Origin: an uncultured Eubacteriales bacterium
GTDB lineage: Bacteria; Bacillota; Clostridia; Oscillospirales; CAG-272
Length of the DNA: 64,000 nt
NCBI GenBank assembly: GCA_934432725.1
Contig: CAKRZE010000013.1
Coordinates: 6,085-70,084 of the forward strand
Reading direction: 5' to 3'
Shown here: piece after piece, positions 1-64,000 of the stretch
How positions within the stretch are numbered: the first letter of the stretch is position 1
Layout of the letters: each line of letters opens with the position of its first letter
Notes under the pieces: model-generated
Databases searched by the model: none
What the model saw: the letters and a program-made list of their open reading frames with translations, nothing else
What the model was told of the DNA's origin: nothing
Made by a program: the position numbers and the translations under genes

Positions 1-691
1 GAACGTCTGTGATGGAGGAGACACCGTCATGTTCGTCCGGACCGATGTTCATGAAATCGTCTCCTACATCGCCGCCGACGTTTTTGACTGTCAAAAACTG
101 ACCGGGACCCCAGAAATGGAAGCCGTCCTGATTCTGCGCATACAGCTTGTCGGGAAGATCAAGCCAGACATTTTCAATCAAAACATTTTTGAAATTTCCG
201 ATTGTTGTGGAGAAGGTGCGGAAATTGCGGATGACAAGATCCCTTACGGTGAGATATTCAACGCCGTAAAACTCAAGGGTGAAGATCCAGTGCTCTCCGT
301 GGAAGTTTTCGCGTTCGCGGCTGCCTTCGGGAGCCTGGACATGGTGCGCCTGACGCTTGCAGTCCTGATTGTAGGTTCCGCCCAAAAGGGAGATGTTGCG
401 TGTTTTCCGCTCCTTGAAATCCCACTCCTTGTTGGACACTATGGAGCGGTTGGAATCGGCAAGCTGGAAAAAACCGCAGTCACGGGAAAGGCACTCAATG
501 GTTGTGTTGGAATAGAGATCAAGCCCGCTGACCAGCGCGGCACCGTCCATGATCAGCCAGATGCCGGTTGTTCCGTCTCTGGCTTCATCCAATACAGCCT
601 GAAGCGCCGCAGTGTCATCTGTGCCGCCTCCGGTATAAACATCGCTGTCAAGCTTTGCAACGGAGCTGGCATAAATTCTTTTGTACTTCAT
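1..691 (-). CDS. pectin-lyase-fold (right-handed beta-helix) GH28-related protein; 3' end lies outside the window
   Basis: Absent from the track because it runs off the left edge. Minus-strand ATG at 691-689 follows AAAGGAAAC. Translation MKYKRIYASSVAKLDSDVYTGGGTDDTAALQAVLDEA... carries the GGxDDTxAxQxA motif of Pectate_lyase_3/GH28-related proteins. The + ORF 29..742 is its antisense shadow. Confidence 0.6.
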   Translation of the reverse strand, partial: MKYKRIYASSVAKLDSDVYTGGGTDDTAALQAVLDEARDGTTGIWLIMDGAALVSGLDLYSNTTIECLSRDCGFFQLADSNRSIVSNKEWDFKERKTRNISLLGGTYNQDCKRQAHHVQAPEGSRERENFHGEHWIFTLEFYGVEYLTVRDLVIRNFRTFSTTIGNFKNVLIENVWLDLPDKLYAQNQDGFHFWGPGQFLTVKNVGGDVGDDFMNIGPDEHDGVSSITDV

Positions 692-914
692 GTTCAGGTT
701 TCCTTTCTTTCTGCTCCGCAGGAGGGCGCCATCGGCGCGTAACCGCATGCGGGGCTTTTTTTCTGCGGATTGTTATTTGAGATATGTAACCCTGATTTTC
801 GGTTCTGAGGGAGGCAAAAACGGACGTTTCTGCACTCTTCCCAGTCATTGTAGCACATTTCCCGCTTTTTCGCAAGAAAAAAATATGACGGAGAGAAAGA
901 TACGTCTTCCGGCA

Positions 915-943
915 TCATAATCGACGGAATTCTTTCATAAGAT
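915..943 (+). promoter_or_regulatory. candidate sigma-E-type sporulation promoter of spoIIID
   Basis: TCATAAT, then a 14-nt spacer, then CATAAGAT, about 35 nt upstream of the spoIIID ATG. This resembles the B. subtilis SigE consensus (kmATAww-14-CATACAhT). spoIIID is SigE-dependent in Bacillus. Confidence 0.3.
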
Positions 944-976
944 GAAACAAATCAATCCGAAGCAGGAGTGAATGCC

Positions 977-1252
977 ATGAAGGATATGGAGGCCATATAC
1001 AAAGAGTCCAATGACCGGTGTGTATTGCTGGCACAGTATATTACGGAGCATCATGCAACGGTGCGTACAACTGCCGGTGTATTCGGAATATCAAAATCCA
1101 CGGTACATAAGGATCTGACCGAGAAGCTTCCGCACACGCATCCCGTGCTGTACGGAGCGGTTAAGACACTTTTAGACAAAAACAAAGCAGAAAGGCACCT
1201 GAGGGGTGGAGAAGCGACAAAAAGGAAGTATCTTGCGAAAAAAAAGAGCTGA
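977..1252 (+). CDS. spoIIID: sporulation transcriptional regulator SpoIIID
   Basis: ...TVRTTAGVFGISKSTVHKDLTEKLP...ERHLRGGEATKRKY matches the SpoIIID HTH and C-terminal basic signature. ATG at 977 lies 8 nt after AGGAG; the track start at 968 is a GTG inside the RBS. Confidence 0.9.
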   Translation: MKDMEAIYKESNDRCVLLAQYITEHHATVRTTAGVFGISKSTVHKDLTEKLPHTHPVLYGAVKTLLDKNKAERHLRGGEATKRKYLAKKKS

Positions 1253-1932
1253 AATGCGGGAAAGAAGCCCGCTGTGCCGACAGGATACGAAGAATTCTGC
1301 AAAGGAGCATGCGGTATAATAGCCGCGTGAAGGATCACCGCGCGATCCGTTACAGAGCTGCCGTTTTCCTGTGCTGCGCACAGCTGAGGCGCCTGCGGCT
1401 TGGTTGGCGGTGTCCCGGTACAGCGGTTTCCCCTGACGCACCGCGGGGAAAAGCATATGGCTTTCCTTTGTCGGCATGCACAGGAAAAGTCCGGCGGGAC
1501 GGGACACCTGCGGTATGGCTGATGCACGGAGTCCTTCGGCATGTGCCGGTCGGTACACGAAACAAAGGAAACCGTATCTGAGGCTGTGCCGGACTTGTGT
1601 CTGACATGCGGGCATGGCTGCTCCGGGATCGGTGCCGGTATGTTGCCGCAGCTGCTTTTGTCTGCAAGCTGTTCCGGCTGGCTGATCTGCATTTGTTTTC
1701 AGGATTTTCTCCGGCAAGGCTGTTTTTACCGGAAAAGCCGCGCTGGCAGGCAAATGCAGGCAGAATTTTTTGTCCTGCATCGCAGGGATGCTTCTTTCGG
1801 CTGGAGGCACACCGCGCGGCATCAGGAGCCGGGAGACTGCGGATTACCGCATACAATCAGGTATGCAGCCGCTGAGCGGCTGGCGGAAATATTTTTCAGG
1901 TATTATAAAACAGAGGGAGGTCCGGAACGGGT

Positions 1933-3162
1933 ATGAATTCGGATAGGATGGAGAGCAAAAAGGACTGTATTGCAATGCTGCTTGCCGGAGGGCAGGGCAG
2001 CAGACTTTATACGCTGACGGAGAATACGGCAAAACCGGCGGTTCCGTTCGGGGGAAAATATCGGATTATTGACTTTACCTTATCAAACCTTGTCAACTCC
2101 GGAATCGATACGGTGGGGGTTTTGACACAGTACCAGCCGCTTGTGCTGAATGAATACATAGGAAACGGTCAGACATGGGATCTGGACCGGATTCAGGGCG
2201 GACTGCGCATTCTTCCTCCGTATCAGGGCAAGACCGGCTCCGACTGGTACAGCGGAACGGCAAATGCAGTTTGGCAGAATGCCAACTTCATGGAGCGCTA
2301 TGCACCGGAGGATGTCCTGATTCTTTCCGGCGATCATGTTTACAAAATGGATTACGGACCGCTTCTCGCATATCACAGAAGGCAAAATGCGGACTGCACC
2401 ATCGCATCCGTATGTGTCGCGCCCGAAAGCGCATCCAGATACGGCATTCTGACCGCCGGTCCGGACGGGAGAATCCGGGAATTTGAAGAAAAGCCGGACA
2501 AGCCAAAAAGCTGCTGCGCCTCTATGGGGGTTTACGTGTTCCGGAAGAAAATTCTGCTGGAGTATCTGAAGCAGGATGATGCATGCCCGGAATCCTCTCA
2601 TGATTTCGGAAAAGATGTGATCCCTCATATGCTGTCCATGGGAGAGCGGATGTTCATGTATCCATTTGAGGGGTATTGGAAGGATGTCGGGACGGTAGAG
2701 AGCTATTGGGAGGCGAATATGGACCTTCTCGGGAAGCCGCCGCGGTTTGATCTGCACGACACTGCATGGCGGATTATGTCCGGGGGGCAGCCCCATGTTC
2801 CGCAGTCTGTGGGAAAGGACGGCTGTCTGCGGCAGTGCATTGCGGCGGAGGGCTGTGAAATTGACGGCTACGCCGAGAGCTCTGTGCTGTTTCACAATGT
2901 GAAAATCGGCAAGGGCGCTGTGGTGCGCCATTCCATTCTGATGGATGATGTGACTGTGGAGGCAGGGGCAAAGGTGGAGTACAGTATTCTGGATCGGGGT
3001 GTGACGGTCGGCTCGTGTGCCAGCGTCGGCAAGCCGCGCAATGACGGGGCACGGATCACACTGGTCGGTGCCGGAGCCGTGGTCCGGAACGGAATGAGGG
3101 TCGGAGAGGGCGTGCGTCTGAACGGGAATGCCGTATCCGTACCCGGAGAGGAGGCGGTTTAG
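1933..3162 (+). CDS. glgC: glucose-1-phosphate adenylyltransferase
   Basis: [37 protein letters not shown] plus a C-terminal left-handed beta-helix. It sits upstream of glgD and glgA. Confidence 0.95.
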
Positions 3163-4302
3163 ATGACCTGCGCAGGAATTATTTTTTCCAATCTGCATGA
3201 CAGAAATGTGGCAGAGCTGACCAAGGTGCGCACGATGGCATCCGTACCGTTTGCGGGCGGGTATCGGCTGATCGACTTTCCGCTTTCCAATATGATTCAC
3301 GCGGGAATCCGGAATATCAGCGTGATCGCGCATGACAACTATCATTCTCTGATGGAGCATATCGGCTCCGGCAAGGACTGGGACCTTGCGCGGCATACAG
3401 GAGGAATCCGCATTCTGCCTCCCTATGCGACGGCATATGCAAGCCCGTGCACGGGACTCTATACCACAAGGCTGGAGGCGCTGAAGGGAATTGTGCAGAC
3501 GGTGCTTGACATGACAGAGGAGCAGGTGGTGCTGTCCGACTGCGATGTGATTTCCAATATTGATCTCGGCAGGATGCTGCGGGAGCATGAGGCATGCGAT
3601 GCCGATGTGACCATGCTCGTCAAGCAGATTTGCCTCCCGGAGGCAGACGGAAGAGGCTGTGTCTACGTCCTTCCGGAGTCGGATGAAAACGGCTGTGTGA
3701 CGGACATCTATGACAGCTCCGCCAATATCCGGGGCTATCACGATGTATGCATGAATATCTGGATCATAAAAAGGAAGATCCTGACAGAGGCGATACTGGA
3801 TGCAATCGCCCATGAATTCAGCAGCTTTCAGCGGGATGTGATTCTCCGAAATCTGAACCGGTGGAACATCCGGATCAGCCGGTGGGACGGATATTATGCG
3901 TGCATCGGCTCAATGGCGGATTATTTTGAAAGATCCATGGCGATTGCGTCCAAGCGTTCGGAACGGGAGGCATTGTTCCGTATTCCGGGGCGTCCGGTTT
4001 ATACGAAGATGTGCAATTTTGCTCCGACCTATTACGGGGACAGTGCAGAGGTCAGCGATTCTCTGATTGCCGACGGCTGTGTGATAAACGGAACGGTTGA
4101 AAACTCGGTGCTTTTTCCGGGTGTCAGGATCGGTTCCCATACCTCCGTGCGGAATTCCATCCTGTTTCAGGACAGCATTACGGGAGAGAATGTTCAGCTG
4201 AACTGCGTGGTTGCCGATAAAAAATCGATTATCCGGGACAACTGCCGGCTGGCTGGACACGAAAAGCTTCCGTTTTATATCGGAAAGGGCATGATGCTAT
4301 GA
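3163..4302 (+). CDS. glgD: glucose-1-phosphate adenylyltransferase regulatory subunit GlgD
   Basis: A GlgC paralogue lacking the GGxGxR loop (IIFSNLHDRNVAELTKVRTMASVPFAGGYRLIDFPLSN). It starts directly after the glgC stop, as in Firmicute glgCD operons. Confidence 0.9.
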   Translation: MTCAGIIFSNLHDRNVAELTKVRTMASVPFAGGYRLIDFPLSNMIHAGIRNISVIAHDNYHSLMEHIGSGKDWDLARHTGGIRILPPYATAYASPCTGLYTTRLEALKGIVQTVLDMTEEQVVLSDCDVISNIDLGRMLREHEACDADVTMLVKQICLPEADGRGCVYVLPESDENGCVTDIYDSSANIRGYHDVCMNIWIIKRKILTEAILDAIAHEFSSFQRDVILRNLNRWNIRISRWDGYYACIGSMADYFERSMAIASKRSEREALFRIPGRPVYTKMCNFAPTYYGDSAEVSDSLIADGCVINGTVENSVLFPGVRIGSHTSVRNSILFQDSITGENVQLNCVVADKKSIIRDNCRLAGHEKLPFYIGKGMML

Positions 4303-5720
4303 AGATTCTGCTGGTCGCGGGAGAGCTGTATCCGTATGCGGCGGTGTCCGGGTTGGGGGAGGAGCTTTGGCAGTATGCCTCGGCTCTTGCCGCACGCGGA
4401 CATGAGGTGAGGGCGATCCTTCCGATGTACGATGCGCAGGACCGGAGCTCCCTCCGGTTTGCGGGAGGCTTTCATATGTCCTTTGCCGGAAAAAATCCGT
4501 ACTGCGGAATATATACGGCAACGGAAAACCGTATGACCGTTTACCTGATCGAGAGCAGCTTTTATTTCAACCGGATGTTTTACTGCGATTCTCATGATGA
4601 CGGAGAACGGTATGCGTTTTTTTGCCGGGCGGCGCTGGCAATACTTCCGGTTGTCGGATTCCGTCCCGATGTTCTGCATGCGCACGACTGGCAGGCTGCC
4701 CTGTGTGTCGTTTATCTGAAAAGATATTTGCAGGGAGATCCTTTTTACCGGGATATCTCGGCGGTATACACCGTTCACAGGATCGCTTTTCAGGGAATCT
4801 TCGACGGAAATAAGCTGTCGCTTCTCGGAATTCCGGAGAAGGATGCATGGATCTTCTGCGGCTGCGGAGGTGTGAACCTGACAGCAGGTGCGCTGATCTT
4901 GGCGGATGCTTTGACAACGGTCAGCGGGCATTATGCAAGGGAGCTGCTCAGTGACAGCGTGTCCTACGGGCTTGGGCGTCTGATGCGGGCAAACTGCGGG
5001 AAGCTTTGGGGGATTCTCTGCGGAATCGATCCGAAGCGCTTTGATCCGGAGAGCGGAATGGGAGGCATTGTGCCGTTTTCAGCGGAGGATTGCCTTGACG
5101 GAAAGAGGGAAAACAAAAAGAGACTGCAAACGCTGTTGGACTGGGAGGCGGACGGAGACGCCGTGCTGCTTTACATCCCCGGACCGCTTTTCTGCGAGAG
5201 AGGAATGGATCAGCTTGCGGAAGCTGCGGTAAAGCTGTTGGGGGACGGCATGCAGCTGATCGTTTCCGGAACAGGGGAGATGCGGTATGCGCATATGTTC
5301 ATGCAGCTTCAGAGGCGCTGTCCCAAGCGGATGCAGTATCTTCCGGACTTTCGTCTGTGCAGTGAGCTTCTTCTGTATGCCGCCTCGGACTTTGTGCTGC
5401 TTGCCCCGAAGCAGGAGCCGTGCGGGAGCGCGCAGATGATTGCCTGCCGCTTTGGTGCTGTGCCGATTGTAAGAGCAACCGGCGGACTTGCCGATGCGGT
5501 ACAGCCGTTCTGCGGGGAAACCGGCAAGGGGAACGGATATCTTTTTTCGGACTTTCATGCTTCTTCGCTGTATGCAGTCGTAAAAAGCGCCGCTTTGAGA
5601 AGGTCGCAGAGAACGGAGGAGCATAGGACGCTGGTACAAAACGCCATGCAAAGCGATTTTTCGTGGAATCGCTGTGCTGCCGAATATGAGAGGCTTTTCT
5701 TAGAGCTGAAGCGGCGCTGA
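4299..5720 (+). CDS. glgA: glycogen synthase (ADP-glucose type, GT5)
   Basis: MKILLVAGELYPYA...GLGE N-terminus and a GT-B C-terminal half. There is a 4-nt overlap with glgD. Confidence 0.9.
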   Translation: MKILLVAGELYPYAAVSGLGEELWQYASALAARGHEVRAILPMYDAQDRSSLRFAGGFHMSFAGKNPYCGIYTATENRMTVYLIESSFYFNRMFYCDSHDDGERYAFFCRAALAILPVVGFRPDVLHAHDWQAALCVVYLKRYLQGDPFYRDISAVYTVHRIAFQGIFDGNKLSLLGIPEKDAWIFCGCGGVNLTAGALILADALTTVSGHYARELLSDSVSYGLGRLMRANCGKLWGILCGIDPKRFDPESGMGGIVPFSAEDCLDGKRENKKRLQTLLDWEADGDAVLLYIPGPLFCERGMDQLAEAAVKLLGDGMQLIVSGTGEMRYAHMFMQLQRRCPKRMQYLPDFRLCSELLLYAASDFVLLAPKQEPCGSAQMIACRFGAVPIVRATGGLADAVQPFCGETGKGNGYLFSDFHASSLYAVVKSAALRRSQRTEEHRTLVQNAMQSDFSWNRCAAEYERLFLELKRR

Positions 5721-5810
5721 GGAGACCTTGCGGAGCGGGACGGGCTTTTCGGTGCGTTTGTTCCGGATATCGGCGGAAAGGTCCGGATGTAGCGCTGCAA
5801 AAAAGAAAAA

Positions 5811-5853
5811 GACTCATACGGCTTGCAAAATGCATAGCCGTGTGGGTCTTTTT
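5811..5853. terminator. bidirectional rho-independent terminator between convergent glgA and the methyltransferase gene
   Basis: 13-bp stem GACTCATACGGCT/AGCCGTGTGGGTC (with G-U pairs), flanked by an A-run upstream and TTTTT downstream. Confidence 0.6.
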
Positions 5854-5963
5854 GTTTCGGAATGCCGGTTTCGGGATAAGGGAGAGCTGCGGCGGGAAAA
5901 CGGCGCGATCAATGCCTGCGGGTGCGGGAAGAAGCTCCGGAAGCATCTGCTGCCACAGTCTGT

Positions 5964-7109
5964 TCACCGCTCGCCGCCCGGGGCGGCATTCTGCCTGCGG
6001 AAAAACTGATAATAGTAGCAGCGGATCATGCCGTTATACAGCCGCCGGATTTTATCGGCTTTTCTGCCGTACAGCCGCTGAAAATCCTCATGAGAGGTTA
6101 AAATATAGATTTGCCATGCATCAAGCGTTTTAAAATGCTTTCCCATGGCGCGATACAGATCCTCTGCCTGCCGTATGCTCAGAAGCCGCTCTCCGTAGGG
6201 CGGATTGCATACGATGGTGCCTCTCCGGTTTTCCGTTGTGACGGTGAGGGCATCCTTCTGAAACACCCGGATGTAGCGGCTCATGCCGGCGCGCTTTACT
6301 GTGTCAGAGGCGATCCGGACGCATTGCGGGTCAATATCGGAAGCGTATGCTTCAAAGGACGGTTCAATGACCTTTGCTTTTGCAGCGTCTCTTGCATCCT
6401 GCCACAGCCGGGCGGGAATCTGGGGGAATGCCTGCGCGGCAAAATCACGGTTGATTCCGGGCGCCGTATGTGTCATTATCAGCGCAGCCTCAATCGCAAT
6501 GGTTCCGGAGCCGCAGAACGGATCCCAGAGAAGGACGTCTTCACGCGGACGCGCAAGCCGCACCATGGCGGCGGCGAGCGTTTCGCGGAGCGGAGCCGCA
6601 ACGCTTTGCGGACGGTATCCCCGCTTGTGCAGCGGCATGCCGGTTGTATCGATCATCAAAGAAGCGGTATCCCGCAGCAGAAAAAACTCCACCTGATAGG
6701 TAACATCGGACTCTTCAAAGTGCAGAATGCCATACTGATCGGAAAGGCGGTCTACGATCGCTTTTTTTACGATCCTCTGGCAGTCCGGGATGCTGAACAG
6801 CCTGCTTTTGACCGAATGCCCCTTTACCGGGAATGCGTCCGGCTGGGCAATCCAGTCTTCCCATGGGAGCGCCCTGACGCCCTCATACAAATCCGTAAAG
6901 GTTTCGGCACGGAAGGACCCAAGCTCAATCAGGACCCGCTCGGCAAAGCGAAGCTCTATATTCATTCTCGGAATTTCGGAAAGAGGTGCGCGGAATATGA
7001 CGCGGCCGTCAACGGTTTGCAGACGTGTGTATCCGAGTGCGTCTATTTCTTCGCCCAGCAGCTTTTCAAGCCCGAATAAGCACGGGGCAACAAATGTACA
7101 GATTTCCAA
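5964..7109 (-). CDS. THUMP-domain class I SAM-dependent RNA methyltransferase (YpsC/RlmL-like)
   Basis: DPFCGSGTIAIEA (SAM motif I) and VCNPPYGERL (NPPY motif IV) follow an N-terminal THUMP-like region. The Arg-rich 55-aa N-terminal extension in the track ORF (to 7274) looks non-coding. I prefer the TTG at 7109 after GGAGA. Confidence 0.85.
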   Translation of the reverse strand: MEICTFVAPCLFGLEKLLGEEIDALGYTRLQTVDGRVIFRAPLSEIPRMNIELRFAERVLIELGSFRAETFTDLYEGVRALPWEDWIAQPDAFPVKGHSVKSRLFSIPDCQRIVKKAIVDRLSDQYGILHFEESDVTYQVEFFLLRDTASLMIDTTGMPLHKRGYRPQSVAAPLRETLAAAMVRLARPREDVLLWDPFCGSGTIAIEAALIMTHTAPGINRDFAAQAFPQIPARLWQDARDAAKAKVIEPSFEAYASDIDPQCVRIASDTVKRAGMSRYIRVFQKDALTVTTENRRGTIVCNPPYGERLLSIRQAEDLYRAMGKHFKTLDAWQIYILTSHEDFQRLYGRKADKIRRLYNGMIRCYYYQFFRRQNAAPGGER

Positions 7110-7595
7110 GGTAATCTCCAATCTGATTTGAATTGCTCCGGATCTGGGTCCGGAGGCGGAAATATGCCGATGTGCGGAAGGCGGCACCGGACGAAAAAGG
7201 ACTTTTCCTGCCCGGCATCCGGTTTCTCTGCGGAAATATGCCGATTTTGCGAAATGCCGTCTCCGCTGCGGCACGGTATTGCGTCAAACGCCTTTGCCGG
7301 CGATCGGAGGAGCGATTTCTCCGTGCGGAAAATGCGGGCGGCGCGGCTGTAACACGGATTTGACGTGGATGAGGTGCGGATAAAACATGAATGTCCCGTA
7401 AATGGAAGAAGTTTTTTGCGCGTCAGGCTTCATTGGATGCCCCAGCCATGTGCAGACACGCTTTTTGGCGCGGCAGTCTGCTGTCTGTACCCGGAACGCG
7501 GAAGTGGCTTTCGGAGTTTGCTTTCACACTTCCGGTGCATGAGCGGCATGTATGGACAGACCTGCTCTCTCAAGCCCGTGCAGGGGCTGTCAGAT

Positions 7596-9155
7596 TCAGG
7601 CTTCGGAATAGGTGAAATACAGGGTGATCAGCGCATAGTCATCCTTTTTGCTGTAAGCGAGCTGCGGCGCCGGAATACGGAGCTCTTCGGCTGCTTCCAA
7701 GAGGAGCTTGGACAGGGCTTTGTCCGTGATCAGGTCGCAAACCGCCTCCCGATAGGGAGAATCGGATGAAAAGCGGAAGCTGAGCATGCTGCGGTGTTCG
7801 GAGAGCGCGGCGAAAAGAAGGGACCCGACGGCGCTTCTGTCATAGCTGTCAAACCACAGACCGTTCCGTCTGAAATAGGTGTCACTGCCGCCGGGGCAGG
7901 CGGGAAGCGGGTAGGAGACGTCCGGTGAATGCGTCAGGAAGATTTCTTCATCCGACATGGCGAAGTACAGATAGCTGATTTTTCCGGTATCCTCTCCGTT
8001 TTCGTTTGTCGGGTCGCCCCAGCAGGCATCCATGTGGTAATAGATTCCGTTCATCCGGAAAACAATCCATGCATGATTGGAGCCGGATGCGGTTCCTGTT
8101 ACAAGGGTTGCCTCCATGCCGGAGGCATGCAATAAGTATTGTGCGGCTTTGGCATAGCCGGTGCAGACGGCATACCTGTCCAGAAGGGCGTTGCAGAGCG
8201 TCTGCGAAACCGGCGGAATCTCCTCCTGCCGCAGGCATTTTTGATAGGTTTCCGTATCATAGCGGGTCTGGCGGATCAGATATTCATAGACGGCAATCGC
8301 TTTCTCATATTCGGAGGCATCGGCGGGGAGAGACTTCAGAAATGCGGCTTTTACTGAGGAAAGCGCGGTCTGATGCGCGGAGATTTCCTCTTCGGTCATA
8401 ATATATTGGAACGAAAAAGCCTTTGTTCCGTCCGGAAACGTATAAAGAATGCCCGCCCCGGTGGTCCAGAAGATTTCGGGGTAATCCGCAAGCACTGCGG
8501 AGATCAGCTTAGTGATTTTATTTTTTGAATATCTTTCCGGGAAAGTGCAGGTGTCCCTTCGGTTTAAAAGCGATTCCAGAATCAGAGTATACTGCTTTCG
8601 GTCGGAATCGGAGAGGGCTTCGTAAGCATAGCGCGGAACGGAGGCTGACAAATCCTCCTCTGACGGAACATAGGGCTGCTCCGCGGGAGCTTCCGTTTCA
8701 GGGGCTTTTGTATCGGAGGAGACTGTTTCGGGCTGCTTTGTGACAGGCGGTGAAATCGTTTCATCGGCTGCCGTGCGCGTTTCGGAAGCTGCAGCACGGT
8801 CTGTCTGCGGCTCCGTTTCCCTTTGTGTGACGGATTCCGGTGCCGTGGAGTTTGCTGCGGACGATGCGGAATGCGCTCCGTCGTCTGTTGCGGGCGGCTG
8901 CTCCGTTTCCGTTCCGGAGCCGCTTTCTTCGGACATGCCTCCTGTTTGCGGAGGGTCCGTATCCGGAGAGGGAGCCGTGATCTCGGCAGCCTCTTTTGTG
9001 CCGGTGTCCGGTGGAAGCACCTGCCAGACAGACGATCTGCGGCAGGCTGTCAGGCAAAGCATAAAAATGAGCGCAAGGCAGAAAACCGCGCCGGGATACG
9101 GCGTGTGCACCGGTTTTTTCGGGAATACAGCACGGAAAGAGGACTTTTGAAGCAT
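7596..9155 (-). CDS. lipoprotein with C-terminal transglutaminase-like cysteine protease domain
   Basis: Lipobox LCLTAC, a Pro/Thr/Glu-rich linker, then CTGYAKAAQYLL...NHAWIVFRMNGIYYHMDACWGDP (Cys-His-Asp transglutaminase core). Confidence 0.75.
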   Translation of the reverse strand: MLQKSSFRAVFPKKPVHTPYPGAVFCLALIFMLCLTACRRSSVWQVLPPDTGTKEAAEITAPSPDTDPPQTGGMSEESGSGTETEQPPATDDGAHSASSAANSTAPESVTQRETEPQTDRAAASETRTAADETISPPVTKQPETVSSDTKAPETEAPAEQPYVPSEEDLSASVPRYAYEALSDSDRKQYTLILESLLNRRDTCTFPERYSKNKITKLISAVLADYPEIFWTTGAGILYTFPDGTKAFSFQYIMTEEEISAHQTALSSVKAAFLKSLPADASEYEKAIAVYEYLIRQTRYDTETYQKCLRQEEIPPVSQTLCNALLDRYAVCTGYAKAAQYLLHASGMEATLVTGTASGSNHAWIVFRMNGIYYHMDACWGDPTNENGEDTGKISYLYFAMSDEEIFLTHSPDVSYPLPACPGGSDTYFRRNGLWFDSYDRSAVGSLLFAALSEHRSMLSFRFSSDSPYREAVCDLITDKALSKLLLEAAEELRIPAPQLAYSKKDDYALITLYFTYSEA

Positions 9156-9377
9156 TCGGATTTCACCGTTCCTTTTGCATGGAGGTTTTCGGAATCCGGA
9201 TGGGACGGAAAAGACGGAAGCACAGCTTCACGGGTCTGTTTACAGGCTGTTCCGGGGCGGCGCTCCCGGACAGACAACGGCTCCGAACCGGATTCCGGAT
9301 AGAATGCAGACTGTCGCTCGGTTCGACAGATTATACCTTTTATTTTAGCACGCACTCTCTCAAAAGTCAATGTTTGC

Positions 9378-9406
9378 TTGACAAAGCGGCGGATTTGTTT
9401 TATAAT
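9378..9406 (+). promoter_or_regulatory. consensus sigma-A promoter
   Basis: TTGACA, a 17-nt spacer, then TATAAT, about 90 nt upstream of the 9493 CDS. Confidence 0.6.
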
Positions 9407-9492
9407 TTTTAACTGTCGGGGACTGCGGCGCGAAGGGCTTAATCCCGCTTTGCGGCGCATTCCTGCTGAAACTTTGTCTGAAGGGGAATTCT

Positions 9493-10782
9493 TTGCGTAT
9501 GGATCAGATGCAGAATATGTATGAGAAGCTTGGAATCGGGCGGAAAACAGTTGCGTTCAGCACACAGGTGCTTGATGAGATCCGGGACCGGTTTGATGAA
9601 ATAGACCGTGTTGCGGAATATAATCAGTATAAGGTGCTGGCTGCCATGCGGGATAACCGCGTCTGTGCGGCGCATTTTGCCGCAACAACGGGGTACGGTT
9701 ACGATGACGCGGGACGGGATACTCTGGAGAAGGTGTATGCATCGTGCTTTCACACGGAGGCTGCGCTGATCCGTCCGCAGATCGTTTGCGGGACGCATGC
9801 GCTTGCCATTGCGCTTTCCGCCAATCTTCTGCCCGGGGACGAGCTTCTTTCTCCGGTCGGAAAGCCGTATGATACGCTGGAGGAGGTCATCGGAATCCGG
9901 GAGTCCAGCTGTTCTCTGAAGGAGTACGGCGTTTCTTACCGGCAGGTGGACCTTTTGCCGGACGGCTCGATCGACTATCCTTCTGTCGCAGCTGCGATCA
10001 ATGAAAAAACCAAGCTGGTCACGATCCAGCGCTCAAAGGGGTATCAGACAAGACCTACATTTTCCGTTGCCCAGATCGGAGAGCTGATCGCGTTTGTTAA
10101 GAAGATCAAGCCGTCTCTGATCTGCATGGTGGATAACTGCTACGGAGAGTTCGTGGAGGAGCTTGAGCCGTCGGATGTCGGGGCGGATATGATCGTCGGC
10201 TCTCTGATCAAAAATCCGGGCGGGGGTCTGGCACCGATCGGCGGGTATATTTGCGGCACGGAGGCGTGTGTCAGCCGCTGCTCCTATCGGCTCAGTGCGC
10301 CGGGTCTCGGTCAGGAGGTCGGAGCCAATCTCGGGCTGATGCCGGCATTCTATCAGGGGCTGTTTTTGGCTCCGACCGTGGTGGCTTCCGCTTTGAAGGG
10401 TGCGGTTTTCGCGGCTGCCATGTATGAACACCTCGGATTTCGCGTGATTCCGGGAAGCAGGGAAGACCGGCACGATATCATTCAGGCGGTGGAGCTTGGC
10501 TCCCGGGAGGGGATGTGTGCATTCTGCGAAGGAATTCAGGCGGCTGCGCCCGTTGACAGCTTTGTGACGCCGATCCCGTGGGCGATGCCGGGATATGACA
10601 GTGAGGTGATCATGGCTGCGGGAGCCTTTGTGCAGGGCTCCTCTATAGAGCTGTCGGCGGACGGACCGATCCGACCGCCGTATGCGGTGTATTTCCAAGG
10701 CGGACTGACATGGTCTCACGCAAAGGTGGGTATTATGATGTCGGTTCAGAAGATGCTGGATGCCGGACTGATTACGCTTTGA
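9493..10782 (+). CDS. methionine gamma-lyase family PLP protein (YnbB / aluminium-resistance-like)
   Basis: The N-terminus ...AEYNQYKVLAAMRDNRV...HFAATTGYGYDDAGRDTLEKVYA is characteristic of the YnbB family. Confidence 0.85.
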   Translation: MRMDQMQNMYEKLGIGRKTVAFSTQVLDEIRDRFDEIDRVAEYNQYKVLAAMRDNRVCAAHFAATTGYGYDDAGRDTLEKVYASCFHTEAALIRPQIVCGTHALAIALSANLLPGDELLSPVGKPYDTLEEVIGIRESSCSLKEYGVSYRQVDLLPDGSIDYPSVAAAINEKTKLVTIQRSKGYQTRPTFSVAQIGELIAFVKKIKPSLICMVDNCYGEFVEELEPSDVGADMIVGSLIKNPGGGLAPIGGYICGTEACVSRCSYRLSAPGLGQEVGANLGLMPAFYQGLFLAPTVVASALKGAVFAAAMYEHLGFRVIPGSREDRHDIIQAVELGSREGMCAFCEGIQAAAPVDSFVTPIPWAMPGYDSEVIMAAGAFVQGSSIELSADGPIRPPYAVYFQGGLTWSHAKVGIMMSVQKMLDAGLITL

Positions 10783-10795
10783 CCCTACAGAGAGA

Positions 10796-10823
10796 CGGGG
10801 CTGCCGCAACAATGCGGCAGCCC
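10796..10823. terminator. strong hairpin downstream of the 9493 CDS (no clear U-tract)
   Basis: Perfect 12-bp stem GGGGCTGCCGCA/TGCGGCAGCCCC with loop ACAA. Confidence 0.35.
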
Positions 10824-11151
10824 CGAAAATACGGCGGGGGGCTGCTTTTTGACCGCTCCGGGTTCCGGGAGGACCGGTACGCTTTGGGGGGGACAGGCAG
10901 CTGTTCCTCTTACGTCTGAAAGGACTGCCTGCGAAGGTGTGATGATCCTTTTTTGGGGCTGCATCCGGTCGGTGCATTTTCCTGCCGGGGAGTGAGCTTC
11001 TGGCGGGTGAGCTGCTCCTTTGTGAAACCGGGAGCGGTTTTCCGGCGTTATGCGGGAACAGCACGGGCATTGATGCAGACGGCGGCGGGGGGGACCATCC
11101 GGTTGCTTTTTCCCGGGTGCGGAGCGGCTTGTGGGCGTGCGGAAGAAGGGT

Positions 11152-11844
11152 TCAGAATGCCTGCCGCTGCCGCTTTTTCATTTTTTGCCAGCTGATAAAG
11201 CCATAGACATCATTTACAAGAAATGCAGAAAAGCAGACGACCACTGAAAGATAGCGCACCTCCGTCATGCTTGCCAACGACCACAGGAGAATCAGGACCG
11301 CATCGTTTGCCGCATAAGCCATGGCAAAAAACGGGCTTCTCCGGAAGGTCAGATAGACCGCCAGAAAGCTGGTTGTGACCGAGACGGTGCCCGGCAGGAT
11401 ATTCGGCGTATGAAAAAAGCTCAGTATCAAGCAAAACACTGCAGTGACAGCCGCAGTGACAGGCAGCATAAAGCAGAGCTCCGTTTTGCTTATGGAATTG
11501 ACGCGCACCTCCGATTTTTTGCCGTTATACGGATTTTTCAGCCATGACACAAGCGCAAAGACTGCCATCGGCATTGTCATTCCGAGATAGGTAAGCATTT
11601 CGCCGTAATAGGAAAAGGCAAAGGATATCATTCCGTAAAGCAGGCTGAACAGGATCATAAGAGCCTGTCCGAGTGGATTTCCCTCGGCATTGAAAATAAG
11701 GGAGGTGATGCCGATCAGGGATGCGGCAAGTGTCATATAGCTTTCTCTGTCAAAAAGGCAAAAGGAAAGGATGATCAGAAGTGCGGAAGCGCACCACAGC
11801 ATGAGTTCACCCGTGGAAAAATAGCCGGTTAATTTTTTGAGCAT
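11152..11844 (-). CDS. pnuC: nicotinamide riboside transporter PnuC family
   Basis: Multi-TM protein with ...SWLKNPY... and a C-terminal LVNDVYGFISW motif typical of PnuC. The start is moved to MLKKLTGYF (ATG at 11844). Confidence 0.8.
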   Translation of the reverse strand: MLKKLTGYFSTGELMLWCASALLIILSFCLFDRESYMTLAASLIGITSLIFNAEGNPLGQALMILFSLLYGMISFAFSYYGEMLTYLGMTMPMAVFALVSWLKNPYNGKKSEVRVNSISKTELCFMLPVTAAVTAVFCLILSFFHTPNILPGTVSVTTSFLAVYLTFRRSPFFAMAYAANDAVLILLWSLASMTEVRYLSVVVCFSAFLVNDVYGFISWQKMKKRQRQAF

Positions 11845-12367
11845 AGGATCCTCTGTTCCGCCGCCGGGCGGCATTCTGCAATGAAAATTTTCCGCCTCTG
11901 CGGGAAGCATGACTGCCTGTCTTTTCAGGGAACAACGTGCGTGAAGTCGCCGCGTTCAGATACGATCGAACGGCATTTTGCGCTGATTCCTCAAAAAAAC
12001 AAGCATCCGTTATACACATCTTCTAAGACCTAACGATGTGTAAACGAATGCGTTTCGCATGTTCCACCCGGTGGCAGATAACGTATGGAGGCACGGTGTC
12101 CGGGGAGGGAAGCGTGCCTGCGGGTGTGATTTAACGCCGCGCGGCAGAAAGAACCGAATCGGGGAGAGCGGCACGGGAGGCTTTTCTCCGAAAAGCCGGA
12201 CGCGGCGGGATTCCTTATTACATCGCTATTGTATCACACCGCAGTCTGTTTTGCAATATGCAAAATGGCTGTTTCTTTGCACGAAACGGCGGGACGGCTT
12301 ATACGCATTGTATACGGCTGCGGGATATCGCAGATTGCCGTTTTTGCCGCTATATCAGGCGTCTCTA

Positions 12368-12397
12368 TTGACAAGCTCTTTTTTGGGGTGGTATAAT
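12368..12397 (+). promoter_or_regulatory. candidate sigma-A promoter with about 250-nt leader
   Basis: TTGACA, an 18-nt spacer, then TATAAT (TGG precedes the -10 box). Confidence 0.45.
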
Positions 12398-12647
12398 TCG
12401 GACAGGGGTATCAGAACGCTGACTTTTGGAGACAGAAAACGGAAGACTGCAGCCTCGGACGCAGAATCGGCAGGGCATGCGCGGAATGCGATACGCTATT
12501 GCCGGCGGAAGGCTGGCTGCGGTCCTCGCGGCAGGGACTGCCGGAGCGGAATTGAGATATTCGGAGCCGGCATGAATTTATGCAGATCATATGAAAGAAA
12601 TCATTGCTGCAAGCTGCAGAGATGATTTGACACAGGGAGGTAAGCTT

Positions 12648-13307
12648 ATGAGCAGAACGCTGACAGTCAAGGGAATCGGCAAGGTGAGCCTGAGACCGGA
12701 TCAGACTGAGGTTTCACTGACACTGAAGACGGTCGAAAAAATCTATGATAAGGCTATGGGCGATGCCGCAGAGCATCTGGAGCAGCTCCGGGAGGCGCTG
12801 ATCGGCATGGGCTTTGCGAAAGACGATTTGAAAACCTCAAATTTCAACGTGGGTACGGAGTATGAAAGCGAACGGGACCGGAACGGCAACTATAAGCAGC
12901 GTTTTGTCGGCTATTGCGTCACGCATCGGCTGAAGTTGGAATTTCCGTTGGATTCGCAGCGTCTTTCGAAAACGCTCGGTGCAATTGCGGGATGCATTGC
13001 TGAGCCGGAGCTGAACGTTCATTTTACGGTAAAGGACCGGGATGCCGTCAATACGGCTCTTTTGGAGAGCGCCTGCGTCAATGCGAGGACAAAAGCCGAT
13101 ATTCTTGCCAAAGCCTCCGGGGTGACGCTGGGCGAGCTGCTCTCTGTCGATTATAACTGGGGGGAGCTGCAGCTGTATTCGCCGACCCGGTACGGCATGG
13201 AAAATGCCTGTATGCTGAAGGCGGATGCTGCGCCGCGCAGCATTGAGATTGAACCGGATGATATTGATGTTACGGACAGCGTGACATTTGTGTGGGAGAT
13301 CGGGTAA
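12648..13307 (+). CDS. SIMPL domain-containing protein (DUF541)
   Basis: MSRTLTVKGIGKVSLRPDQTEVSLTL... and ...IEPDDIDVTDSVTFVWEI are typical SIMPL N- and C-terminal signatures. ATG at 12648 follows GGGAGG. Confidence 0.85.
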   Translation: MSRTLTVKGIGKVSLRPDQTEVSLTLKTVEKIYDKAMGDAAEHLEQLREALIGMGFAKDDLKTSNFNVGTEYESERDRNGNYKQRFVGYCVTHRLKLEFPLDSQRLSKTLGAIAGCIAEPELNVHFTVKDRDAVNTALLESACVNARTKADILAKASGVTLGELLSVDYNWGELQLYSPTRYGMENACMLKADAAPRSIEIEPDDIDVTDSVTFVWEIG

Positions 13308-13473
13308 GTCTCTGGGGAATCTCTTCTTTGCAAAATGCGGACCGGAACAGAGGGCAGAAAGCCTTCTGTTCCGGTCATGCTTCTGCCGACTTGCTGTATC
13401 TGCCGCATCATGACGGAAAAACCGGCGGAATCGGCTTTCATTCAGCCCGGGGCGGCTCGGGCGAGGCTGTGAT

Positions 13474-13974
13474 TCAGCGGATGAACAGTGTCATGACGGC
13501 GGAAAGCCCCGCTGAGATGATTGCCATGCCAACCGTGCCGAATATCCACTTCTTGCACATGTCCTTTGCGGTGATATACGGCTTCAGGTCCTCCGTGCCA
13601 GGAATTGTCCAGGCTTTTGTGTGTCCGACCCAAAAGCCGTCAATCAGAAAACGGTCGATCAGATTCATGACGGACAGGATCACGAGTATTTGCCAAAATC
13701 CAGCGAAAAAGCCCTTCGCACCGTTTAACGCATAGGTGCAAACCAGCACATAGGCGATATAACCGGGAATGCAGAATGCCTTGAAAATAAGACTGCTCCG
13801 TTTGATTTTATCAGGGGTTGTCAGTCCCAGCGTTACGCATCGGTTCTGTACCTCCGGGCTGTAGAGATGCACCATGCCGACAGCTCCGTTTCGGATTCCG
13901 GCGGCGCAGACCAAAACAAGCAAGATGCCAAGTCCCAAGCCCTCAAACACTGTTTTTAAAATCAACTCTTTCAT
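13474..13974 (-). CDS. hypothetical integral membrane protein
   Basis: 166-aa ORF with about 4 hydrophobic helices. An RBS-like GGAGG is present upstream. Confidence 0.6.
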   Translation of the reverse strand: MKELILKTVFEGLGLGILLVLVCAAGIRNGAVGMVHLYSPEVQNRCVTLGLTTPDKIKRSSLIFKAFCIPGYIAYVLVCTYALNGAKGFFAGFWQILVILSVMNLIDRFLIDGFWVGHTKAWTIPGTEDLKPYITAKDMCKKWIFGTVGMAIISAGLSAVMTLFIR

Positions 13975-14012
13975 TTTTTCGTGAAGCCTCCGTGTTTTAT
14001 GTTTTTTATTGG

Positions 14013-14717
14013 TTATATGTTTCTTCTGTATCCCTGCTCATCGCGGTATTCCGGGTGTTCTTTGAGGTATGGGTCCTTGTCTCCGCAAACTGTGTAATCG
14101 TATTTACAGCCGTTGGAGCAGGTGGTTTTGCGCACCAGCTTCGCATGGATCAGCTCCATTGCCTCAAAATCCGGGTTGCACAGGGCGGGCATTACCTCAA
14201 GCAGCCCATGCTTCTTGGCAAACTCTGCCGTCGGGCATGTTGTGAATTCATAATAAATCGGCTTGCCGGGGTCAAACGGCGCGAGGTTCATCCGAAAGTC
14301 GCCCCACTTGTCACACTGCCGTTTAGCGTTCTGAAAGGATTTGTACATCAGCCTTTTGAACAGCGGCTTGTTGCAGTCCGCAAACCGAGAGAGCATGCGG
14401 AAGGCGGGAAGGAACAGACTGCCTTCCATCTCCTCAATTTCGGCAAGACTTGTTGCCTCGCGGCAGACCGTATAGTAAGCCATGAGCGCAATGCAGTCAT
14501 AGTTTCCGCCCGCGCCGTTGTGAAAGTTTTTCTTGCCGCCGAGGTCTGTGCGCCAGTCGGCGAGAAAGTCCGCATACTGCCGCTGCACCCGTTCCCAGAC
14601 GGCGTTCCGCTCATGGTGCGGATAGTGCAGGGCAATTTTTTTCTGAATCTGTTTCCTGCATGCTTTGGAGTACGGCACATGACAGCTGCGGTCAATTTTA
14701 AGCTCGTTGTCTTTCAT
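14013..14717 (-). CDS. L-2-amino-thiazoline-4-carboxylic acid hydrolase-like family protein
   Basis: Cys-rich about 234-aa protein (…EFTTCPTAEFAKKHGLLEVMPALCNPDFEAME…) resembling the ATC_hydrolase family. ATG at 14717 follows AAGGAG. Confidence 0.55.
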   Translation of the reverse strand: MKDNELKIDRSCHVPYSKACRKQIQKKIALHYPHHERNAVWERVQRQYADFLADWRTDLGGKKNFHNGAGGNYDCIALMAYYTVCREATSLAEIEEMEGSLFLPAFRMLSRFADCNKPLFKRLMYKSFQNAKRQCDKWGDFRMNLAPFDPGKPIYYEFTTCPTAEFAKKHGLLEVMPALCNPDFEAMELIHAKLVRKTTCSNGCKYDYTVCGDKDPYLKEHPEYRDEQGYRRNI

Positions 14718-14797
14718 ACCTGCTCCTTTTCCAAGCGGTTCCGGCACATCGCCGGCACTTCCTTTGCAAATTCCCCGGAGGCTTTCCGGCAGGACTG

Positions 14798-15756
14798 CTA
14801 TGCCCGAGGCACGTAAAGATTTTTATTTCGAACGGGTAGCTGCTTTGCTTCAAGGCGTTGGGTCCCTTCCGGCGTTTTTTGAAGCTTTTTTGTCTCGTTT
14901 TCCGGCAGACCGAACGCCTTTTCCGTGTCGGAAGGTCTGCATGCCCCGCTCGGCAAGGGATACGGAGACACGTGCCCGCGATTTCCCTTGTCAAAAACAA
15001 TACTCTTTACCAGTTCAGCCCACTGCTCCGGATAACATGCCAGAAGCTCCTCATGCCGCAGCTCCTGCTCATGAATGATCGGATGGGCAAAATGCCGCTC
15101 ATAGCGGGTGCGGTACTTTTCTCCCATTTTCAGCGCGTAAAAAATGTGAATTTGCGTGCCCGGCACATCAAGCTTGTCCGGCAACGGTGTGATAAGATCG
15201 GAATAAAACTGATTTTTACAGCTCCGCTTTGTCACGTATTGCCGTGCGCCGCCGAGCATTGCCATGAATGCTTTTCCGTAACTGCCCATTTGCGTCGTCC
15301 GTTTTTCCAGCTGCTTTTGCAGAAACCGGCTTTTGAATCTGCCGTCCCGAATAAGCGGATAGACCATAGGCATAAGAAGATCGGTCTGCAGCTTTGCGAA
15401 AGGCTTGGAGGTCTGATCCAGATCGGAACTGCCCAGAATGCCGCGTCTATATGAATATTCTTTCGGGCAGTCAGCAGTCCGGCAAAAGAGCCGCCCAGAG
15501 AGCAGCCGTAAGCAGCCCGGATGTGTCCGCCGCAATGCTCCTTTATAAAGTTCTCTATTTTTTCAGTTTCCTCAAGCATAGAGGGAAACTCTGTGCGCTC
15601 CGTTTCGTCAAAGCCGTCATAGCTTACACAGAGCACGCGGCAGTCTGCCGCAAGCAGGGGGATGACGTGTCCGAAATTACTCCGCCAGTGGCAGCAGGTA
15701 CCGGGCAGCAGTAAGATTGCCGGAGCATTTTCTGCCCCAAACGTATAAATTTTCAT
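14798..15756 (-). pseudogene. alpha/beta hydrolase interrupted by a 1-nt frameshift
   Basis: ORF 15232..15756 carries the N-terminal half including the nucleophile elbow GCSLGGSFAG and then becomes nonsense. ORF 14798..15535 is nonsense at first and then protein-like (ILGSSDLDQTSKPFAKLQ...). The frames meet near 15436-15441. Confidence 0.6.
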
Positions 15757-16434
15757 TTATGTGTCCACAGCTTTTGCATCAGCAAAGTTTTTTCCTGAAT
15801 TTTTTTGGTGTGCGCGGGCGGCTTGCGGCATTGTTTTCGGTGAGTCGGAACGCTTTTTGCTTCCGCCATATCGGTTCATGCTCCGTTTGGTTCTCTGCCT
15901 GCGGCGGTATTCCTGAGTATTGGGGGACGACGTTCCGCATTTCCTTGCTTTTTGTCGGTGTCTTACAAGGCTGTCCGGAGGTGCGGTTACCGAACGTTAT
16001 GTTCTTCATTCGATATGACCGAATCGGTCTGTTTGGTCATATTGTAGCATGGATCGGTTCAGTTTGCAATAGGTAACTGCTTTTTTCTGCATCCTTTGCC
16101 GGATTTTTTTCGGGGCATTATGAATAGGATGAATAGATGAACAGTAAAGCACAAACCCCTTGGGGATTGTTTATCTTTTTAGGGCAGATCGATATCTCTG
16201 AATATGGAATAACCGGATGCTTTCGGTCAAATGTTCTGACAAAAGATAAATATATCTCGGAGGGAAAAGAGTAAAAGACGGCGGGCTATGCGGACATTCG
16301 TGACAGAAAAGATTTTATTTTCGGCAGGACTGCTTTGAATCATACGGGAATCGCCTGAAAGCGGTCGGTCAATCTGCCGCAGCGGGATGGCAGGGAGAGC
16401 CTGATGGTAAAAGTACGGGAATTTCAAAAAGGTC

Positions 16435-16463
16435 TTGACAAGTAACCGCTCGGTTGCTATAAT
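16435..16463 (+). promoter_or_regulatory. consensus sigma-A promoter of the TetR gene with embedded palindrome
   Basis: TTGACA, a 17-nt spacer, then TATAAT. The spacer contains the palindrome AACCG-CT-CGGTT. Confidence 0.6.
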
Positions 16464-16503
16464 TTAAAAATCGAACGGTTGCAAAGTATAAAGGAGTGAT
16501 ATC

Positions 16504-17130
16504 ATGATCGGAGATACAAGGGAACGCATTCTGGAAACGGCGCTCGAATTATTCTCACGGAGCGGGTACCTGGGAACCTCTATGAGTGATATTGCAAAGC
16601 AGCTCGGCATCACAAAGGGCGCCCTGTATAAGCATTATGCAAGCAAGCAGGATATTTTAGACAGTATTGTGGAGCGGATGAACGCATTGGACTATGAACG
16701 AGCCGAAGAATACGAAATGCCGGAAACAGAGCCGGACGGCTTTGCAGAAGTTTATGTACACACGCCGGTCGAAAAAATCCGTGCATACAGCATGGCACAG
16801 TTTGATCATTGGACAAAAGAGCAGTTTTCCGCAAATTTCCGGAAGATGCTGACGCTTGAGCAATATCGTGATCCCAAGCTTACCGGACTGTATCATGACT
16901 ATCTTGCGACCGGTCCTGTAGAATATATGGCGGCGATTTTCCGGAAGCTGACGGACAGTGATGAAGCTGCTATGCAGCTGGCGCTGGAATTTTACGGACC
17001 GATGTTCCTGCTTTACAGTATTTACGATGGTGCAAAGGAAAAAGAGAGTGTTGCACCGATGCTCTGCGCACATATTGACCGCTTTATTGCGGGGCTTGCA
17101 GGCAAGCATCGGAAGCAGAGGGAGACGTGA
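16504..17130 (+). CDS. TetR/AcrR family transcriptional regulator
   Basis: RERILETALELFSRSGYLGTSMSDIAKQLGITKGALYKHYASK is a canonical TetR HTH. Confidence 0.9.
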   Translation: MIGDTRERILETALELFSRSGYLGTSMSDIAKQLGITKGALYKHYASKQDILDSIVERMNALDYERAEEYEMPETEPDGFAEVYVHTPVEKIRAYSMAQFDHWTKEQFSANFRKMLTLEQYRDPKLTGLYHDYLATGPVEYMAAIFRKLTDSDEAAMQLALEFYGPMFLLYSIYDGAKEKESVAPMLCAHIDRFIAGLAGKHRKQRET

Positions 17131-17385
17131 TGCTCTCAGGAAAGATGATCGGCGATCCGGACAGTCAAAATGCGAACTGCGGCGCTTGACGGGGAACAAA
17201 AGGGCGTTGCAGGGTAATCTGCAAGGTCAATTGATGTTATAGGGCATCATTGATATTTGCGGGTGCCCAAAGCAGGGCTGCTTGGGGGCGGGGCGCAGCA
17301 CATTTTCCGAGACATTGAAATATGAGTTTTGTATTTCCGGAATTTGGCATAAATGCGGAATTTGCAAGACTTTCGGTGTGAAAAA

Positions 17386-17418
17386 GACCCTGCAAGATTT
17401 CTCTTGCAGGGTCTTTTT
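17386..17418. terminator. bidirectional rho-independent terminator downstream of ppdK
   Basis: AAAAA-GACCCTGCAAG-loop-CTTGCAGGGTC-TTTTT. Confidence 0.75.
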
Positions 17419-17468
17419 CCTATTGTGGTCTTATAAATCGGGTTTGCCCCAAATCAAGGACAATCGGA

Positions 17469-20099
17469 TTACTGCTTGTCCTTAATCGCTGCCTGTGCTG
17501 CCGCGAGGCGTGCAATCGGCACACGGAACGGCGAGCAGGAGACATAGGTGAGTCCGAGCTTATGGCAGAACTCAACGGATGTCGGGTCGCCGCCATGCTC
17601 TCCGCAGATACCGAGGTGCATGTCGGGACGGGTAGCCTTTCCGAGCTTGACAGCCATCTGCATCAGCTTGCCGACGCCATCCTGGTCGAGCTTTGCAAAA
17701 GGATCGTTCTCATAGATCTTGTGGTCATAGTAAGCGCCAAGGAACTTTCCGGCATCGTCGCGGGAGAATCCGAAGGTCATCTGCGTGAGGTCATTGGTAC
17801 CGAAGCAGAAGAATTCGGCTTCCTTTGCGATCTCGTCAGCCGTGATGCAGGCGCGCGGGATCTCAATCATGGTGCCGACCTCATACTTGAGGGATACTCC
17901 GGCCTTTGCGATTTCCTCATCGGCAACGGCAACAACGATGTTCTTGACGAACTTAAGCTCCTTTGCCTCTCCGACAAGCGGAATCATAATCTCGGGAACG
18001 ACCTTCCAGTCGGGATGCTTCTTCTGAACGTTGATGGCAGCGCGGATGACAGCCTTGGTCTGCATCTTTGCAATCTCGGGGTAGGTGACAGTCAGACGGC
18101 AGCCGCGGTGACCCATCATCGGGTTGAATTCATGGAGGGACGTGATGATGTTCTTGATGGTCTCAACGCTCTTGCCCTGTGCAGCTGCCAGCGCCTCAAT
18201 GTCCTTTTCCTCGGTGGGAACGAACTCATGGAGCGGGGGATCCAGGAAACGGATCGTAACCGGAGTGCCCTCAAGAGCCTCATAAAGAGCCTCAAAGTCG
18301 CCCTGCTGATACGGCAGGATCTTTTCCAGAGCAGCTTCTCTTTCTTCAACAGTGTCGGAGCAGATCATTTCACGGAAAGCAGCGATTCTGTCAGCTTCAA
18401 AGAACATGTGCTCCGTGCGGCAGAGACCGATACCCTCGGCGCCGAGCTCACGTGCCTTCTTCGCATCGCGCGGTGTGTCGGCGTTGGTGCGGACCTGAAG
18501 CTTTCTGAACTGGTCTGCCCAGCCCATGATGCGTCCGAATTCGCCTTCGACCTTTGCGTCAACGGTCGGGATAGCCTCGCCGTAGATGTTACCGGTGGAG
18601 CCGTCGATGGAGATGACATCACCCTCATGGAAGGTTCTGCCGGCGAGAGTGAACTTCTTGTTTTCCTCATCCATAGCGATATCGCCGCAGCCGGAAACGC
18701 AGCAGGTTCCCATTCCGCGTGCAACAACGGCTGCATGAGAGGTCATACCGCCGCGAACGGTGAGGATACCCTGAGAAGCCTTCATACCGGTGATGTCCTC
18801 GGGAGAGGTTTCAAGACGGACGAGAATAACCTTCTTGCCTGCCTTCTTCCAGGTTTCGGCATCCTCTGCGGAGAAAACGATCTGACCGCAGGCAGCGCCG
18901 GGGGAAGCGCCGAGACCCTTTCCGAGAGGCGTTGCAGCCTTGAGCGCCTTGGCATCGAACTGCGGGTGGAGAAGGGTGTCAAGGTTGCGGGGATCGATCA
19001 TAAGGACAGCCTCTTCGGGCGTTCTCATGCCCTCGTCAACGAGGTCGCAGGCGATCTTGAGAGCAGCCTGGGCGGTACGCTTGCCGTTTCTGGTCTGGAG
19101 CATATAGAGCTTGCCGTGCTCAACGGTGAACTCCATATCCTGCATGTCGCGGTAGTGATTTTCAAGGGTCTGGCAGACCTGCTTGAACTGAGCGAAAGCC
19201 TCCGGGAACTTGGACTCCATCTCGGAGATGTGCATAGGAGTACGGACACCTGCAACGACGTCCTCGCCCTGTGCATTGGTAAGGAACTCGCCGAACAGAC
19301 CGTTCTTTCCGGTTGCCGGGTCACGGGTAAACGCAACGCCGGTGCCGCAGTCATCGCCCATGTTGCCGAATGCCATCATCTGGACGTTGACGGCAGTACC
19401 CCAGCTGTACGGGATGTCGTTGTCGCGGCGGTAAACGTTCGCACGGGGGTTGTCCCACGAACGGAAGACTGCCTTGATTGCTCCCATCAGCTGTTCCTTG
19501 GGGTCGGTCGGGAAATCGGAGCCGATCTTGGACTTGTACTCGGCCTTGAACTGACCCGCAAGCGTCTTAAGGTCGTCTGCGCTGAGCTCAATGTCAAGCT
19601 TGACGCCCTTTTCTTCCTTCATCTTATCAATCAGCTGCTCAAAGTACTTCTTGCCGACCTCCATAACAACGTCGGAGTACATCTGAATGAATCTTCTGTA
19701 GCAGTCCCAAGCCCATCTGGGGTTGCCGGATTTTTCGGCAATGACTGCAACGACTTCCTCATTGAGTCCGAGGTTCAGAATGGTATCCATCATACCCGGC
19801 ATGGAAGCTCTTGCACCGGAGCGGACGGAAACGAGAAGCGGATTGACATGATCGCCGAACTTCTTGCCGGTGATCTTCTCCATCTTTTCGATGTATTCCA
19901 TGATCTCCGCCATGATCTCGGGATTGATCTGTCTTCCGTCTTCATAATACTGTGTGCAGGCTTCGGTTGTAATCGTGAAGCCCTGCGGAACAGGCAGGCC
20001 GATTTTTGTCATTTCGGCAAGGTTTGCACCCTTACCGCCGAGCAGCTCGCGCATGGACGCGTTGCCTTCGGAAAAGAGATAACAATACTTTTTGCTCAT
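17469..20099 (-). CDS. ppdK: pyruvate, phosphate dikinase
   Basis: 876 aa with LGGKGANLAEM, the phosphohistidine region GGMTSHAAVVARG and a PEP-utilising C-terminal domain. Confidence 0.97.
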   Translation of the reverse strand: MSKKYCYLFSEGNASMRELLGGKGANLAEMTKIGLPVPQGFTITTEACTQYYEDGRQINPEIMAEIMEYIEKMEKITGKKFGDHVNPLLVSVRSGARASMPGMMDTILNLGLNEEVVAVIAEKSGNPRWAWDCYRRFIQMYSDVVMEVGKKYFEQLIDKMKEEKGVKLDIELSADDLKTLAGQFKAEYKSKIGSDFPTDPKEQLMGAIKAVFRSWDNPRANVYRRDNDIPYSWGTAVNVQMMAFGNMGDDCGTGVAFTRDPATGKNGLFGEFLTNAQGEDVVAGVRTPMHISEMESKFPEAFAQFKQVCQTLENHYRDMQDMEFTVEHGKLYMLQTRNGKRTAQAALKIACDLVDEGMRTPEEAVLMIDPRNLDTLLHPQFDAKALKAATPLGKGLGASPGAACGQIVFSAEDAETWKKAGKKVILVRLETSPEDITGMKASQGILTVRGGMTSHAAVVARGMGTCCVSGCGDIAMDEENKKFTLAGRTFHEGDVISIDGSTGNIYGEAIPTVDAKVEGEFGRIMGWADQFRKLQVRTNADTPRDAKKARELGAEGIGLCRTEHMFFEADRIAAFREMICSDTVEEREAALEKILPYQQGDFEALYEALEGTPVTIRFLDPPLHEFVPTEEKDIEALAAAQGKSVETIKNIITSLHEFNPMMGHRGCRLTVTYPEIAKMQTKAVIRAAINVQKKHPDWKVVPEIMIPLVGEAKELKFVKNIVVAVADEEIAKAGVSLKYEVGTMIEIPRACITADEIAKEAEFFCFGTNDLTQMTFGFSRDDAGKFLGAYYDHKIYENDPFAKLDQDGVGKLMQMAVKLGKATRPDMHLGICGEHGGDPTSVEFCHKLGLTYVSCSPFRVPIARLAAAQAAIKDKQ

Positions 20100-20598
20100 T
20101 GTTATTTTGACCTCCGATAGTTTAATTCAAAAATTTCTTTTGACCACTCGGTATTTTACCATATGCCGTCATAATTGTAAACTGTTTTTCAGAAAATTAA
20201 CAAATATTTTATGAATCCGGCACACTGTGCTTGCTTTTTTGGAGAATTCGGAGTATAATACGGTGTTGACGGGATACATGCGTGCCGTGCGGAACGGGAA
20301 GAGACGTTTCGGCTTCCTGAGGAAGCGCCGGGTATTTCTCCGGGAGCGCGCGGCTTCTTTGACCGGGCTTTGTGCGGATTGTGCCGGCAGGTCCGGTGCC
20401 GCCTGCGGACGGAGCGGATGAGAGCGCCGGCTTTCGCCGTGCCCCGAAAACCGGACCGGTGCAATGGCTTGGCATTATTCCGAACCGGAAAGAAAAAGTT
20501 ATATTGCTGCGATGACCCGGATCCCGGGGTGCGCAGCCTTGTTGCATGCCCCGGAGCTTGCGGGACTGCATTTCAACTGAAAAATCAGACAGGAAAGG

Positions 20599-21438
20599 GT
20601 GCTTCCGGATATACGGGAGCAGAGGTATGACACGATGGACAGAGCAACCGAAGCCGCCCTTTTGCAGGCGGGCGTCACACCGGATGAGGAGCTTTTCTTT
20701 TTGCCGTTGTCACGGCATGCGTTTCCGCGCGAGCTTTTTCTGAGCGTGCGCACGAAGGCTGACTATTATGCGGCGGCTCAGCGCTATCGGATGGATATTC
20801 TGATGGCATATGCGGAAAAGGGCGTGCGGTTTGTTTCAACCGACGGTGTTGTGATCTGCCCGACCGCCTTGATCGGGGAGGGAACCGTGATTTACCCGAA
20901 CGTTCAGATCAAGGATGGCGTTGTGATCGGCAGGGACTGCGAGATTACTGCCGGTTCTGTGATATCCGGCTGTACGGTGGGGAACGGCTGCCATATCAAT
21001 GCCACACAGATGTACGATTCGGTTTTGGATGACGGTGTGAAGATCGGACCGTTTTCTCACGTCAGACCCGGGACGCATCTGCATGCGGGCGTCAAGGTCG
21101 GGGACTTTGTGGAGTTCAAGAATGCCGATGTTGGGGCGGGAACCAAGGTGGCTCACCTGACCTATGTCGGGGATGCGGATGTCGGAGAGGATGTAAATTT
21201 CGGCTGCGGTACGGTCGTTTCCAACTATGACGGAAGGAACAAGTACCGCACGGTGATCGGCAGCCATGCCTTCATCGGCTGCAACACTAACCTGATTGCC
21301 CCCGTCACGGTCGGAGACGGTGCCTATACGGCTGCCGGCTCTACCATCACCGACGGAGTTCCGGAGGGAGCGCTCGGCATTGCGCGTGCGAGACAGGTGA
21401 ATCTGGAGGGCTGGGTAAAGCGGAAATTCGGCAAATAA
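20599..21438 (+). CDS. glmU: GlmU-like protein retaining only the C-terminal LbH acetyltransferase domain (N-terminal uridyltransferase half absent)
   Basis: Hexapeptide repeats and ...AHLTYVGDADVGEDVNFGCGTVVSNYDGRNKYRTVIG...GSTIT match the GlmU C-terminus. Resemblance begins only around GlmU residue 190. The true start may be the ATG at 20635. Confidence 0.75.
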   Translation: MLPDIREQRYDTMDRATEAALLQAGVTPDEELFFLPLSRHAFPRELFLSVRTKADYYAAAQRYRMDILMAYAEKGVRFVSTDGVVICPTALIGEGTVIYPNVQIKDGVVIGRDCEITAGSVISGCTVGNGCHINATQMYDSVLDDGVKIGPFSHVRPGTHLHAGVKVGDFVEFKNADVGAGTKVAHLTYVGDADVGEDVNFGCGTVVSNYDGRNKYRTVIGSHAFIGCNTNLIAPVTVGDGAYTAAGSTITDGVPEGALGIARARQVNLEGWVKRKFGK

Positions 21439-21597
21439 GGGCGGGGATGCGCCGGAAGCGGTCGTGTCTGAAGATCTCTGCACGGCTGTTTCCGAGCGGG
21501 ATATTATGGTGCTGTTCGTTCCGCGTGTGCTCCGGACAGGGCGCCGCTGCGGCGCTTCGCTCTTCTTCTGCGCCGCGTGGAGAACTGCGAAAATCAG

Positions 21598-22060
21598 GGA
21601 ATTCCTTCCTGCTTTTCCGGAAACGTTCGGTGCGGGTTTCGCATTCTGCGCTTGGGGGCGCCGGAAGCAAGCCTTTTGCGGGATACTCCGTGCGGAACGG
21701 TCCGCATAAGGCTTGGCAGTCCCCGGCGCGGCGTTTTGCCGTGTGTGCTGCCTGACGGCATCGCTGAAGCGTCCGTACAGGCGTGCGCTTTTGTTTCATG
21801 GCACAATCCGTGCTGGATTGCTTGTGAAAAGCTCCGGGCTCGGCAGCTCCGGCGCGGCGTTTTGCCGTGTGTGCTGCCTGACGGCATCGCTGAAGCGTCC
21901 GTGCAGGCGTGCGCTTTTGTTTCATGGCACAATCCGTGCTGGATTGCTTGTGAAAAGCTCCGGGCTTGGCAGCCCCTACGCGGCGTTTTGCCGTGTGCTG
22001 TCCGACAGTGCCGCAAAAGTGTCCTTGCAGGCGTGCGCTTTTGCCTGAATGGCAGTAATT
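21598..22060. repeat. 126-bp tandem repeat: two near-identical units plus diverged flanking units
   Basis: Units 21724-21849 and 21850-21975 are almost identical. A diverged third unit starts near 21979 and a weak unit lies upstream. Each unit contains the small hairpins TGCCGT..ACGGCA and CAATCC-GTGCT-GGATTG. No coding signal is visible. Confidence 0.8.
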
Positions 22061-22107
22061 CTATTTCTATATATTTGACGCAGATTTGATTCGGAGGAGT
22101 AAGCAGT

Positions 22108-22734
22108 ATGGGCATGTTTGATGCGTTTAGAAAGAAGACCGGGGGAGCGGGGACGGTGCTGCGGGGTCCGGTGACGGAGCTCATTGTCGGCTTGGGCAAT
22201 CCGGGAGATAAGTATGCCATGACCCGGCACAATATCGGATTTATGACGGTTTCCGCGCTGGCGGATGCTTACGGTGCGGAGCTTGGCAGGGCAAAGTTTC
22301 ATGCACTGTGCGGGGACTGCGTGATCGGGGAAAAGCATGTTCTTCTGATGCTGCCGCAGACCTTTATGAACAATTCCGGAGAGGCGGTGCGGGAAGCGGC
22401 TTCGTTTTACCACATTGCTCCGGAGCATGTTTTTGTCATATGCGATGACATCAATCTGGATTCCGGAAAGCTGCGGATCCGCAGAAGCGGTTCTGCGGGC
22501 GGACATAACGGATTGAAATCCATTATATACCATCTGAATTCCGAGGCGTTTCCGCGTATCAGGATCGGAGTCGGAAAAAAGCCGGAGCATTTTGATCTTG
22601 CCGACTGGGTTCTGTCGGTGTTTCCGGAGCAGGAGCGTCCGCTTCTGAAGGATGCGGCGGGACGGGCTATGGAGGCTCTTCCTTTGCTTCTGGAGGATCA
22701 GTTTGACAGGGCAATGGGGCTTTACAACGGCTGA
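22108..22734 (+). CDS. pth: peptidyl-tRNA hydrolase
   Basis: LIVGLGNPGDKYAMTRHNIGF...GGHNGLKSI. GGAGGAG lies 8 nt upstream of the ATG. There is a roughly 24-aa N-terminal extension relative to typical Pth. Confidence 0.93.
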   Translation: MGMFDAFRKKTGGAGTVLRGPVTELIVGLGNPGDKYAMTRHNIGFMTVSALADAYGAELGRAKFHALCGDCVIGEKHVLLMLPQTFMNNSGEAVREAASFYHIAPEHVFVICDDINLDSGKLRIRRSGSAGGHNGLKSIIYHLNSEAFPRIRIGVGKKPEHFDLADWVLSVFPEQERPLLKDAAGRAMEALPLLLEDQFDRAMGLYNG

Positions 22735-22972
22735 CGGCACGGGTCGCCGCGCCTTTGAACCTGTGCAGCCGGGGATAGATGCCTCTCCGGTTTGCCGGGG
22801 GCGGAATGCGTCCGCCGAGTCCGGGACGCCAACAGCGCATTCGGATACTGCCGACAGAAGCGCGGAGCGCTGCGGGGACGGCGGCTTTTCCGTTTGCGCC
22901 GGGCGCTCTTTTGGGCGGTGCCGTATCCGGCGCGCACAGCCTGACTGCTTTTCAGAAAGGACGAATTGATAT

Positions 22973-25900
22973 ATGGAGCTTTTGACCGGGAGAATTCGGG
23001 AGGAGCGGGAATACCGCAGCATACTGGAAACACTGTCTGCGCAGAACAAGGCGCTTCATCCGCACCCCATGCAGCTGACCGGCTTGTGCGAGGGTGCCAG
23101 AATTACGGTTGTCGCCGCGCTGATCCGGGATATCCGCGCCATGTGCGGGCGCTGTCCCCTGATTCTGGTGCCTGACGAACGCGGAGCGCTGCGGCTGGCA
23201 CAGGGGCTGGAGGAGCTTGGGCTTCAGCCGAAAACGTACCCGTACCGGGATTTTATGTTTCATCCCGTTGTATCCTCTCACGAATATGAGCAGGAGCGGC
23301 TTGCGGTTTTGTCCGGCGTGCTGTCGGGAAAGCCGGATGCTGTCATTGCAGTTCCCGATGCGGCGCTGCAGTTTACCATGCCGCGCGCCGTCCTGAAATC
23401 CCTTACCCGGGAGATACGAAAGGACGCTCCCTGCGATCTGGATGAGCTGATCCGGTTTCTTTTGGCGTCCGGATACGTCCGCTGCGATCCGGTGGACGGG
23501 GTGGGACAGTTCGCCGTGCGCGGCGGGATTGTGGACATTTATCCGCCGCAGTGCGATGAGCCGGTCAGAATGGAGCTGTTTGGAGACGAGATTGACCAGA
23601 TGGGCTTTTTCGATATCCTGACACAGCGCAAGACGGAGAGCTGCGACCGCTTTTTCATTACGCCGGCGCGGGAAATCGTTGTGACGGATGAAATGCGGAG
23701 CCGGCTTGCCGAGGTGATCCGCACGCTCCGGAAACGCGCGGGAGACGGGCAGCCGTCCGATTCCTTCAAAACGGAGCTTTCCGAGCTTGAGGCGGGCGGA
23801 GAGCTTACGTTCCTTGACAAGTACATTTCGCTTCTGTATCCGCAGAAGGAATGCCTGCTGGACTATTTTCCGCAGAATGTTCCTTTTATTCTTCTGGAGA
23901 GCAGCGGGGTCAGGGACCGGCTGGAGAGCGCCGAATGGCACGAAAAGCAGAACCTTGAGACGCTGCTGGAGGAAAAAGCCATATCGCCGCAGCTTGCGCA
24001 GTATGCTGCATGGAAGAGCGATTTTGAGGAGTGGGTTCAGGGCAGAAGCGGCGTGATTGCGGATGCCATTGCAGGGTCTTTGGGGGATCTGCAGCTTTCC
24101 GGGCTGTTCAGCATGACGACACGGCAGACGGTTTCCTACGCGGACTCCTTTGAGCTTCTTTCCGAGGATCTGCGCATGTACCGGCGGACGGATTTTTCCA
24201 CGGTGCTTCTGTGCGAGAACGATGTGATGGCGAAAAATCTGCAGGCAATGCTCTCGGAGAAGGAGAACATCACAGCCTCCGTTGTGCATGCGGGGGAGGA
24301 GCCTGCGGGAAACGGTCCGTGGATCCTTACGGGGGTCTGCATCCCCGGCTTTGAGCTTCCCGCTTCCCGGTTTGCCGTGCTTTCCCTGTACGCGGCAAGG
24401 AGCACGGGCGCAAGAGTCCGTTCCGCGGCAAGAAAAAAGAAAAGCAAAAAGTCCGCGCAGGAGCGGATCATGTCCTATGCCGATCTGACGCCGGGCGATT
24501 ATGTGGTGCATGACGTCCACGGCATCGGAATCTATCAGGGGCTTCAGACCGTCACGGTGGATGGCATTACCCGCGATTTCGTGAAAATCAAATATGCAGG
24601 CAAGGACATGCTGTATCTGCCCTGCAATCAGCTGGATGCCATTTCGAAATATATCGGCGCCGGAGCGGAGGACGGCACGCTGAAGCTCTCCCGCATGGGC
24701 GGAGCCGAGTGGGGAAAGGCAAAGGCGAGGGTCAGAGCCGCGGCAAAGGAAATGGCAAAGGAACTGATCGCGCTGTATGCGGAGCGTCAGCGGAAGGAGG
24801 GCTTTGCCTTTGAGCGGGACGATGAAATGCAGGCGGCGTTCGAGGAATCGTTTGCCTATGAGGAGACCGACGGACAGCTTGCCGCCGTGAACGAGATCAA
24901 GCGCGATATGGAGAGCAGGCGTCCGATGGAACGCCTTTTGTGCGGGGACGTCGGCTTCGGGAAGACAGAGGTCGCGCTGCGCGCCGCGTTCAAGGCGGTG
25001 CAGAGCGGGAAGCAGGTCGCTGTTCTGGTGCCGACAACGATTCTTGCAATGCAGCACTACCAGACCTTTCTTGCCCGCATGCGCGGATTTCCTGTCAATG
25101 TGGATATGGTGTCCCGCTTCCGTTCAGCAAAGCAGCAGGCAGAGACCCTGCGGAGGCTGCGGCGCGGTGAGGTGGATATTTTAGTCGGAACACACCGGCT
25201 TTTGTCCCGCGATGTGGAGTTCAGGGACCTCGGACTGGTGATCGTCGATGAAGAGCAGCGCTTCGGGGTTTCGGCAAAGGAAAAGCTGAAGCAGCTTACC
25301 AAGAATGTGGATGTCCTGACGCTGACCGCAACGCCGATCCCGCGAACGCTGAATATGGCGATGAGCGGGATCCGGGATATGTCAATTCTGGAGGAGGCGC
25401 CGGGAGACCGCGTTCCGGTGCAGACCTATGTTCTGGAATACGACGACCTGATCATTGCGGAGGCGATCCGGAAGGAGCTGCGGCGCGGCGGGCAGGTGTT
25501 CTATCTGTACAACCGCGTGGAGACACTGGATATGGCTGCCGCGCGGGTCAGGCAAATGGCTCCCGATGCGAGGATCGCAATGGCGCACGGGCAGATGGAC
25601 AGGGAAGAGCTCTCCGACATCTGGCGCAGCATGCTTGACGGGGACACGGATATCCTCATCAGTACGACGATCATCGAATCCGGCGTGGATGTGCCGAATG
25701 CCAATACGCTGATTGTGGAGCATGCGGACAAATTCGGGCTGTCTCAGCTTCATCAGCTCCGCGGTCGTGTGGGGCGGTCCGCAAGGCGGGCATATGCGTA
25801 TTTTACGTATCCGAAGGGAATGGCGCTGAGCGATATTGCGCAGAAACGGCTTTCCGCCATGCGGGAATATACGGAATTCGGCTCCGGCTTCCGGATCGCG

Positions 25901-26491
25901 CTGCGGGATCTGGAGATACGCGGCGCGGGCAACCTCCTCGGCGCGGAGCAGCACGGGCACATTGAGTCTGTGGGATACGATCTCTATATGCGGCTTCTGA
26001 ACGAGGCGGTTCTGGAGGAAAAGGGCGAAAAGCCGAAGCCGAAGACAGAGTGTACGGTTGACCTCAATATCAATGCCTATATTCCGGAGAGCTATATTCA
26101 CAGCACGGCGCAAAGGATTGAGGCATACAAGAAGATCGCCCTGATCGAAAACGACGGGGATTTCGGCGATATTGTGGATGAAATGCTGGATCGCTACGGG
26201 AATGTGCCGCAGACCGTGTCCGATCTGATCCAGATATCCTATATCCGTCAGCTTGCGGGAAACGCGCAGATGACGCGGGTGGAAAACAAGGGCGGCTCTA
26301 TCCTGATTTATCCGGAGCGGATGCGCCCGGACATCTGGTCAAGGCTCGCTGCGGAATACCCGGGAAAGCTGTTTGTCAATATGAGCGTTTCGCCTTATAT
26401 CGCGTACCGGTTCCGCAAAAACGAATTTCCTCTGGACTTTCTGATCGCATTGTTTAAAAAATATATACAAATCCGGAACGAAACGGTGTAG
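22973..26491 (+). CDS. mfd: transcription-repair coupling factor
   Basis: 1172 aa with a UvrB-like N-terminus, CarD-like domain, DEAD/DEAH helicase motifs (GDVGFGKTEV, DEEQRFG) and TRG/TRCF C-terminus. It follows pth as in most Firmicutes. Confidence 0.97.
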   Translation: MELLTGRIREEREYRSILETLSAQNKALHPHPMQLTGLCEGARITVVAALIRDIRAMCGRCPLILVPDERGALRLAQGLEELGLQPKTYPYRDFMFHPVVSSHEYEQERLAVLSGVLSGKPDAVIAVPDAALQFTMPRAVLKSLTREIRKDAPCDLDELIRFLLASGYVRCDPVDGVGQFAVRGGIVDIYPPQCDEPVRMELFGDEIDQMGFFDILTQRKTESCDRFFITPAREIVVTDEMRSRLAEVIRTLRKRAGDGQPSDSFKTELSELEAGGELTFLDKYISLLYPQKECLLDYFPQNVPFILLESSGVRDRLESAEWHEKQNLETLLEEKAISPQLAQYAAWKSDFEEWVQGRSGVIADAIAGSLGDLQLSGLFSMTTRQTVSYADSFELLSEDLRMYRRTDFSTVLLCENDVMAKNLQAMLSEKENITASVVHAGEEPAGNGPWILTGVCIPGFELPASRFAVLSLYAARSTGARVRSAARKKKSKKSAQERIMSYADLTPGDYVVHDVHGIGIYQGLQTVTVDGITRDFVKIKYAGKDMLYLPCNQLDAISKYIGAGAEDGTLKLSRMGGAEWGKAKARVRAAAKEMAKELIALYAERQRKEGFAFERDDEMQAAFEESFAYEETDGQLAAVNEIKRDMESRRPMERLLCGDVGFGKTEVALRAAFKAVQSGKQVAVLVPTTILAMQHYQTFLARMRGFPVNVDMVSRFRSAKQQAETLRRLRRGEVDILVGTHRLLSRDVEFRDLGLVIVDEEQRFGVSAKEKLKQLTKNVDVLTLTATPIPRTLNMAMSGIRDMSILEEAPGDRVPVQTYVLEYDDLIIAEAIRKELRRGGQVFYLYNRVETLDMAAARVRQMAPDARIAMAHGQMDREELSDIWRSMLDGDTDILISTTIIESGVDVPNANTLIVEHADKFGLSQLHQLRGRVGRSARRAYAYFTYPKGMALSDIAQKRLSAMREYTEFGSGFRIALRDLEIRGAGNLLGAEQHGHIESVGYDLYMRLLNEAVLEEKGEKPKPKTECTVDLNINAYIPESYIHSTAQRIEAYKKIALIENDGDFGDIVDEMLDRYGNVPQTVSDLIQISYIRQLAGNAQMTRVENKGGSILIYPERMRPDIWSRLAAEYPGKLFVNMSVSPYIAYRFRKNEFPLDFLIALFKKYIQIRNETV

Positions 26492-26579
26492 AAAAATGCG
26501 CGTTTTTGCTGTAAAATAAAATATCATGCTTTGCGGATCTCCGCGCTTGCGGACGGTCCGACAGAAAGGAAATGAAGCC

Positions 26580-27692
26580 GTGAAAAAATTATTATGTCTG
26601 CTTCTTGCCGCTGCGGCGTGCATGGGATGCCTGCTTCTTGCCGGCTGCTCCGCGGGGGGCGGGGAAACCGTGATGGAGTATCGCGGTTATAAGATTACGG
26701 CGCCGATGTATCAGTACTTTTCGGCTACGCTCAAGGCGAATATCCTGAAGGCAAGCGGGGTAAAGGATTCGGATGAATTCTGGGATACCGAGGTGACGGA
26801 CGGAGTGACTGCCGAGACGTACTATACCGAGATGCTTGACAGACGGGTCAAAAATCTGTGCATTTCAGAGTATCTGTTCCGGTATTACGGACTGAAGCTG
26901 GAGGACAGTGTGAAAAAGTCCATCGAGGACGATATCAACGAAAAAATAGAATATTACGGCGGCAGAGCTGCATTGAACGAGGCGCTTGCAACGCTGGGAA
27001 TCAACATCAGCATTCTGAAGGAAATCTATACGATTGAGGAAAAGCAGAGCGCAGTATACAGCTATCTGTTCGGGGACGGCGGCTCGATGGAGCCGGATGA
27101 CAGCGAGGTGGAGGAGTACTATCGGTCAAACTACTCGCGGATGTACTATATCGTCCTTTATACGACAAAGCCCGTCAAGGACTCCGAGGGCAACTACATT
27201 TACGATACGGACGGATCGTGGAAAACCGAGCAGATGACCGAAGAGGAGATCGCTGCGGTCAAGGAAAAGGCACAGACGCTTTTCCATGAGGCGGAGGAGG
27301 GGGACGATGCCCTGTTCGTCTCGCTGATGAAAGAAAATTCGGATTTCGATATTCTGACCAATTATCCGAACGGGCTGTTTGTGTCTGCCAACGAATATGA
27401 GACCTACGGCGCGAAAATTGTGAATCTGCTTGGGGAGATGAAGCCGGGCGATGTCAGAACGTTTGAAGAGTCCTATTCCGTATGGATCCTCCGCAAGCTT
27501 GAACTGACGGAGTATTCGGAGCTTTCCGATACGGATATCAAGCAGCTCTCCTCGCTTGCGGCGTACACGGCGCAGAAAAAATATACGCAGTATTTTGATG
27601 AGATCGGCAAAGAGGTGTCGGTTTCCGATTCCGTGAAGCAGGAGTACGGACTCAGGCGGGTGGAGGCAAGCCGCATGGCTTCGTCCGTCTGA
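26580..27692 (+). CDS. lipoprotein, possibly a PrsA/SurA-N-like foldase
   Basis: GTG at 26580 followed by KKLLCLLLAAAACMGCLLLAGC (lipobox). The position after mfd matches the foldase-like lipoproteins of Clostridia. No clear parvulin motif was seen. Confidence 0.55.
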   Translation: MKKLLCLLLAAAACMGCLLLAGCSAGGGETVMEYRGYKITAPMYQYFSATLKANILKASGVKDSDEFWDTEVTDGVTAETYYTEMLDRRVKNLCISEYLFRYYGLKLEDSVKKSIEDDINEKIEYYGGRAALNEALATLGINISILKEIYTIEEKQSAVYSYLFGDGGSMEPDDSEVEEYYRSNYSRMYYIVLYTTKPVKDSEGNYIYDTDGSWKTEQMTEEEIAAVKEKAQTLFHEAEEGDDALFVSLMKENSDFDILTNYPNGLFVSANEYETYGAKIVNLLGEMKPGDVRTFEESYSVWILRKLELTEYSELSDTDIKQLSSLAAYTAQKKYTQYFDEIGKEVSVSDSVKQEYGLRRVEASRMASSV

Positions 27693-27751
27693 CAAAATAA
27701 TGCGGGAATAAACGCTCCGGTGCGTATTGCCCGGGAAAAGGAGAACGACGT

Positions 27752-28543
27752 ATGCTGCCTGTTCGAATTGTGACATATAATCTCAGAATGAATACACCGC
27801 ATGACGGAGAGAATTCATTTGACAACCGAAAGAAGCTGATTCGCGAAAAATTGCTCGGGACAGAGCCGAAGCCGGATATATTCTGCTTTCAGGAGGCTCT
27901 GCCGGACATGCTGCAATGGCTGAAGGAGCTCCTAGGAGAGCAGTATGCTTCGGTCGGATTCGGGAGAATGGCGGATTTTGGCGATGAGGCTAACCCGATC
28001 TTCTTCCGGAGAGAGCGCTTCTGCCTGCACGGGTTTGAGCAGATCTGGCTCTCTCCCACGCCGTATGAGCCGGGAAGCCGCTTTCCGCAGCAGAGTCTCT
28101 GCCCGCGTATTTGCGTCTGCGCGGTGCTGAAGCCGTCGGACGGTGCTCCGATCCGTGTGTTCAATACGCATCTGGACAACCCGCCGGAGGCGGAGGCAGC
28201 CCGCATGGAGGGGCTTAAGCTGATTTTTCACTTCATTGCGGAGCAGAACGCCAAGCGCGACATGCCCTTTGTGCTGACCGGGGATTTCAATGCCGTGCCC
28301 GATTCGGAAACGCTTCGGCTGGTATATGATAACCGCGACCTGCATCTGAAGGATGTTACGGCAGATATACCGGTGTCTTACCATGCCTATGGAAACGAGC
28401 CTCCGGTGAAAATAGACTATATTCTTGTGCCGGAGAAAGCGCGGGTAGGGGAGGTTTCGGCATGGAAGGATTATGACGGGGTGCATTATCTCTCCGATCA
28501 CTATCCGATCGAAGCGGAAATCATTTCTTTTTCCGAAGAGTAA
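27752..28543 (+). CDS. endonuclease/exonuclease/phosphatase (EEP) family protein
   Basis: VTYNLR...FCFQE...LTGDFNAVPDSE...LSDHYPIEAEI are the EEP catalytic motifs. Confidence 0.85.
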   Translation: MLPVRIVTYNLRMNTPHDGENSFDNRKKLIREKLLGTEPKPDIFCFQEALPDMLQWLKELLGEQYASVGFGRMADFGDEANPIFFRRERFCLHGFEQIWLSPTPYEPGSRFPQQSLCPRICVCAVLKPSDGAPIRVFNTHLDNPPEAEAARMEGLKLIFHFIAEQNAKRDMPFVLTGDFNAVPDSETLRLVYDNRDLHLKDVTADIPVSYHAYGNEPPVKIDYILVPEKARVGEVSAWKDYDGVHYLSDHYPIEAEIISFSEE

Positions 28544-28674
28544 GGGAAAATGCCGGGTTTTTCGCTATATGAGGGCTGTCGATGCGCGGCAGCCTTCTCT
28601 GCTTACGGAATCAAGCTTTCTGAGAGGGTCCAGTCAGACTGTGGATAATAAAATAATATTTTTTTGCTTTTTGT

Positions 28675-28703
28675 ATTGACAAACACGGATGATTGTGGTA
28701 AAA
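28675..28703 (+). promoter_or_regulatory. sigma-A-type promoter of tRNA-Ser
   Basis: TTGACA, a 17-nt spacer, then TAAAAT, about 28 nt before the tRNA 5' end. Confidence 0.5.
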
Positions 28704-28731
28704 TATAAAACGTTGTAGGGCAGATTGCCAT

Positions 28732-28823
28732 GGAGAGATGGCTGAGCTGGTCTAAGGCGCACGACTGGAAATCGTGTAACGGCTAATACCCGTTCAAGAG
28801 TTCGAATCTCTTTCTCTCCGCCA
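28732..28823 (+). tRNA. tRNA-Ser (anticodon GGA), CCA encoded
   Basis: 92 nt with acceptor GGAGAGA/TCTCTCC, anticodon stem CACGA/TCGTG with loop CTGGAAA, a long variable arm and T-arm GAGTTCGAATCTC. Confidence 0.9.
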
Positions 28824-28827
28824 CAAC
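28765..28827 (+). repeat. att core, copy 1 (inside tRNA-Ser: anticodon loop to 3' end plus 4 nt)
   Basis: 63 bp identical to 33173-33235. Confidence 0.85.
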
Positions 28828-28837
28828 AAAACAGGAA

Positions 28838-28862
28838 GGAACGGTTTTCACCGTTCCTTTTT
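28838..28862 (+). terminator. rho-independent terminator after tRNA-Ser
   Basis: GGAACGG-TTTTCA-CCGTTCC followed by TTTTT. The same structure recurs at about 33246-33270. Confidence 0.7.
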
Positions 28863-28874
28863 GTGTCTGTCATA

Positions 28875-29024
28875 TCATAGTCCACCCAGCTTCAGCAACA
28901 GTATTCCAATCAGCAGATAAATTTCGCCGATAGTCAGGGCAATGAAAAAAAGCTTTATCTGCTCCCGTTTCGGTGCTTTCTCCAAGAATTCGAAAAGCTG
29001 TTCCCAAAACTGCACAATGCGCAT
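28875..29024 (-). CDS. small hydrophobic protein (49 aa), element cargo
   Basis: Below the track cutoff. AGGAGG lies 9 nt before the ATG at 29024. Translation MRIVQFWEQLFEFLEKAPKREQIKLFFIALTIGEIYLLIGILLLKLGGL has one C-terminal TM helix. Confidence 0.4.
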   Translation of the reverse strand: MRIVQFWEQLFEFLEKAPKREQIKLFFIALTIGEIYLLIGILLLKLGGL

Positions 29025-29044
29025 TTTCATTTTCCTCCTGCAAT

Positions 29045-29302
29045 TCAAATCAAATCATATTTACCACACCTATCAAGCTGAAAAGTCGGGACTATTATTT
29101 CGTAACCGTTAATTTCATAATAAGACCGAGAAGAATAATAGCACCGCTTTTCTTTCCAATCGATATGATAACACCTATCCCCTTTTTCGCGCTCGTTCCA
29201 GTAAGTGCGCCATACGTTAATATCTTTTCTAATGCAAAAAGAAATTAATTTTCCGTATTCTTCTATTCCGGTTATCAAAAACGCTCTTTTCTTCTCATGC
29301 AT
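29045..29302 (-). CDS. hypothetical protein (85 aa), element cargo
   Basis: AT-rich ORF directly downstream of int with no recognisable motif. Confidence 0.45.
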   Translation of the reverse strand: MHEKKRAFLITGIEEYGKLISFCIRKDINVWRTYWNEREKGDRCYHIDWKEKRCYYSSRSYYEINGYEIIVPTFQLDRCGKYDLI

Positions 29303-29303
29303 A

Positions 29304-30167
29304 TTATTTTCCTCCCACGATCTGCACGCATGCTTCTTGCAGTCCTATTGTCGGATGACTGTATATATCCAATGTCACACTAACGGAAGAATGTCCGAGA
29401 ACGCTTTGTACGATCTTTGGATTAATTCCGTGATTCAGCATCATTGTTGCGTAGCTGTGCCGGAGGTCATGAAAGCGAACGCGCGGGAAGCCGTAACGCC
29501 GAAGCACCGCCTGCAAGGCTTTGTCAAGGATTGCCGGAGTAAGCCCGTCAAGATATTCCTGCGTTGCGTGCGTTTGAAATATGCTCCGGTGCGGTTCTGC
29601 GATCAATATAACACGCTGGGAGCGTTTTGTTTTGCACGGGGTAATGACATCATTCCCATGCACAACCGTGCGTGTGCGCGAAATTTTGAGCGTTCCCGTG
29701 CGTTTGTCGTAATCCGTGTATATGTTGATGCCGAGGACTTCACCGCGCCGGAGACCGTAGCAGAGTGCCATGACGAGCGGCGCATGCATGCATGTCCCGC
29801 GCGTGACGGCAAGCAGGCGCGTGATCTGATCCTCTGTCAGCGTTACATAATTGTAAGCCTGCACCTTTGGCATGTCATAGCGCCCGAACACATTGTTTTC
29901 CGTCCATCCGCGCTTGATGCTCCAATTCATGAGTTTCCGGAGCGTGGAAAGAGCGTAAACGACAGTGCGCGTTTTATAGCCGTTTTCCCGCATGCGCTGC
30001 GCAATTACATCAAGATCATTTACCGTAATCTGATCAAGGTCACAGCCGCCGAGGGAGGGAAGCACATGCAATTTCATGTTTGTCATGTATCCTTCTGCCG
30101 TTGTCGGTCGTAACCGTGTTTCTATGTAGCCTTTCCGGAATGCGTCATATGCTGTTTGCAATGTCAT
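29304..30167 (-). CDS. tyrosine-type site-specific integrase
   Basis: ...GLRRGEVLGI..., HDLRHSYATMML and LGHSSVSVTLDIYSH give the R...HxxR...H...Y catalytic set. The ATG at 30167 overlaps the rep stop (ATGA) and has AAGGAG upstream. Confidence 0.9.
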   Translation of the reverse strand: MTLQTAYDAFRKGYIETRLRPTTAEGYMTNMKLHVLPSLGGCDLDQITVNDLDVIAQRMRENGYKTRTVVYALSTLRKLMNWSIKRGWTENNVFGRYDMPKVQAYNYVTLTEDQITRLLAVTRGTCMHAPLVMALCYGLRRGEVLGINIYTDYDKRTGTLKISRTRTVVHGNDVITPCKTKRSQRVILIAEPHRSIFQTHATQEYLDGLTPAILDKALQAVLRRYGFPRVRFHDLRHSYATMMLNHGINPKIVQSVLGHSSVSVTLDIYSHPTIGLQEACVQIVGGK

Positions 30168-31222
30168 AATATACTCCTTATCTCGCCGCAAGGTATTGTC
30201 TGCCGAAGCGCCTTTTGAAGCCACCGGAGGAATTCAATCGCATCCGGCTCTATTCCCGTGCAGTAATTTTCCTGCAGCCATTTTCTATATTTTCCTCTGC
30301 TGTTTATGCTCAATTTGTTGATGAATTCAAGCGCGTGGTCTGTTCTGCCCATTCGGATGAACTGCTGAATTGCGTACACGTTCGCGCCGTTCATGCCCTC
30401 TGTGTTCACGTTCTCCGGATTCCGTGTGCAAACTCTGATCTGCTGTATCAGGTCGAATATTTCCTTGACATACCGATCGAACAGCATCGGCGGGAATTCA
30501 TCTGCCAGAAGATACCCGCATTTTGAAAAGCTGAACTCCACGCGCGTCACGCCTTTGTATTGTTCTGCCTCCGGTGTGTTCTGCCGTTCCTTCTCTTTGT
30601 CGTATACCTTCACTCTTCCGTGCTGGCTTTTGGGGCGGAGGTATTTGGTATCATCTCCGGCAACCGTGCCCCATTTCATCACCTGTGTCTGTGCCGGTGC
30701 ATCGAATACCACGGAATCCACTGTGATCTGATTGTAATTGCTGTCTGTTCCTCTAAGGTCATACGCGAGGTCAAATGAGGTTATTTCCGTGACTACCGCT
30801 TCATTGGCTGCGAGAAACTGTCGGATTACGTCCGGGACGGTTTGCTTGTTCGGATTGTATTCCAGCCACCATTCATAGGCGTTGTATGTGCCGTTCGGCT
30901 GGTACTGTCCACCGGCAAAGAATACGGAGTTTTCCTCTCCTTCCGTGTGGATCGTGAGCATATAGCGGTATGTGCCGATCTTGCCGCCGAGGTTTTGGTA
31001 TTCCTTGATGCTCTGTGTCTGTGTGAGAAGCTCCGAGAAGATGCCTGTATCAAATCTGTCTCCTGTCATTTTGAGCTGTTCTTTGAGTTTGTCTTTTCTG
31101 ATCTCTCTTCCGGTTTTGTATCTGTCCTCTGTCACATCCTTTTTCTCTATTCCGTATTGTTTCAGCTTGTACTTGATCTTGATCTTGTCAATGCTTTTTG
31201 AGATAGTGAAAAAGTGATTCAT
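30164..31222 (-). CDS. rolling-circle replication initiation protein (Rep_trans-like)
   Basis: 352 aa. The central HGRVKVYDKEKE...VTRVEFSF resembles the RxYDK motif of replication-initiation-factor (PF02486-type) proteins of phages, plasmids and integrative elements. Confidence 0.7.
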   Translation of the reverse strand: MNHFFTISKSIDKIKIKYKLKQYGIEKKDVTEDRYKTGREIRKDKLKEQLKMTGDRFDTGIFSELLTQTQSIKEYQNLGGKIGTYRYMLTIHTEGEENSVFFAGGQYQPNGTYNAYEWWLEYNPNKQTVPDVIRQFLAANEAVVTEITSFDLAYDLRGTDSNYNQITVDSVVFDAPAQTQVMKWGTVAGDDTKYLRPKSQHGRVKVYDKEKERQNTPEAEQYKGVTRVEFSFSKCGYLLADEFPPMLFDRYVKEIFDLIQQIRVCTRNPENVNTEGMNGANVYAIQQFIRMGRTDHALEFINKLSINSRGKYRKWLQENYCTGIEPDAIEFLRWLQKALRQTIPCGEIRSIL

Positions 31223-31236
31223 ATCATTTTTGTGAG

Positions 31237-31317
31237 GAAATCTGCCTTATTATAAGAAGGGCAGATTTCTTTTCTGCCTTTCCGCTCCCCCTGTCGCCCA
31301 TGAAGGACGACAGGGGG
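31237..31317. other. two 10-bp-stem hairpins between rep and the upstream gene (candidate terminator and/or nick-site region)
   Basis: GAAATCTGCC..GGCAGATTTC (31237-31269) and CCCCCTGTCG..CGACAGGGGG (31287-31317). Both are conserved in copy 2 at 34601-34681. Confidence 0.5.
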
Positions 31318-31325
31318 AAGCGTCA

Positions 31326-31673
31326 TCAACACCCCCAGTAACCCATATCGGATAGCAGTGCAATATTTGCCTGCAATTCTTCCAAATCTGCATCATATGC
31401 TAAATGCATCATCTTATCAGTTTTTTGCAATTCTTCTACAGCTTCATCCATGCGATTCAACAGCAAATCAAAGCACCGGGAAAAATACTGATTTGTGTCT
31501 TTATACATCGGACAAGTGTCATCATGTATATCTTCGGAAGTGCGTAACTCAAATTTCAAAGTCAAGAAGCGGGTCACGTCATTGTAAATCCGATCCACCG
31601 CATTCCGAAAATACCGCCTCCGTAATTTTTCCGTTTCCTGTTCTTCTGTCATTACTATTTTTTCGTTTTCCAT
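31326..31673 (-). CDS. hypothetical protein (115 aa)
   Basis: MENEKIVMTEEQETEKLRRRYFRNAVDRIYNDV... AGGAG lies upstream of the ATG at 31673. The longer track ORF N-terminus looks non-coding. Confidence 0.55.
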   Translation of the reverse strand: MENEKIVMTEEQETEKLRRRYFRNAVDRIYNDVTRFLTLKFELRTSEDIHDDTCPMYKDTNQYFSRCFDLLLNRMDEAVEELQKTDKMMHLAYDADLEELQANIALLSDMGYWGC

Positions 31674-31701
31674 TTTGTGCATCTCCTTTTTAAATAACAT
31701 C

Positions 31702-31923
31702 GCCTGCGGGCGGGAGCGGCTTGCGCCGTTGTTGATACGGCGAGCATGCAGCATCAGCGGGAACGGACGAAAGCGCCCGGAACATTGCAAGCAAAAAACG
31801 TTCGTTCAATCTGGCGCAGTGCACTCCGCCGAGGTGTAGTTTGCGATCCAGCCTGCGGGCTGGGTTCATCGTCTGCAATTCGGTCTACACAGCCTGCGGG
31901 CTGGGGGTTCGCCTGCGGGCGGG
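31702..31923. repeat. four direct copies of a 13-nt iteron-like motif GCCTGCGGGC(G/T)GG
   Basis: Copies at 31702, 31851, 31892 and 31911, in a GC-rich non-coding stretch of about 280 bp. Confidence 0.6.
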
Positions 31924-31953
31924 AATCCGCGCCCGGCGCGGGGCTGTGCGGGC

Positions 31954-32667
31954 TTACACCCGCACAAGCTTTTCTCCACAGTCTCCGCAAATGACGTTCA
32001 CGTCTTTTGTGGCTCTTACGGACATACGGCACACCGGGCATTGATATTTCCGTGTGCTGCTGGGCTTTTTGACCCGTGTCGCCGGAGATTTGTCCGAATC
32101 GCCTGTATTCTTGTCCGAGCCTCCCTTGCCGACAATTCCACGGAAGCCCATGAGCAGATCAATGTCACGATTCAGCTTGATTTCAGAAAGGTCATTGTCA
32201 AGGCAGAACTGAACGAGCGAATCGGACGGGGCTGTGACCGTCCAACCGTATTTTTCATGGCAGTCAATGAGCAGATCACGCTTTTCCGCTTCTTCCTTGA
32301 ACCGCTTATTGTGATACGTGCCGTTCCGGCTTGTGTCCTTGATGTCATGATCTGCGCAATACTGATGCACCATTTCATGGAGCATGGTAGCAACCACGTC
32401 TTCTATCGAACGAGAAAGCGTTCCTGCACCGAGGTTCAATTCTTTCGTTGCGTCTTCTCCGCGTTTCCAGAAATTGCATGTGCTGATATGCCCGTATGCG
32501 CCGGGAGTGGACTGTACTGTGATAACGGGCGTTGTAAGTGCATTTTCAAAATACCGTTCGTTCAACAGTCTGTATATCTTCTCTAAGTATCCGCACGTGC
32601 GGGACATCTTGACCAACTCTTTCATTTTTCCCTTGACTTCCTTTCCGTTTTGTGTTACTATTTTCAT
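31954..32667 (-). CDS. SprT-like zinc metallopeptidase with C-terminal zinc ribbon
   Basis: MLHEMVHQY (HExxH) in an SprT-like context, and a C-terminal CPVC...CGDC. Confidence 0.7.
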   Translation of the reverse strand: MKIVTQNGKEVKGKMKELVKMSRTCGYLEKIYRLLNERYFENALTTPVITVQSTPGAYGHISTCNFWKRGEDATKELNLGAGTLSRSIEDVVATMLHEMVHQYCADHDIKDTSRNGTYHNKRFKEEAEKRDLLIDCHEKYGWTVTAPSDSLVQFCLDNDLSEIKLNRDIDLLMGFRGIVGKGGSDKNTGDSDKSPATRVKKPSSTRKYQCPVCRMSVRATKDVNVICGDCGEKLVRV

Positions 32668-32705
32668 TGTTAGAGGGGAGCTTTTCTCCCCTCTGGCTTA
32701 CCGCA

Positions 32706-32861
32706 TTACTGCGGTTTGTTCTGAAGCTCAAGACACTTTTCAATCCGTTCAATCATGATTTCAATTGTGTCGGCTTCTTTGGGCGTTGCCCTGTTTCGCT
32801 GAAACGTTCGCAGCGCTTCCAGCAGAAGCAGGGCTTCTTTTACACTGGTGAACAATCGCAT
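32706..32861 (-). CDS. small hypothetical protein (51 aa)
   Basis: MRLFTSVKEALLLLEALRTFQRNRATPKEADTIEIMIERIEK... GGGGG lies 8-9 nt upstream of the ATG at 32861. Confidence 0.4.
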   Translation of the reverse strand: MRLFTSVKEALLLLEALRTFQRNRATPKEADTIEIMIERIEKCLELQNKPQ

Positions 32862-32895
32862 GTTTCTTTCCCCCTTTCTGATATTATTATAGCAC

Positions 32896-32966
32896 ATAGT
32901 GCACTATTTGTAAATTCGCATATTCAACAAATAAATAGTGCACTATTTATACAAAATGTGCACTTT
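32896..32966. promoter_or_regulatory. three GTGCAC-centred palindromic operator-like sites in a divergent promoter region
   Basis: ATAGTGCACTAT (32896-32909), the 16-bp perfect palindrome AAATAGTGCACTATTT (32933-32948), and ATGTGCACTTT (32956-32966). Confidence 0.5.
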
Positions 32967-32981
32967 GCAGGAGGTTTCTTT

Positions 32982-33170
32982 ATGAGCGAATATGAGGGTT
33001 ACACAGAGGCGCGGAAAAATGCCGCCATGAAATATCAAAGTGAAAATTTGGAGCAAATTAGGCTATGGGTAAAGAAGGAGAAAAAAGCGGAGTACAAAGC
33101 CAAAGCCGCCGCTAAGGGAAAAAGCCTTCGCGCCTATATCATTGATCTGATCGAGAATGACGCGCCGTAA
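32982..33170 (+). CDS. ribbon-helix-helix (CopG/Arc-like) DNA-binding protein
   Basis: 62 aa; ...LEQIRLWVKKEKKAEYKAKAAAKGKSLRAYIIDLIEND. AGGAGG lies 8 nt upstream. The stop is 2 nt before the att core. Confidence 0.55.
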   Translation: MSEYEGYTEARKNAAMKYQSENLEQIRLWVKKEKKAEYKAKAAAKGKSLRAYIIDLIENDAP

Positions 33171-33172
33171 GT

Positions 33173-33235
33173 CTGGAAATCGTGTAACGGCTAATACCCG
33201 TTCAAGAGTTCGAATCTCTTTCTCTCCGCCACAAC
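33173..33235 (+). repeat. att core, copy 2 (partial tRNA-Ser 3' half)
   Basis: CTGGAAATCGTG...CTCTCCGCCACAAC is identical to 28765-28827. It lacks the tRNA 5' half. Confidence 0.85.
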
Positions 33236-33282
33236 TTAGCAGGAAGGAACGGCTTTCACCGTTCCTTTTTGTGTCTGTCATA

Positions 33283-33531
33283 TCATAGTCCACCCAGCTT
33301 CAGCAACAGTATTCCAATCAGCAGATAAATTTCGCCGATAGTCAGGGCAATGAAAAAAAGCTTTATCTGCTCATTGACTGCCATGAAAAATACGGTTGGA
33401 CGGTCACAGCCGCCGAGGGAGGGAAGCACATGCAATTTCATGTTTGTCATGTATCCTTCTGCCGTTGTCGGTCGTAACCGTGTTTCTATGTAGCCTTTCC
33501 GGAATGCGTCATATGCTGTTTGCAATGTCAT
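33283..33531 (-). pseudogene. integrase remnant fused in frame to filler DNA and the tail of the small TM ORF
   Basis: The first roughly 40 codons of int (from MTLQTAYDAF) are followed by RPTVFFMAVNEQ and then IKLFFIALTIGEIYLLIGILLLKLGGL. Confidence 0.7.
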
Positions 33532-34586
33532 AATATACTCCTTATCTCGCCGCAAGGTATTGTCTGCCGAAGCGCCTTTTGAAGCCACCGGAGGAATTCA
33601 ATCGCATCCGGCTCTATTCCCGTGCAGTAATTTTCCTGCAGCCATTTTCTATATTTTCCTCTGCTGTTTATGCTCAATTTGTTGATGAATTCAAGCGCGT
33701 GGTCTGTTCTGCCCATTCGGATGAACTGCTGAATTGCGTACACGTTCGCGCCGTTCATGCCCTCTGTGTTCACGTTCTCCGGATTCCGTGTGCAAACTCT
33801 GATCTGCTGTATCAGGTCGAATATTTCCTTGACATACCGATCGAACAGCATCGGCGGGAATTCATCTGCCAGAAGATACCCGCATTTTGAAAAGCTGAAC
33901 TCCACGCGCGTCACACCCTTATATTGCTCTGCCTCCGGTGTGTTCTGCCGTTCCTTCTCTTTGTCGTATACCTTCACTCTGCCGTGTTGGCTTTTAGGGC
34001 GGAGGTATTTGGTATCATCTCCGGCAACCGTGCCCCATTTCATCACCTGTGTCTGTGCCGGTGCATCGAACACCACGGAATCCACTGTGATCTGATTGTA
34101 ATTGCTGTCCGTTCCTCTAAGATCATACGCGAGGTCAAATGAGGTTATTTCCGTGACTACCGCTTCATTGGCTGCGAGAAACTGCCGGATTACGTCCGGA
34201 ACGGTCTGTTTATTCGGATTGTATTCCAGCCACCATTCATAGGCGTTGTATGTGCCGTTCGGTTGGTACTGTCCACCGGCAAAGAATACGGAGTTTTCCT
34301 CTCCTTCCGTGTGAATCGTGAGCATGTAACGGTATGTGCCGATCTTGCCGCCGAGATTTTGGTATTCCTTGATGCTCTGTGTCTGTGTGAGAAGCTCCGA
34401 GAAAATACCCGTGTCGAATCTGTCTCCTGTCATTTTGAGCTGTTCTTTGAGTTTGTCTTTTCTGATCTCTCTTCCGGTTTTGTATCTGTCCTCTGTCACA
34501 TCCTTTTTCTCTATTCCGTATTGTTTCAGCTTGTACTTGATCTTGATCTTGTCAATGCTTTTTGAGATAGTGAAAAAGTGATTCAT
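33528..34586 (-). CDS. rolling-circle replication initiation protein, copy 2
   Basis: The translation is identical over 352 aa to the 30164..31222 product, although the DNA differs. Confidence 0.7.
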   Translation of the reverse strand: MNHFFTISKSIDKIKIKYKLKQYGIEKKDVTEDRYKTGREIRKDKLKEQLKMTGDRFDTGIFSELLTQTQSIKEYQNLGGKIGTYRYMLTIHTEGEENSVFFAGGQYQPNGTYNAYEWWLEYNPNKQTVPDVIRQFLAANEAVVTEITSFDLAYDLRGTDSNYNQITVDSVVFDAPAQTQVMKWGTVAGDDTKYLRPKSQHGRVKVYDKEKERQNTPEAEQYKGVTRVEFSFSKCGYLLADEFPPMLFDRYVKEIFDLIQQIRVCTRNPENVNTEGMNGANVYAIQQFIRMGRTDHALEFINKLSINSRGKYRKWLQENYCTGIEPDAIEFLRWLQKALRQTIPCGEIRSIL

Positions 34587-34686
34587 ACCATTTTTGGGAG
34601 GAAATCTGCCTTATTATAAGAAGGGCAGATTTCTTTTCTGCCTTTCCGCTCCCCCTGTCGCCCATAAAGGACGACAGGGGGAAGCG

Positions 34687-34860
34687 TCATCTGTCCTGCA
34701 TCTTCCGATACAGATACCCCCGGTATTGCTTCCGGTCTTTCGTATACTGCTTCTTTTCCTCCGGTGTGCTTTGGAGCTCTATCAGGTAGCGGGACTTCAT
34801 GCCATCGAATTCCGCATAGGGGGAAGCGCCTGCCTCATAGATGATGCTGTACGCCCGGCT
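34687..34860 (-). pseudogene. 5'-truncated gene of unknown function
   Basis: Protein-like C-terminus ...AYSIIYEAGASPYAEFDGMKSRYLIELQSTPEEKKQYTKDRKQYRGYLYRKMQDR. The upstream part is cut off at the junction with AT-richer DNA. Confidence 0.4.
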
Positions 34861-34861
34861 G

Positions 34862-35248
34862 TCAAATGTTGATCTTGAACAGATGACGTTGAAAGGCGGT
34901 ATCAAAACCAAAGCCGGTAAAGATAGAATTGTTCCAATTCATCCACGAATTCAGAAGTTTGTTAAGCAGCGAATGACCGAAACCGGAAAGTATTTATTTT
35001 CATACAACGGAAAGAAACTTTCTACAAGTCAATATTATATCTTTTGGAATCGTGTTATGGATGAACTTAAAATACACCATACACCGCACGAATGCCGACA
35101 CACTTTCCGGTCAAGATTGGATTCAGCCGGTGCAAATAAGGTCTGTATCGACCTGATGATGGGGCATAAATCAAAGGAAGTTGGTGAAAGAGTTTACACC
35201 CATAAAACTATTGAAGAATTGAAAAATGCCTTAAACCTTGTAAAATAG
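34862..35248 (+). pseudogene. 3' fragment of a second, unrelated tyrosine integrase
   Basis: ...KTKAGKDRIVPIHP...HTPHECRHTFRSRL...LMMGHKSKEVGERVYTHK retains HxxR/H/Y but lacks the N-terminal half and the first catalytic Arg. Its GC is lower than that of neighbouring DNA. Confidence 0.75.
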
Positions 35249-35274
35249 CAAGTAACAGGTTAGTAACAAGAAAA

Positions 35275-35314
35275 AGCGGAAACCCTCTAAAATCAAGGGT
35301 TTCCGCTTATCTTT
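35275..35314 (+). terminator. rho-independent terminator
   Basis: 12-bp stem AGCGGAAACCCT/AGGGTTTCCGCT followed by TATCTTT. Confidence 0.6.
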
Positions 35315-35668
35315 GAAATGTTATACCACAGATCTGTCCGGTTTTCAACCACTCTTGCGTGAACCAATGCTGCACGGTGCAGTTATTGCAATCGCTGATT
35401 ACAGGCTGAGATCTGTGCGGGCTGCACGAGCTTCGACAAAGCGGACACGATACACGATTGGATTTTGGATGAACCGGAAACCGAACGCGTTGTCAGACAT
35501 GCTCCTGACCTTGCAGTATTCAGCCGCCGGAGCCAATATCGGAGGGGATGTAAGAACGCAAAACGAGTTTTTTCACTCCATTGTCTTTCGTCTATACGCC
35601 GGATGGCCGGCACTATGTATCACAGCATGCCATAAACCGGAAAAATAAACAAAAAAGTGAGGAATTCT

Positions 35669-35697
35669 ATTGACAAATTTATTTATTTAAATTATTA
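35669..35697 (+). promoter_or_regulatory. candidate promoter of the toxin gene
   Basis: TTGACA, a 17-nt spacer, then TATTAT in an AT-rich tract about 90 nt upstream of the 35788 ATG. Confidence 0.4.
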
Positions 35698-35787
35698 TAT
35701 AATTGGAACACACGGAAGATATTGGATGTCTTGAAAAATGAATTCAGCATAGGAAAAAATCGATTTAAGAGAAAGGATGAAAAGAGC

Positions 35788-38700
35788 ATGAATCTGCCAA
35801 AAAAGCTGACAGCGGCAGTTCTGTCGGTCGTTATACTGATGTGTGCGCTGTTCTCCGGCACGGTATCTGCGGTTTCGGGACCGGAAATGCGGGACTCCGC
35901 GGGGACAGCTGTCAAAGGTGCCACGTACACGGACAGGATTATTTCAAACGAGAGAATTGCGGAAACCGGATCTTATGAAAGCATGCTTGAAGGCTGTTCC
36001 ATTCTCCGGTATGTTGAGGAAGACCGCTTTGCGGCATCTGACCCCATATATCGGCTGGAGGAGCTGGAGGACCTCAATTCCTATGTGTTCCAGAATCGGG
36101 ACGGCTCACGGACCGTGTATTTTATGGATGAAGCCACAAAATACACGAAAAACGGAAGGGTCGTGGAAAAAGATATCAGTTTGATTTCCGACAGGGAGGG
36201 ATATTATACCAGATCCAACAATGTCTCGCTGTCTCTTTCCAGGGATGCGCTTTCCGGCGTGTCGCTCGGTCGGGATGACGAGGAAATTACACTGATCCCG
36301 AACGGCACCAATCCGGATTATGCTACGGTCCGGAACGATGACGACACTGTCACCTACAAAAATATTTACGGTGACGGAATCGACGTGAAATATTCTCCGA
36401 CTCTCTCCGGGGTCAAGGAGGATATCATTCTTGCTTCCTATACCGGCATGCATTCGTTTTCCTTTACACTGGAAACGAAGGGCAAGCAGGTTTTCTGTGA
36501 CGGCGGACGGTATTATGTCGCGGAATCGGCAGACGCCGTGCTGAAATTCGATCTGGGAGACATTGTGGCGTTCGACGCGACCGGGATGCCCTGCAAGGGC
36601 AGTCTTGCCGTGGAGGAGCTTCAGGGCGGAGAGCGCTATCTTGTGACGGTCAGCGTTCCGGAAGAGTTTCTTGCGGCGGAGAGCACGGTGTATCCGGTGA
36701 CGATCGATCCGACTCTTCAGGTTTCTGATAACACTTCTTCAGGCTCCATTCTGGACTGCCCGGTATTTTCCGGCTATCCGAACAACAACCACGGCAACTA
36801 TATTTATCTGTCCGCAGGGTATGTGGATTCCTCTTTCCTTGTCGGCAGAATTCAGGTCAAGCTGCCGGGGCTGTACAACAGCCAGATTTATTCTTCTCTG
36901 AATGCGGGCGATATTACCTCCGTGACCTTTCATTGCTATGACGATTCCGGAAATACCGCCGCATATCTCAATCTGTATCCGAATACCTCCAATGCGTCAT
37001 GGACCGAAAGCAATCTCACCTGGAACAATAAGAGCACGTATACCACCTCGGTGAATTACGGCGCATCGGTCGGTCCGGCATGCTGGACAACGTTCAATAT
37101 TACAAACCTTGTAAAAGCGTGGAAAAACGGAACCTATACGGCAGCGGCGGGATTTACGCTGAAGAATAACAACGAGAGCTCTGCCGCGTATCGCAAGGCG
37201 ATCTTTTCCTCGGAGTACAGCGGAACAACCTACCGTCCGTATGTCTCCATGACGTACAATCCGGGGCTTTCCCTGAATACCGACACCCTGTTCCTCTCCC
37301 CCGGTTCGACCTATACGCTGGTTGCGACCACGCGTCCGTCCGGACAGACCGTGAGCTGGGAAACCACCAATACCTCAAATGTGACGGTTACGCAGTCGGG
37401 CGTTGTGAAGGGCGTGCGCGGCGGCGGAACTGCGACCGTGATTGCAACGTATATTGATTCAAGCGGAACGCGGCACACCGCAAAATGCGCTGTGTTTGTT
37501 ACGTATCCGGAAGGCGTTTATAAAATCAAAAATGTCAAGACAAATTATGTGCTGGACGTTCAGAACAACGGAGTGAACGGCTCCCCGTCCGTGCTGCAAT
37601 TCACCTCCGGCAGCGGTGTTACTTTCCTGAATCAGATGTGGAAGGTAAAATATTTGTCGGAAGGGTGGTACAGCGTCCGTCCCATGCATAATCTGGTAAT
37701 GGGACTGAGTGCTGCCGAAAGCAGCTATGCTCTGGCGAGCAGCATCGGCTTCACCGATACGTCCGCTTCGATCGCGGACCGCGCGGAGTGGCGGATCACC
37801 TGCCAGTCGTCGGGAAATCAGATCAAGCTGCTGAACAGAGGCAGCCAACAGTATCTTACCCTGACGGATGATACGGTATCCTCCGATAACCGCGTCGTCA
37901 CCGCTGCCGACAATTCGGCTTTGCGCACGCGCTGGCTGTTTGAGGCAGTGGAATCGGTTCCGCAGGGCGTGCGGATTTATGAGACCTCCAGCGCCGGAGT
38001 GTTCTCACAGACGGCGGCAAGCCGGCGCTATGCATCGCCCGGCACCACAAGAGGGCATGCGTGGCTGCGTCTGAAGGTGGTTGCGTTCAGCGCGGCAGTG
38101 AACACGTATTCCTCGCAGCAGTGGACCTCATCCAATACGTCTGTTGCGACAGTCAATTCCAGCGGCAGCGTCACAGCTGTCAGCCCCGGTTCGACGACGA
38201 TTACGGGAGTGTTCAGTGTCAACGGAACGAATTATCAGCTTTCCTTCCCGCTGACGGTGACGGAGCTGGAGGACGGTATATACTTCCTGCAAAACAAATT
38301 TTCCGATCTGTATGCCGATATTCCGGACGCATCGATGACGGAGGGGGCGCAGCTTCATCAGTGGACCTTCCACGGAGCAAAGCAGCAGCGGTGGAAATTC
38401 ACGCTGAAATACGATGGATATTATACCATCCGGTCTGTCAATTCCGGCTCTGTGTCATATTATATGGGTGTACAGGGCGATTCGACATCGTATGATGTTG
38501 CGGTCGTTTTGCGGAGTACCGATCTGTCTGACGGTACAAAGTGGACGGTCAGCAAAACGTCAAGCGGGGCATATAAGCTTTCTGCGAAGTCGGGCGGAAC
38601 GGGCAAGGCGCTTGCTGTGGCAACGCTCAATGCCGGTCAAAAAGGCGGGCTTTTGCAGCAAAGGTATTATGTCAATGATGACAACTATAAGGATGAGTGG

Positions 38701-39273
38701 ATTGCGCAGCCTCTGATATATGGTATTCAGACATTTCGTGAACTTACGAGTGAGGATATAAGGTTGATCAATTGCCACGGATATGCGATGATGCGGAATG
38801 ATGCCCCGAGAGGATGGGAATCTTCGTTTGTTTCGTATTGCGAATCTATTCCCCAAAACGGGATTATCGGATCGAACGATTATCCGGGAGTTATAAGACT
38901 AACGGCAGCTGCGTATGCGAAAATCGATTTTGAAAATTGGCTGACCGCCAATGGATATACGTGGACGTATGAGTCTTCGTTTTCCGGGAACGGGGAGAGC
39001 AATCCGTTAGAACCGAACCAATATCGTGTTGTGTTGAGAACGGGTATTCATAACGTGCAGAATGACAGCGGTGTGTTCGTGAAAGATTATGATTTTCATT
39101 TTTGGTATCAAACATACGATGGAAGATGGGCAAACAAGCACGGATTTACCGCACCTGAGCTGCTTCCGTTCGGAACAACGCCGTTTTCAACAGGCAGCAG
39201 CGGATGGAATTTGGGGTCTTATCCTGACTTTTACGACAGCCCCATTTATTGCTATATTATTACCGTCAGTTAG
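35788..39273 (+). CDS. secreted multidomain protein: N-terminal region, TWNN carbohydrate-binding-like domain, 2x Big_2, 2x ricin-type lectin, and a C-terminal Cys/His putative toxin tip
   Basis: Signal peptide MNLPKKLTAAVLSVVILMCALFSGTVSA. SWTESNLTWNNKS resembles the DNRLRE/CBM-like domain. Big_2-like SWETTNTSNVTVTQSGVVKGV and SSNTSVATVNSSGSVTAV. QxW repeats (NQMWKV, LHQWTF, QQRWKF, GTKWTV). The tip carries INCHGYAM ... DFHFWYQTYDGRWANKHG. Confidence 0.8.
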   Translation: MNLPKKLTAAVLSVVILMCALFSGTVSAVSGPEMRDSAGTAVKGATYTDRIISNERIAETGSYESMLEGCSILRYVEEDRFAASDPIYRLEELEDLNSYVFQNRDGSRTVYFMDEATKYTKNGRVVEKDISLISDREGYYTRSNNVSLSLSRDALSGVSLGRDDEEITLIPNGTNPDYATVRNDDDTVTYKNIYGDGIDVKYSPTLSGVKEDIILASYTGMHSFSFTLETKGKQVFCDGGRYYVAESADAVLKFDLGDIVAFDATGMPCKGSLAVEELQGGERYLVTVSVPEEFLAAESTVYPVTIDPTLQVSDNTSSGSILDCPVFSGYPNNNHGNYIYLSAGYVDSSFLVGRIQVKLPGLYNSQIYSSLNAGDITSVTFHCYDDSGNTAAYLNLYPNTSNASWTESNLTWNNKSTYTTSVNYGASVGPACWTTFNITNLVKAWKNGTYTAAAGFTLKNNNESSAAYRKAIFSSEYSGTTYRPYVSMTYNPGLSLNTDTLFLSPGSTYTLVATTRPSGQTVSWETTNTSNVTVTQSGVVKGVRGGGTATVIATYIDSSGTRHTAKCAVFVTYPEGVYKIKNVKTNYVLDVQNNGVNGSPSVLQFTSGSGVTFLNQMWKVKYLSEGWYSVRPMHNLVMGLSAAESSYALASSIGFTDTSASIADRAEWRITCQSSGNQIKLLNRGSQQYLTLTDDTVSSDNRVVTAADNSALRTRWLFEAVESVPQGVRIYETSSAGVFSQTAASRRYASPGTTRGHAWLRLKVVAFSAAVNTYSSQQWTSSNTSVATVNSSGSVTAVSPGSTTITGVFSVNGTNYQLSFPLTVTELEDGIYFLQNKFSDLYADIPDASMTEGAQLHQWTFHGAKQQRWKFTLKYDGYYTIRSVNSGSVSYYMGVQGDSTSYDVAVVLRSTDLSDGTKWTVSKTSSGAYKLSAKSGGTGKALAVATLNAGQKGGLLQQRYYVNDDNYKDEWIAQPLIYGIQTFRELTSEDIRLINCHGYAMMRNDAPRGWESSFVSYCESIPQNGIIGSNDYPGVIRLTAAAYAKIDFENWLTANGYTWTYESSFSGNGESNPLEPNQYRVVLRTGIHNVQNDSGVFVKDYDFHFWYQTYDGRWANKHGFTAPELLPFGTTPFSTGSSGWNLGSYPDFYDSPIYCYIITVS
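38525..38701 (+). repeat. 177-bp scaffold-tail 'handle', copy 1 (in the main gene)
   Basis: Near-identical to 40182-40358, and to 43119-43258 (first 140 bp only). It encodes LSDGTKWTVSKTSSGAYKLSAKSGGTGKALAVATLNAGQKGGLLQQRYYVNDDNYKDEW. Confidence 0.9.
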
Positions 39274-39284
39274 GAGGGGACAGT

Positions 39285-40088
39285 ATGAAGAAACGGCTGT
39301 TGATCATAGTGGGCGTTTGTTTGCTGGTGGCGATTCTTGCTGGGGGGATTACTATATATAATATTATGAAGCCGGAGAAGGTTCCCTCAAGGTGCGCTGA
39401 AATTATCAATTCTTTTGCCGGGAAAGAGTCGGTCAGACTTGAAGATTTGACGGAATATAGCGGCAGGGACTTTGTTACATTTCATGTTGACAGAGGTGAG
39501 TTTCTTCCATCGGGGCGCGGTGCACCCCTGCTGTCTTATCAGGATGACGATATGCCGATAGAACGGTTGGAACGCATAGATAAGAATACCGTTTGCGTCG
39601 TGTATAAACTGTATTATTATGCGGATGTGGAAGGTGATATAAAAAAAACTGCCTATGTATGCGTACTGTTTAAACGGGAGGAATGGATAAGCGAGGATAA
39701 AAAGCAGACTGGTGAACATTGGTTTAAAACCGGAGAATACTATTGTTTTCATCAGCATGTGCTTTCTTCCGATGCATACAAGGACATTCAGGCGGGGGAT
39801 TCACTTCAGCGTGTTGTCGATATTGATGACAGTTTGCTGATCGACTGGGACCCGCAAAATTATTTCCTTATAACATATCAGCTTTTGTCGGACGGAATCA
39901 TGGCATGGTATTTTAATGCAGGATTGCCTGAAGATGCCCCCTTTGAAGTGTCGGAGTACAAACTGATCGAAAAAACTTTCTATCGCTTCGGAACGGACTG
40001 GACAACGTTAAAGAAGCATTTTCCGTATGGTTCTGTATCTGACGCGAAAACACTTCGGGCAATTGGAAGGCTGATTGAAAAAGGATAA
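39285..40088 (+). CDS. membrane-anchored immunity-like protein (Imm1)
   Basis: ATG lies 11 nt after the toxin stop, with GGAGG upstream. N-terminal TM helix MKKRLLIIVGVCLLVAILAGGITIY. 267 aa with no recognisable domain. Confidence 0.6.
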   Translation: MKKRLLIIVGVCLLVAILAGGITIYNIMKPEKVPSRCAEIINSFAGKESVRLEDLTEYSGRDFVTFHVDRGEFLPSGRGAPLLSYQDDDMPIERLERIDKNTVCVVYKLYYYADVEGDIKKTAYVCVLFKREEWISEDKKQTGEHWFKTGEYYCFHQHVLSSDAYKDIQAGDSLQRVVDIDDSLLIDWDPQNYFLITYQLLSDGIMAWYFNAGLPEDAPFEVSEYKLIEKTFYRFGTDWTTLKKHFPYGSVSDAKTLRAIGRLIEKG

Positions 40089-40090
40089 TT

Positions 40091-41056
40091 TTGCGGCTGT
40101 TAAGAGATGTACAGGATACTCTTCCGGTGGCAGGCATGAATACCTGTCACCGGAGAGCCTCCGCATGGACAGGCTCACTTTTGTCTGACGGCACAAAGTG
40201 GACGGTCAGCAAAACGTCAAGCGGGGCGTATAAGCTTTCTGCGAAGTCGGGCGGAACGGGCAAGGCGCTTGCCGTGGCAACACTCAATGCCGGTCAAAAA
40301 GGCGGGCTTTTGCAGCAAAGGTATTATGTCAATGATGACAACTATAAGGATGAGTGGAATCTGAAGCGATTGTCGCTTACATATGTTAATTATTTTGATT
40401 CTACATTGGTCGGGGATACAAAAAGACTTGGTTATGTGACGGAAGCAAATGACTTTTTGCGAATCGTATTGTCCAGACTGTGTGATGTTTCGGTGACGGG
40501 TAAGGCTCCGGAAAGATATGAAGGTATAGCGGATGGTTGTCTCCCGTCTACGCTGCCATGCACTTGCTATAATGATTGTGAGAAGCATCATAAAAATATA
40601 GGTAAAATATCGGACCAGCTGTATAATGCCGGAGTGGCTCCAAAATATCGGTATGTGCTGTGGACCAACAGAATTAGTACGGCATATTGTGCCAAAAGAA
40701 ATGGAGTACATACCCCTATGACCGGCGTGCTTGCTGTTACAGTTAATTATAGACCCGTTATACATTTTCTGACTCTTAACAATGCGCGTGATGATGATCT
40801 GAAGGCGTTTATGGCGATTACGCTTTTGCATGAAACTGCGCATACATTTTCTATGCCTGAAGTTTACAATGTGCCCGGTCACGATGTGGCGAATGGCTTT
40901 GTATGTGTATTTGTATGTGTAATGGAGGTATTTGAACAGGAATATGCGTTGGATTTTTATCAAAAAATCCTGAACGGTACTGCGGAACCTTTTTGTGCAT
41001 CGTGTAAAACACAATTTGTGTCGAGGGTATTGAATTATATTGCAAGTGCAGAGTAG
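40091..41056 (+). CDS. orphan toxin tip: scaffold handle fused to an HExxH metallopeptidase-like domain; no own signal peptide or RBS
   Basis: 40182-40358 repeats the main-gene handle. From 40359 the domain is different and carries LLHETAHTF...GHD. The track start (TTG at 40091) has no SD. Confidence 0.6.
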   Translation: MRLLRDVQDTLPVAGMNTCHRRASAWTGSLLSDGTKWTVSKTSSGAYKLSAKSGGTGKALAVATLNAGQKGGLLQQRYYVNDDNYKDEWNLKRLSLTYVNYFDSTLVGDTKRLGYVTEANDFLRIVLSRLCDVSVTGKAPERYEGIADGCLPSTLPCTCYNDCEKHHKNIGKISDQLYNAGVAPKYRYVLWTNRISTAYCAKRNGVHTPMTGVLAVTVNYRPVIHFLTLNNARDDDLKAFMAITLLHETAHTFSMPEVYNVPGHDVANGFVCVFVCVMEVFEQEYALDFYQKILNGTAEPFCASCKTQFVSRVLNYIASAE

Positions 41057-41065
41057 GAGGAAAAT

Positions 41066-41920
41066 ATGAAAAAAATATGCGGTATAGTGGGAGTAATTCT
41101 TTCTGCGCTTCTGCTGACAGGAGGTGGGAATGCGGGGGCAAGAGGATATGTTAAGGTTGTTGGGGATTCCTGGTATCTTGTAGTGCCTGAGTATATTCCT
41201 AAAGCAAAAGATGGGATGGAGGGATGTTGTTTATTTGTTCCCGAACTCAGATTTGATTCTTTGGAGGAATTTGTCGATACGGTTAAAAATCAGGATTTCA
41301 GTGAGGATCAGCTTTCCGCTGCAAAGTATCTCTTTGGACCGGAGGAGCAAAATGGATTTCGGATATGCAACATGGACAAGATATATGCGCCGAGACTTCC
41401 GTCCGGTATGAAAATCAACTGGGTGATTTGGGAAGGTCAGAATTATTCATTTTATTTTTCATCGGAGAATACTCGTACTACGGGTGTAATTTCTGTTCTG
41501 AACGATGATGATATTCAGGCTGACAAAATGTTTTCGTATCAATACAGACTGAAAGGCTTTGGCGCAGAGGTACTGGAGGAAATATATGATGACGGGGAAA
41601 GAACAGAAGTGATTTTTTCAAATGAATCCGGGAAATACAAATGGACTACATATGCTGTTGAAAGACGGATGACAGACTTTGACGGCAGAACCGTTACGGC
41701 TCAATGTCGCATTGCGGCACGTTATTGTTTGCAGCCTTACGGCAAATACATAGGGTTTGGGAAGACAGGTCTGAGGGGGGTGGAAATGTATGTGGAAAGC
41801 GATGTGCTGAATTATTATATCTGCATAGATAATTTTCCGCCTGAGATGACTGATGAATGGCTTTCGGAATTTGGATTGGAAGCGTATCGCAAGAATTGCG
41901 GAACAAACGCTCCTGTGTAA
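41066..41920 (+). CDS. exported immunity-like protein (Imm2)
   Basis: ATG lies 9 nt after the orphan stop, with GGAGG upstream. Signal peptide MKKICGIVGVILSALLLTGGGNAGA. 284 aa. Confidence 0.6.
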   Translation: MKKICGIVGVILSALLLTGGGNAGARGYVKVVGDSWYLVVPEYIPKAKDGMEGCCLFVPELRFDSLEEFVDTVKNQDFSEDQLSAAKYLFGPEEQNGFRICNMDKIYAPRLPSGMKINWVIWEGQNYSFYFSSENTRTTGVISVLNDDDIQADKMFSYQYRLKGFGAEVLEEIYDDGERTEVIFSNESGKYKWTTYAVERRMTDFDGRTVTAQCRIAARYCLQPYGKYIGFGKTGLRGVEMYVESDVLNYYICIDNFPPEMTDEWLSEFGLEAYRKNCGTNAPV

Positions 41921-41931
41921 ATGTCCGGTAT

Positions 41932-42207
41932 AGCAATCCGTTAGAACCGAACCAATATCGTGTTGTGTTGAGAACGGGTATTCATAACGTGCAGAATGAC
42001 AACGGTGTGTTCGTGAAAGATTATGATTTTCATTTTTGGTATCAAACATACGATGGAAGATGGGCAAACAAGCACGGATTTACCGCACCTGAGCTGCTTC
42101 CGTTCGGAACAACGCCGTTTTCAACAGGCAGCAGCGGATGGAATTTGGGGTCTTATCCTGACTTTTACGACAGCCCCATTTATTGCTATATTATTACCGT
42201 CAGTTAG
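41932..42207 (+). pseudogene. 3' remnant (last 91 codons) of the Cys/His toxin tip
   Basis: Near-identical to 38998-39273 with one amino-acid difference (S to N). It lacks the NCHG half of the domain. Confidence 0.75.
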
Positions 42208-42218
42208 GAGGGGACAGT

Positions 42219-43025
42219 ATGAAGAAACGGCTGTTGATCATAGTGGGCGTTTGTTTGCTGGTGGCGATTCTTGCTGGAGGGATTACTATATATAATATTA
42301 TGAAACCGGAGAAGGTTCCCTCAAGGTGCGCTGAAATTATCAATTCTTTTGCCGGGAAAGAGCCGGTCAGACTTGAAGATTTGACGGAATATAGCGGCAG
42401 CGATTTTGTTTTTTTTCATCATGGCAGGGGGGTGCGTCCCCCCCTGTCGGGTTTCTGCTACCCCCTGCTGTTTCAACAGGATGAGGATATGCCGATAGAA
42501 CGGTTGGAACGCATAGATAAGAATACTGTTTGCGTCGTGTATAAACTGTATTATTATGCGGATGTGGAAGGTGATATAAAAAAGACTGCCTATGTATGCG
42601 TACTGTTTAAACGGGAGGAATGGATAAGCGAGGATAAAAAGCGGACCGGTGAACAATGGCTTAAAACCGGAGAATACTATTGTTTTCATCAGCATGTGCT
42701 TTCTTCCGATGCATACAAGGACATTCAGGCGGGGGATTCACTTCAGCGTGTTGTCGATATTGATGACAGTTTGCTGATCGACTGGGACCCGCAAAATTAT
42801 TTCCTTATAACATATCAGCTTTTGTCGGACGGAATCATGGCATGGTATTTTAATGCAGGATTGCCTGAAGATGCCCCCTTTGAAGTGTCGGAGTACAAAC
42901 TGATCGAAAAAACTTTCTATCGCTTCGGAACGGACTGGACAACGTTAAAGAAGCATTTTCCGTATGGTTCTGTATCTGACGCGAAAACACTTCGGGCAAT
43001 TGGAAGGCTGATTGAAAAAGGATAA
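42219..43025 (+). CDS. membrane-anchored immunity-like protein (Imm1 paralogue)
   Basis: 268 aa, nearly identical to the 39285..40088 product except for a roughly 28-aa replaced patch and 4 scattered substitutions. Confidence 0.6.
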   Translation: MKKRLLIIVGVCLLVAILAGGITIYNIMKPEKVPSRCAEIINSFAGKEPVRLEDLTEYSGSDFVFFHHGRGVRPPLSGFCYPLLFQQDEDMPIERLERIDKNTVCVVYKLYYYADVEGDIKKTAYVCVLFKREEWISEDKKRTGEQWLKTGEYYCFHQHVLSSDAYKDIQAGDSLQRVVDIDDSLLIDWDPQNYFLITYQLLSDGIMAWYFNAGLPEDAPFEVSEYKLIEKTFYRFGTDWTTLKKHFPYGSVSDAKTLRAIGRLIEKG

Positions 43026-43118
43026 TTTTGCGGCTGTTAAGAGATGTACAGGATACTCTTCCGGTGGCAGGCATGAATACCTGTCACCGGAGAGCCTCCG
43101 CATGGACAGGCTCACTTT

Positions 43119-43258
43119 TGTCTGACGGCACAAAGTGGACGGTCAGCAAAACGTCAAGCGGGGCATATAAGCTTTCTGCGAAGTCGGGCGGAACGGGCAA
43201 GGCGCTTGCTGTGGCAACGCTCAATGCCGGTCAAAAAGGCGGGCTTTTGCAGCAAAGG
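43119..43258 (+). repeat. scaffold-tail handle, copy 3 (truncated, no tip attached)
   Basis: Identical context to 40182-40321. At 43259 it runs straight into AGGAGG plus the ATG of the next gene. Confidence 0.85.
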
Positions 43259-43270
43259 AGGAAATTTGAT

Positions 43271-44101
43271 ATGCGAGTATTGAAAAAGAGTGAATTCAGG
43301 ATTTTTTCTGCAATTCTGTCGGGAATCTGTATGCTTGTCTTTGCGTTGTCTTGCTCCGGGTGTGCTGCCACAGCCTATGCGTGTGATATTGTGGAGCAGA
43401 CAGAGGTTGATGTGGATACCCCGTCCGATTACGTTGCGAGAGGCAAACATGAAATCGGAATAGCCGCAAAGGAATATAATATTTCTTATATAAACAGCAA
43501 AAAAGATTTTTTCAGAGACGATGTTTGTGACGTGTTTGAAGTATTAGAAGATGACTCTTCAGACACGAATCGGGGAGGGACTGTCACTCTGAATTCGAAG
43601 ACCGGCGAAGTGATCGGCTTTAGAGGAATAACGCCTTTTCAAAGAATTACGGGATTTTCTTCTTTGACCAAAGAACAAATGAGGGCTGAGGTCGAAGCTG
43701 TTATGGGAGATTTTGTGGACTTCTCCCGGTATAATTCATTTGATGCCGAGGATTTTGAGGGGCAATTCATTGAGGAAACACTTCTGAGATGGAGCGTTGT
43801 TCGGGAAATTGAATACGACATCAGTGTTACGGTACATATCACAAATGACGGCGAAATTTATCAATTCAGCATGAATGACAACTGCCCCGATAATCTTAAG
43901 AAGCTCTCCTTGACAGAAAGCGAAAGAAACCGTATTCTTTTGTCTGCATTACAGAAGAAAACGGATTCTCAAATCACTGAGATCAAAGTGGAAAGTGAAA
44001 TGCTGACAGCTTGCAACGGAAAGGCGGCTGTGATTTACGATGTTGTTGTGACAGAGGAAGGCGGATTTGTCTGGAAACTGCTTCTGTCGATTACGCAGTA
44101 A
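43271..44101 (+). CDS. lipoprotein, immunity-like orphan
   Basis: AGGAGG lies 8 nt upstream. MRVLKKSEFRIFSAILSGICMLVFALSCSGC provides a signal peptide and lipobox. 276 aa. Confidence 0.55.
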   Translation: MRVLKKSEFRIFSAILSGICMLVFALSCSGCAATAYACDIVEQTEVDVDTPSDYVARGKHEIGIAAKEYNISYINSKKDFFRDDVCDVFEVLEDDSSDTNRGGTVTLNSKTGEVIGFRGITPFQRITGFSSLTKEQMRAEVEAVMGDFVDFSRYNSFDAEDFEGQFIEETLLRWSVVREIEYDISVTVHITNDGEIYQFSMNDNCPDNLKKLSLTESERNRILLSALQKKTDSQITEIKVESEMLTACNGKAAVIYDVVVTEEGGFVWKLLLSITQ

Positions 44102-44180
44102 AAAAAGTCCGATCACTATAATCTCCCTAAGAATCATTTGCGTTCCAATTATCAAACAGAATGGAATGAGGAGTGACAGT

Positions 44181-45011
44181 ATGAAACGGTGCGTTTTTCT
44201 GATGCTGGCGGTTCTGGTCTTTCTTGGGGTTGTTTCTTGCAAGCAAGAAAATGTCAATCCTAATACAATTTGTGTAGGTCCACCAACGTCAATGTACACT
44301 TCCTTTGATTTTGATTCCTATGACAAATTGCAGGAGTTGACAGATGAAAATTCTGATGCGTATAAGGAATTGGTGTCAAAGATACCTTATCAGAGACCGA
44401 AATGTCCCCTGTTTTTACCGACACTTACCGGTTGGGCGGACGGGACTGTTAAGTTAGCCATGCCGCAGTTAAATATGGAGAATATAGATTCCGGTCACGG
44501 CTGGTTTGATATATGGGATCTTTCGGCAAAGGAAGCATTTGACCTTCCGTCGATTAACTATAATTATGATGTGGATGGCGCCATTCTGCGAATTAAATTT
44601 TCAGATCCCTCGGTGCTCCAAAACCCGGAGGTGAGTAATGCAAAATCCTATTTGGAAGTGTGCTCAGCCATTGATTCTAAGAGCTACACACCGGATGATT
44701 TCAAGAGCAAATACTATTCAGAGGCATATGAGCAGAATGTGGTTTTAGCGGACGGAACGTGTGTCCGCGCATTGATTCGGGAGGCGGCACCCCAATATGA
44801 TGGCGAGAAGCCGGAGCAAAGGGTATCGCTGTATTATGATGGAATGCTGATAGATGCTGTCTGCTGGTCTAAGACACTTTCTACGGATGATTTTTGGAGT
44901 AGATTCGGCATTACCTATATCAAAGCCAAAGCGGATTCTGATGCTGACGGAACAAACTCTTCTGCGCAAACGTCCGGTATGACAGAAGAATCTGAATCAG
45001 GCGCTGAATAA
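44181..45011 (+). CDS. lipoprotein, immunity-like orphan
   Basis: GAGGAG upstream. MKRCVFLMLAVLVFLGVVSC provides a lipobox. 276 aa with an acidic Ser/Asp-rich tail. Confidence 0.55.
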   Translation: MKRCVFLMLAVLVFLGVVSCKQENVNPNTICVGPPTSMYTSFDFDSYDKLQELTDENSDAYKELVSKIPYQRPKCPLFLPTLTGWADGTVKLAMPQLNMENIDSGHGWFDIWDLSAKEAFDLPSINYNYDVDGAILRIKFSDPSVLQNPEVSNAKSYLEVCSAIDSKSYTPDDFKSKYYSEAYEQNVVLADGTCVRALIREAAPQYDGEKPEQRVSLYYDGMLIDAVCWSKTLSTDDFWSRFGITYIKAKADSDADGTNSSAQTSGMTEESESGAE

Positions 45012-45129
45012 TCTGCCTTGAATCATTCCAGGCGGACGGTGTTTTCGCCGTTCGCCTGGGATTTCCGTGTGGACAGGCACAATTTTGGCTGACGGCATGA
45101 TGAATCGCATAATTTCATTGTATCAACAT

Positions 45130-45817
45130 ATGAAACGGGGTGTAATGATGAAACAGATGGCGGCGATATTCGCCGGGTTTGCAGGCTTGTTCCTATGTGT
45201 TTGCCTGATCGGATCATGGAGGTGTGACGCTTCCCCGGAGCCGGAAGGGGGAGGCGGTACGGGCGGTCGATGCAGCCGTAATCGTTGACAGAAAATTTTC
45301 CATGTGGGCGGGTTCATATAGTGAATATCAAAAGCTCATAGAGGAAAATGATCTCGATGAGAAAATGATCACCTATGATAAGGTGCGGTTTTTGGGGGGA
45401 TTTGATTGCTTTGCGCTGCAGACGGTTCTTAAAAACGACTATTCTTTATTTTACATGGGTTTCAGCAACGGTTTTTCTCTGAATGTCTGCGGAAAGTCCT
45501 ATGTACCTGTTTATGGTGAATATATTTATGATGATAGTGATGTGCCGGTACTGAAGGACGAAGAAATCTGCCCGTGGAATATGAGAAAAATGAGAAACAC
45601 AAAGGACCGGGATCACGGGAAATATCTGTACAAGGGTATACAGTACAATTATGTTTGCGGAAGGCTGAATTCGGTGAAGTGGGAAAATGAGGAATATTAT
45701 TTTTCTTTTGGCTTAGATCATGGGGCGAAGTATCCGGGCTGCGGATTTATGAATGTACTGATGAATCTGCATACTGCTCCTGATGCGATTGCATACTTCA
45801 ATACTCGGGTGAAATAA
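45130..45817 (+). pseudogene. TM-anchored immunity-like gene split by a frameshift at a G5 run
   Basis: Frame 1 encodes MKRGVMMKQMAAIFAGFAGLFLCVCLIGSW... and stops at 45288. Frame 2 (45224..45817) encodes the protein-like body. Removing one G from 45247-45251 joins them. Confidence 0.55.
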
Positions 45818-46050
45818 AGGCGAAAGCGGGGAAGAGCTTCCTAATTGAGGCACTTGGTGGAGTTTATTTTTTCATTATAATAAAAAATGTTCCGAAACCG
45901 GTAAAAAGCGGGAACAAATCCTCCGGTGCAAACGTCTGATATTACGGAAGAGCCTGAAGCGGTTCCAATCCTATATCCCCAACTCTCCCGGCAGACGGTG
46001 TTTTCACTGTTTTGCCGGGATTACCCTTATCTGTGCAAAAGACGAAAAAA

Positions 46051-46082
46051 CCGGCATGCGCGATTTTCGGTGCGTATGCCGG
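46051..46082. terminator. bidirectional terminator downstream of the GNAT gene
   Basis: CCGGCATGCGC..GCGTATGCCGG stem, with AAAAAA upstream and TTTT downstream. Confidence 0.6.
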
Positions 46083-46134
46083 TTTTGTATCTGAGACTGC
46101 TGTGCGGAGAAGGGAATGCTTCCGGATGGATTTG

Positions 46135-46668
46135 TTACACCGTTTGATACACGGTTGACCGTGTTTTACGGCAAAATTCAAGAAACAGCTCATGGGAAAT
46201 GGGATTTGGGGAGCTCATGATACGGAGCGGAATTGCCTGTCCGTCTTTTGAATAGGGAGGCTGCTCATAGCTTTCATCGGACAGGTGAAATCCGCATGTC
46301 CGGTAAAAGGCAATGCGCCGTTCAGCGGTCCGGTTTTCGGGAGGCTCTACCTCCAGTATGATCGGAAGCCCTCCTGCAAGCGGCTTGAATTGAAGGAGCG
46401 TTTCTTTACCATAGCCGCAGCCGCGCAGCTCAGGCAAAATAGCAAGATGTTCGATAAACCAAAAGTCCGGAAACGTCCAGTACGTCAGAATTCCGGCTTT
46501 TTTTCCGTCTGCATAGATTGCTTGCGGATGAAAGCTTTCACTCTCGGCAAGGATGCAGAGCATGTCCTTTCTGCTGCGGCGTTCCTCCGGAGGAAAAGCT
46601 GTTTCCAGGAGGGAAAACAGGAAATCCGCTGTGCTGCTTTGAATGGGGCGGAAGGAAATATTCATCAA
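46135..46668 (-). CDS. GNAT family N-acetyltransferase
   Basis: ...IEHLAILPELRGCGYGKETL... is the acetyl-CoA binding motif Q/RxxGxG. Confidence 0.85.
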   Translation of the reverse strand: MMNISFRPIQSSTADFLFSLLETAFPPEERRSRKDMLCILAESESFHPQAIYADGKKAGILTYWTFPDFWFIEHLAILPELRGCGYGKETLLQFKPLAGGLPIILEVEPPENRTAERRIAFYRTCGFHLSDESYEQPPYSKDGQAIPLRIMSSPNPISHELFLEFCRKTRSTVYQTV

Positions 46669-47106
46669 TTACAAACCGGTGCTTTTGCGGCAGCAAAAGC
46701 ACATCCTTTCTTGGGAGGTTCGGCGCGGCGCTTTTTCAAAGGGCTGCTGTCGTTTCAAGAGAAGCCCTGCGCAAATCCCTTCTTCGCCTGCTGACTTTTT
46801 CGGGTTCCCGGAGAAAAATGTTTCGGCACATGGAAGCGGAGCGGATGCATGCGGTTTTCGGTGGAGGAACGGGAAACAGATACAGACAGGCGCGTGGCGG
46901 CAGGGTAAACCAAGTTTTTCGGAAAGTCCGGCAGGCAGGGAGCCGGCCTGTTCGAAAAACATCAATCCCCCGAACGTGAAGCTGTTTCAGGTTCGGGGGC
47001 AGTGAAGGGAAGCGGCGCGCTTTTTGACAGTCGGTGTTTTTGCCCGGAATGGAGCGGGGCAAACCTGAAAACAGTTTACGGGAGCGCAGGAGTTGTGCCG
47101 GAAGAA

Positions 47107-48000
47107 TTATTTTTTGATCAGCGTGAGCAGATAATGTCCCGTATTGTTTTGTGAAATACTGACCATTTTATAATCTTTGGTCGGTAAGAGAATGATTTCC
47201 GTTTGTTCCGGACAGGTTACAAGCAGGTAAGAGCCGAAGGAGTAGAATCCTCCGTCAGAGAACAGGTCTGTGTATTCCTCCAGCGTCAGCTTACTGCGGT
47301 GCATGATTTCCGCATGGGGCTGACCCACATAGCGGATGTGCCACGGTTCATAGGGAATGCCGGTCAGGCTGCTTTTTCCCTCGGGATACCGAATGATAAA
47401 TCCATATTTCCAGGCATTCTGGCTGACATAGGTTCCCGCCTCCGATTTGAGAAAGGCTCGTCCGGCAAAGCCTCTGACATAAACATCCAGTGCCAGCCCG
47501 GTCTGATGCTCGCTGGCACCAACCTGTGCGGCAGTGTCTCCTTCCTTTTGGAGAATTGCCGCCTGCTCCTCTGCCGTGCGGTAGGAGCTTGAAATATAGA
47601 GCTTTTGCCCGCAGTCCTTCAATACGGCATCGGACAGATTGCCGAATGCCTCGGTTGCACTGCGGTTCATCATGACTCCGCTTGAGCGGTATTCGGCAAG
47701 CTCTGCGGAAAATGAATCGGAAATCGGATGGTCCCGGTTGATCAGCATGCCGGATTGCGTGCCGTATTCCTCAAGAAGCTCCGAAACCGCGCAGAAGGAT
47801 AGCCTGGACGGATCAAAGGAGGCTTCTTTTTTCAGAATATTGGTTTCCGGTTTCCGCAGCTTTTCAGAAAGCCTGTATCGGAAATCCGGCCTTCCGGCGA
47901 CAATGATCAGTGTGGAGAAGGTCAGAAAGGAGAGCAGCAGAAGCAGGAGCGCTCCGAAGCTGACGGCTATTTTCTTGATTTTTTTCATGACATGTTTCAC
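47107..48000 (-). CDS. D-alanyl-D-alanine carboxypeptidase, VanY/M15B family, membrane anchored
   Basis: N-terminal TM helix, SEHQTGLALD (SxHxxGxAxD) and EPWHIRYVG. Confidence 0.85.
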   Translation of the reverse strand: MKHVMKKIKKIAVSFGALLLLLLSFLTFSTLIIVAGRPDFRYRLSEKLRKPETNILKKEASFDPSRLSFCAVSELLEEYGTQSGMLINRDHPISDSFSAELAEYRSSGVMMNRSATEAFGNLSDAVLKDCGQKLYISSSYRTAEEQAAILQKEGDTAAQVGASEHQTGLALDVYVRGFAGRAFLKSEAGTYVSQNAWKYGFIIRYPEGKSSLTGIPYEPWHIRYVGQPHAEIMHRSKLTLEEYTDLFSDGGFYSFGSYLLVTCPEQTEIILLPTKDYKMVSISQNNTGHYLLTLIKK

Positions 48001-48175
48001 ATTCCTTCCTGCATGGCAGGATCAGCGCAGCTATGGCAGCTTTCGCAGTGTCTGTTTCAAAAGACGAAAAAGCCTGGCAGAATGTTCCGCACCGTGGGCT
48101 GCCATTTCGGAAATGCTCCGGATTTCGGACCGGAAGACGGAAAAATGGACAGGCGGCGCGGATAGTTACAGCGGA

Positions 48176-50947
48176 TTATCTGTTGCGAATTGCGTCAATC
48201 GGGCGCTTGGCAGCGATTTTTCTGACCGGGAGGAAGCTTGCGATTGCCGCAACCGCTATGCTGACCGCAAGAAGCAGTGCAAGCTGGCGGATGCCAAAAT
48301 TCAGGATTGTGATGAGAAGTCCTGTTTCGGAGCGGATAACAGCGTTGATGCAAAGCGTAATGGCAAGCGTGCCGATCGATGAGAGAACGAAGTTGATCAT
48401 GGCAATGATGAAGCTTTCGGAGAAGAAGATCCGGAACACGTCATTGCTTCTGGAGCCGATGGCGCGGAGAATACCGATCTCCTGCTTTTTATAGGAGATG
48501 CTGGTTGCGATGAAGTTAGCCATCAGAATCGAGGCGAACACCGCAAAGAAGAGACCGATATACAGGAACACCTTTGCGACCGAGGTCAGTACGTTCTGCA
48601 CGGTATCAAGCTCATAGGTGACGGAGTTCTGAAGTGCATATCTGACATCGCCATCATTGTTGTAGGCGTATTTGACAAGCGCTCCGATCTCCGCCCGGTT
48701 CTTCGGCATAGCGCCCACAGCGTGTGTATAGATGCCGGAGGCATCCAGTCCGAAGGTGCTGAATGTATCGTTGTCTACAATGACCAGACTGTTGCAATCC
48801 GGATAATCCTCGGACGAAATGATTCCGGCAATGCGAATCTCATCATCCCCATAGGAAAGTCCGGCGGTGTATACGCTGAAGTTGAGGTTTTTCAGGGTAT
48901 CTGTAATTTTGCTGTCCAATGCATCTCCGTCCGGTGATGTTTCGGAAAAATCCATATCCCATATGAGCATGGTCACGAGGTCCGAGGAGATCAGGATCTC
49001 ATTTTTCTCAAGGGAGGTTTTTCCGGGATTCAGCCACTTGATCTCTTTGCCGGAAAGGTTCTGAAGGGTTCCGACATTCATAGGCTGAAAACCGCCGGTC
49101 TCGCAGGTATAGTACAGGTAAAAATCATTGTCGCTTGTGACAAAACCGGGGCGATTCCGGATCAGCCCGCTTACATGCCCCTCTCCGACGAACGCGATGG
49201 CATCCATGCCATAGCGAACGGCGTTCTGAAGCTCGGTGAACAGTGCATAGCGAATCAGGGAATCGGAGGTGGCTTCGTTTTCAACCGCAACGGTCAGAGG
49301 AAGGAAGCGATCTATGTCAAAGCCGGTATCGATCACGCCGGTGACGGTATAATCCGTGCCGGAAAGCCGGATCGTTTTGCCGATGAGGTCGTTATATGTT
49401 TTGATATTCGTATAGGCGGGGTTCAAATCGATGCTGTCATTGTCCGGAGCGGGGCACCAGGACGCTTTTTCAAACGTGGCATAAATATACTTGCTGACAG
49501 CGATTTCATTTGAGCTTCCATCGGGCAGTCTGCCGGCAAGGAGTGTGTAGCCGAACTGTTCAACATCGGAAGCGGTCAGCTCGGATAAGCCGGTAAACGA
49601 TGACATAAAAATGTTATAATTTGTTTCGGTCAGCTTAGCGTCCCGGTTGATCTGGCTGCCGAAGCCAAGCCCGTCTGAGGAGGACGGAATATAAACGCCC
49701 TTGACATGAATGCCGGTGTCCTTTTCAATGGCGGCAAGCTCCTGATCGGTCAGCCTTCCGCCGTTTCTCCAGAAGTAGCTCTCCTCTGAATCATTCATCC
49801 GGATCTTGACCTTTTTCTGCAGGGAGACATAGTTGATTTCAGAATCGATGAGCGATTGCGTGCAGGCGCGGATATGATTGTAGGAGCCGAAGGTATCGGT
49901 CAGACCGAACAGCGTAAAGGCAATGCAGGAAAGCAGGATGGTGAAAACCAGCTTGATCTTTTTATGCTTCAGACCGTCGGCGCCGATGCGGAAGGCTGAT
50001 TTCAGGGGCAGCTTGGATCGGATCAGGCGGAATGGCGTGCTGCTGCGGTCGCTGATTGCGGCAGTGTCGGTCGGAGCAAAGCGGCTCCTTACGTTTTGTC
50101 CCGCATTGACGGTAAGGGTGAGCGGCTGATTTGCTCCGAGACTGTCAATATACGAATTGATTCTGACGCGGTCCTCCTCGGTCAGATGATAGGCGGCGGG
50201 AATCTCTACTGTGTTTTCCCGGAAGGTCAGGGAATCGCGCTCTGTCTGCTCTTCGGCGGGGATGCTTTCTGCCGCTGCGGCGGTCACATCGCGGATGACT
50301 CTTCCGTCAGAGAGCTCAATGATGCGGTCGGCATACTTTTCCGCAAACTCACGGTCATGTGAGACTACGATGACCAGCTTGTTTTCGGAGAGCTTTTTCA
50401 GTGTGTTCAGCACCTGCTTTCCGGTTGCGGAGTCCAGAGCGCCCGTCGGCTCGTCTGCCATGATGATTTCCGGGTTTTTGACCAGCGCACGTGCAATGGC
50501 AACCCGCTGCTTCTGACCGCCGGACAGCTCATTCGGTTTTCTGTTTCCGTAGCCTGCCAGATCAACCTCGGAAAGGATTCTGTTGATCTGCTCATCGGTT
50601 GCCTTTTTTCCCTGAAGCTCAATGGCAAGCGCGACGTTGGCACCGACACTGAATTCCTCCAGAATGTTATATTCCTGAAAAATAAATCCGACATACGTAT
50701 TGCGGTAGGAATCAAAATGCTGCTGTCTGAATTTCGCGGAGGAAACGCCTTTGATAATAATTTCTCCGCTGTCATAACGGTCAAGACCGCCGAGCACGTT
50801 CAGAAGTGTGGATTTTCCGCTTCCGGACTTTCCGAGCAGGAAAACCATGCCGTGATCCGGAAAGCGAAGGCTGACCTGATCCAGCGCTTTGACCGGAACG
50901 CCCTTTTTGGGCTTATAGGTTTTGCATAATTTTTTTGTTTCCAGCAT
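48176..50947 (-). CDS. fused ABC transporter ATP-binding/FtsX-type permease protein (MacB-like)
   Basis: Walker A GKSGSGKST, signature LSGGQKQRVAIAR and Walker B IIMADEP, then a large extracytoplasmic region and a C-terminal FtsX-type 4-TM domain. Confidence 0.9.
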   Translation of the reverse strand: MLETKKLCKTYKPKKGVPVKALDQVSLRFPDHGMVFLLGKSGSGKSTLLNVLGGLDRYDSGEIIIKGVSSAKFRQQHFDSYRNTYVGFIFQEYNILEEFSVGANVALAIELQGKKATDEQINRILSEVDLAGYGNRKPNELSGGQKQRVAIARALVKNPEIIMADEPTGALDSATGKQVLNTLKKLSENKLVIVVSHDREFAEKYADRIIELSDGRVIRDVTAAAAESIPAEEQTERDSLTFRENTVEIPAAYHLTEEDRVRINSYIDSLGANQPLTLTVNAGQNVRSRFAPTDTAAISDRSSTPFRLIRSKLPLKSAFRIGADGLKHKKIKLVFTILLSCIAFTLFGLTDTFGSYNHIRACTQSLIDSEINYVSLQKKVKIRMNDSEESYFWRNGGRLTDQELAAIEKDTGIHVKGVYIPSSSDGLGFGSQINRDAKLTETNYNIFMSSFTGLSELTASDVEQFGYTLLAGRLPDGSSNEIAVSKYIYATFEKASWCPAPDNDSIDLNPAYTNIKTYNDLIGKTIRLSGTDYTVTGVIDTGFDIDRFLPLTVAVENEATSDSLIRYALFTELQNAVRYGMDAIAFVGEGHVSGLIRNRPGFVTSDNDFYLYYTCETGGFQPMNVGTLQNLSGKEIKWLNPGKTSLEKNEILISSDLVTMLIWDMDFSETSPDGDALDSKITDTLKNLNFSVYTAGLSYGDDEIRIAGIISSEDYPDCNSLVIVDNDTFSTFGLDASGIYTHAVGAMPKNRAEIGALVKYAYNNDGDVRYALQNSVTYELDTVQNVLTSVAKVFLYIGLFFAVFASILMANFIATSISYKKQEIGILRAIGSRSNDVFRIFFSESFIIAMINFVLSSIGTLAITLCINAVIRSETGLLITILNFGIRQLALLLAVSIAVAAIASFLPVRKIAAKRPIDAIRNR

Positions 50948-51239
50948 GACATTGCCTCCAATGTGTACTATTCATATTAGTACAGTTATTATATCATGGG
51001 ATATCAGGTTTGTCAAGCATATTTTAGAAGGAAGAGAGAAAAGAATACATTTGTTTTGCCGTGCGGGGCTGAGGAGACCGCGCGGGAACGGGAAGGGAGG
51101 GTTGGCAGGCGGGGCGGACAGGGGGCGTTCATTCTGCATAAACCGGTGCGAAGCCGTAAGGTCCGGCTTTCGGCTGCCGTTTATATGCTGCTTCGGAAGC
51201 GGCGCTTGCCCTCTTGCGTTAAAACGGGCACAGAAAACG

Positions 51240-51269
51240 AAATCCGCACGATCATGACCGTGCGGATTT
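51240..51269 (-). terminator. terminator downstream of pnp
   Basis: AAATCCGCACG..CGTGCGGATTT stem. On the minus strand it is followed by CGTTTTC. Confidence 0.5.
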
Positions 51270-51307
51270 CGGATGAGTGACGTTCGGGATTCTTACCGGT
51301 CGGTCAT

Positions 51308-53473
51308 TCAGATATTTTTGTTGCGGTTGAAGGGTCTGCGCGGACGCACGATGGTTTCGCCCTCCGGAGCCATGCCCTCGGGGCGGGGCAGTGCATCTTT
51401 TCTGGAGAGATTCATTCTGCCTTTTTCATCGATTCCGAGGTATTTGACCATCATGGTGTCGCCGACCTGACAGATGTCTTCCACCTTTTCCACGCGCTTG
51501 AAGTCCAGCTTGGAAATATGGACCATGCCTTCCTTGCCGGGAGCAAATTCCACAAAAGCGCCGATCGGAATGATTCTTGTGACCTTTCCGGTGTAGATCG
51601 CGCCGACCTCCGGCTCAAATACGATATTGTTGATCATCTGCTGAGCCAGAAGACCGCTTTCCGGATTGACGGCGGCAATAAAGATGGAGCCGTCCTCTTC
51701 GATATCGATCTTTGCACCGGTTTCGGCGGTAATCTTCTGAATGACCTTTCCGCCTGCACCGATGACCTCACGGATCTTGTCCGGATTGATCTTCATGGAG
51801 ATCATCTTGGGTGCGTACTTGGAAACCTCTGCGCGCGGTGCAGGAATTGCCTTCAGAAGCACTTCGTCAATGATATAATCACGACCCTTATGGGTTGTTT
51901 CAAGAGCCGCCTTGATGATTTCAGGCGTCAGACCGTCAATTTTCAGGTCCATCTGGATGGAGGTGATGCCCTTGTGCGTTCCGGCAACCTTAAAGTCCAT
52001 GTCGCCGTAGAAATCCTCCAGACCCTGAATGTCGATCATTGTGGTCCAGCTTCCGTCCTCTTCGGTGATCAGACCGCAGGAAATTCCCGCAACGGGAGCC
52101 TTGATCGGAACGCCGGCAGCCATCAGGGCAAGCGTGGAGCCGCAGACAGAGCCCTGGGACGTGGAGCCGTTGGAGGAAACAACCTCGGAAACGCAGCGGA
52201 TGGCATACGGGAATTCCTCCACAGAAGGAAGCACCGGGACAAGAGAGCGCTCTGCCAGTGCACCGTGACCGATCTCGCGTCTGCCGGGAGAGCGCGTTGC
52301 CTTTGCCTCGCCGGTAGAGTAGCCGGGCATGTTGTAGTGATGCATATAGCGCTTGGTGTCCTCTTCATCGATACCGTCCAGCATCTGTGCATCGCCGATC
52401 GGACCGAGTGTGCAGATGGTCAGGACCTGTGTCTGACCGCGGGTGAAGAGACCGGAGCCGTGCGTGCGGGGGAGAAGGTCAACCTCCGCTGCCAGCGGAC
52501 GGATCTGATCCATGCGTCTGCCGTCCACGCGCTTTTTGTCGTTGATCAGCCAGCGGCGGACAATCTTCTTCTGGATTTTATAGACAAGCTCCTCCATCTG
52601 CTGATTAATATCCGGATATTCTTCCGAGAATTTTTCGACAATGGCATCGCGGATCGGCTGCATGCGGGCATCGCGTACATTCTTGTCATCCGTATCCAAA
52701 GCGAACATGACGTCCTTTTCGCAGAATGCGAAAACCTTGTCAAACATATCGTGATCCAGCTCGCCGGAGGGGTATGTGAACTTCGGCTTGCCGATTTCGG
52801 CAACGATTTCGTTGATAAAGACAAGAAGCTTTTTGATTTCCTCATGTGCCAGCATGATAGCGCCGAACATGTCGTCATCGGAAACCTCTTTTGCACCGGC
52901 TTCAATCATAACGACCTTTTCGGCAGTTGCCGCAACGGTCAGCTCCAGAACGCTCTTTTCACGCTCTGCGGAGGTCGGATTGATGACGTACTTGCCGTCC
53001 ACCATACCGATAAATGCGCCGCCGATCGGACCGTTCCACGGAATATCTGAGGATGCGAGCGCAATAGACGCGCCGATCATCGCCGTGATTTCGGGAGAGC
53101 AGTCGTTGTCAACGGAAAGCACCAGAAGGTTCAGCACAACGTCATTGCGCAGATCCTTCGGGAAAAGCGGGCGGATCGGGCGGTCAATGACCCGGGAGGT
53201 CAAAACTGCCTTTTCGGAGGGCTTTCCTTCTCTCTTGAAATAGCCGCCGGGGATCTTGCCGACTGCGTACTGACGCTCTTCAAAGTCCACGGAAAGCGGC
53301 AGGAAATCGATCCCGTCTCTGGGCTTTTTCGATGCGGTTGCCGTAGCAAGAATGACGGTATCGCCATAGCGGATCAGGCAGGAACCGTTTGCCAGTCCGG
53401 CGACCTTTCCTGTCTCAACGACCAGCGGTCTGCCGGCAAATTCATATTTGAATACCTTATAATTTTCGAACAT
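51308..53473 (-). CDS. pnp: polyribonucleotide nucleotidyltransferase (PNPase)
   Basis: Two RNase PH domains, KH and S1 (GKVTRIIPIGAFVEF). The ATG at 53473 (MFENYKVFKYEF) follows GAGGAGGAG. Confidence 0.95.
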   Translation of the reverse strand: MFENYKVFKYEFAGRPLVVETGKVAGLANGSCLIRYGDTVILATATASKKPRDGIDFLPLSVDFEERQYAVGKIPGGYFKREGKPSEKAVLTSRVIDRPIRPLFPKDLRNDVVLNLLVLSVDNDCSPEITAMIGASIALASSDIPWNGPIGGAFIGMVDGKYVINPTSAEREKSVLELTVAATAEKVVMIEAGAKEVSDDDMFGAIMLAHEEIKKLLVFINEIVAEIGKPKFTYPSGELDHDMFDKVFAFCEKDVMFALDTDDKNVRDARMQPIRDAIVEKFSEEYPDINQQMEELVYKIQKKIVRRWLINDKKRVDGRRMDQIRPLAAEVDLLPRTHGSGLFTRGQTQVLTICTLGPIGDAQMLDGIDEEDTKRYMHHYNMPGYSTGEAKATRSPGRREIGHGALAERSLVPVLPSVEEFPYAIRCVSEVVSSNGSTSQGSVCGSTLALMAAGVPIKAPVAGISCGLITEEDGSWTTMIDIQGLEDFYGDMDFKVAGTHKGITSIQMDLKIDGLTPEIIKAALETTHKGRDYIIDEVLLKAIPAPRAEVSKYAPKMISMKINPDKIREVIGAGGKVIQKITAETGAKIDIEEDGSIFIAAVNPESGLLAQQMINNIVFEPEVGAIYTGKVTRIIPIGAFVEFAPGKEGMVHISKLDFKRVEKVEDICQVGDTMMVKYLGIDEKGRMNLSRKDALPRPEGMAPEGETIVRPRRPFNRNKNI

Positions 53474-53594
53474 TCTCTCTTTTTCTCCTCCTCTTCTTCT
53501 CAACACAAACACAAAGTCACAAAAAGCCGAAAAGTATACCTAAACACAGGAATGAGGAACCGCCAAACAAGTACGATTCCTCATTAACAGGGAA

Positions 53595-53858
53595 TTATTT
53601 TCTCAGATTCAGCTTCTCAATGATGGCGCGGTAACGGGCAATATCCTTTTTCTGCAGATAAGCCAGAAGGTTTCTTCTGTGGCCGACCATTTTCAGAAGG
53701 CCTCTGCCGCTGTGGTGGTCATGGGGATTCTGCTTGATGTGTGCGGTCAGGTTGTTGATTCTCGCGGTGAGAATGGCAATCTGAACCTCGGGGGAACCCG
53801 TATCGCCTTCATGAGTGGAATTTGCGGCAATGATTTCCTGCTTTTCTTCCTTTAACAT
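53595..53858 (-). CDS. rpsO: 30S ribosomal protein S15
   Basis: ...[51 protein letters not shown]... ATG at 53858 follows GAGGTGA. Confidence 0.95.
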
Positions 53859-54162
53859 ATGTTTCACCTCATAATTGAATTATTTGCCGGACATCTCAGT
53901 CTGGGGCGGGTGAAAACAGCGGTTGCTCTTTCTCCCCAAACCGGGCTGACGGCATAACGATGATATTATAGCACGCGGATCTGTAAATGTAAATATATTT
54001 TCATATATTTACGGAAAATTCATATTTGCCCTGTTTTTCCATCTGTGCAGAGGCTTCGTTTTTGCTTTCGGAAGCCGGAGCGCACTTTACGGGAGCCGGA
54101 CGGTCGGACCCGGAAGGACCGGGATGCGCAGACTGCCGCGGGCGCCCTGACTTTTTGGATGC

Positions 54163-55659
54163 TCAGTTCAAGCCGGGGAAGTTGATCGGATTCCAGTATT
54201 TCAGGTTGGCTTCCGCCATTCTGTAATAGTCCGCGTATGCTCCCCCCGTGCCGAGCGCCGCTTCGTATGCTTCAACGGATGCGCGCCTGACGGAGTCATA
54301 GGCATCGCAGAACATATATCCGAAGTCATAGAACAGACCGCTTGTGAAGGCAAGCTCAAGCATGCCGATGCTGTCGCTGTCCCGCACACAGTCGCGCAGT
54401 GCGTGCTTCAGATACGCATCCGCGATATGACCGTAGGAGGCTGCCTGATAAGCCTGTAAAATCAGACCTGTATTCTCCGCGCTTGACATGGTGGGAATGG
54501 CTGCAAAGACTGTCTGATTTGAAGAAACAGCGGGATATGAGGTCTGTTTTTCGCTGTTTTTCGGGATCGGGAGAATGCCCCAGTTTAAGCTTTCGTCAGC
54601 AAGCGTTTCAATTTTGTCTGCCTGTGCAATGCAGAAAACGGTTGTGTTATCCTTCAGCGGGGCAATTGGGTCCTCAGCTGACGAGGAGCCTGCAAAAACC
54701 GCACGCGCCGTTTCGATCAGGGCTTCCAGACCGGTAAGATCATCGGAGGCTGTCGGGTAGGAGCGGAAGGAGGTCTTCAGCAGGTGCTCGCCGGACGAGG
54801 CGAGCAGCAGAAGATTCCGGTCGGCATTTGCGTCAAGCACCAGACGGAGCGCTTGAGATGCGTTTTCATCGGGACTGTCTGCGGTATCCTTTGCGACCGT
54901 GAAAAACGTCTCCCACGTCCATGTGCCTGCATAGGCTTTTTTGTAAAGCGCAGCCGCATCGATTCCGTCCGCATCCTTGTTGAAAAACATGCAGTAGACC
55001 GATTCCGGGGATAGATTGCCTGCTCCGGCAGCGCCGTATGTGCAGTTGCCGGCAGACGCCTGATCGACAGCATCCTGATAGAAATAGGGGGCACTGAGGT
55101 CGATAAAGGGCAGGCTGTTCAGGTTGAAGAGCTTGGAGGTGTTGGCGTATTTGCCCAATGCGGTCTGCGGCAGCTCCATCAGATCCGCATAATAATCCCC
55201 GGAATAAACCGATTTCAGGAAATTCTGAAAGATCGTTTCTTCATCCGATGTCACAGCGAGGATGGAGATGCCGTATTTTTCCCGGATCAGCTTGTTGCGG
55301 CGCAAAAGCGCGACATCGACAAAGGAAGCCTCCTCTTCGTTTTCCACGCTCGGATTGAGGTGGTCAGCGTCCGTGCAGGCGATGATGAACGGAATATCGC
55401 CGAGCGAACGGTCGGGAAGCGCCTGTACGTATGCCTGCGCCTTTTCAAAGCTGCGTGAATCCGGGACCGGATTGACTCCGTCCGGATATTTCGGAACGGT
55501 TTCCGGCGTCTCTGTGGTTTCCGGCGTTTCGGTTCCGGCAGGAGAGGCGGTCGTTTCATCGCCGTGTCTGATGATGATCAGTCCGCATGATGACAGCAGG
55601 AGCAGGACGGATGTCAAAAGTGCTGTACACGCAAGGGTTCTTCTTTTCTGTTTTTTCAT
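54163..55659 (-). CDS. lipoprotein, solute-binding-protein-like
   Basis: Lipobox LLLSSCG, a Thr/Pro/Glu linker and a body of about 430 aa loosely resembling family-1 sugar-binding proteins. No adjacent permease genes. Confidence 0.5.
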   Translation of the reverse strand: MKKQKRRTLACTALLTSVLLLLSSCGLIIIRHGDETTASPAGTETPETTETPETVPKYPDGVNPVPDSRSFEKAQAYVQALPDRSLGDIPFIIACTDADHLNPSVENEEEASFVDVALLRRNKLIREKYGISILAVTSDEETIFQNFLKSVYSGDYYADLMELPQTALGKYANTSKLFNLNSLPFIDLSAPYFYQDAVDQASAGNCTYGAAGAGNLSPESVYCMFFNKDADGIDAAALYKKAYAGTWTWETFFTVAKDTADSPDENASQALRLVLDANADRNLLLLASSGEHLLKTSFRSYPTASDDLTGLEALIETARAVFAGSSSAEDPIAPLKDNTTVFCIAQADKIETLADESLNWGILPIPKNSEKQTSYPAVSSNQTVFAAIPTMSSAENTGLILQAYQAASYGHIADAYLKHALRDCVRDSDSIGMLELAFTSGLFYDFGYMFCDAYDSVRRASVEAYEAALGTGGAYADYYRMAEANLKYWNPINFPGLN

Positions 55660-55662
55660 ATT

Positions 55663-57060
55663 TCACGATAATTTATAGGTTGTGCCCTGAGGCGTATCAA
55701 TCAGCGTGATGCCGCGCGCGGCAAGGTCATTCCGGATTCTGTCTGCTTCCGCATAGTTCTTTTCTTTTTTGGCGGCTGCACGCAGTGCGATCTGGGCGCG
55801 GATTTCCGCATCCAGGGCATCGCTTGCCTTCGGCTCCTCCGGGATTGCTTCGGGACGGTCCAGATCAAGGGCAAGGATACTGTCGCAGCGCAGGAGCAGC
55901 TTGTAAACATCGTCGGAGAGCGGCTTGCTCCGTGCGATCTCCCATGCAATGCCGAGTGCCTTCGGTACATTCAGATCGTCATTGACCGCATCCCGGAATG
56001 CCGTCTCATATTTTTCGATCCATCCGGAATCGACCGCACCGCCGGCGCCCTTGTGCTTTGCAACGGCTGCCCGCAGGTTGTTCAGCGATTTTTTTGCGCT
56101 GTCCATTGCTTCAAATGTGAAGTTCAGCTTTTGACGGTAGTGCGAGTTGAGGCAGAGATAGCGGAAATCGAGCGGGTCATAGCCCTTTTCCTTCAGATCG
56201 GCAACCGTATAGCAGTTTCCGAGGCTCTTGGACATTTTTCCGCCGTCCACATTCATGAATTCGCCGTGCATCCAAAAACGGACGGCGGCATGACCGAGAT
56301 AGCCATAGGACTGTGCGATCTCGTTTTCGTGATGGACCGGAATATGATCGACGCCGCCCGTGTGGATGTCGATGTATTCGCCCAGATATTTCAGTCCCAT
56401 TGCCGAGCATTCAATGTGCCAGCCCGGATATCCCATTCCCCACGGGGATTCCCACTGCATGATGTGTTCCTTCGGCGCTTTTTTCCAGAGCGCAAAATCT
56501 GCCGGATGACGCTTTTCGCTGTTGACCTCAACGCGGGCGCCGGCCTGCTGTTCCTCCAGATTCAGGCGGGAGAGTTTTCCGTAGTCCTTAAATTTTCCGA
56601 TATCATAGTAAATGCCGTCCGAGGTTTCATAGGCATACCCCTTCTCCAGCAGACCTTCGACAAAGTGAATCATTTCCGGAATGTTGTCGGTGGCGTGCGG
56701 AATGATTTCCGGCCGGGAGATGTGGAGGCTGTCAATGTCGGAAAGAAAGACCTTTGTATAAAATGCGGCGATCTCATACGGGGATTTTTTCTGCGCCTTG
56801 GACGCCTTTTCCATCTTATCCTCTCCCGTATCGCCGTCAGAGGTGAGATGCCCCACATCGGTGATGTTCATGACATGGCGAAGCTGAAAGCCGTTCATCA
56901 AAAGGGCGCGGCGGAGTTCATCCATGAAAATATAGGTTCTCATGTTTCCGATGTGAGCGTAGCTGTATACAGTCGGACCGCAGGAATAGATTTTTACCAG
57001 ATTTCCTTCGCGGGGGGTGAATTCTTCTTTGGTTCTGGTGAGTGTGTTATAAAATTTCAT
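55663..57060 (-). CDS. cysS: cysteine--tRNA ligase
   Basis: MKFYNTLTRTKEEFTP...CGPTVYSYAHIGN (HIGH) and KMSKSLGN (KMSKS). The 33-aa N-terminal extension of the track ORF is rejected. Confidence 0.95.
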   Translation of the reverse strand: MKFYNTLTRTKEEFTPREGNLVKIYSCGPTVYSYAHIGNMRTYIFMDELRRALLMNGFQLRHVMNITDVGHLTSDGDTGEDKMEKASKAQKKSPYEIAAFYTKVFLSDIDSLHISRPEIIPHATDNIPEMIHFVEGLLEKGYAYETSDGIYYDIGKFKDYGKLSRLNLEEQQAGARVEVNSEKRHPADFALWKKAPKEHIMQWESPWGMGYPGWHIECSAMGLKYLGEYIDIHTGGVDHIPVHHENEIAQSYGYLGHAAVRFWMHGEFMNVDGGKMSKSLGNCYTVADLKEKGYDPLDFRYLCLNSHYRQKLNFTFEAMDSAKKSLNNLRAAVAKHKGAGGAVDSGWIEKYETAFRDAVNDDLNVPKALGIAWEIARSKPLSDDVYKLLLRCDSILALDLDRPEAIPEEPKASDALDAEIRAQIALRAAAKKEKNYAEADRIRNDLAARGITLIDTPQGTTYKLS

Positions 57061-57312
57061 AGAGAAATCCTTCCTCTGTTCTGCCGTTTTGCATGTGTTT
57101 CCGGACGGGGACGGCATTGATTCCGTATCCGGAGACGGGAAAGAAAAGACCTTCCCCACATTCCCGCGCCTTGCTGTCTGCCGGGACCTGCTCCGCGATG
57201 ACCGATGTCTGTATGCTGCATTTTACGGCAGACAATGCCGGGCGTTTGATAACGGAGTCCTCGGACGGCATAAAAGCGCCTGTCAAAAAGGGCAGAATTA
57301 TTCTTTCCTTTT

Positions 57313-57341
57313 ATTATAATACGAAAATGTGTATTTGTAAA
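57313..57341 (-). promoter_or_regulatory. candidate promoter of cysS with about 245-nt leader
   Basis: On the minus strand: TTTACA, a 17-nt spacer, then TATAAT. Confidence 0.4.
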
Positions 57342-57573
57342 GTGTTTTTCATGGAAAAACCGACGGGACAGATTGCGGCGTGCGAGTCGGCTGCAAATCC
57401 TCTGCTTGTGTTAAATTCATGTAAAGAAAACACAAAATTGAAACAAATGCTTGCAATTTGACTAATATTCTGTTATAATATTCCCCGAAATATTCTCATG
57501 TATCGAAGAGCTGCTTTGGAATTTTCGCAGTAGGACGAAAAAGGTACAGTGTATTTCAGGAAGGAGCATAAAG

Positions 57574-58515
57574 ATGAAATTGAGACGTTTTTACATTGCC
57601 GTGCTGGCATTTATTCTGCTTTGCGGCATGGGGGCGGTATCCGTATCTGCAAGCTATGGCTGCGAATATTTGGGTGATCTGCCGGAAGTTGAGCTTGGAG
57701 TGGATGTGGACGCAGTCAAGGACGATATGTATGAGAATGCACTTTGTCTGGAGCTGAATCGCCAGTATCCCGGGGAAGAGGCATCTCCGAACGGGACGCA
57801 CGGAAAGGCATGGCTGGTTTACTATAACAATAACCTGTATGCATATGTGGAAATCTATGATTCCGACATTGTGACACCGGATGAGGCGATCCAGAAGAGC
57901 GCACCGTGGGAAACGGATTCCGTGGAGATTTTCCTGAACGCGAAAAATTCCGATGACGACAGCGATACCATTCAGCACCGCATTGACGTGACCGGCTGGC
58001 CGAGCATTTATTCTCAGACCGGTATCAATGACTACGGTCCTGCTGCGGTGGGGGACCGCTTTGAATATGCGCAGCGCAGCATCGATGGCGGCTATGCGCT
58101 GGAGTTCGGGTTCATGACGGATTCCAGAACCTTCGGAATCCAGATGCAGATCAATGACAAGACCTCTGACGGAAAGCTGTATCACATCATGTCCTCCAGC
58201 GAATTTGAATCCGAGAGCTGGACTGCAGACCTGTATCCGTGGACATCGGTGAACGGAGAAGGAAAGCAGACAGAGGCTGAAACCGAACCGGAAACAAAGC
58301 CGGAAACTGCGGCTGTGACCGAGGCTGAGACAAAGGCTGAGACGAAAGCCGAAACCAAGGCGGAAACAAAAGCAGCCTCCGCAGAGAGCAATGCGGAAAA
58401 TGAGAACAAAACCGGAGGCATGCCGACGTGGGCGATCGTTCTGATTGCCGTTGCGGTTGTGGCAGCGGTGGCTGTCGGCGTGCTTGTCGCTGTCCGCAAG
58501 AAAAAGAACACCTGA
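57574..58515 (+). CDS. secreted CBM9/DOMON-like carbohydrate-binding protein with C-terminal TM anchor
   Basis: Signal peptide, then ...AWLVYYNNNLYAYVEIYDSDI...WETDSVEIFL (CBM9-like), an (ETKA)n linker and a TM helix followed by RKKKNT. Confidence 0.55.
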   Translation: MKLRRFYIAVLAFILLCGMGAVSVSASYGCEYLGDLPEVELGVDVDAVKDDMYENALCLELNRQYPGEEASPNGTHGKAWLVYYNNNLYAYVEIYDSDIVTPDEAIQKSAPWETDSVEIFLNAKNSDDDSDTIQHRIDVTGWPSIYSQTGINDYGPAAVGDRFEYAQRSIDGGYALEFGFMTDSRTFGIQMQINDKTSDGKLYHIMSSSEFESESWTADLYPWTSVNGEGKQTEAETEPETKPETAAVTEAETKAETKAETKAETKAASAESNAENENKTGGMPTWAIVLIAVAVVAAVAVGVLVAVRKKKNT

Positions 58516-58879
58516 CGTCCGCTTCTGCGCGTGTGCAGCTTCGTGCGCGAACTGCGTTTTTTTGAAACAGAACCGCTTCCGGCGGAACCGAAGGCAAGCG
58601 ATGCCTTGGATGCGGTAATTGGCGCCGGGATGCTTCGGGCAGATTCCGCGGATCAATGATGCCGGGGCTGTAGGGCAGGCTATGTCATTTTTTCTGCTTC
58701 CCGGGCGGGTTTCCCTGCCGGGAGACAGATGGCTTGCGGGGCAGTGTGCGGCAAAGACCGACAGCCCTTCAAAATCTGCGGAAAACGAAACAGAAAATGA
58801 GAATGCGGGAGATATGCTCCGCAAACGAAGCTTTGAAGCAAGCAAAAAAAGCCAGCGAAGCTTTGGAGCAAACAAAAAA

Positions 58880-58915
58880 GCCGGGACACGCTTTGACGGC
58901 GTCCCGGCGCTTTTT
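58880..58915. terminator. bidirectional terminator
   Basis: AAAAAA-GCCGGGAC..GTCCCGGC-GC-TTTTT. Confidence 0.55.
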
Positions 58916-59167
58916 GTATTATGATACAGCTTTCAAATGCAGCCCGTAGACATGGCTGCATCAACACATGTGCCGTCGATACATCGGGCTTGGACGGGGA
59001 GGGAAGCAGTCTCCCGAAAGAGGCCCCGCACTGCAAATTCTTCTATGCGGCAAAAGAGGGCTTGAAGTCCCGCGGTGCGGCGTTTTTCCATGTGCGCAGC
59101 GGTGTGCGGCGTAGAAATATCCGTGCAATCCGGCTTTTTATGTGTGCTTCCGTTGGCTCCGGTGCCT

Positions 59168-61003
59168 TCAGGCTGTAATTCCGATTTTCAGGAGCGGATC
59201 GACAAAGCGCTTGCGATTTTCATTGTACATATCCGTAAACTCCCGGTCATTTCCGGAATGCAGATTCTGAATATAATTATGTTCATTTCCCTTAATCGCA
59301 GAATCGTTTCTGCCTATGACGTACAGCGCAATATTGGAGCATTGGTCACTGATCCGCTCCAGATTGATGAGGTTATCCAGAAAGGCAAGTCCGGTGTTGA
59401 TGGTACAGGCTCCCGATTTCAGCCGTTCCACATGTCTGTCCTTCAGGATTGATACAAGGTCATCAATGACCTCCTCCAGGGGCTCAATCTGCTTGGCGAT
59501 TTCAGAGGAATTTTCACAAAACGACTGCTTGGCAAGACCGATGATCTCTTTGACGGCGGAGGAAATGATAATCAACTCTTTTTGCGCATTTTCGGAGAAT
59601 TTTGTGCTGTTTTTTGCCATTTCATCTGCGTTTTCCGAGAGGTTGACCGCCAGATCGCCGATCCGTTCGAATTCGCCGATGGTCTGCAGCAGATACGTAT
59701 GCGTGGCGTTGTCACTCTCCAGCTCTATCTTTGGAGAAAGTGCCAGCAGATATTCATTTGCGGAATCGGCAATGATATCGAGAAATGCTTCGCGCTCTTC
59801 AATCTGCGCGGAAACCTCCGGACTGTACTGCGTAATCTGACCGGTAACTGCTTCAAAATTCTGCAAGGCGACATCGCCCATATGTCCGACCACATGCTTG
59901 GTCTGTTCCAGCGCAACGGCGGGAGATACAAACAGATGCTCATCCAAAGCACGGATATTTTCTTCGATTTCCGAATCGACCACGGATCTCGGACGGTCCT
60001 TGACGAAGAAGCGGGAGATCTTTTCAAAGAATCCGGCAAACGGGATCATAAGGACCGCATTGATCAGCTTATAGATGGTCTGGAAATCGGCGATTCCGCC
60101 GCTTGTGATGGTATAGGATTCGCTGCGCAGAGCCGGGAACCAGTTAAACGCCTGCGCCAGTAAAAGAAGAGCCATAAAAACGACTGCGCCCACAACATTG
60201 AACAGCACGTGGATGACGCTGATCCGCTTTGCGTCCTCCTTGGTTCCGATGGAGCAGATCAGGGCTGTGACAATGCAGGTGCCGATGGCGGCGCCGATGA
60301 CATACGTATATGCGCAGGTGAAGGATATTTTTCCGGTCTGGCTGACGGTTTGCAGGATACCGACCGATGCCGAGGAGCTTTGTACGATAAAGGTGACGAC
60401 AACGCCGACCAGAAAACCGAGTCCGGGGCTTCCGGAAACCTTTTCAATGACGCTGCTGAAGGCGGGAGAGGAGGAAAGCGGCGTCATGGACTGGGTCATA
60501 TCCAGAAGACCGAAAAACAGGATGCCGAAGCCCATGACGATCATGCCGATGTTTTTTGCGTTCTTGCGTTTGATGAACATAATAAAAATAATGCCGATAA
60601 CTGCAGCAAGCGGCGCAAGCGTTTCCGGTTTGAGAAACTGCATAGCGCCGGTCGCAACGGAATCAACATCAAGAAGGCGTATAATCTGCGCGGTGATCGT
60701 CGTTCCGACGTTCGCACCGAGCACAATGCCGATAGACTGCTTCAGGTTCAGGGCGCCCGCAGCGATCAGACCGGCAACAAGGACAATGGTGGCGGTGGAG
60801 CTTTGAATAATAGCGGTAATGACAACGCCGAGCAGGAAAGAAACAAACGTATTATAGGTGACCTTTTCAAGCGCGCGCTTCAGAGTTGCGGCAGAGGTGT
60901 TTTTCAGACCGTCTCCCATCAGGTCCATACCGTAAAGGAAGAGTGCCAGTCCGCCAAGCAGGGAGATAACCGACAAAATGATGGTTGTATGTTCAGCTGT
61001 CAT
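59168..61003 (-). CDS. Na/Pi cotransporter family protein with PhoU-like C-terminal domains
   Basis: LLGGLALFLYGMDLMGDGLK...IIQSSTATIVL is the NptA-type repeat. The C-terminal half is soluble, helical and PhoU-like. Confidence 0.9.
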   Translation of the reverse strand: MTAEHTTIILSVISLLGGLALFLYGMDLMGDGLKNTSAATLKRALEKVTYNTFVSFLLGVVITAIIQSSTATIVLVAGLIAAGALNLKQSIGIVLGANVGTTITAQIIRLLDVDSVATGAMQFLKPETLAPLAAVIGIIFIMFIKRKNAKNIGMIVMGFGILFFGLLDMTQSMTPLSSSPAFSSVIEKVSGSPGLGFLVGVVVTFIVQSSSASVGILQTVSQTGKISFTCAYTYVIGAAIGTCIVTALICSIGTKEDAKRISVIHVLFNVVGAVVFMALLLLAQAFNWFPALRSESYTITSGGIADFQTIYKLINAVLMIPFAGFFEKISRFFVKDRPRSVVDSEIEENIRALDEHLFVSPAVALEQTKHVVGHMGDVALQNFEAVTGQITQYSPEVSAQIEEREAFLDIIADSANEYLLALSPKIELESDNATHTYLLQTIGEFERIGDLAVNLSENADEMAKNSTKFSENAQKELIIISSAVKEIIGLAKQSFCENSSEIAKQIEPLEEVIDDLVSILKDRHVERLKSGACTINTGLAFLDNLINLERISDQCSNIALYVIGRNDSAIKGNEHNYIQNLHSGNDREFTDMYNENRKRFVDPLLKIGITA

Positions 61004-61668
61004 ATCGTGTCCGACCTTTTTATTTCAATTCTTCAATTCTTTTTCGAAACAATCCCAAGATAAATTATATATTTATTTCTTGAACAAGATTTAAATAAAT
61101 GATGAAATTATATGCAATATTTACACGGATTTTACTTAAATTTTATTTTGTGCCCGAATGAATTGGGGATGGAAAGCAATCTCGGGTGCAGCGGATACGG
61201 GCGGGGGCATGTGCCTGTCGGGAAGCACAGGTACAGATTGGAGGCTGCACCGTCAGATGCGGTCGGGGGAGAAGGGCGGCTGATATGCCTCCGGGGAACC
61301 GAGGGAGAGGAAGGGAGCGTGTGCGGTGACGGACGTCAATGCAGGGAGATGCCGGAAACGGAGCGCGGGAAGGCGGAACGCACAGGGGGCTTCCGGAAAA
61401 TCGAAGCGGCGTACACACGGTCCGGCATTCCTTGCGTGTGAAAAGAGGAACGTAGGCTTTCAATGTACGCTTCTCATCGGTTCCCCCGAAGCCCCGGCTT
61501 GTCTTGGATGCTGCGGCGTTTTTCCCGAAAATGCCTGTGAAAAGAGCGACAATACGTCCCGGAGGACAAAAGAACAGCGGCTTTGACACCGCTGTTCCGT
61601 GTTTCATTGTATGAATCCGATTCCCAGGGAATTCGGGCATTGCGTGCCGAAGCGCAGCCGGCTCCGAA

Positions 61669-62301
61669 TCAATCCTCCGCCGAAAAGGGGACACTGTGTG
61701 CCCTGTCCCAGTCGGACAGAAGGCTGCACAGACGGTCTTCATTTCCGGCTGCGGTCACAAGGAGAACGGAGGGCAGGCTGTATCTGCAGCCCGGTTTCAG
61801 CTCCGGACAATCAGTCCCCACCCGGAGAAGATATCCGCAGGGGGAGCGCCGGAGGCTTATCTTTCCGTCCGTTCGGACAGCAAGCGAACTTTCTTCCGTG
61901 CAGATCCGGTATTCCTCCGCATTACTCCGGACGATTTCGTCCGAAATGATCCGGCATTCGATCCCGTTTGAAAGAAGCCGGGGAAGGCTGCCGCAAAACT
62001 CCATGTCCGGCAGGAAAATCGGCTCCTTGAGACAAAGGCTGTGCTCTCCGCGGTTTTCAAGCGCTGCACAGAGCTTCACCGCCGGATAATCCCGGAAGGT
62101 GAGGATGTCGGCATGCAGGAGCATACCCTCCGGCGTTTCGCCCGTGACCTCAGTGAGCAGAATTGCGGAGTCAACCGCACGGCGGCTGACCGTTCTGTTT
62201 TTCAGTCCGGTCAGTATTCCGCCTGCGGCATCCGGATCGACCGCAAACGCGAGCGTCCGGGCTGCCAGCTTCAGATCCTCTTTTTTTGTAAAGGATGTCA
62301 T
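61669..62301 (-). CDS. hypothetical protein, possibly an N-terminal fragment of a GH36-like paralogue
   Basis: Its start abuts the stop of the upstream GH36 gene. 210 aa with weak resemblance to GH36 N-terminal beta-sandwich regions. It is followed by about 560 bp without coding signal. Confidence 0.4.
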   Translation of the reverse strand: MTSFTKKEDLKLAARTLAFAVDPDAAGGILTGLKNRTVSRRAVDSAILLTEVTGETPEGMLLHADILTFRDYPAVKLCAALENRGEHSLCLKEPIFLPDMEFCGSLPRLLSNGIECRIISDEIVRSNAEEYRICTEESSLAVRTDGKISLRRSPCGYLLRVGTDCPELKPGCRYSLPSVLLVTAAGNEDRLCSLLSDWDRAHSVPFSAED

Positions 62302-64000
62302 TTATTTTGTAACCTTTTTGAAGAACCAGACCGCGCCCTGACGCGGATCGACCTTCTGCGTGAACTCATGAAGCTCTGCGCCGGTCTTGGTATAGGTTTC
62401 GCCCGTCACCGGGTTTTCGGCAATATATTCGCAGTCGGGGCAGAGCGCCAGCTTTGCGGTGAAGGATTCTTCCTCGCAATCACGGTTTCTGATGAAGAGA
62501 ACAAAGCCCTCACCCTTGTCCTGATCGTAGAAATGGACGCAATAGAAGTCCTTGTCGGAGCGTGTGCTCTTCATCTGCGGATAGAATTCAGCGGTCAGCT
62601 CAAGCTCTGCGGCGCGTCTCCAGATCGGGAGCATCTTTCTGCCGATCTCAAACTGGGATTCATCGTCCCAGACGTTTGCGGTGTAGGTGATGGCGGGAGC
62701 AAACGCATTGAAGAAGGTTACTTCATCAATGATGTTGCCGTTATCCCAAGCAAAGGTGTGTGCGCGGAAATACGGCGCCCACTGGAAGAGCTGCTGATGC
62801 TGGTTCTGCTTGATCTTGTGATCGCCCAGACCGTAGTCCGTGTACTGGAAAGGAACGGCGCGGCGGAGCGTCTCCAAATCGTTTCTTCTTCCGCCGGATG
62901 CGCAGGAATCCAGGAAAAGACCGGGGTTGCGCAGAAGCAGAGTGTCCCAATATTTGTAATAGCCCTGAATGCTCAGGTTTTCAAGAGCGCCCAGACGGTC
63001 CGGAGCCTCGTTTTCTCTCCAGTAACGGAAGGGAGCAAAGTTGAAGTCCTGACGGTAGCAGGTGATGTGCCACTTCTTGATCAGGGTGTCAATTCTGTCG
63101 ATCATCCATGCAAGCGCTTCGGGATTTCCGAGGTTGAACAGGCTGTTGTAGTCATAGTTGCCGTCCTCGTTTTTCACGCGCAGCAGGAAATCCGGATGCT
63201 CCGTTTCGATCTCGCTTCCGGCGGTTACGCGCTCCGGCTCAAACCAGACCATCAGGTCGATGTTATGCTTTGCGCATTCCTCTCCGACCGGAGCAAGACC
63301 GTTCGGGAAGCGTGCGGTATCTTCCTTCCAGGTTCCGATTCTCGGCCACTCGCCGTTGCATTTATAGAAGCCTGCGTCAAACCACCACAGGTCGGGCTTG
63401 GTGCCCTTCTTGATGTACTGATTCAGACCGTAGATCTGGCTGTCCTCGGTTGCGCCGGTGAATTCGGGAGACTTATAGTTGAAAACGTGCATGCATGCCT
63501 TTGCCGGAATATTTTCGCCCCACTGCTTCGGCATGACGTGCTTATTGAAGAAGTGTCTCCAGATGTTCATGGAGCGGAGCTGGCAGCTTGTATCCGTGAT
63601 CATGAGGCACATGCGGGGGGTACGCATGGTCTCGCCGGGCAGAATCTTGAAATTGCAGTATTTCTGACCTGCCTGAAGATTGATTCCCATTTCGTTTCTG
63701 CGGAAGGATGCGGACCAGGTGCCGGTCCAGCCGACCGCGCCGGTCAGTACATAATCCTCAAAAACAACGCGGAAGAAGGGGTATGCGCCGTTGCAGCTGG
63801 TTCCGTCATCCACAGGGCTGATGGTGATTCCTTCATGCGTGACGGCATCGTCAAACCACTGATAGCCTTCCACACCGCAGTTATCGCCGTTTCCGTGATG
63901 CAGCACGGGATCGGAGCCGCAGAAATCCGCATCAATTGCGTGGATTTCGGACAGAACCTCGGTGTCTTCTTTACCGTTGTTGGTGAAATACACGGTGTAC
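62302..64000 (-). CDS. alpha-galactosidase (GH36); 5' end outside the window
   Basis: ...DLWWFDAGFY...MVWFEPERV...FLDSCASGGRRNDLE are GH36 catalytic-domain motifs. The reading frame stays open to the right window edge. Confidence 0.8.
   Translation of the reverse strand, partial: YTVYFTNNGKEDTEVLSEIHAIDADFCGSDPVLHHGNGDNCGVEGYQWFDDAVTHEGITISPVDDGTSCNGAYPFFRVVFEDYVLTGAVGWTGTWSASFRRNEMGINLQAGQKYCNFKILPGETMRTPRMCLMITDTSCQLRSMNIWRHFFNKHVMPKQWGENIPAKACMHVFNYKSPEFTGATEDSQIYGLNQYIKKGTKPDLWWFDAGFYKCNGEWPRIGTWKEDTARFPNGLAPVGEECAKHNIDLMVWFEPERVTAGSEIETEHPDFLLRVKNEDGNYDYNSLFNLGNPEALAWMIDRIDTLIKKWHITCYRQDFNFAPFRYWRENEAPDRLGALENLSIQGYYKYWDTLLLRNPGLFLDSCASGGRRNDLETLRRAVPFQYTDYGLGDHKIKQNQHQQLFQWAPYFRAHTFAWDNGNIIDEVTFFNAFAPAITYTANVWDDESQFEIGRKMLPIWRRAAELELTAEFYPQMKSTRSDKDFYCVHFYDQDKGEGFVLFIRNRDCEEESFTAKLALCPDCEYIAENPVTGETYTKTGAELHEFTQKVDPRQGAVWFFKKVTK

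Follow-up and report, generated by a model that had tools for sequence, protein, structure and literature searches.

A lectin-scaffold locus in an uncultured Clostridia bacterium with the probable features of a polymorphic toxin-immunity system

The locus raises the question why the gene for a secreted sugar-binding protein is followed by displaced copies of its own 3′ region and by a series of genes for exported proteins. It was analyzed in a window of 64,000 nucleotides from an uncultured Eubacteriales bacterium. The first half of the array is formed by a 1161-aa gene, its membrane-anchored partner and a cassette of a repeated scaffold end (handle) and an HExxH domain with an exported partner. 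The second half consists of a 91-codon remnant of the first C-terminal domain (tip1) with a second partner copy, a truncated third handle and three partner-like genes (Table 1). We consider this probably a polymorphic toxin-immunity locus of an apparently undescribed family. The family would comprise bacterial competition toxins: secreted sugar-binding proteins that differ between strains in an exchangeable enzyme tip and in the exported protective partner exchanged with it.

Table 1. Features of the lectin-scaffold locus (positions refer to the window).
Feature	Position	Strand	Remarks
Promoter-like site TTGACA-17-TATTAT	35670..35698	+	11/12 matches, 5′ of main gene; consensus match only
Main gene (candidate toxin), 1161 aa from ATG	35788..39273	+	ORF and domain searches
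Handle copy 1	38525..38701	+	3′-most 59 codons of the last ricin domain; ends in YYVNDDNYKDEW
Tip1, 190 aa	about 38701..39273	+	invariant Cys25
Partner A, 267 aa	39285..40088	+	N-terminal TM anchor; immunity-like, cognate to tip1
ORF holding handle copy 2 and tip2	40091-41056	+	
Orphan cassette: handle copy 2 and tip2 (232 aa)	40182..41056	+	handle part 40182-40358
Partner B, 284 aa	41066..41920	+	signal peptide; immunity-like, cognate to tip2
Tip1 3′ remnant, 91 codons	41932..about 42207	+	98.9% aa identity; without handle or start
Partner A2, 268 aa	42219..43025	+	93% aa identity to A
Handle copy 3	43119..43258	+	ends at ...LLQQR, short of the DEW junction; tip absent
Partner C, 276 aa	43271..44101	+	lipobox-like leader (ALSCSGC)
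Partner D, 276 aa	44181..45011	+	lipoprotein, canonical lipobox VVSC; putative orphan immunity gene
Partner E	45130..45817	+	leader and body in different frames; probably a pseudogene

The layout given in the original prediction was matched almost to the base by the ORF layout and the repeat comparison. Partner A starts 11 nt past the stop of the main gene, with TTAGGAGGGG preceding the start and overlapping the stop, and partner B starts 9 nt past the tip2 ORF (TAGGAGGAAAATATG). The start-less ORF, described as 59 scaffold codons continuing into a different HExxH domain, was recovered as a repeat of 96-98% nucleotide identity (handle copies 1 and 2) followed by a HETAH domain. A second duplication of 1327 nt (38998-40321 and 41932-43258) showed 96.7% identity. 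The expected tip1 remnant and second partner copy were found at the identities listed in Table 1, the latter with a locally scrambled patch at aa ~60-90. Handle copy 3, likewise expected to be tipless, stops 12 codons short of DEW and directly adjoins the ribosome binding site (RBS) and start of partner C, whose RBS arises at the handle breakpoint. The length of these repeats (177-1327 nt) and their identity (96-99%) far exceed what chance would produce.

Three further lipobox- or TM-anchored genes had been proposed, which holds for C and D, but not for the frameshifted E. The hydrophobic leader of E begins at the ATG at 45130 in an ORF ending at 45288, whereas its body (45224-45817) lies in another frame, and a G-rich run is located at ~45243-45257. 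The identical frame break was found in an independent assembly, so that E is a pseudogene or else has an internal start and no signal. Partners C, D and E are regarded as putative orphan immunity genes solely from their position and export signals: no handle adjoins D or E, and a homologue search with C gave none.

The main protein begins with MNLPKKLTAAVLSVVILMCALFSGTVSA, including a Sec-type signal at aa 1-28 (judged by eye). The signal is followed by a conserved N-domain, a DNRLRE/CBM96 domain (aa 326-486), two Big_2 domains, two to three ricin-type beta-trefoils and tip1, with the Y..KDEW junction at aa 968-971. The search for scaffold homologues resulted in 216 sequences at E<=1e-5, which were 33-42% identical, mostly over 87% of the query or less, and more than 200 of which derive from metagenome-assembled genomes of Clostridia. 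The family is widespread among gut and rumen Clostridia. Among the matches listed, Y..DEW closes the last ricin domain in 59 of 120 homologues, and the tips of these 59 members are 162-379 aa long and can be grouped into at least 10 mutually unrelated clusters. This bears out the claim of a shared scaffold with differing C-terminal domains. The tips found in the family include Peptidase_C70, matrixin, Reprolysin_5, Amidase_2, PGAP1/alpha-beta hydrolase, Ntox44 and DUF3289. Tips such as Ntox44 would be expected to act inside cells, for which they would have to cross a membrane with neither an RHS cage nor a translocation domain.

Domain and motif searches of the main protein revealed no RHS/YD, VENN, DPxGL, LXG or filamentous-haemagglutinin (FHA) features, as had been noted from the sequence before. 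The accompanying view that the scaffold lies outside the described polymorphic-toxin families needs one refinement: a Big_2/ricin-lectin scaffold is absent from the domain lists of the polymorphic-toxin surveys compared, but the DNRLRE front is homologous to Rhs/WapA-type toxins of Bacillus. Residues 72-490 match ‘DNRLRE domain-containing’ proteins of Bacillus plasmids, one of which carries DUF6531 and RHS repeats with an 85-aa gene downstream. Because of this homology of the N-terminal DNRLRE module, the family is, judged by sequence, a WapA relative without the RHS cage and not an unrelated invention.

By sequence, neither the tips nor the partners matched any Pfam, NCBIfam or PDB family. 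Tip1 contains the motifs INCHGYAM and DFHFWYQ..DGRWANKHG. The top Foldseek matches of its AF2 model (pLDDT 89.6) were all papain-fold Cys proteases, at a weak level (E 6.5e-3, TM about 0.3), and three distant relatives have a Gln in place of the putative catalytic His. These matches weakly suggest a papain-fold Cys/His enzyme. The tip1 domain was found in 310 clusters. Among the best 150 of these 310, nearly all have it at the very C-terminus, and all ten tip1-domain proteins scanned were built on ricin/Big_2/CBM96 scaffolds.

Tip2 contains HETAH, His175, Met189 and seven conserved Cys; HExxH, His and Met are invariant. Relatives gave only sub-threshold Pfam Reprolysin matches. Its model matched adamalysin, ADAM and snake-venom metalloproteinases (E 8e-6, probability 1.0, TM about 0.5) and also fragilysin. 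In its fold class, the tip2 model is that of an adamalysin-like zinc metalloprotease. Protease-rich tips on a lectin scaffold would also fit host or dietary glycoprotein targets.

The variability of tips at the KDEW junction, predicted for related loci, was found with an exact breakpoint. Two related strains (L021 and L022) share 88.3% DNA identity over 4078 nt up to exactly the DEW codon, past which both tips and lipoprotein partner genes are unrelated. Unrelated tips were found on scaffold pairs of 75-89% identity (for example P0014/P0015, 87.8%), and for P0079/P0072 the scaffolds were 89% and the tips 33% identical. The tips are inherited together with their own partners, also in distant genomes, as had been expected: in L014 and L017, tip1 cassettes precede homologues of partner A (E 4e-9 to 2e-11), and in L016 and L018, tip2-type genes precede homologues of partner B (E 6e-6 and 7e-5). 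Orphan cassettes were seen elsewhere in part. L017 has an orphan array akin to the locus studied here, with four handle copies of 88-95% identity, one of them in a cassette of handle and TM gene without a tip, whereas L001-L003, L018 and L019 each have just one toxin-partner pair, without orphans. Truncated paralogues in tandem were found in L016. Export signals in the form of a TM segment at the N-terminus, a lipobox or a signal peptide were present in 16 of 17 inspected partner genes; at least one partner of the family, in L016, has none.

In the mechanism that we infer, the main protein would be exported by Sec, and its N-domain and DNRLRE/CBM96 module, together with the Big_2 and ricin-type lectin domains, would grip glycans on the surface of the producer, of the target cell or of both. 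The exposed tip would be an enzyme that attacks neighbouring Gram-positive cells at their envelope, from the outside; it is plausible that the tips act there and not in the cytoplasm. The current tip1 may be a divergent Cys/His papain-fold peptidase or amidase, and the displaced tip2 an adamalysin-like zinc metalloprotease. The partner encoded 9-11 nt downstream (membrane-anchored, lipoprotein or secreted) would neutralise its tip on the producer's surface. New tip-partner cassettes would enter by homologous recombination in the conserved ~180-nt handle ending at Y..DEW; older tips would be pushed downstream and decay, leaving A2, C, D and E as orphan immunity genes. Such an antagonism system with tips swapped by recombination had been proposed originally, and every comparative prediction that could be tested supported it.

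Near-identical repeats mis-assemble easily, and in a sequence of metagenomic source strain variants might have been joined chimerically, or the repeats might reflect annotation. This is extremely improbable: six assemblies, made independently from different samples and with different pipelines, show the same junctions. One of these (L008) spans the whole array with 99.66% identity over 13 kb, L009 covers A, handle copy 2, tip2, B, remnant and A2, and L009-L013 likewise match. Because the same arrangement occurs in independent metagenome assemblies, it is not an assembly artefact. Cargo or debris of an adjacent mobile element (a phage- or ICE-borne adhesin or lysin), with repeats from recent segmental duplication and decay and no functional cassette exchange, is very unlikely. 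It would fit the low-GC island at ~29-46 kb (0.42-0.55, mostly <0.48; flanks about 0.50-0.60), the upstream integrase (29304-30224), integrase fragment (34841-35248) and 1.29-kb direct repeat, and the recent 1327-nt duplication with its scrambled patches. However, family loci of other genomes lie in ordinary chromosomal contexts beside genes for ribosomal proteins or tsaE/tsaD, and no gene in the flanks shown was called as belonging to a mobile element. PHROG matches were absent for three of four upstream ORFs, the fourth (SprT-like, 31954-32667) matching phrog_6361 of unknown function. Furthermore, the main gene and partners A and B are intact with good RBSs, and the architecture is conserved across samples.

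A somewhat stronger, but still rather unlikely, alternative is that of secreted degradative enzymes for host or dietary substrates (mucin, IgA, plant glycoproteins). Here the lectin/CBM scaffold would dock a variable protease, amidase or lipase onto its substrate, and the exported downstream proteins would be inhibitors or maturation chaperones shielding the producer's surface. Proteases dominate the tips (caspase/CHAT-like, C70, M10/M12-like), tip2 is similar to enzymes that cleave host proteins (adamalysins and fragilysin), the scaffold domains are carbohydrate-binding modules common in CAZymes (PMC9971899), and the source is a human gut metagenome. Against this stand the handle-exact cassette swaps, displaced-tip arrays and strict tip-partner co-inheritance, which are hallmarks of toxin-immunity conflict and not of enzymes for nutrition, as well as the Ntox44, DUF3289, peptidoglycan Amidase_2 and lipase tips of the family and the N-terminal module common to Rhs/WapA toxins.

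As a probable toxin-immunity system, the locus is comparable to WapA and other Sec-dependent Rhs toxins of Bacillota (B. subtilis WapA; S. suis WapA-CT1, PMC12704120), with S. suis WapA showing the same front end of Sec signal and DNRLRE module for wall or surface association. Also shared are the polymorphic C-terminal toxin (a candidate toxin here), the immunity or immunity-like gene directly downstream and displaced orphan tips with a common handle. The lectin-scaffold family differs in having no RHS/YD repeats, DUF6531 or DPxGL autocleavage motif, a Big_2 and ricin-type lectin middle, the Y..DEW junction, mostly protease tips and exported immunity-like partners. By contrast, WapI is located in the cytoplasm, and the tips of WapA act as tRNases or nucleases.

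The Gram-negative CdiA-CT and Rhs-CT orphan arrays similarly consist of a main gene followed by handle-bearing tip/immunity cassettes. In both, identity is lost abruptly at a conserved short motif, VENN or DPxGL in those arrays and DEW in the present family. The present family comes from a Gram-positive producer with exported immunity-like partners and has no TPS/FHA, RHS, T5SS or T6SS. Extracytoplasmic envelope toxins with exported or anchored immunity proteins are known in the T7SS LXG toxin TelC with membrane-anchored TipC and the T6SS Tae/Tai amidase pairs. They resemble the action proposed here, but use T7SS or T6SS instead of Sec; the lectin-scaffold family lacks LXG or PAAR, and its tips and partners are unrelated.

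Lectins are combined with antibacterial proteins, presumably reading surface glycans of the target, in Streptomyces umbrella toxins (PMC11062931) and lectin-like bacteriocins (PMC6240691). UmbC also has a polymorphic C-terminal toxin and an immunity gene (PMC11062931), but its lectins are separate UmbA subunits on an ALF-repeat protein, an arrangement not found in the lectin-scaffold family, and LlpA consists of MMBL lectins without enzymatic tip or immunity gene (PMC6240691).

Tip2 shares with adamalysin/ADAM (M12B) and B. fragilis fragilysin the predicted fold (E 8e-6 to 4e-3, probability 0.97-1.0), HExxH, a third His and a Met-turn candidate. It differs in its 9-16% sequence identity, in a third His 13 residues after HExxH instead of in HExxHxxGxxH, and in being fused to a lectin scaffold without a prodomain. 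Tip1 resembles staphopain and bacterial Josephin-like DUBs/clippases in a Cys at a helix N-terminus followed by a beta-sheet with conserved His, although its match to papain-fold proteases is weak (TM about 0.3) and without sequence-family membership. As in staphopain/staphostatin, a dedicated inhibitor gene, putative for tip1, adjoins the enzyme gene; staphostatin is cytoplasmic, whereas partner A would be anchored outside.

The main gene of the toxin locus encodes a protein with a classical Sec signal at its N-terminus (MNLPKKLTAAVLSVVILMCALFSGTVSA), as determined from the ORF map and by motif inspection. An exact-sequence look-up returned no record of this protein. A DNRLRE/CBM96 domain was located at residues 326–486 (NF033679 DNRLRE in NCBIfam, 6.9e-21), together with two Big_2 domains and ricin-type beta-trefoils (Pfam). 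The last trefoil is closed by YYVNDDNYKDEW (aa 960–971) and is followed by 190 residues, referred to here as tip1. The HMM searches proposed along with the original prediction thus recovered DNRLRE, Big_2 and ricin in the scaffold, while both tips and all of the partners, the immunity-like genes 3′ of the tips, had no significant match in Pfam, NCBIfam or among PDB sequences.

The main protein had no RHS match in Pfam or NCBIfam, and the Pfam scan found neither an LXG domain nor TPS/Haemagg_act or FHA domains. As a positive control for the RHS search, a Bacillus RHS protein (L020) matched RHS_repeat at 4.5e-62. The motifs G..Y.YD, DP.GL (DPxGL), VENN, YD and LPxTG were not found in the scaffold by motif search. 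These results agree with the original prediction, in which no RHS/YD, LXG, filamentous-haemagglutinin or PT-VENN features had been recognised. ALF repeats and separate UmbA and UmbB subunits are likewise absent, the single polypeptide showing only CBM96, Big_2 and ricin domains (Pfam, NCBIfam), and no further ORFs of the umbrella type were present elsewhere in the locus according to the ORF map.

The last 59 codons of the final ricin domain, in the following called the handle, end at the junction motif Y..DEW (KDEW in the main gene). They are repeated at 40182–40358 with 96–98% nucleotide identity (repeat analysis), where they lead into tip2. A 1327-nt block (38998–40321) has a second copy at 41932–43258 with 96.7% identity. 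This copy yields a 91-codon remnant of tip1, a second partner A (A2) and a third handle, which is broken off 12 codons short of DEW and continues straight into the RBS and start of gene C. The same junctions were found in six independent assemblies, and the array structure is therefore real; one of these assemblies, L008, originates from the gut of a Hadza individual and matches the window with 99.66% identity along 13 kb.

Positions of the toxin locus genes and of neighbouring features in the window
Feature	Position	Strand	Characteristics
Main gene	35788–39273	+	1161 aa; ORF map
Partner A	39285–40088		N-terminal TM anchor; starts 11 nt past the stop of the main gene, GGAGG overlapping the stop
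Tip2 domain	fused to second handle copy, 40182–40358		232 aa; HETAH; differs from tip1
Partner B	41066–41920		signal-peptide gene, 9 nt 3′ of the tip2 ORF
Partner C	43271–44101		lipobox-like leader
Partner D	44181–45011		canonical lipoprotein
Partner E	leader from 45130, body 45224–45817		two different frames
200-nt repeat	28765–28964 = 33173–33372		
Tyrosine integrase	29304–30224	−	intact
1.29-kb direct repeat	30038–31327 = 33402–34691		97.8% identity
SprT-like ORF	31954–32667		PHROG match to one family, function not known
Integrase fragment	34841–35248	+	C-terminal
GNAT acetyltransferase	46135–46668	−	3′ neighbour
VanY-type D-Ala-D-Ala carboxypeptidase	47107–48000	−	TM anchor; 3′ neighbour
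ABC ATPase/FtsX-like permease fusion	48176–50947	−	923 aa; 3′ neighbour

ORF map, repeat analysis and junction sequences reproduced the locus as it had been described before, namely a main gene followed by displaced tips and exported partner genes. The three further anchored genes at its end held up for C and D, which carry a lipobox-like leader and a lipoprotein signal, respectively, and failed for the last gene, partner E, owing to the frame change between leader and body. The two parts overlap at 45224–45288 around the G-rich run GGAAGGGGGAGGCGG, and L008 is identical there. Partner E is either a pseudogene or a gene with an unusual start. Programmed frameshifting was set aside, its sole support being the G-rich run kept in one other assembly. 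A GC-rich, hairpin-forming element of 40 nt flanks this gene in two copies (45027–45066 and 45986–46025; 78% identity; CCAGGCGGACGG..CCGTTCGCCTGG). The copies may act as terminators or, alternatively, belong to a small palindromic repeat. Partners A and A2 (42219–43025) are 93% identical overall and differ in one dense patch at about residues 60–90 (RDFVTFHVDRGEFLPSGRGAPLLSYQDDD vs SDFVFFHHGRGVRPPLSGFCYPLLFQQDED). From its sequence, this patch looks like the product of compensating frameshifts rather than of point substitutions. A common family among partners A to E was not detected by all-against-all BLAST, and the homology search with partner C, a candidate orphan immunity gene like D and E, returned only itself.

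For the analysis of the family, a whole-protein search with a cut-off of E ≤ 1e-5 was used, resulting in 216 homologues with 33–42% identity, in which the C-terminus of the query was usually uncovered. The hosts are MAGs of Agathobacter, Lachnospira, Lachnospiraceae, Oscillospiraceae and unclassified Clostridia. Eight members analysed with Pfam have the common scaffold and a different C-terminal domain each; the domains seen were Peptidase_C70, matrixin, Reprolysin_5, Amidase_2, PGAP1/alpha-beta hydrolase, Ntox44 and DUF3289. In 59 of the 120 homologues listed, the last ricin domain ends with Y-x-[ND]-[ND]-x-x-[YF]-x-DEW, followed by a tip of 162–379 aa. Among these 120 homologues, the tips after DEW form at least 10 mutually unrelated clusters, the biggest being caspase/CHAT-like (21), C70-like (13), the family of tip2 from the window (8) and reprolysin-like (7).

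Close homologues with unrelated tips were identified as well. P0014 and P0015 have unrelated tips on scaffolds that share 87.8% identity over 961 aa; for P0079 and P0072 the scaffold identity is 89% and the tip identity 33%; in the pair P0010/P0035, with 80% identity, the tips align at 29% over 58 aa (E 0.11) and are essentially unrelated. Judged from these comparisons, tip identity is decoupled from scaffold identity. At the DNA level, L021 and L022, which originate from two samples with adjacent accession numbers, are 88.3% identical over 4078 nt. The alignment ends exactly with the final base of the DEW codon, past which the two are unrelated in the tip and in the downstream lipoprotein gene. 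Tip variability downstream of the KDEW junction had been set beforehand as a test, and this break bears it out. Close homologues that keep an N-terminal or central region in common and have C-terminal domains unrelated to each other, as found here, are a feature of polymorphic toxin systems in the sense of Zhang et al. (2012).

The AF2 model of tip2 (pLDDT 77) matches adamalysin, ADAM, ADAMTS and snake-venom metalloproteinases (E 8e-6 upward, probability 1.0, TM 0.45–0.55) and also fragilysin. In the family alignment, H158, E159, H162, H175 and M189 as well as seven Cys are invariant. Compared to metzincins/adamalysins (M12B), the fold match is significant, the tip in the window has no Pfam match and its third His is spaced atypically. 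Because of the fold matches and the invariant HExxH, His and Met, tip2 is predicted to be a metzincin-like zinc protease.

For tip1, the AF2 model (pLDDT 89.6) has an invariant Cys25 at a helix start and the conserved His of DYHFWYQ in the central strand (126–137). Papain-fold cysteine proteases (bacterial Josephin-type DUB/clippase, staphopain) were the only coherent set of Foldseek matches, which are weak (E 6.5e-3, TM ~0.3). In three relatives the putative catalytic His is replaced by Gln. By profile alignment, tip1 is modestly related (E 1.1e-4) to a second tip cluster found on these scaffolds, NCYAYA...DYHWYRQ..DG.WSHK.G. A relation to the Peptidase_C70-type tip cluster was not found using hhalign. 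An exhaustive profile search identified the tip1 domain in 310 representative clusters; of the 150 listed, nearly all have it at the very C-terminal end. Each of the 10 long tip1 proteins scanned has a ricin, Big_2 or CBM96 scaffold and none has RHS or LXG. From this distribution and the fold features, tip1 is probably a Cys/His hydrolase specific to the lectin scaffold.

In a word-indexed search, tip1 homologues were mostly short ORFs in which the tip is preceded by part of the ricin handle and by DEW, and by their architecture these are classed as orphan cassettes. The tip1 cassettes in L014 and L017 are followed after 12–13 nt by TM-anchored homologues of partner A (26–28% identity, E 4e-9 to 2e-11), and the full-length tip2-type genes in L016 and L018 by lipoproteins that are partner-B homologues (E 6e-6 and 7e-5). 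The downstream partner therefore co-varies with the tip, as in polymorphic toxin systems, and its immunity role is putative. A TM segment, lipobox or signal peptide was found at the start of 16 of the 17 partner genes inspected, the exception being L016:17047–17733.

Orphan cassettes sharing the handle of the main gene, a central element of the original prediction, were found in the repeats of the window and independently in L017. This unrelated assembly contains four handle copies (88–95% identity), comprising a tip1 cassette with partner, a tipless handle followed by a TM gene, and a cassette in which an M10/M57-like tip is paired with a lipoprotein. The tipless handle with its TM gene equals the state of the third handle and gene C in the window. 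In L016, a full gene with partner is followed by a 5′-truncated paralogue with partner and by a third copy.

Further observations were made on these arrays. In L016 (13654–17733), a lipoprotein and a signal-less 228-aa partner, mutually unrelated, share an identical end of 20 residues (LTLEQLMEIKTEPYVPEEN), which points to a further recombination handle located at the 3′ ends of the cassettes. L016 and L018 have common flanking synteny (tsaE-tsaD-rpiB, ribosomal protein genes) and different array content. In L017 (2453–3964), the M10/M57-like metallopeptidase tip cassette is followed by a lipoprotein that shares 72% identity, in its C-terminal 250 aa, with the partner from the adjacent tip1 cassette. 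This apparent mismatch of tip and partner is possibly due to a recombinant or dual-specificity immunity gene.

The toxin locus forms the right-hand end of a low-GC island (~29–46 kb). Directly upstream lies a rearranged mobile-element region (29304–35248). Its 1.29-kb repeat bears two 100% identical 352-aa ORFs without Pfam or PHROG match. Of the upstream ORFs compared with PHROGs, the SprT-like one matched a single family and the other three matched none. The genes downstream (46135–50947) have cell-envelope functions. In other genomes, family loci were found in ordinary chromosomal neighbourhoods.

The independent comparative tests support the reading of the locus as a polymorphic toxin system. 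In the proposed mechanism, the main protein would leave the cell by Sec and attach to surfaces or glycans via its DNRLRE/CBM96, Big_2 and ricin modules. The uncaged tip would attack the envelope of adjacent Gram-positive cells, and the producer would be shielded by the partner on the outer face of its membrane. Some family members have tips that would act in the cytoplasm, and their entry into cells is not accounted for by this mechanism. Homologous recombination in the handle would insert tip and partner cassettes and displace older ones; in the window, the tip1 remnant and A2 would stem from a recent 1.3-kb duplication.

In the main rival explanation, the proteins are proteases that are targeted to glycans and degrade substrates of the host or its diet, each with a dedicated inhibitor. 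This is consistent with the protease bias of the tips and with the lectins. The cassette genetics and the WapA-type front end do not fit it, nor do tips of the Ntox44, amidase and lipase types, and it is considered rather improbable. We give about even chances to the most far-reaching form of the toxin reading. In this form, Clostridia of gut and rumen would possess a large, so far undescribed class of polymorphic toxins that are exported by Sec, lack RHS and are guided by lectins; their exposed, mostly protease tips would disable Gram-positive neighbours externally, and surface-anchored immunity lipoproteins would protect the producers.

Interbacterial antagonism in the gut is understood chiefly for Bacteroidales (T6SS) and for T7SS/LXG toxins. 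Most toxin-positive gut Bacillota were described to be without any associated dedicated toxin secretion system (2026 study, PMC13556189). The family identified here has hundreds of members in MAGs of Lachnospiraceae, Oscillospiraceae and other Clostridia, and suggests a simple route of Sec plus lectin in which the tips act on the envelope and immunity is provided outside the cytoplasm. If this is true, it would be a delivery route for antagonism in the many gut Bacillota without T7SS or other dedicated toxin secretion. DNRLRE plus Big_2/ricin plus Y..DEW could then serve as a marker to mine new toxin/immunity families, and the family could provide new protease-inhibitor pairs. The glycan specificity of the lectin modules could set the target range, and a natural comparison with WapA would test the need for the RHS cage.

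In their survey of polymorphic toxins, Zhang et al. (2012; PMC3482391) mention RicinB as one of the accessory domains for adhesion. Neither the searched parts of that study and of other literature nor the domain lists from a subsequent systematic screen describe the scaffold as a toxin family, in line with the expectation that Big_2 plus ricin is an undescribed combination. The main protein is distinct from CdiA (T5SS), which has TPS/Haemagg_act, FHA repeats and a VENN junction. LXG/T7SS toxins have a helical LXG domain at the N-terminus, WXG100/Lap genes as neighbours and no Sec signal, whereas the main protein has a Sec signal and no LXG domain. In umbrella toxins, UmbC carries ALF repeats and UmbA (lectin-protease) and UmbB are separate, whereas here all modules are in one polypeptide.

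The front ~490 residues of the scaffold are homologous to "DNRLRE domain-containing" proteins of Bacillus plasmids (~26–29% identity). Using residues 72–490 in tblastn, Bacillus RHS proteins were found with E 2e-20 to 3e-14 among the 10 matches listed. One Bacillus plasmid protein examined has DUF6531 and RHS repeats with a small gene downstream. The plasmid collection contained no family member, only Bacillus RHS proteins with the common N-terminal module. The WapA of S. suis was described as Sec signal, DNRLRE, LysM and Rhs (PMC12704120). The Sec signal and N-terminal DNRLRE module of the Gram-positive WapA type are likewise present in the main protein, whereas the RHS/YD cage and the DPxGL motif (C-terminal aspartyl protease) of Rhs/WapA are absent. 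Owing to the front end common to Bacillus RHS proteins and S. suis WapA, the family looks like WapA with Ig and lectin domains in place of the RHS cage. By its domain architecture, the locus is accordingly classified as a Sec-dependent WapA relative that lacks RHS, is built on a lectin scaffold and contains new families of tips and immunity-like proteins.
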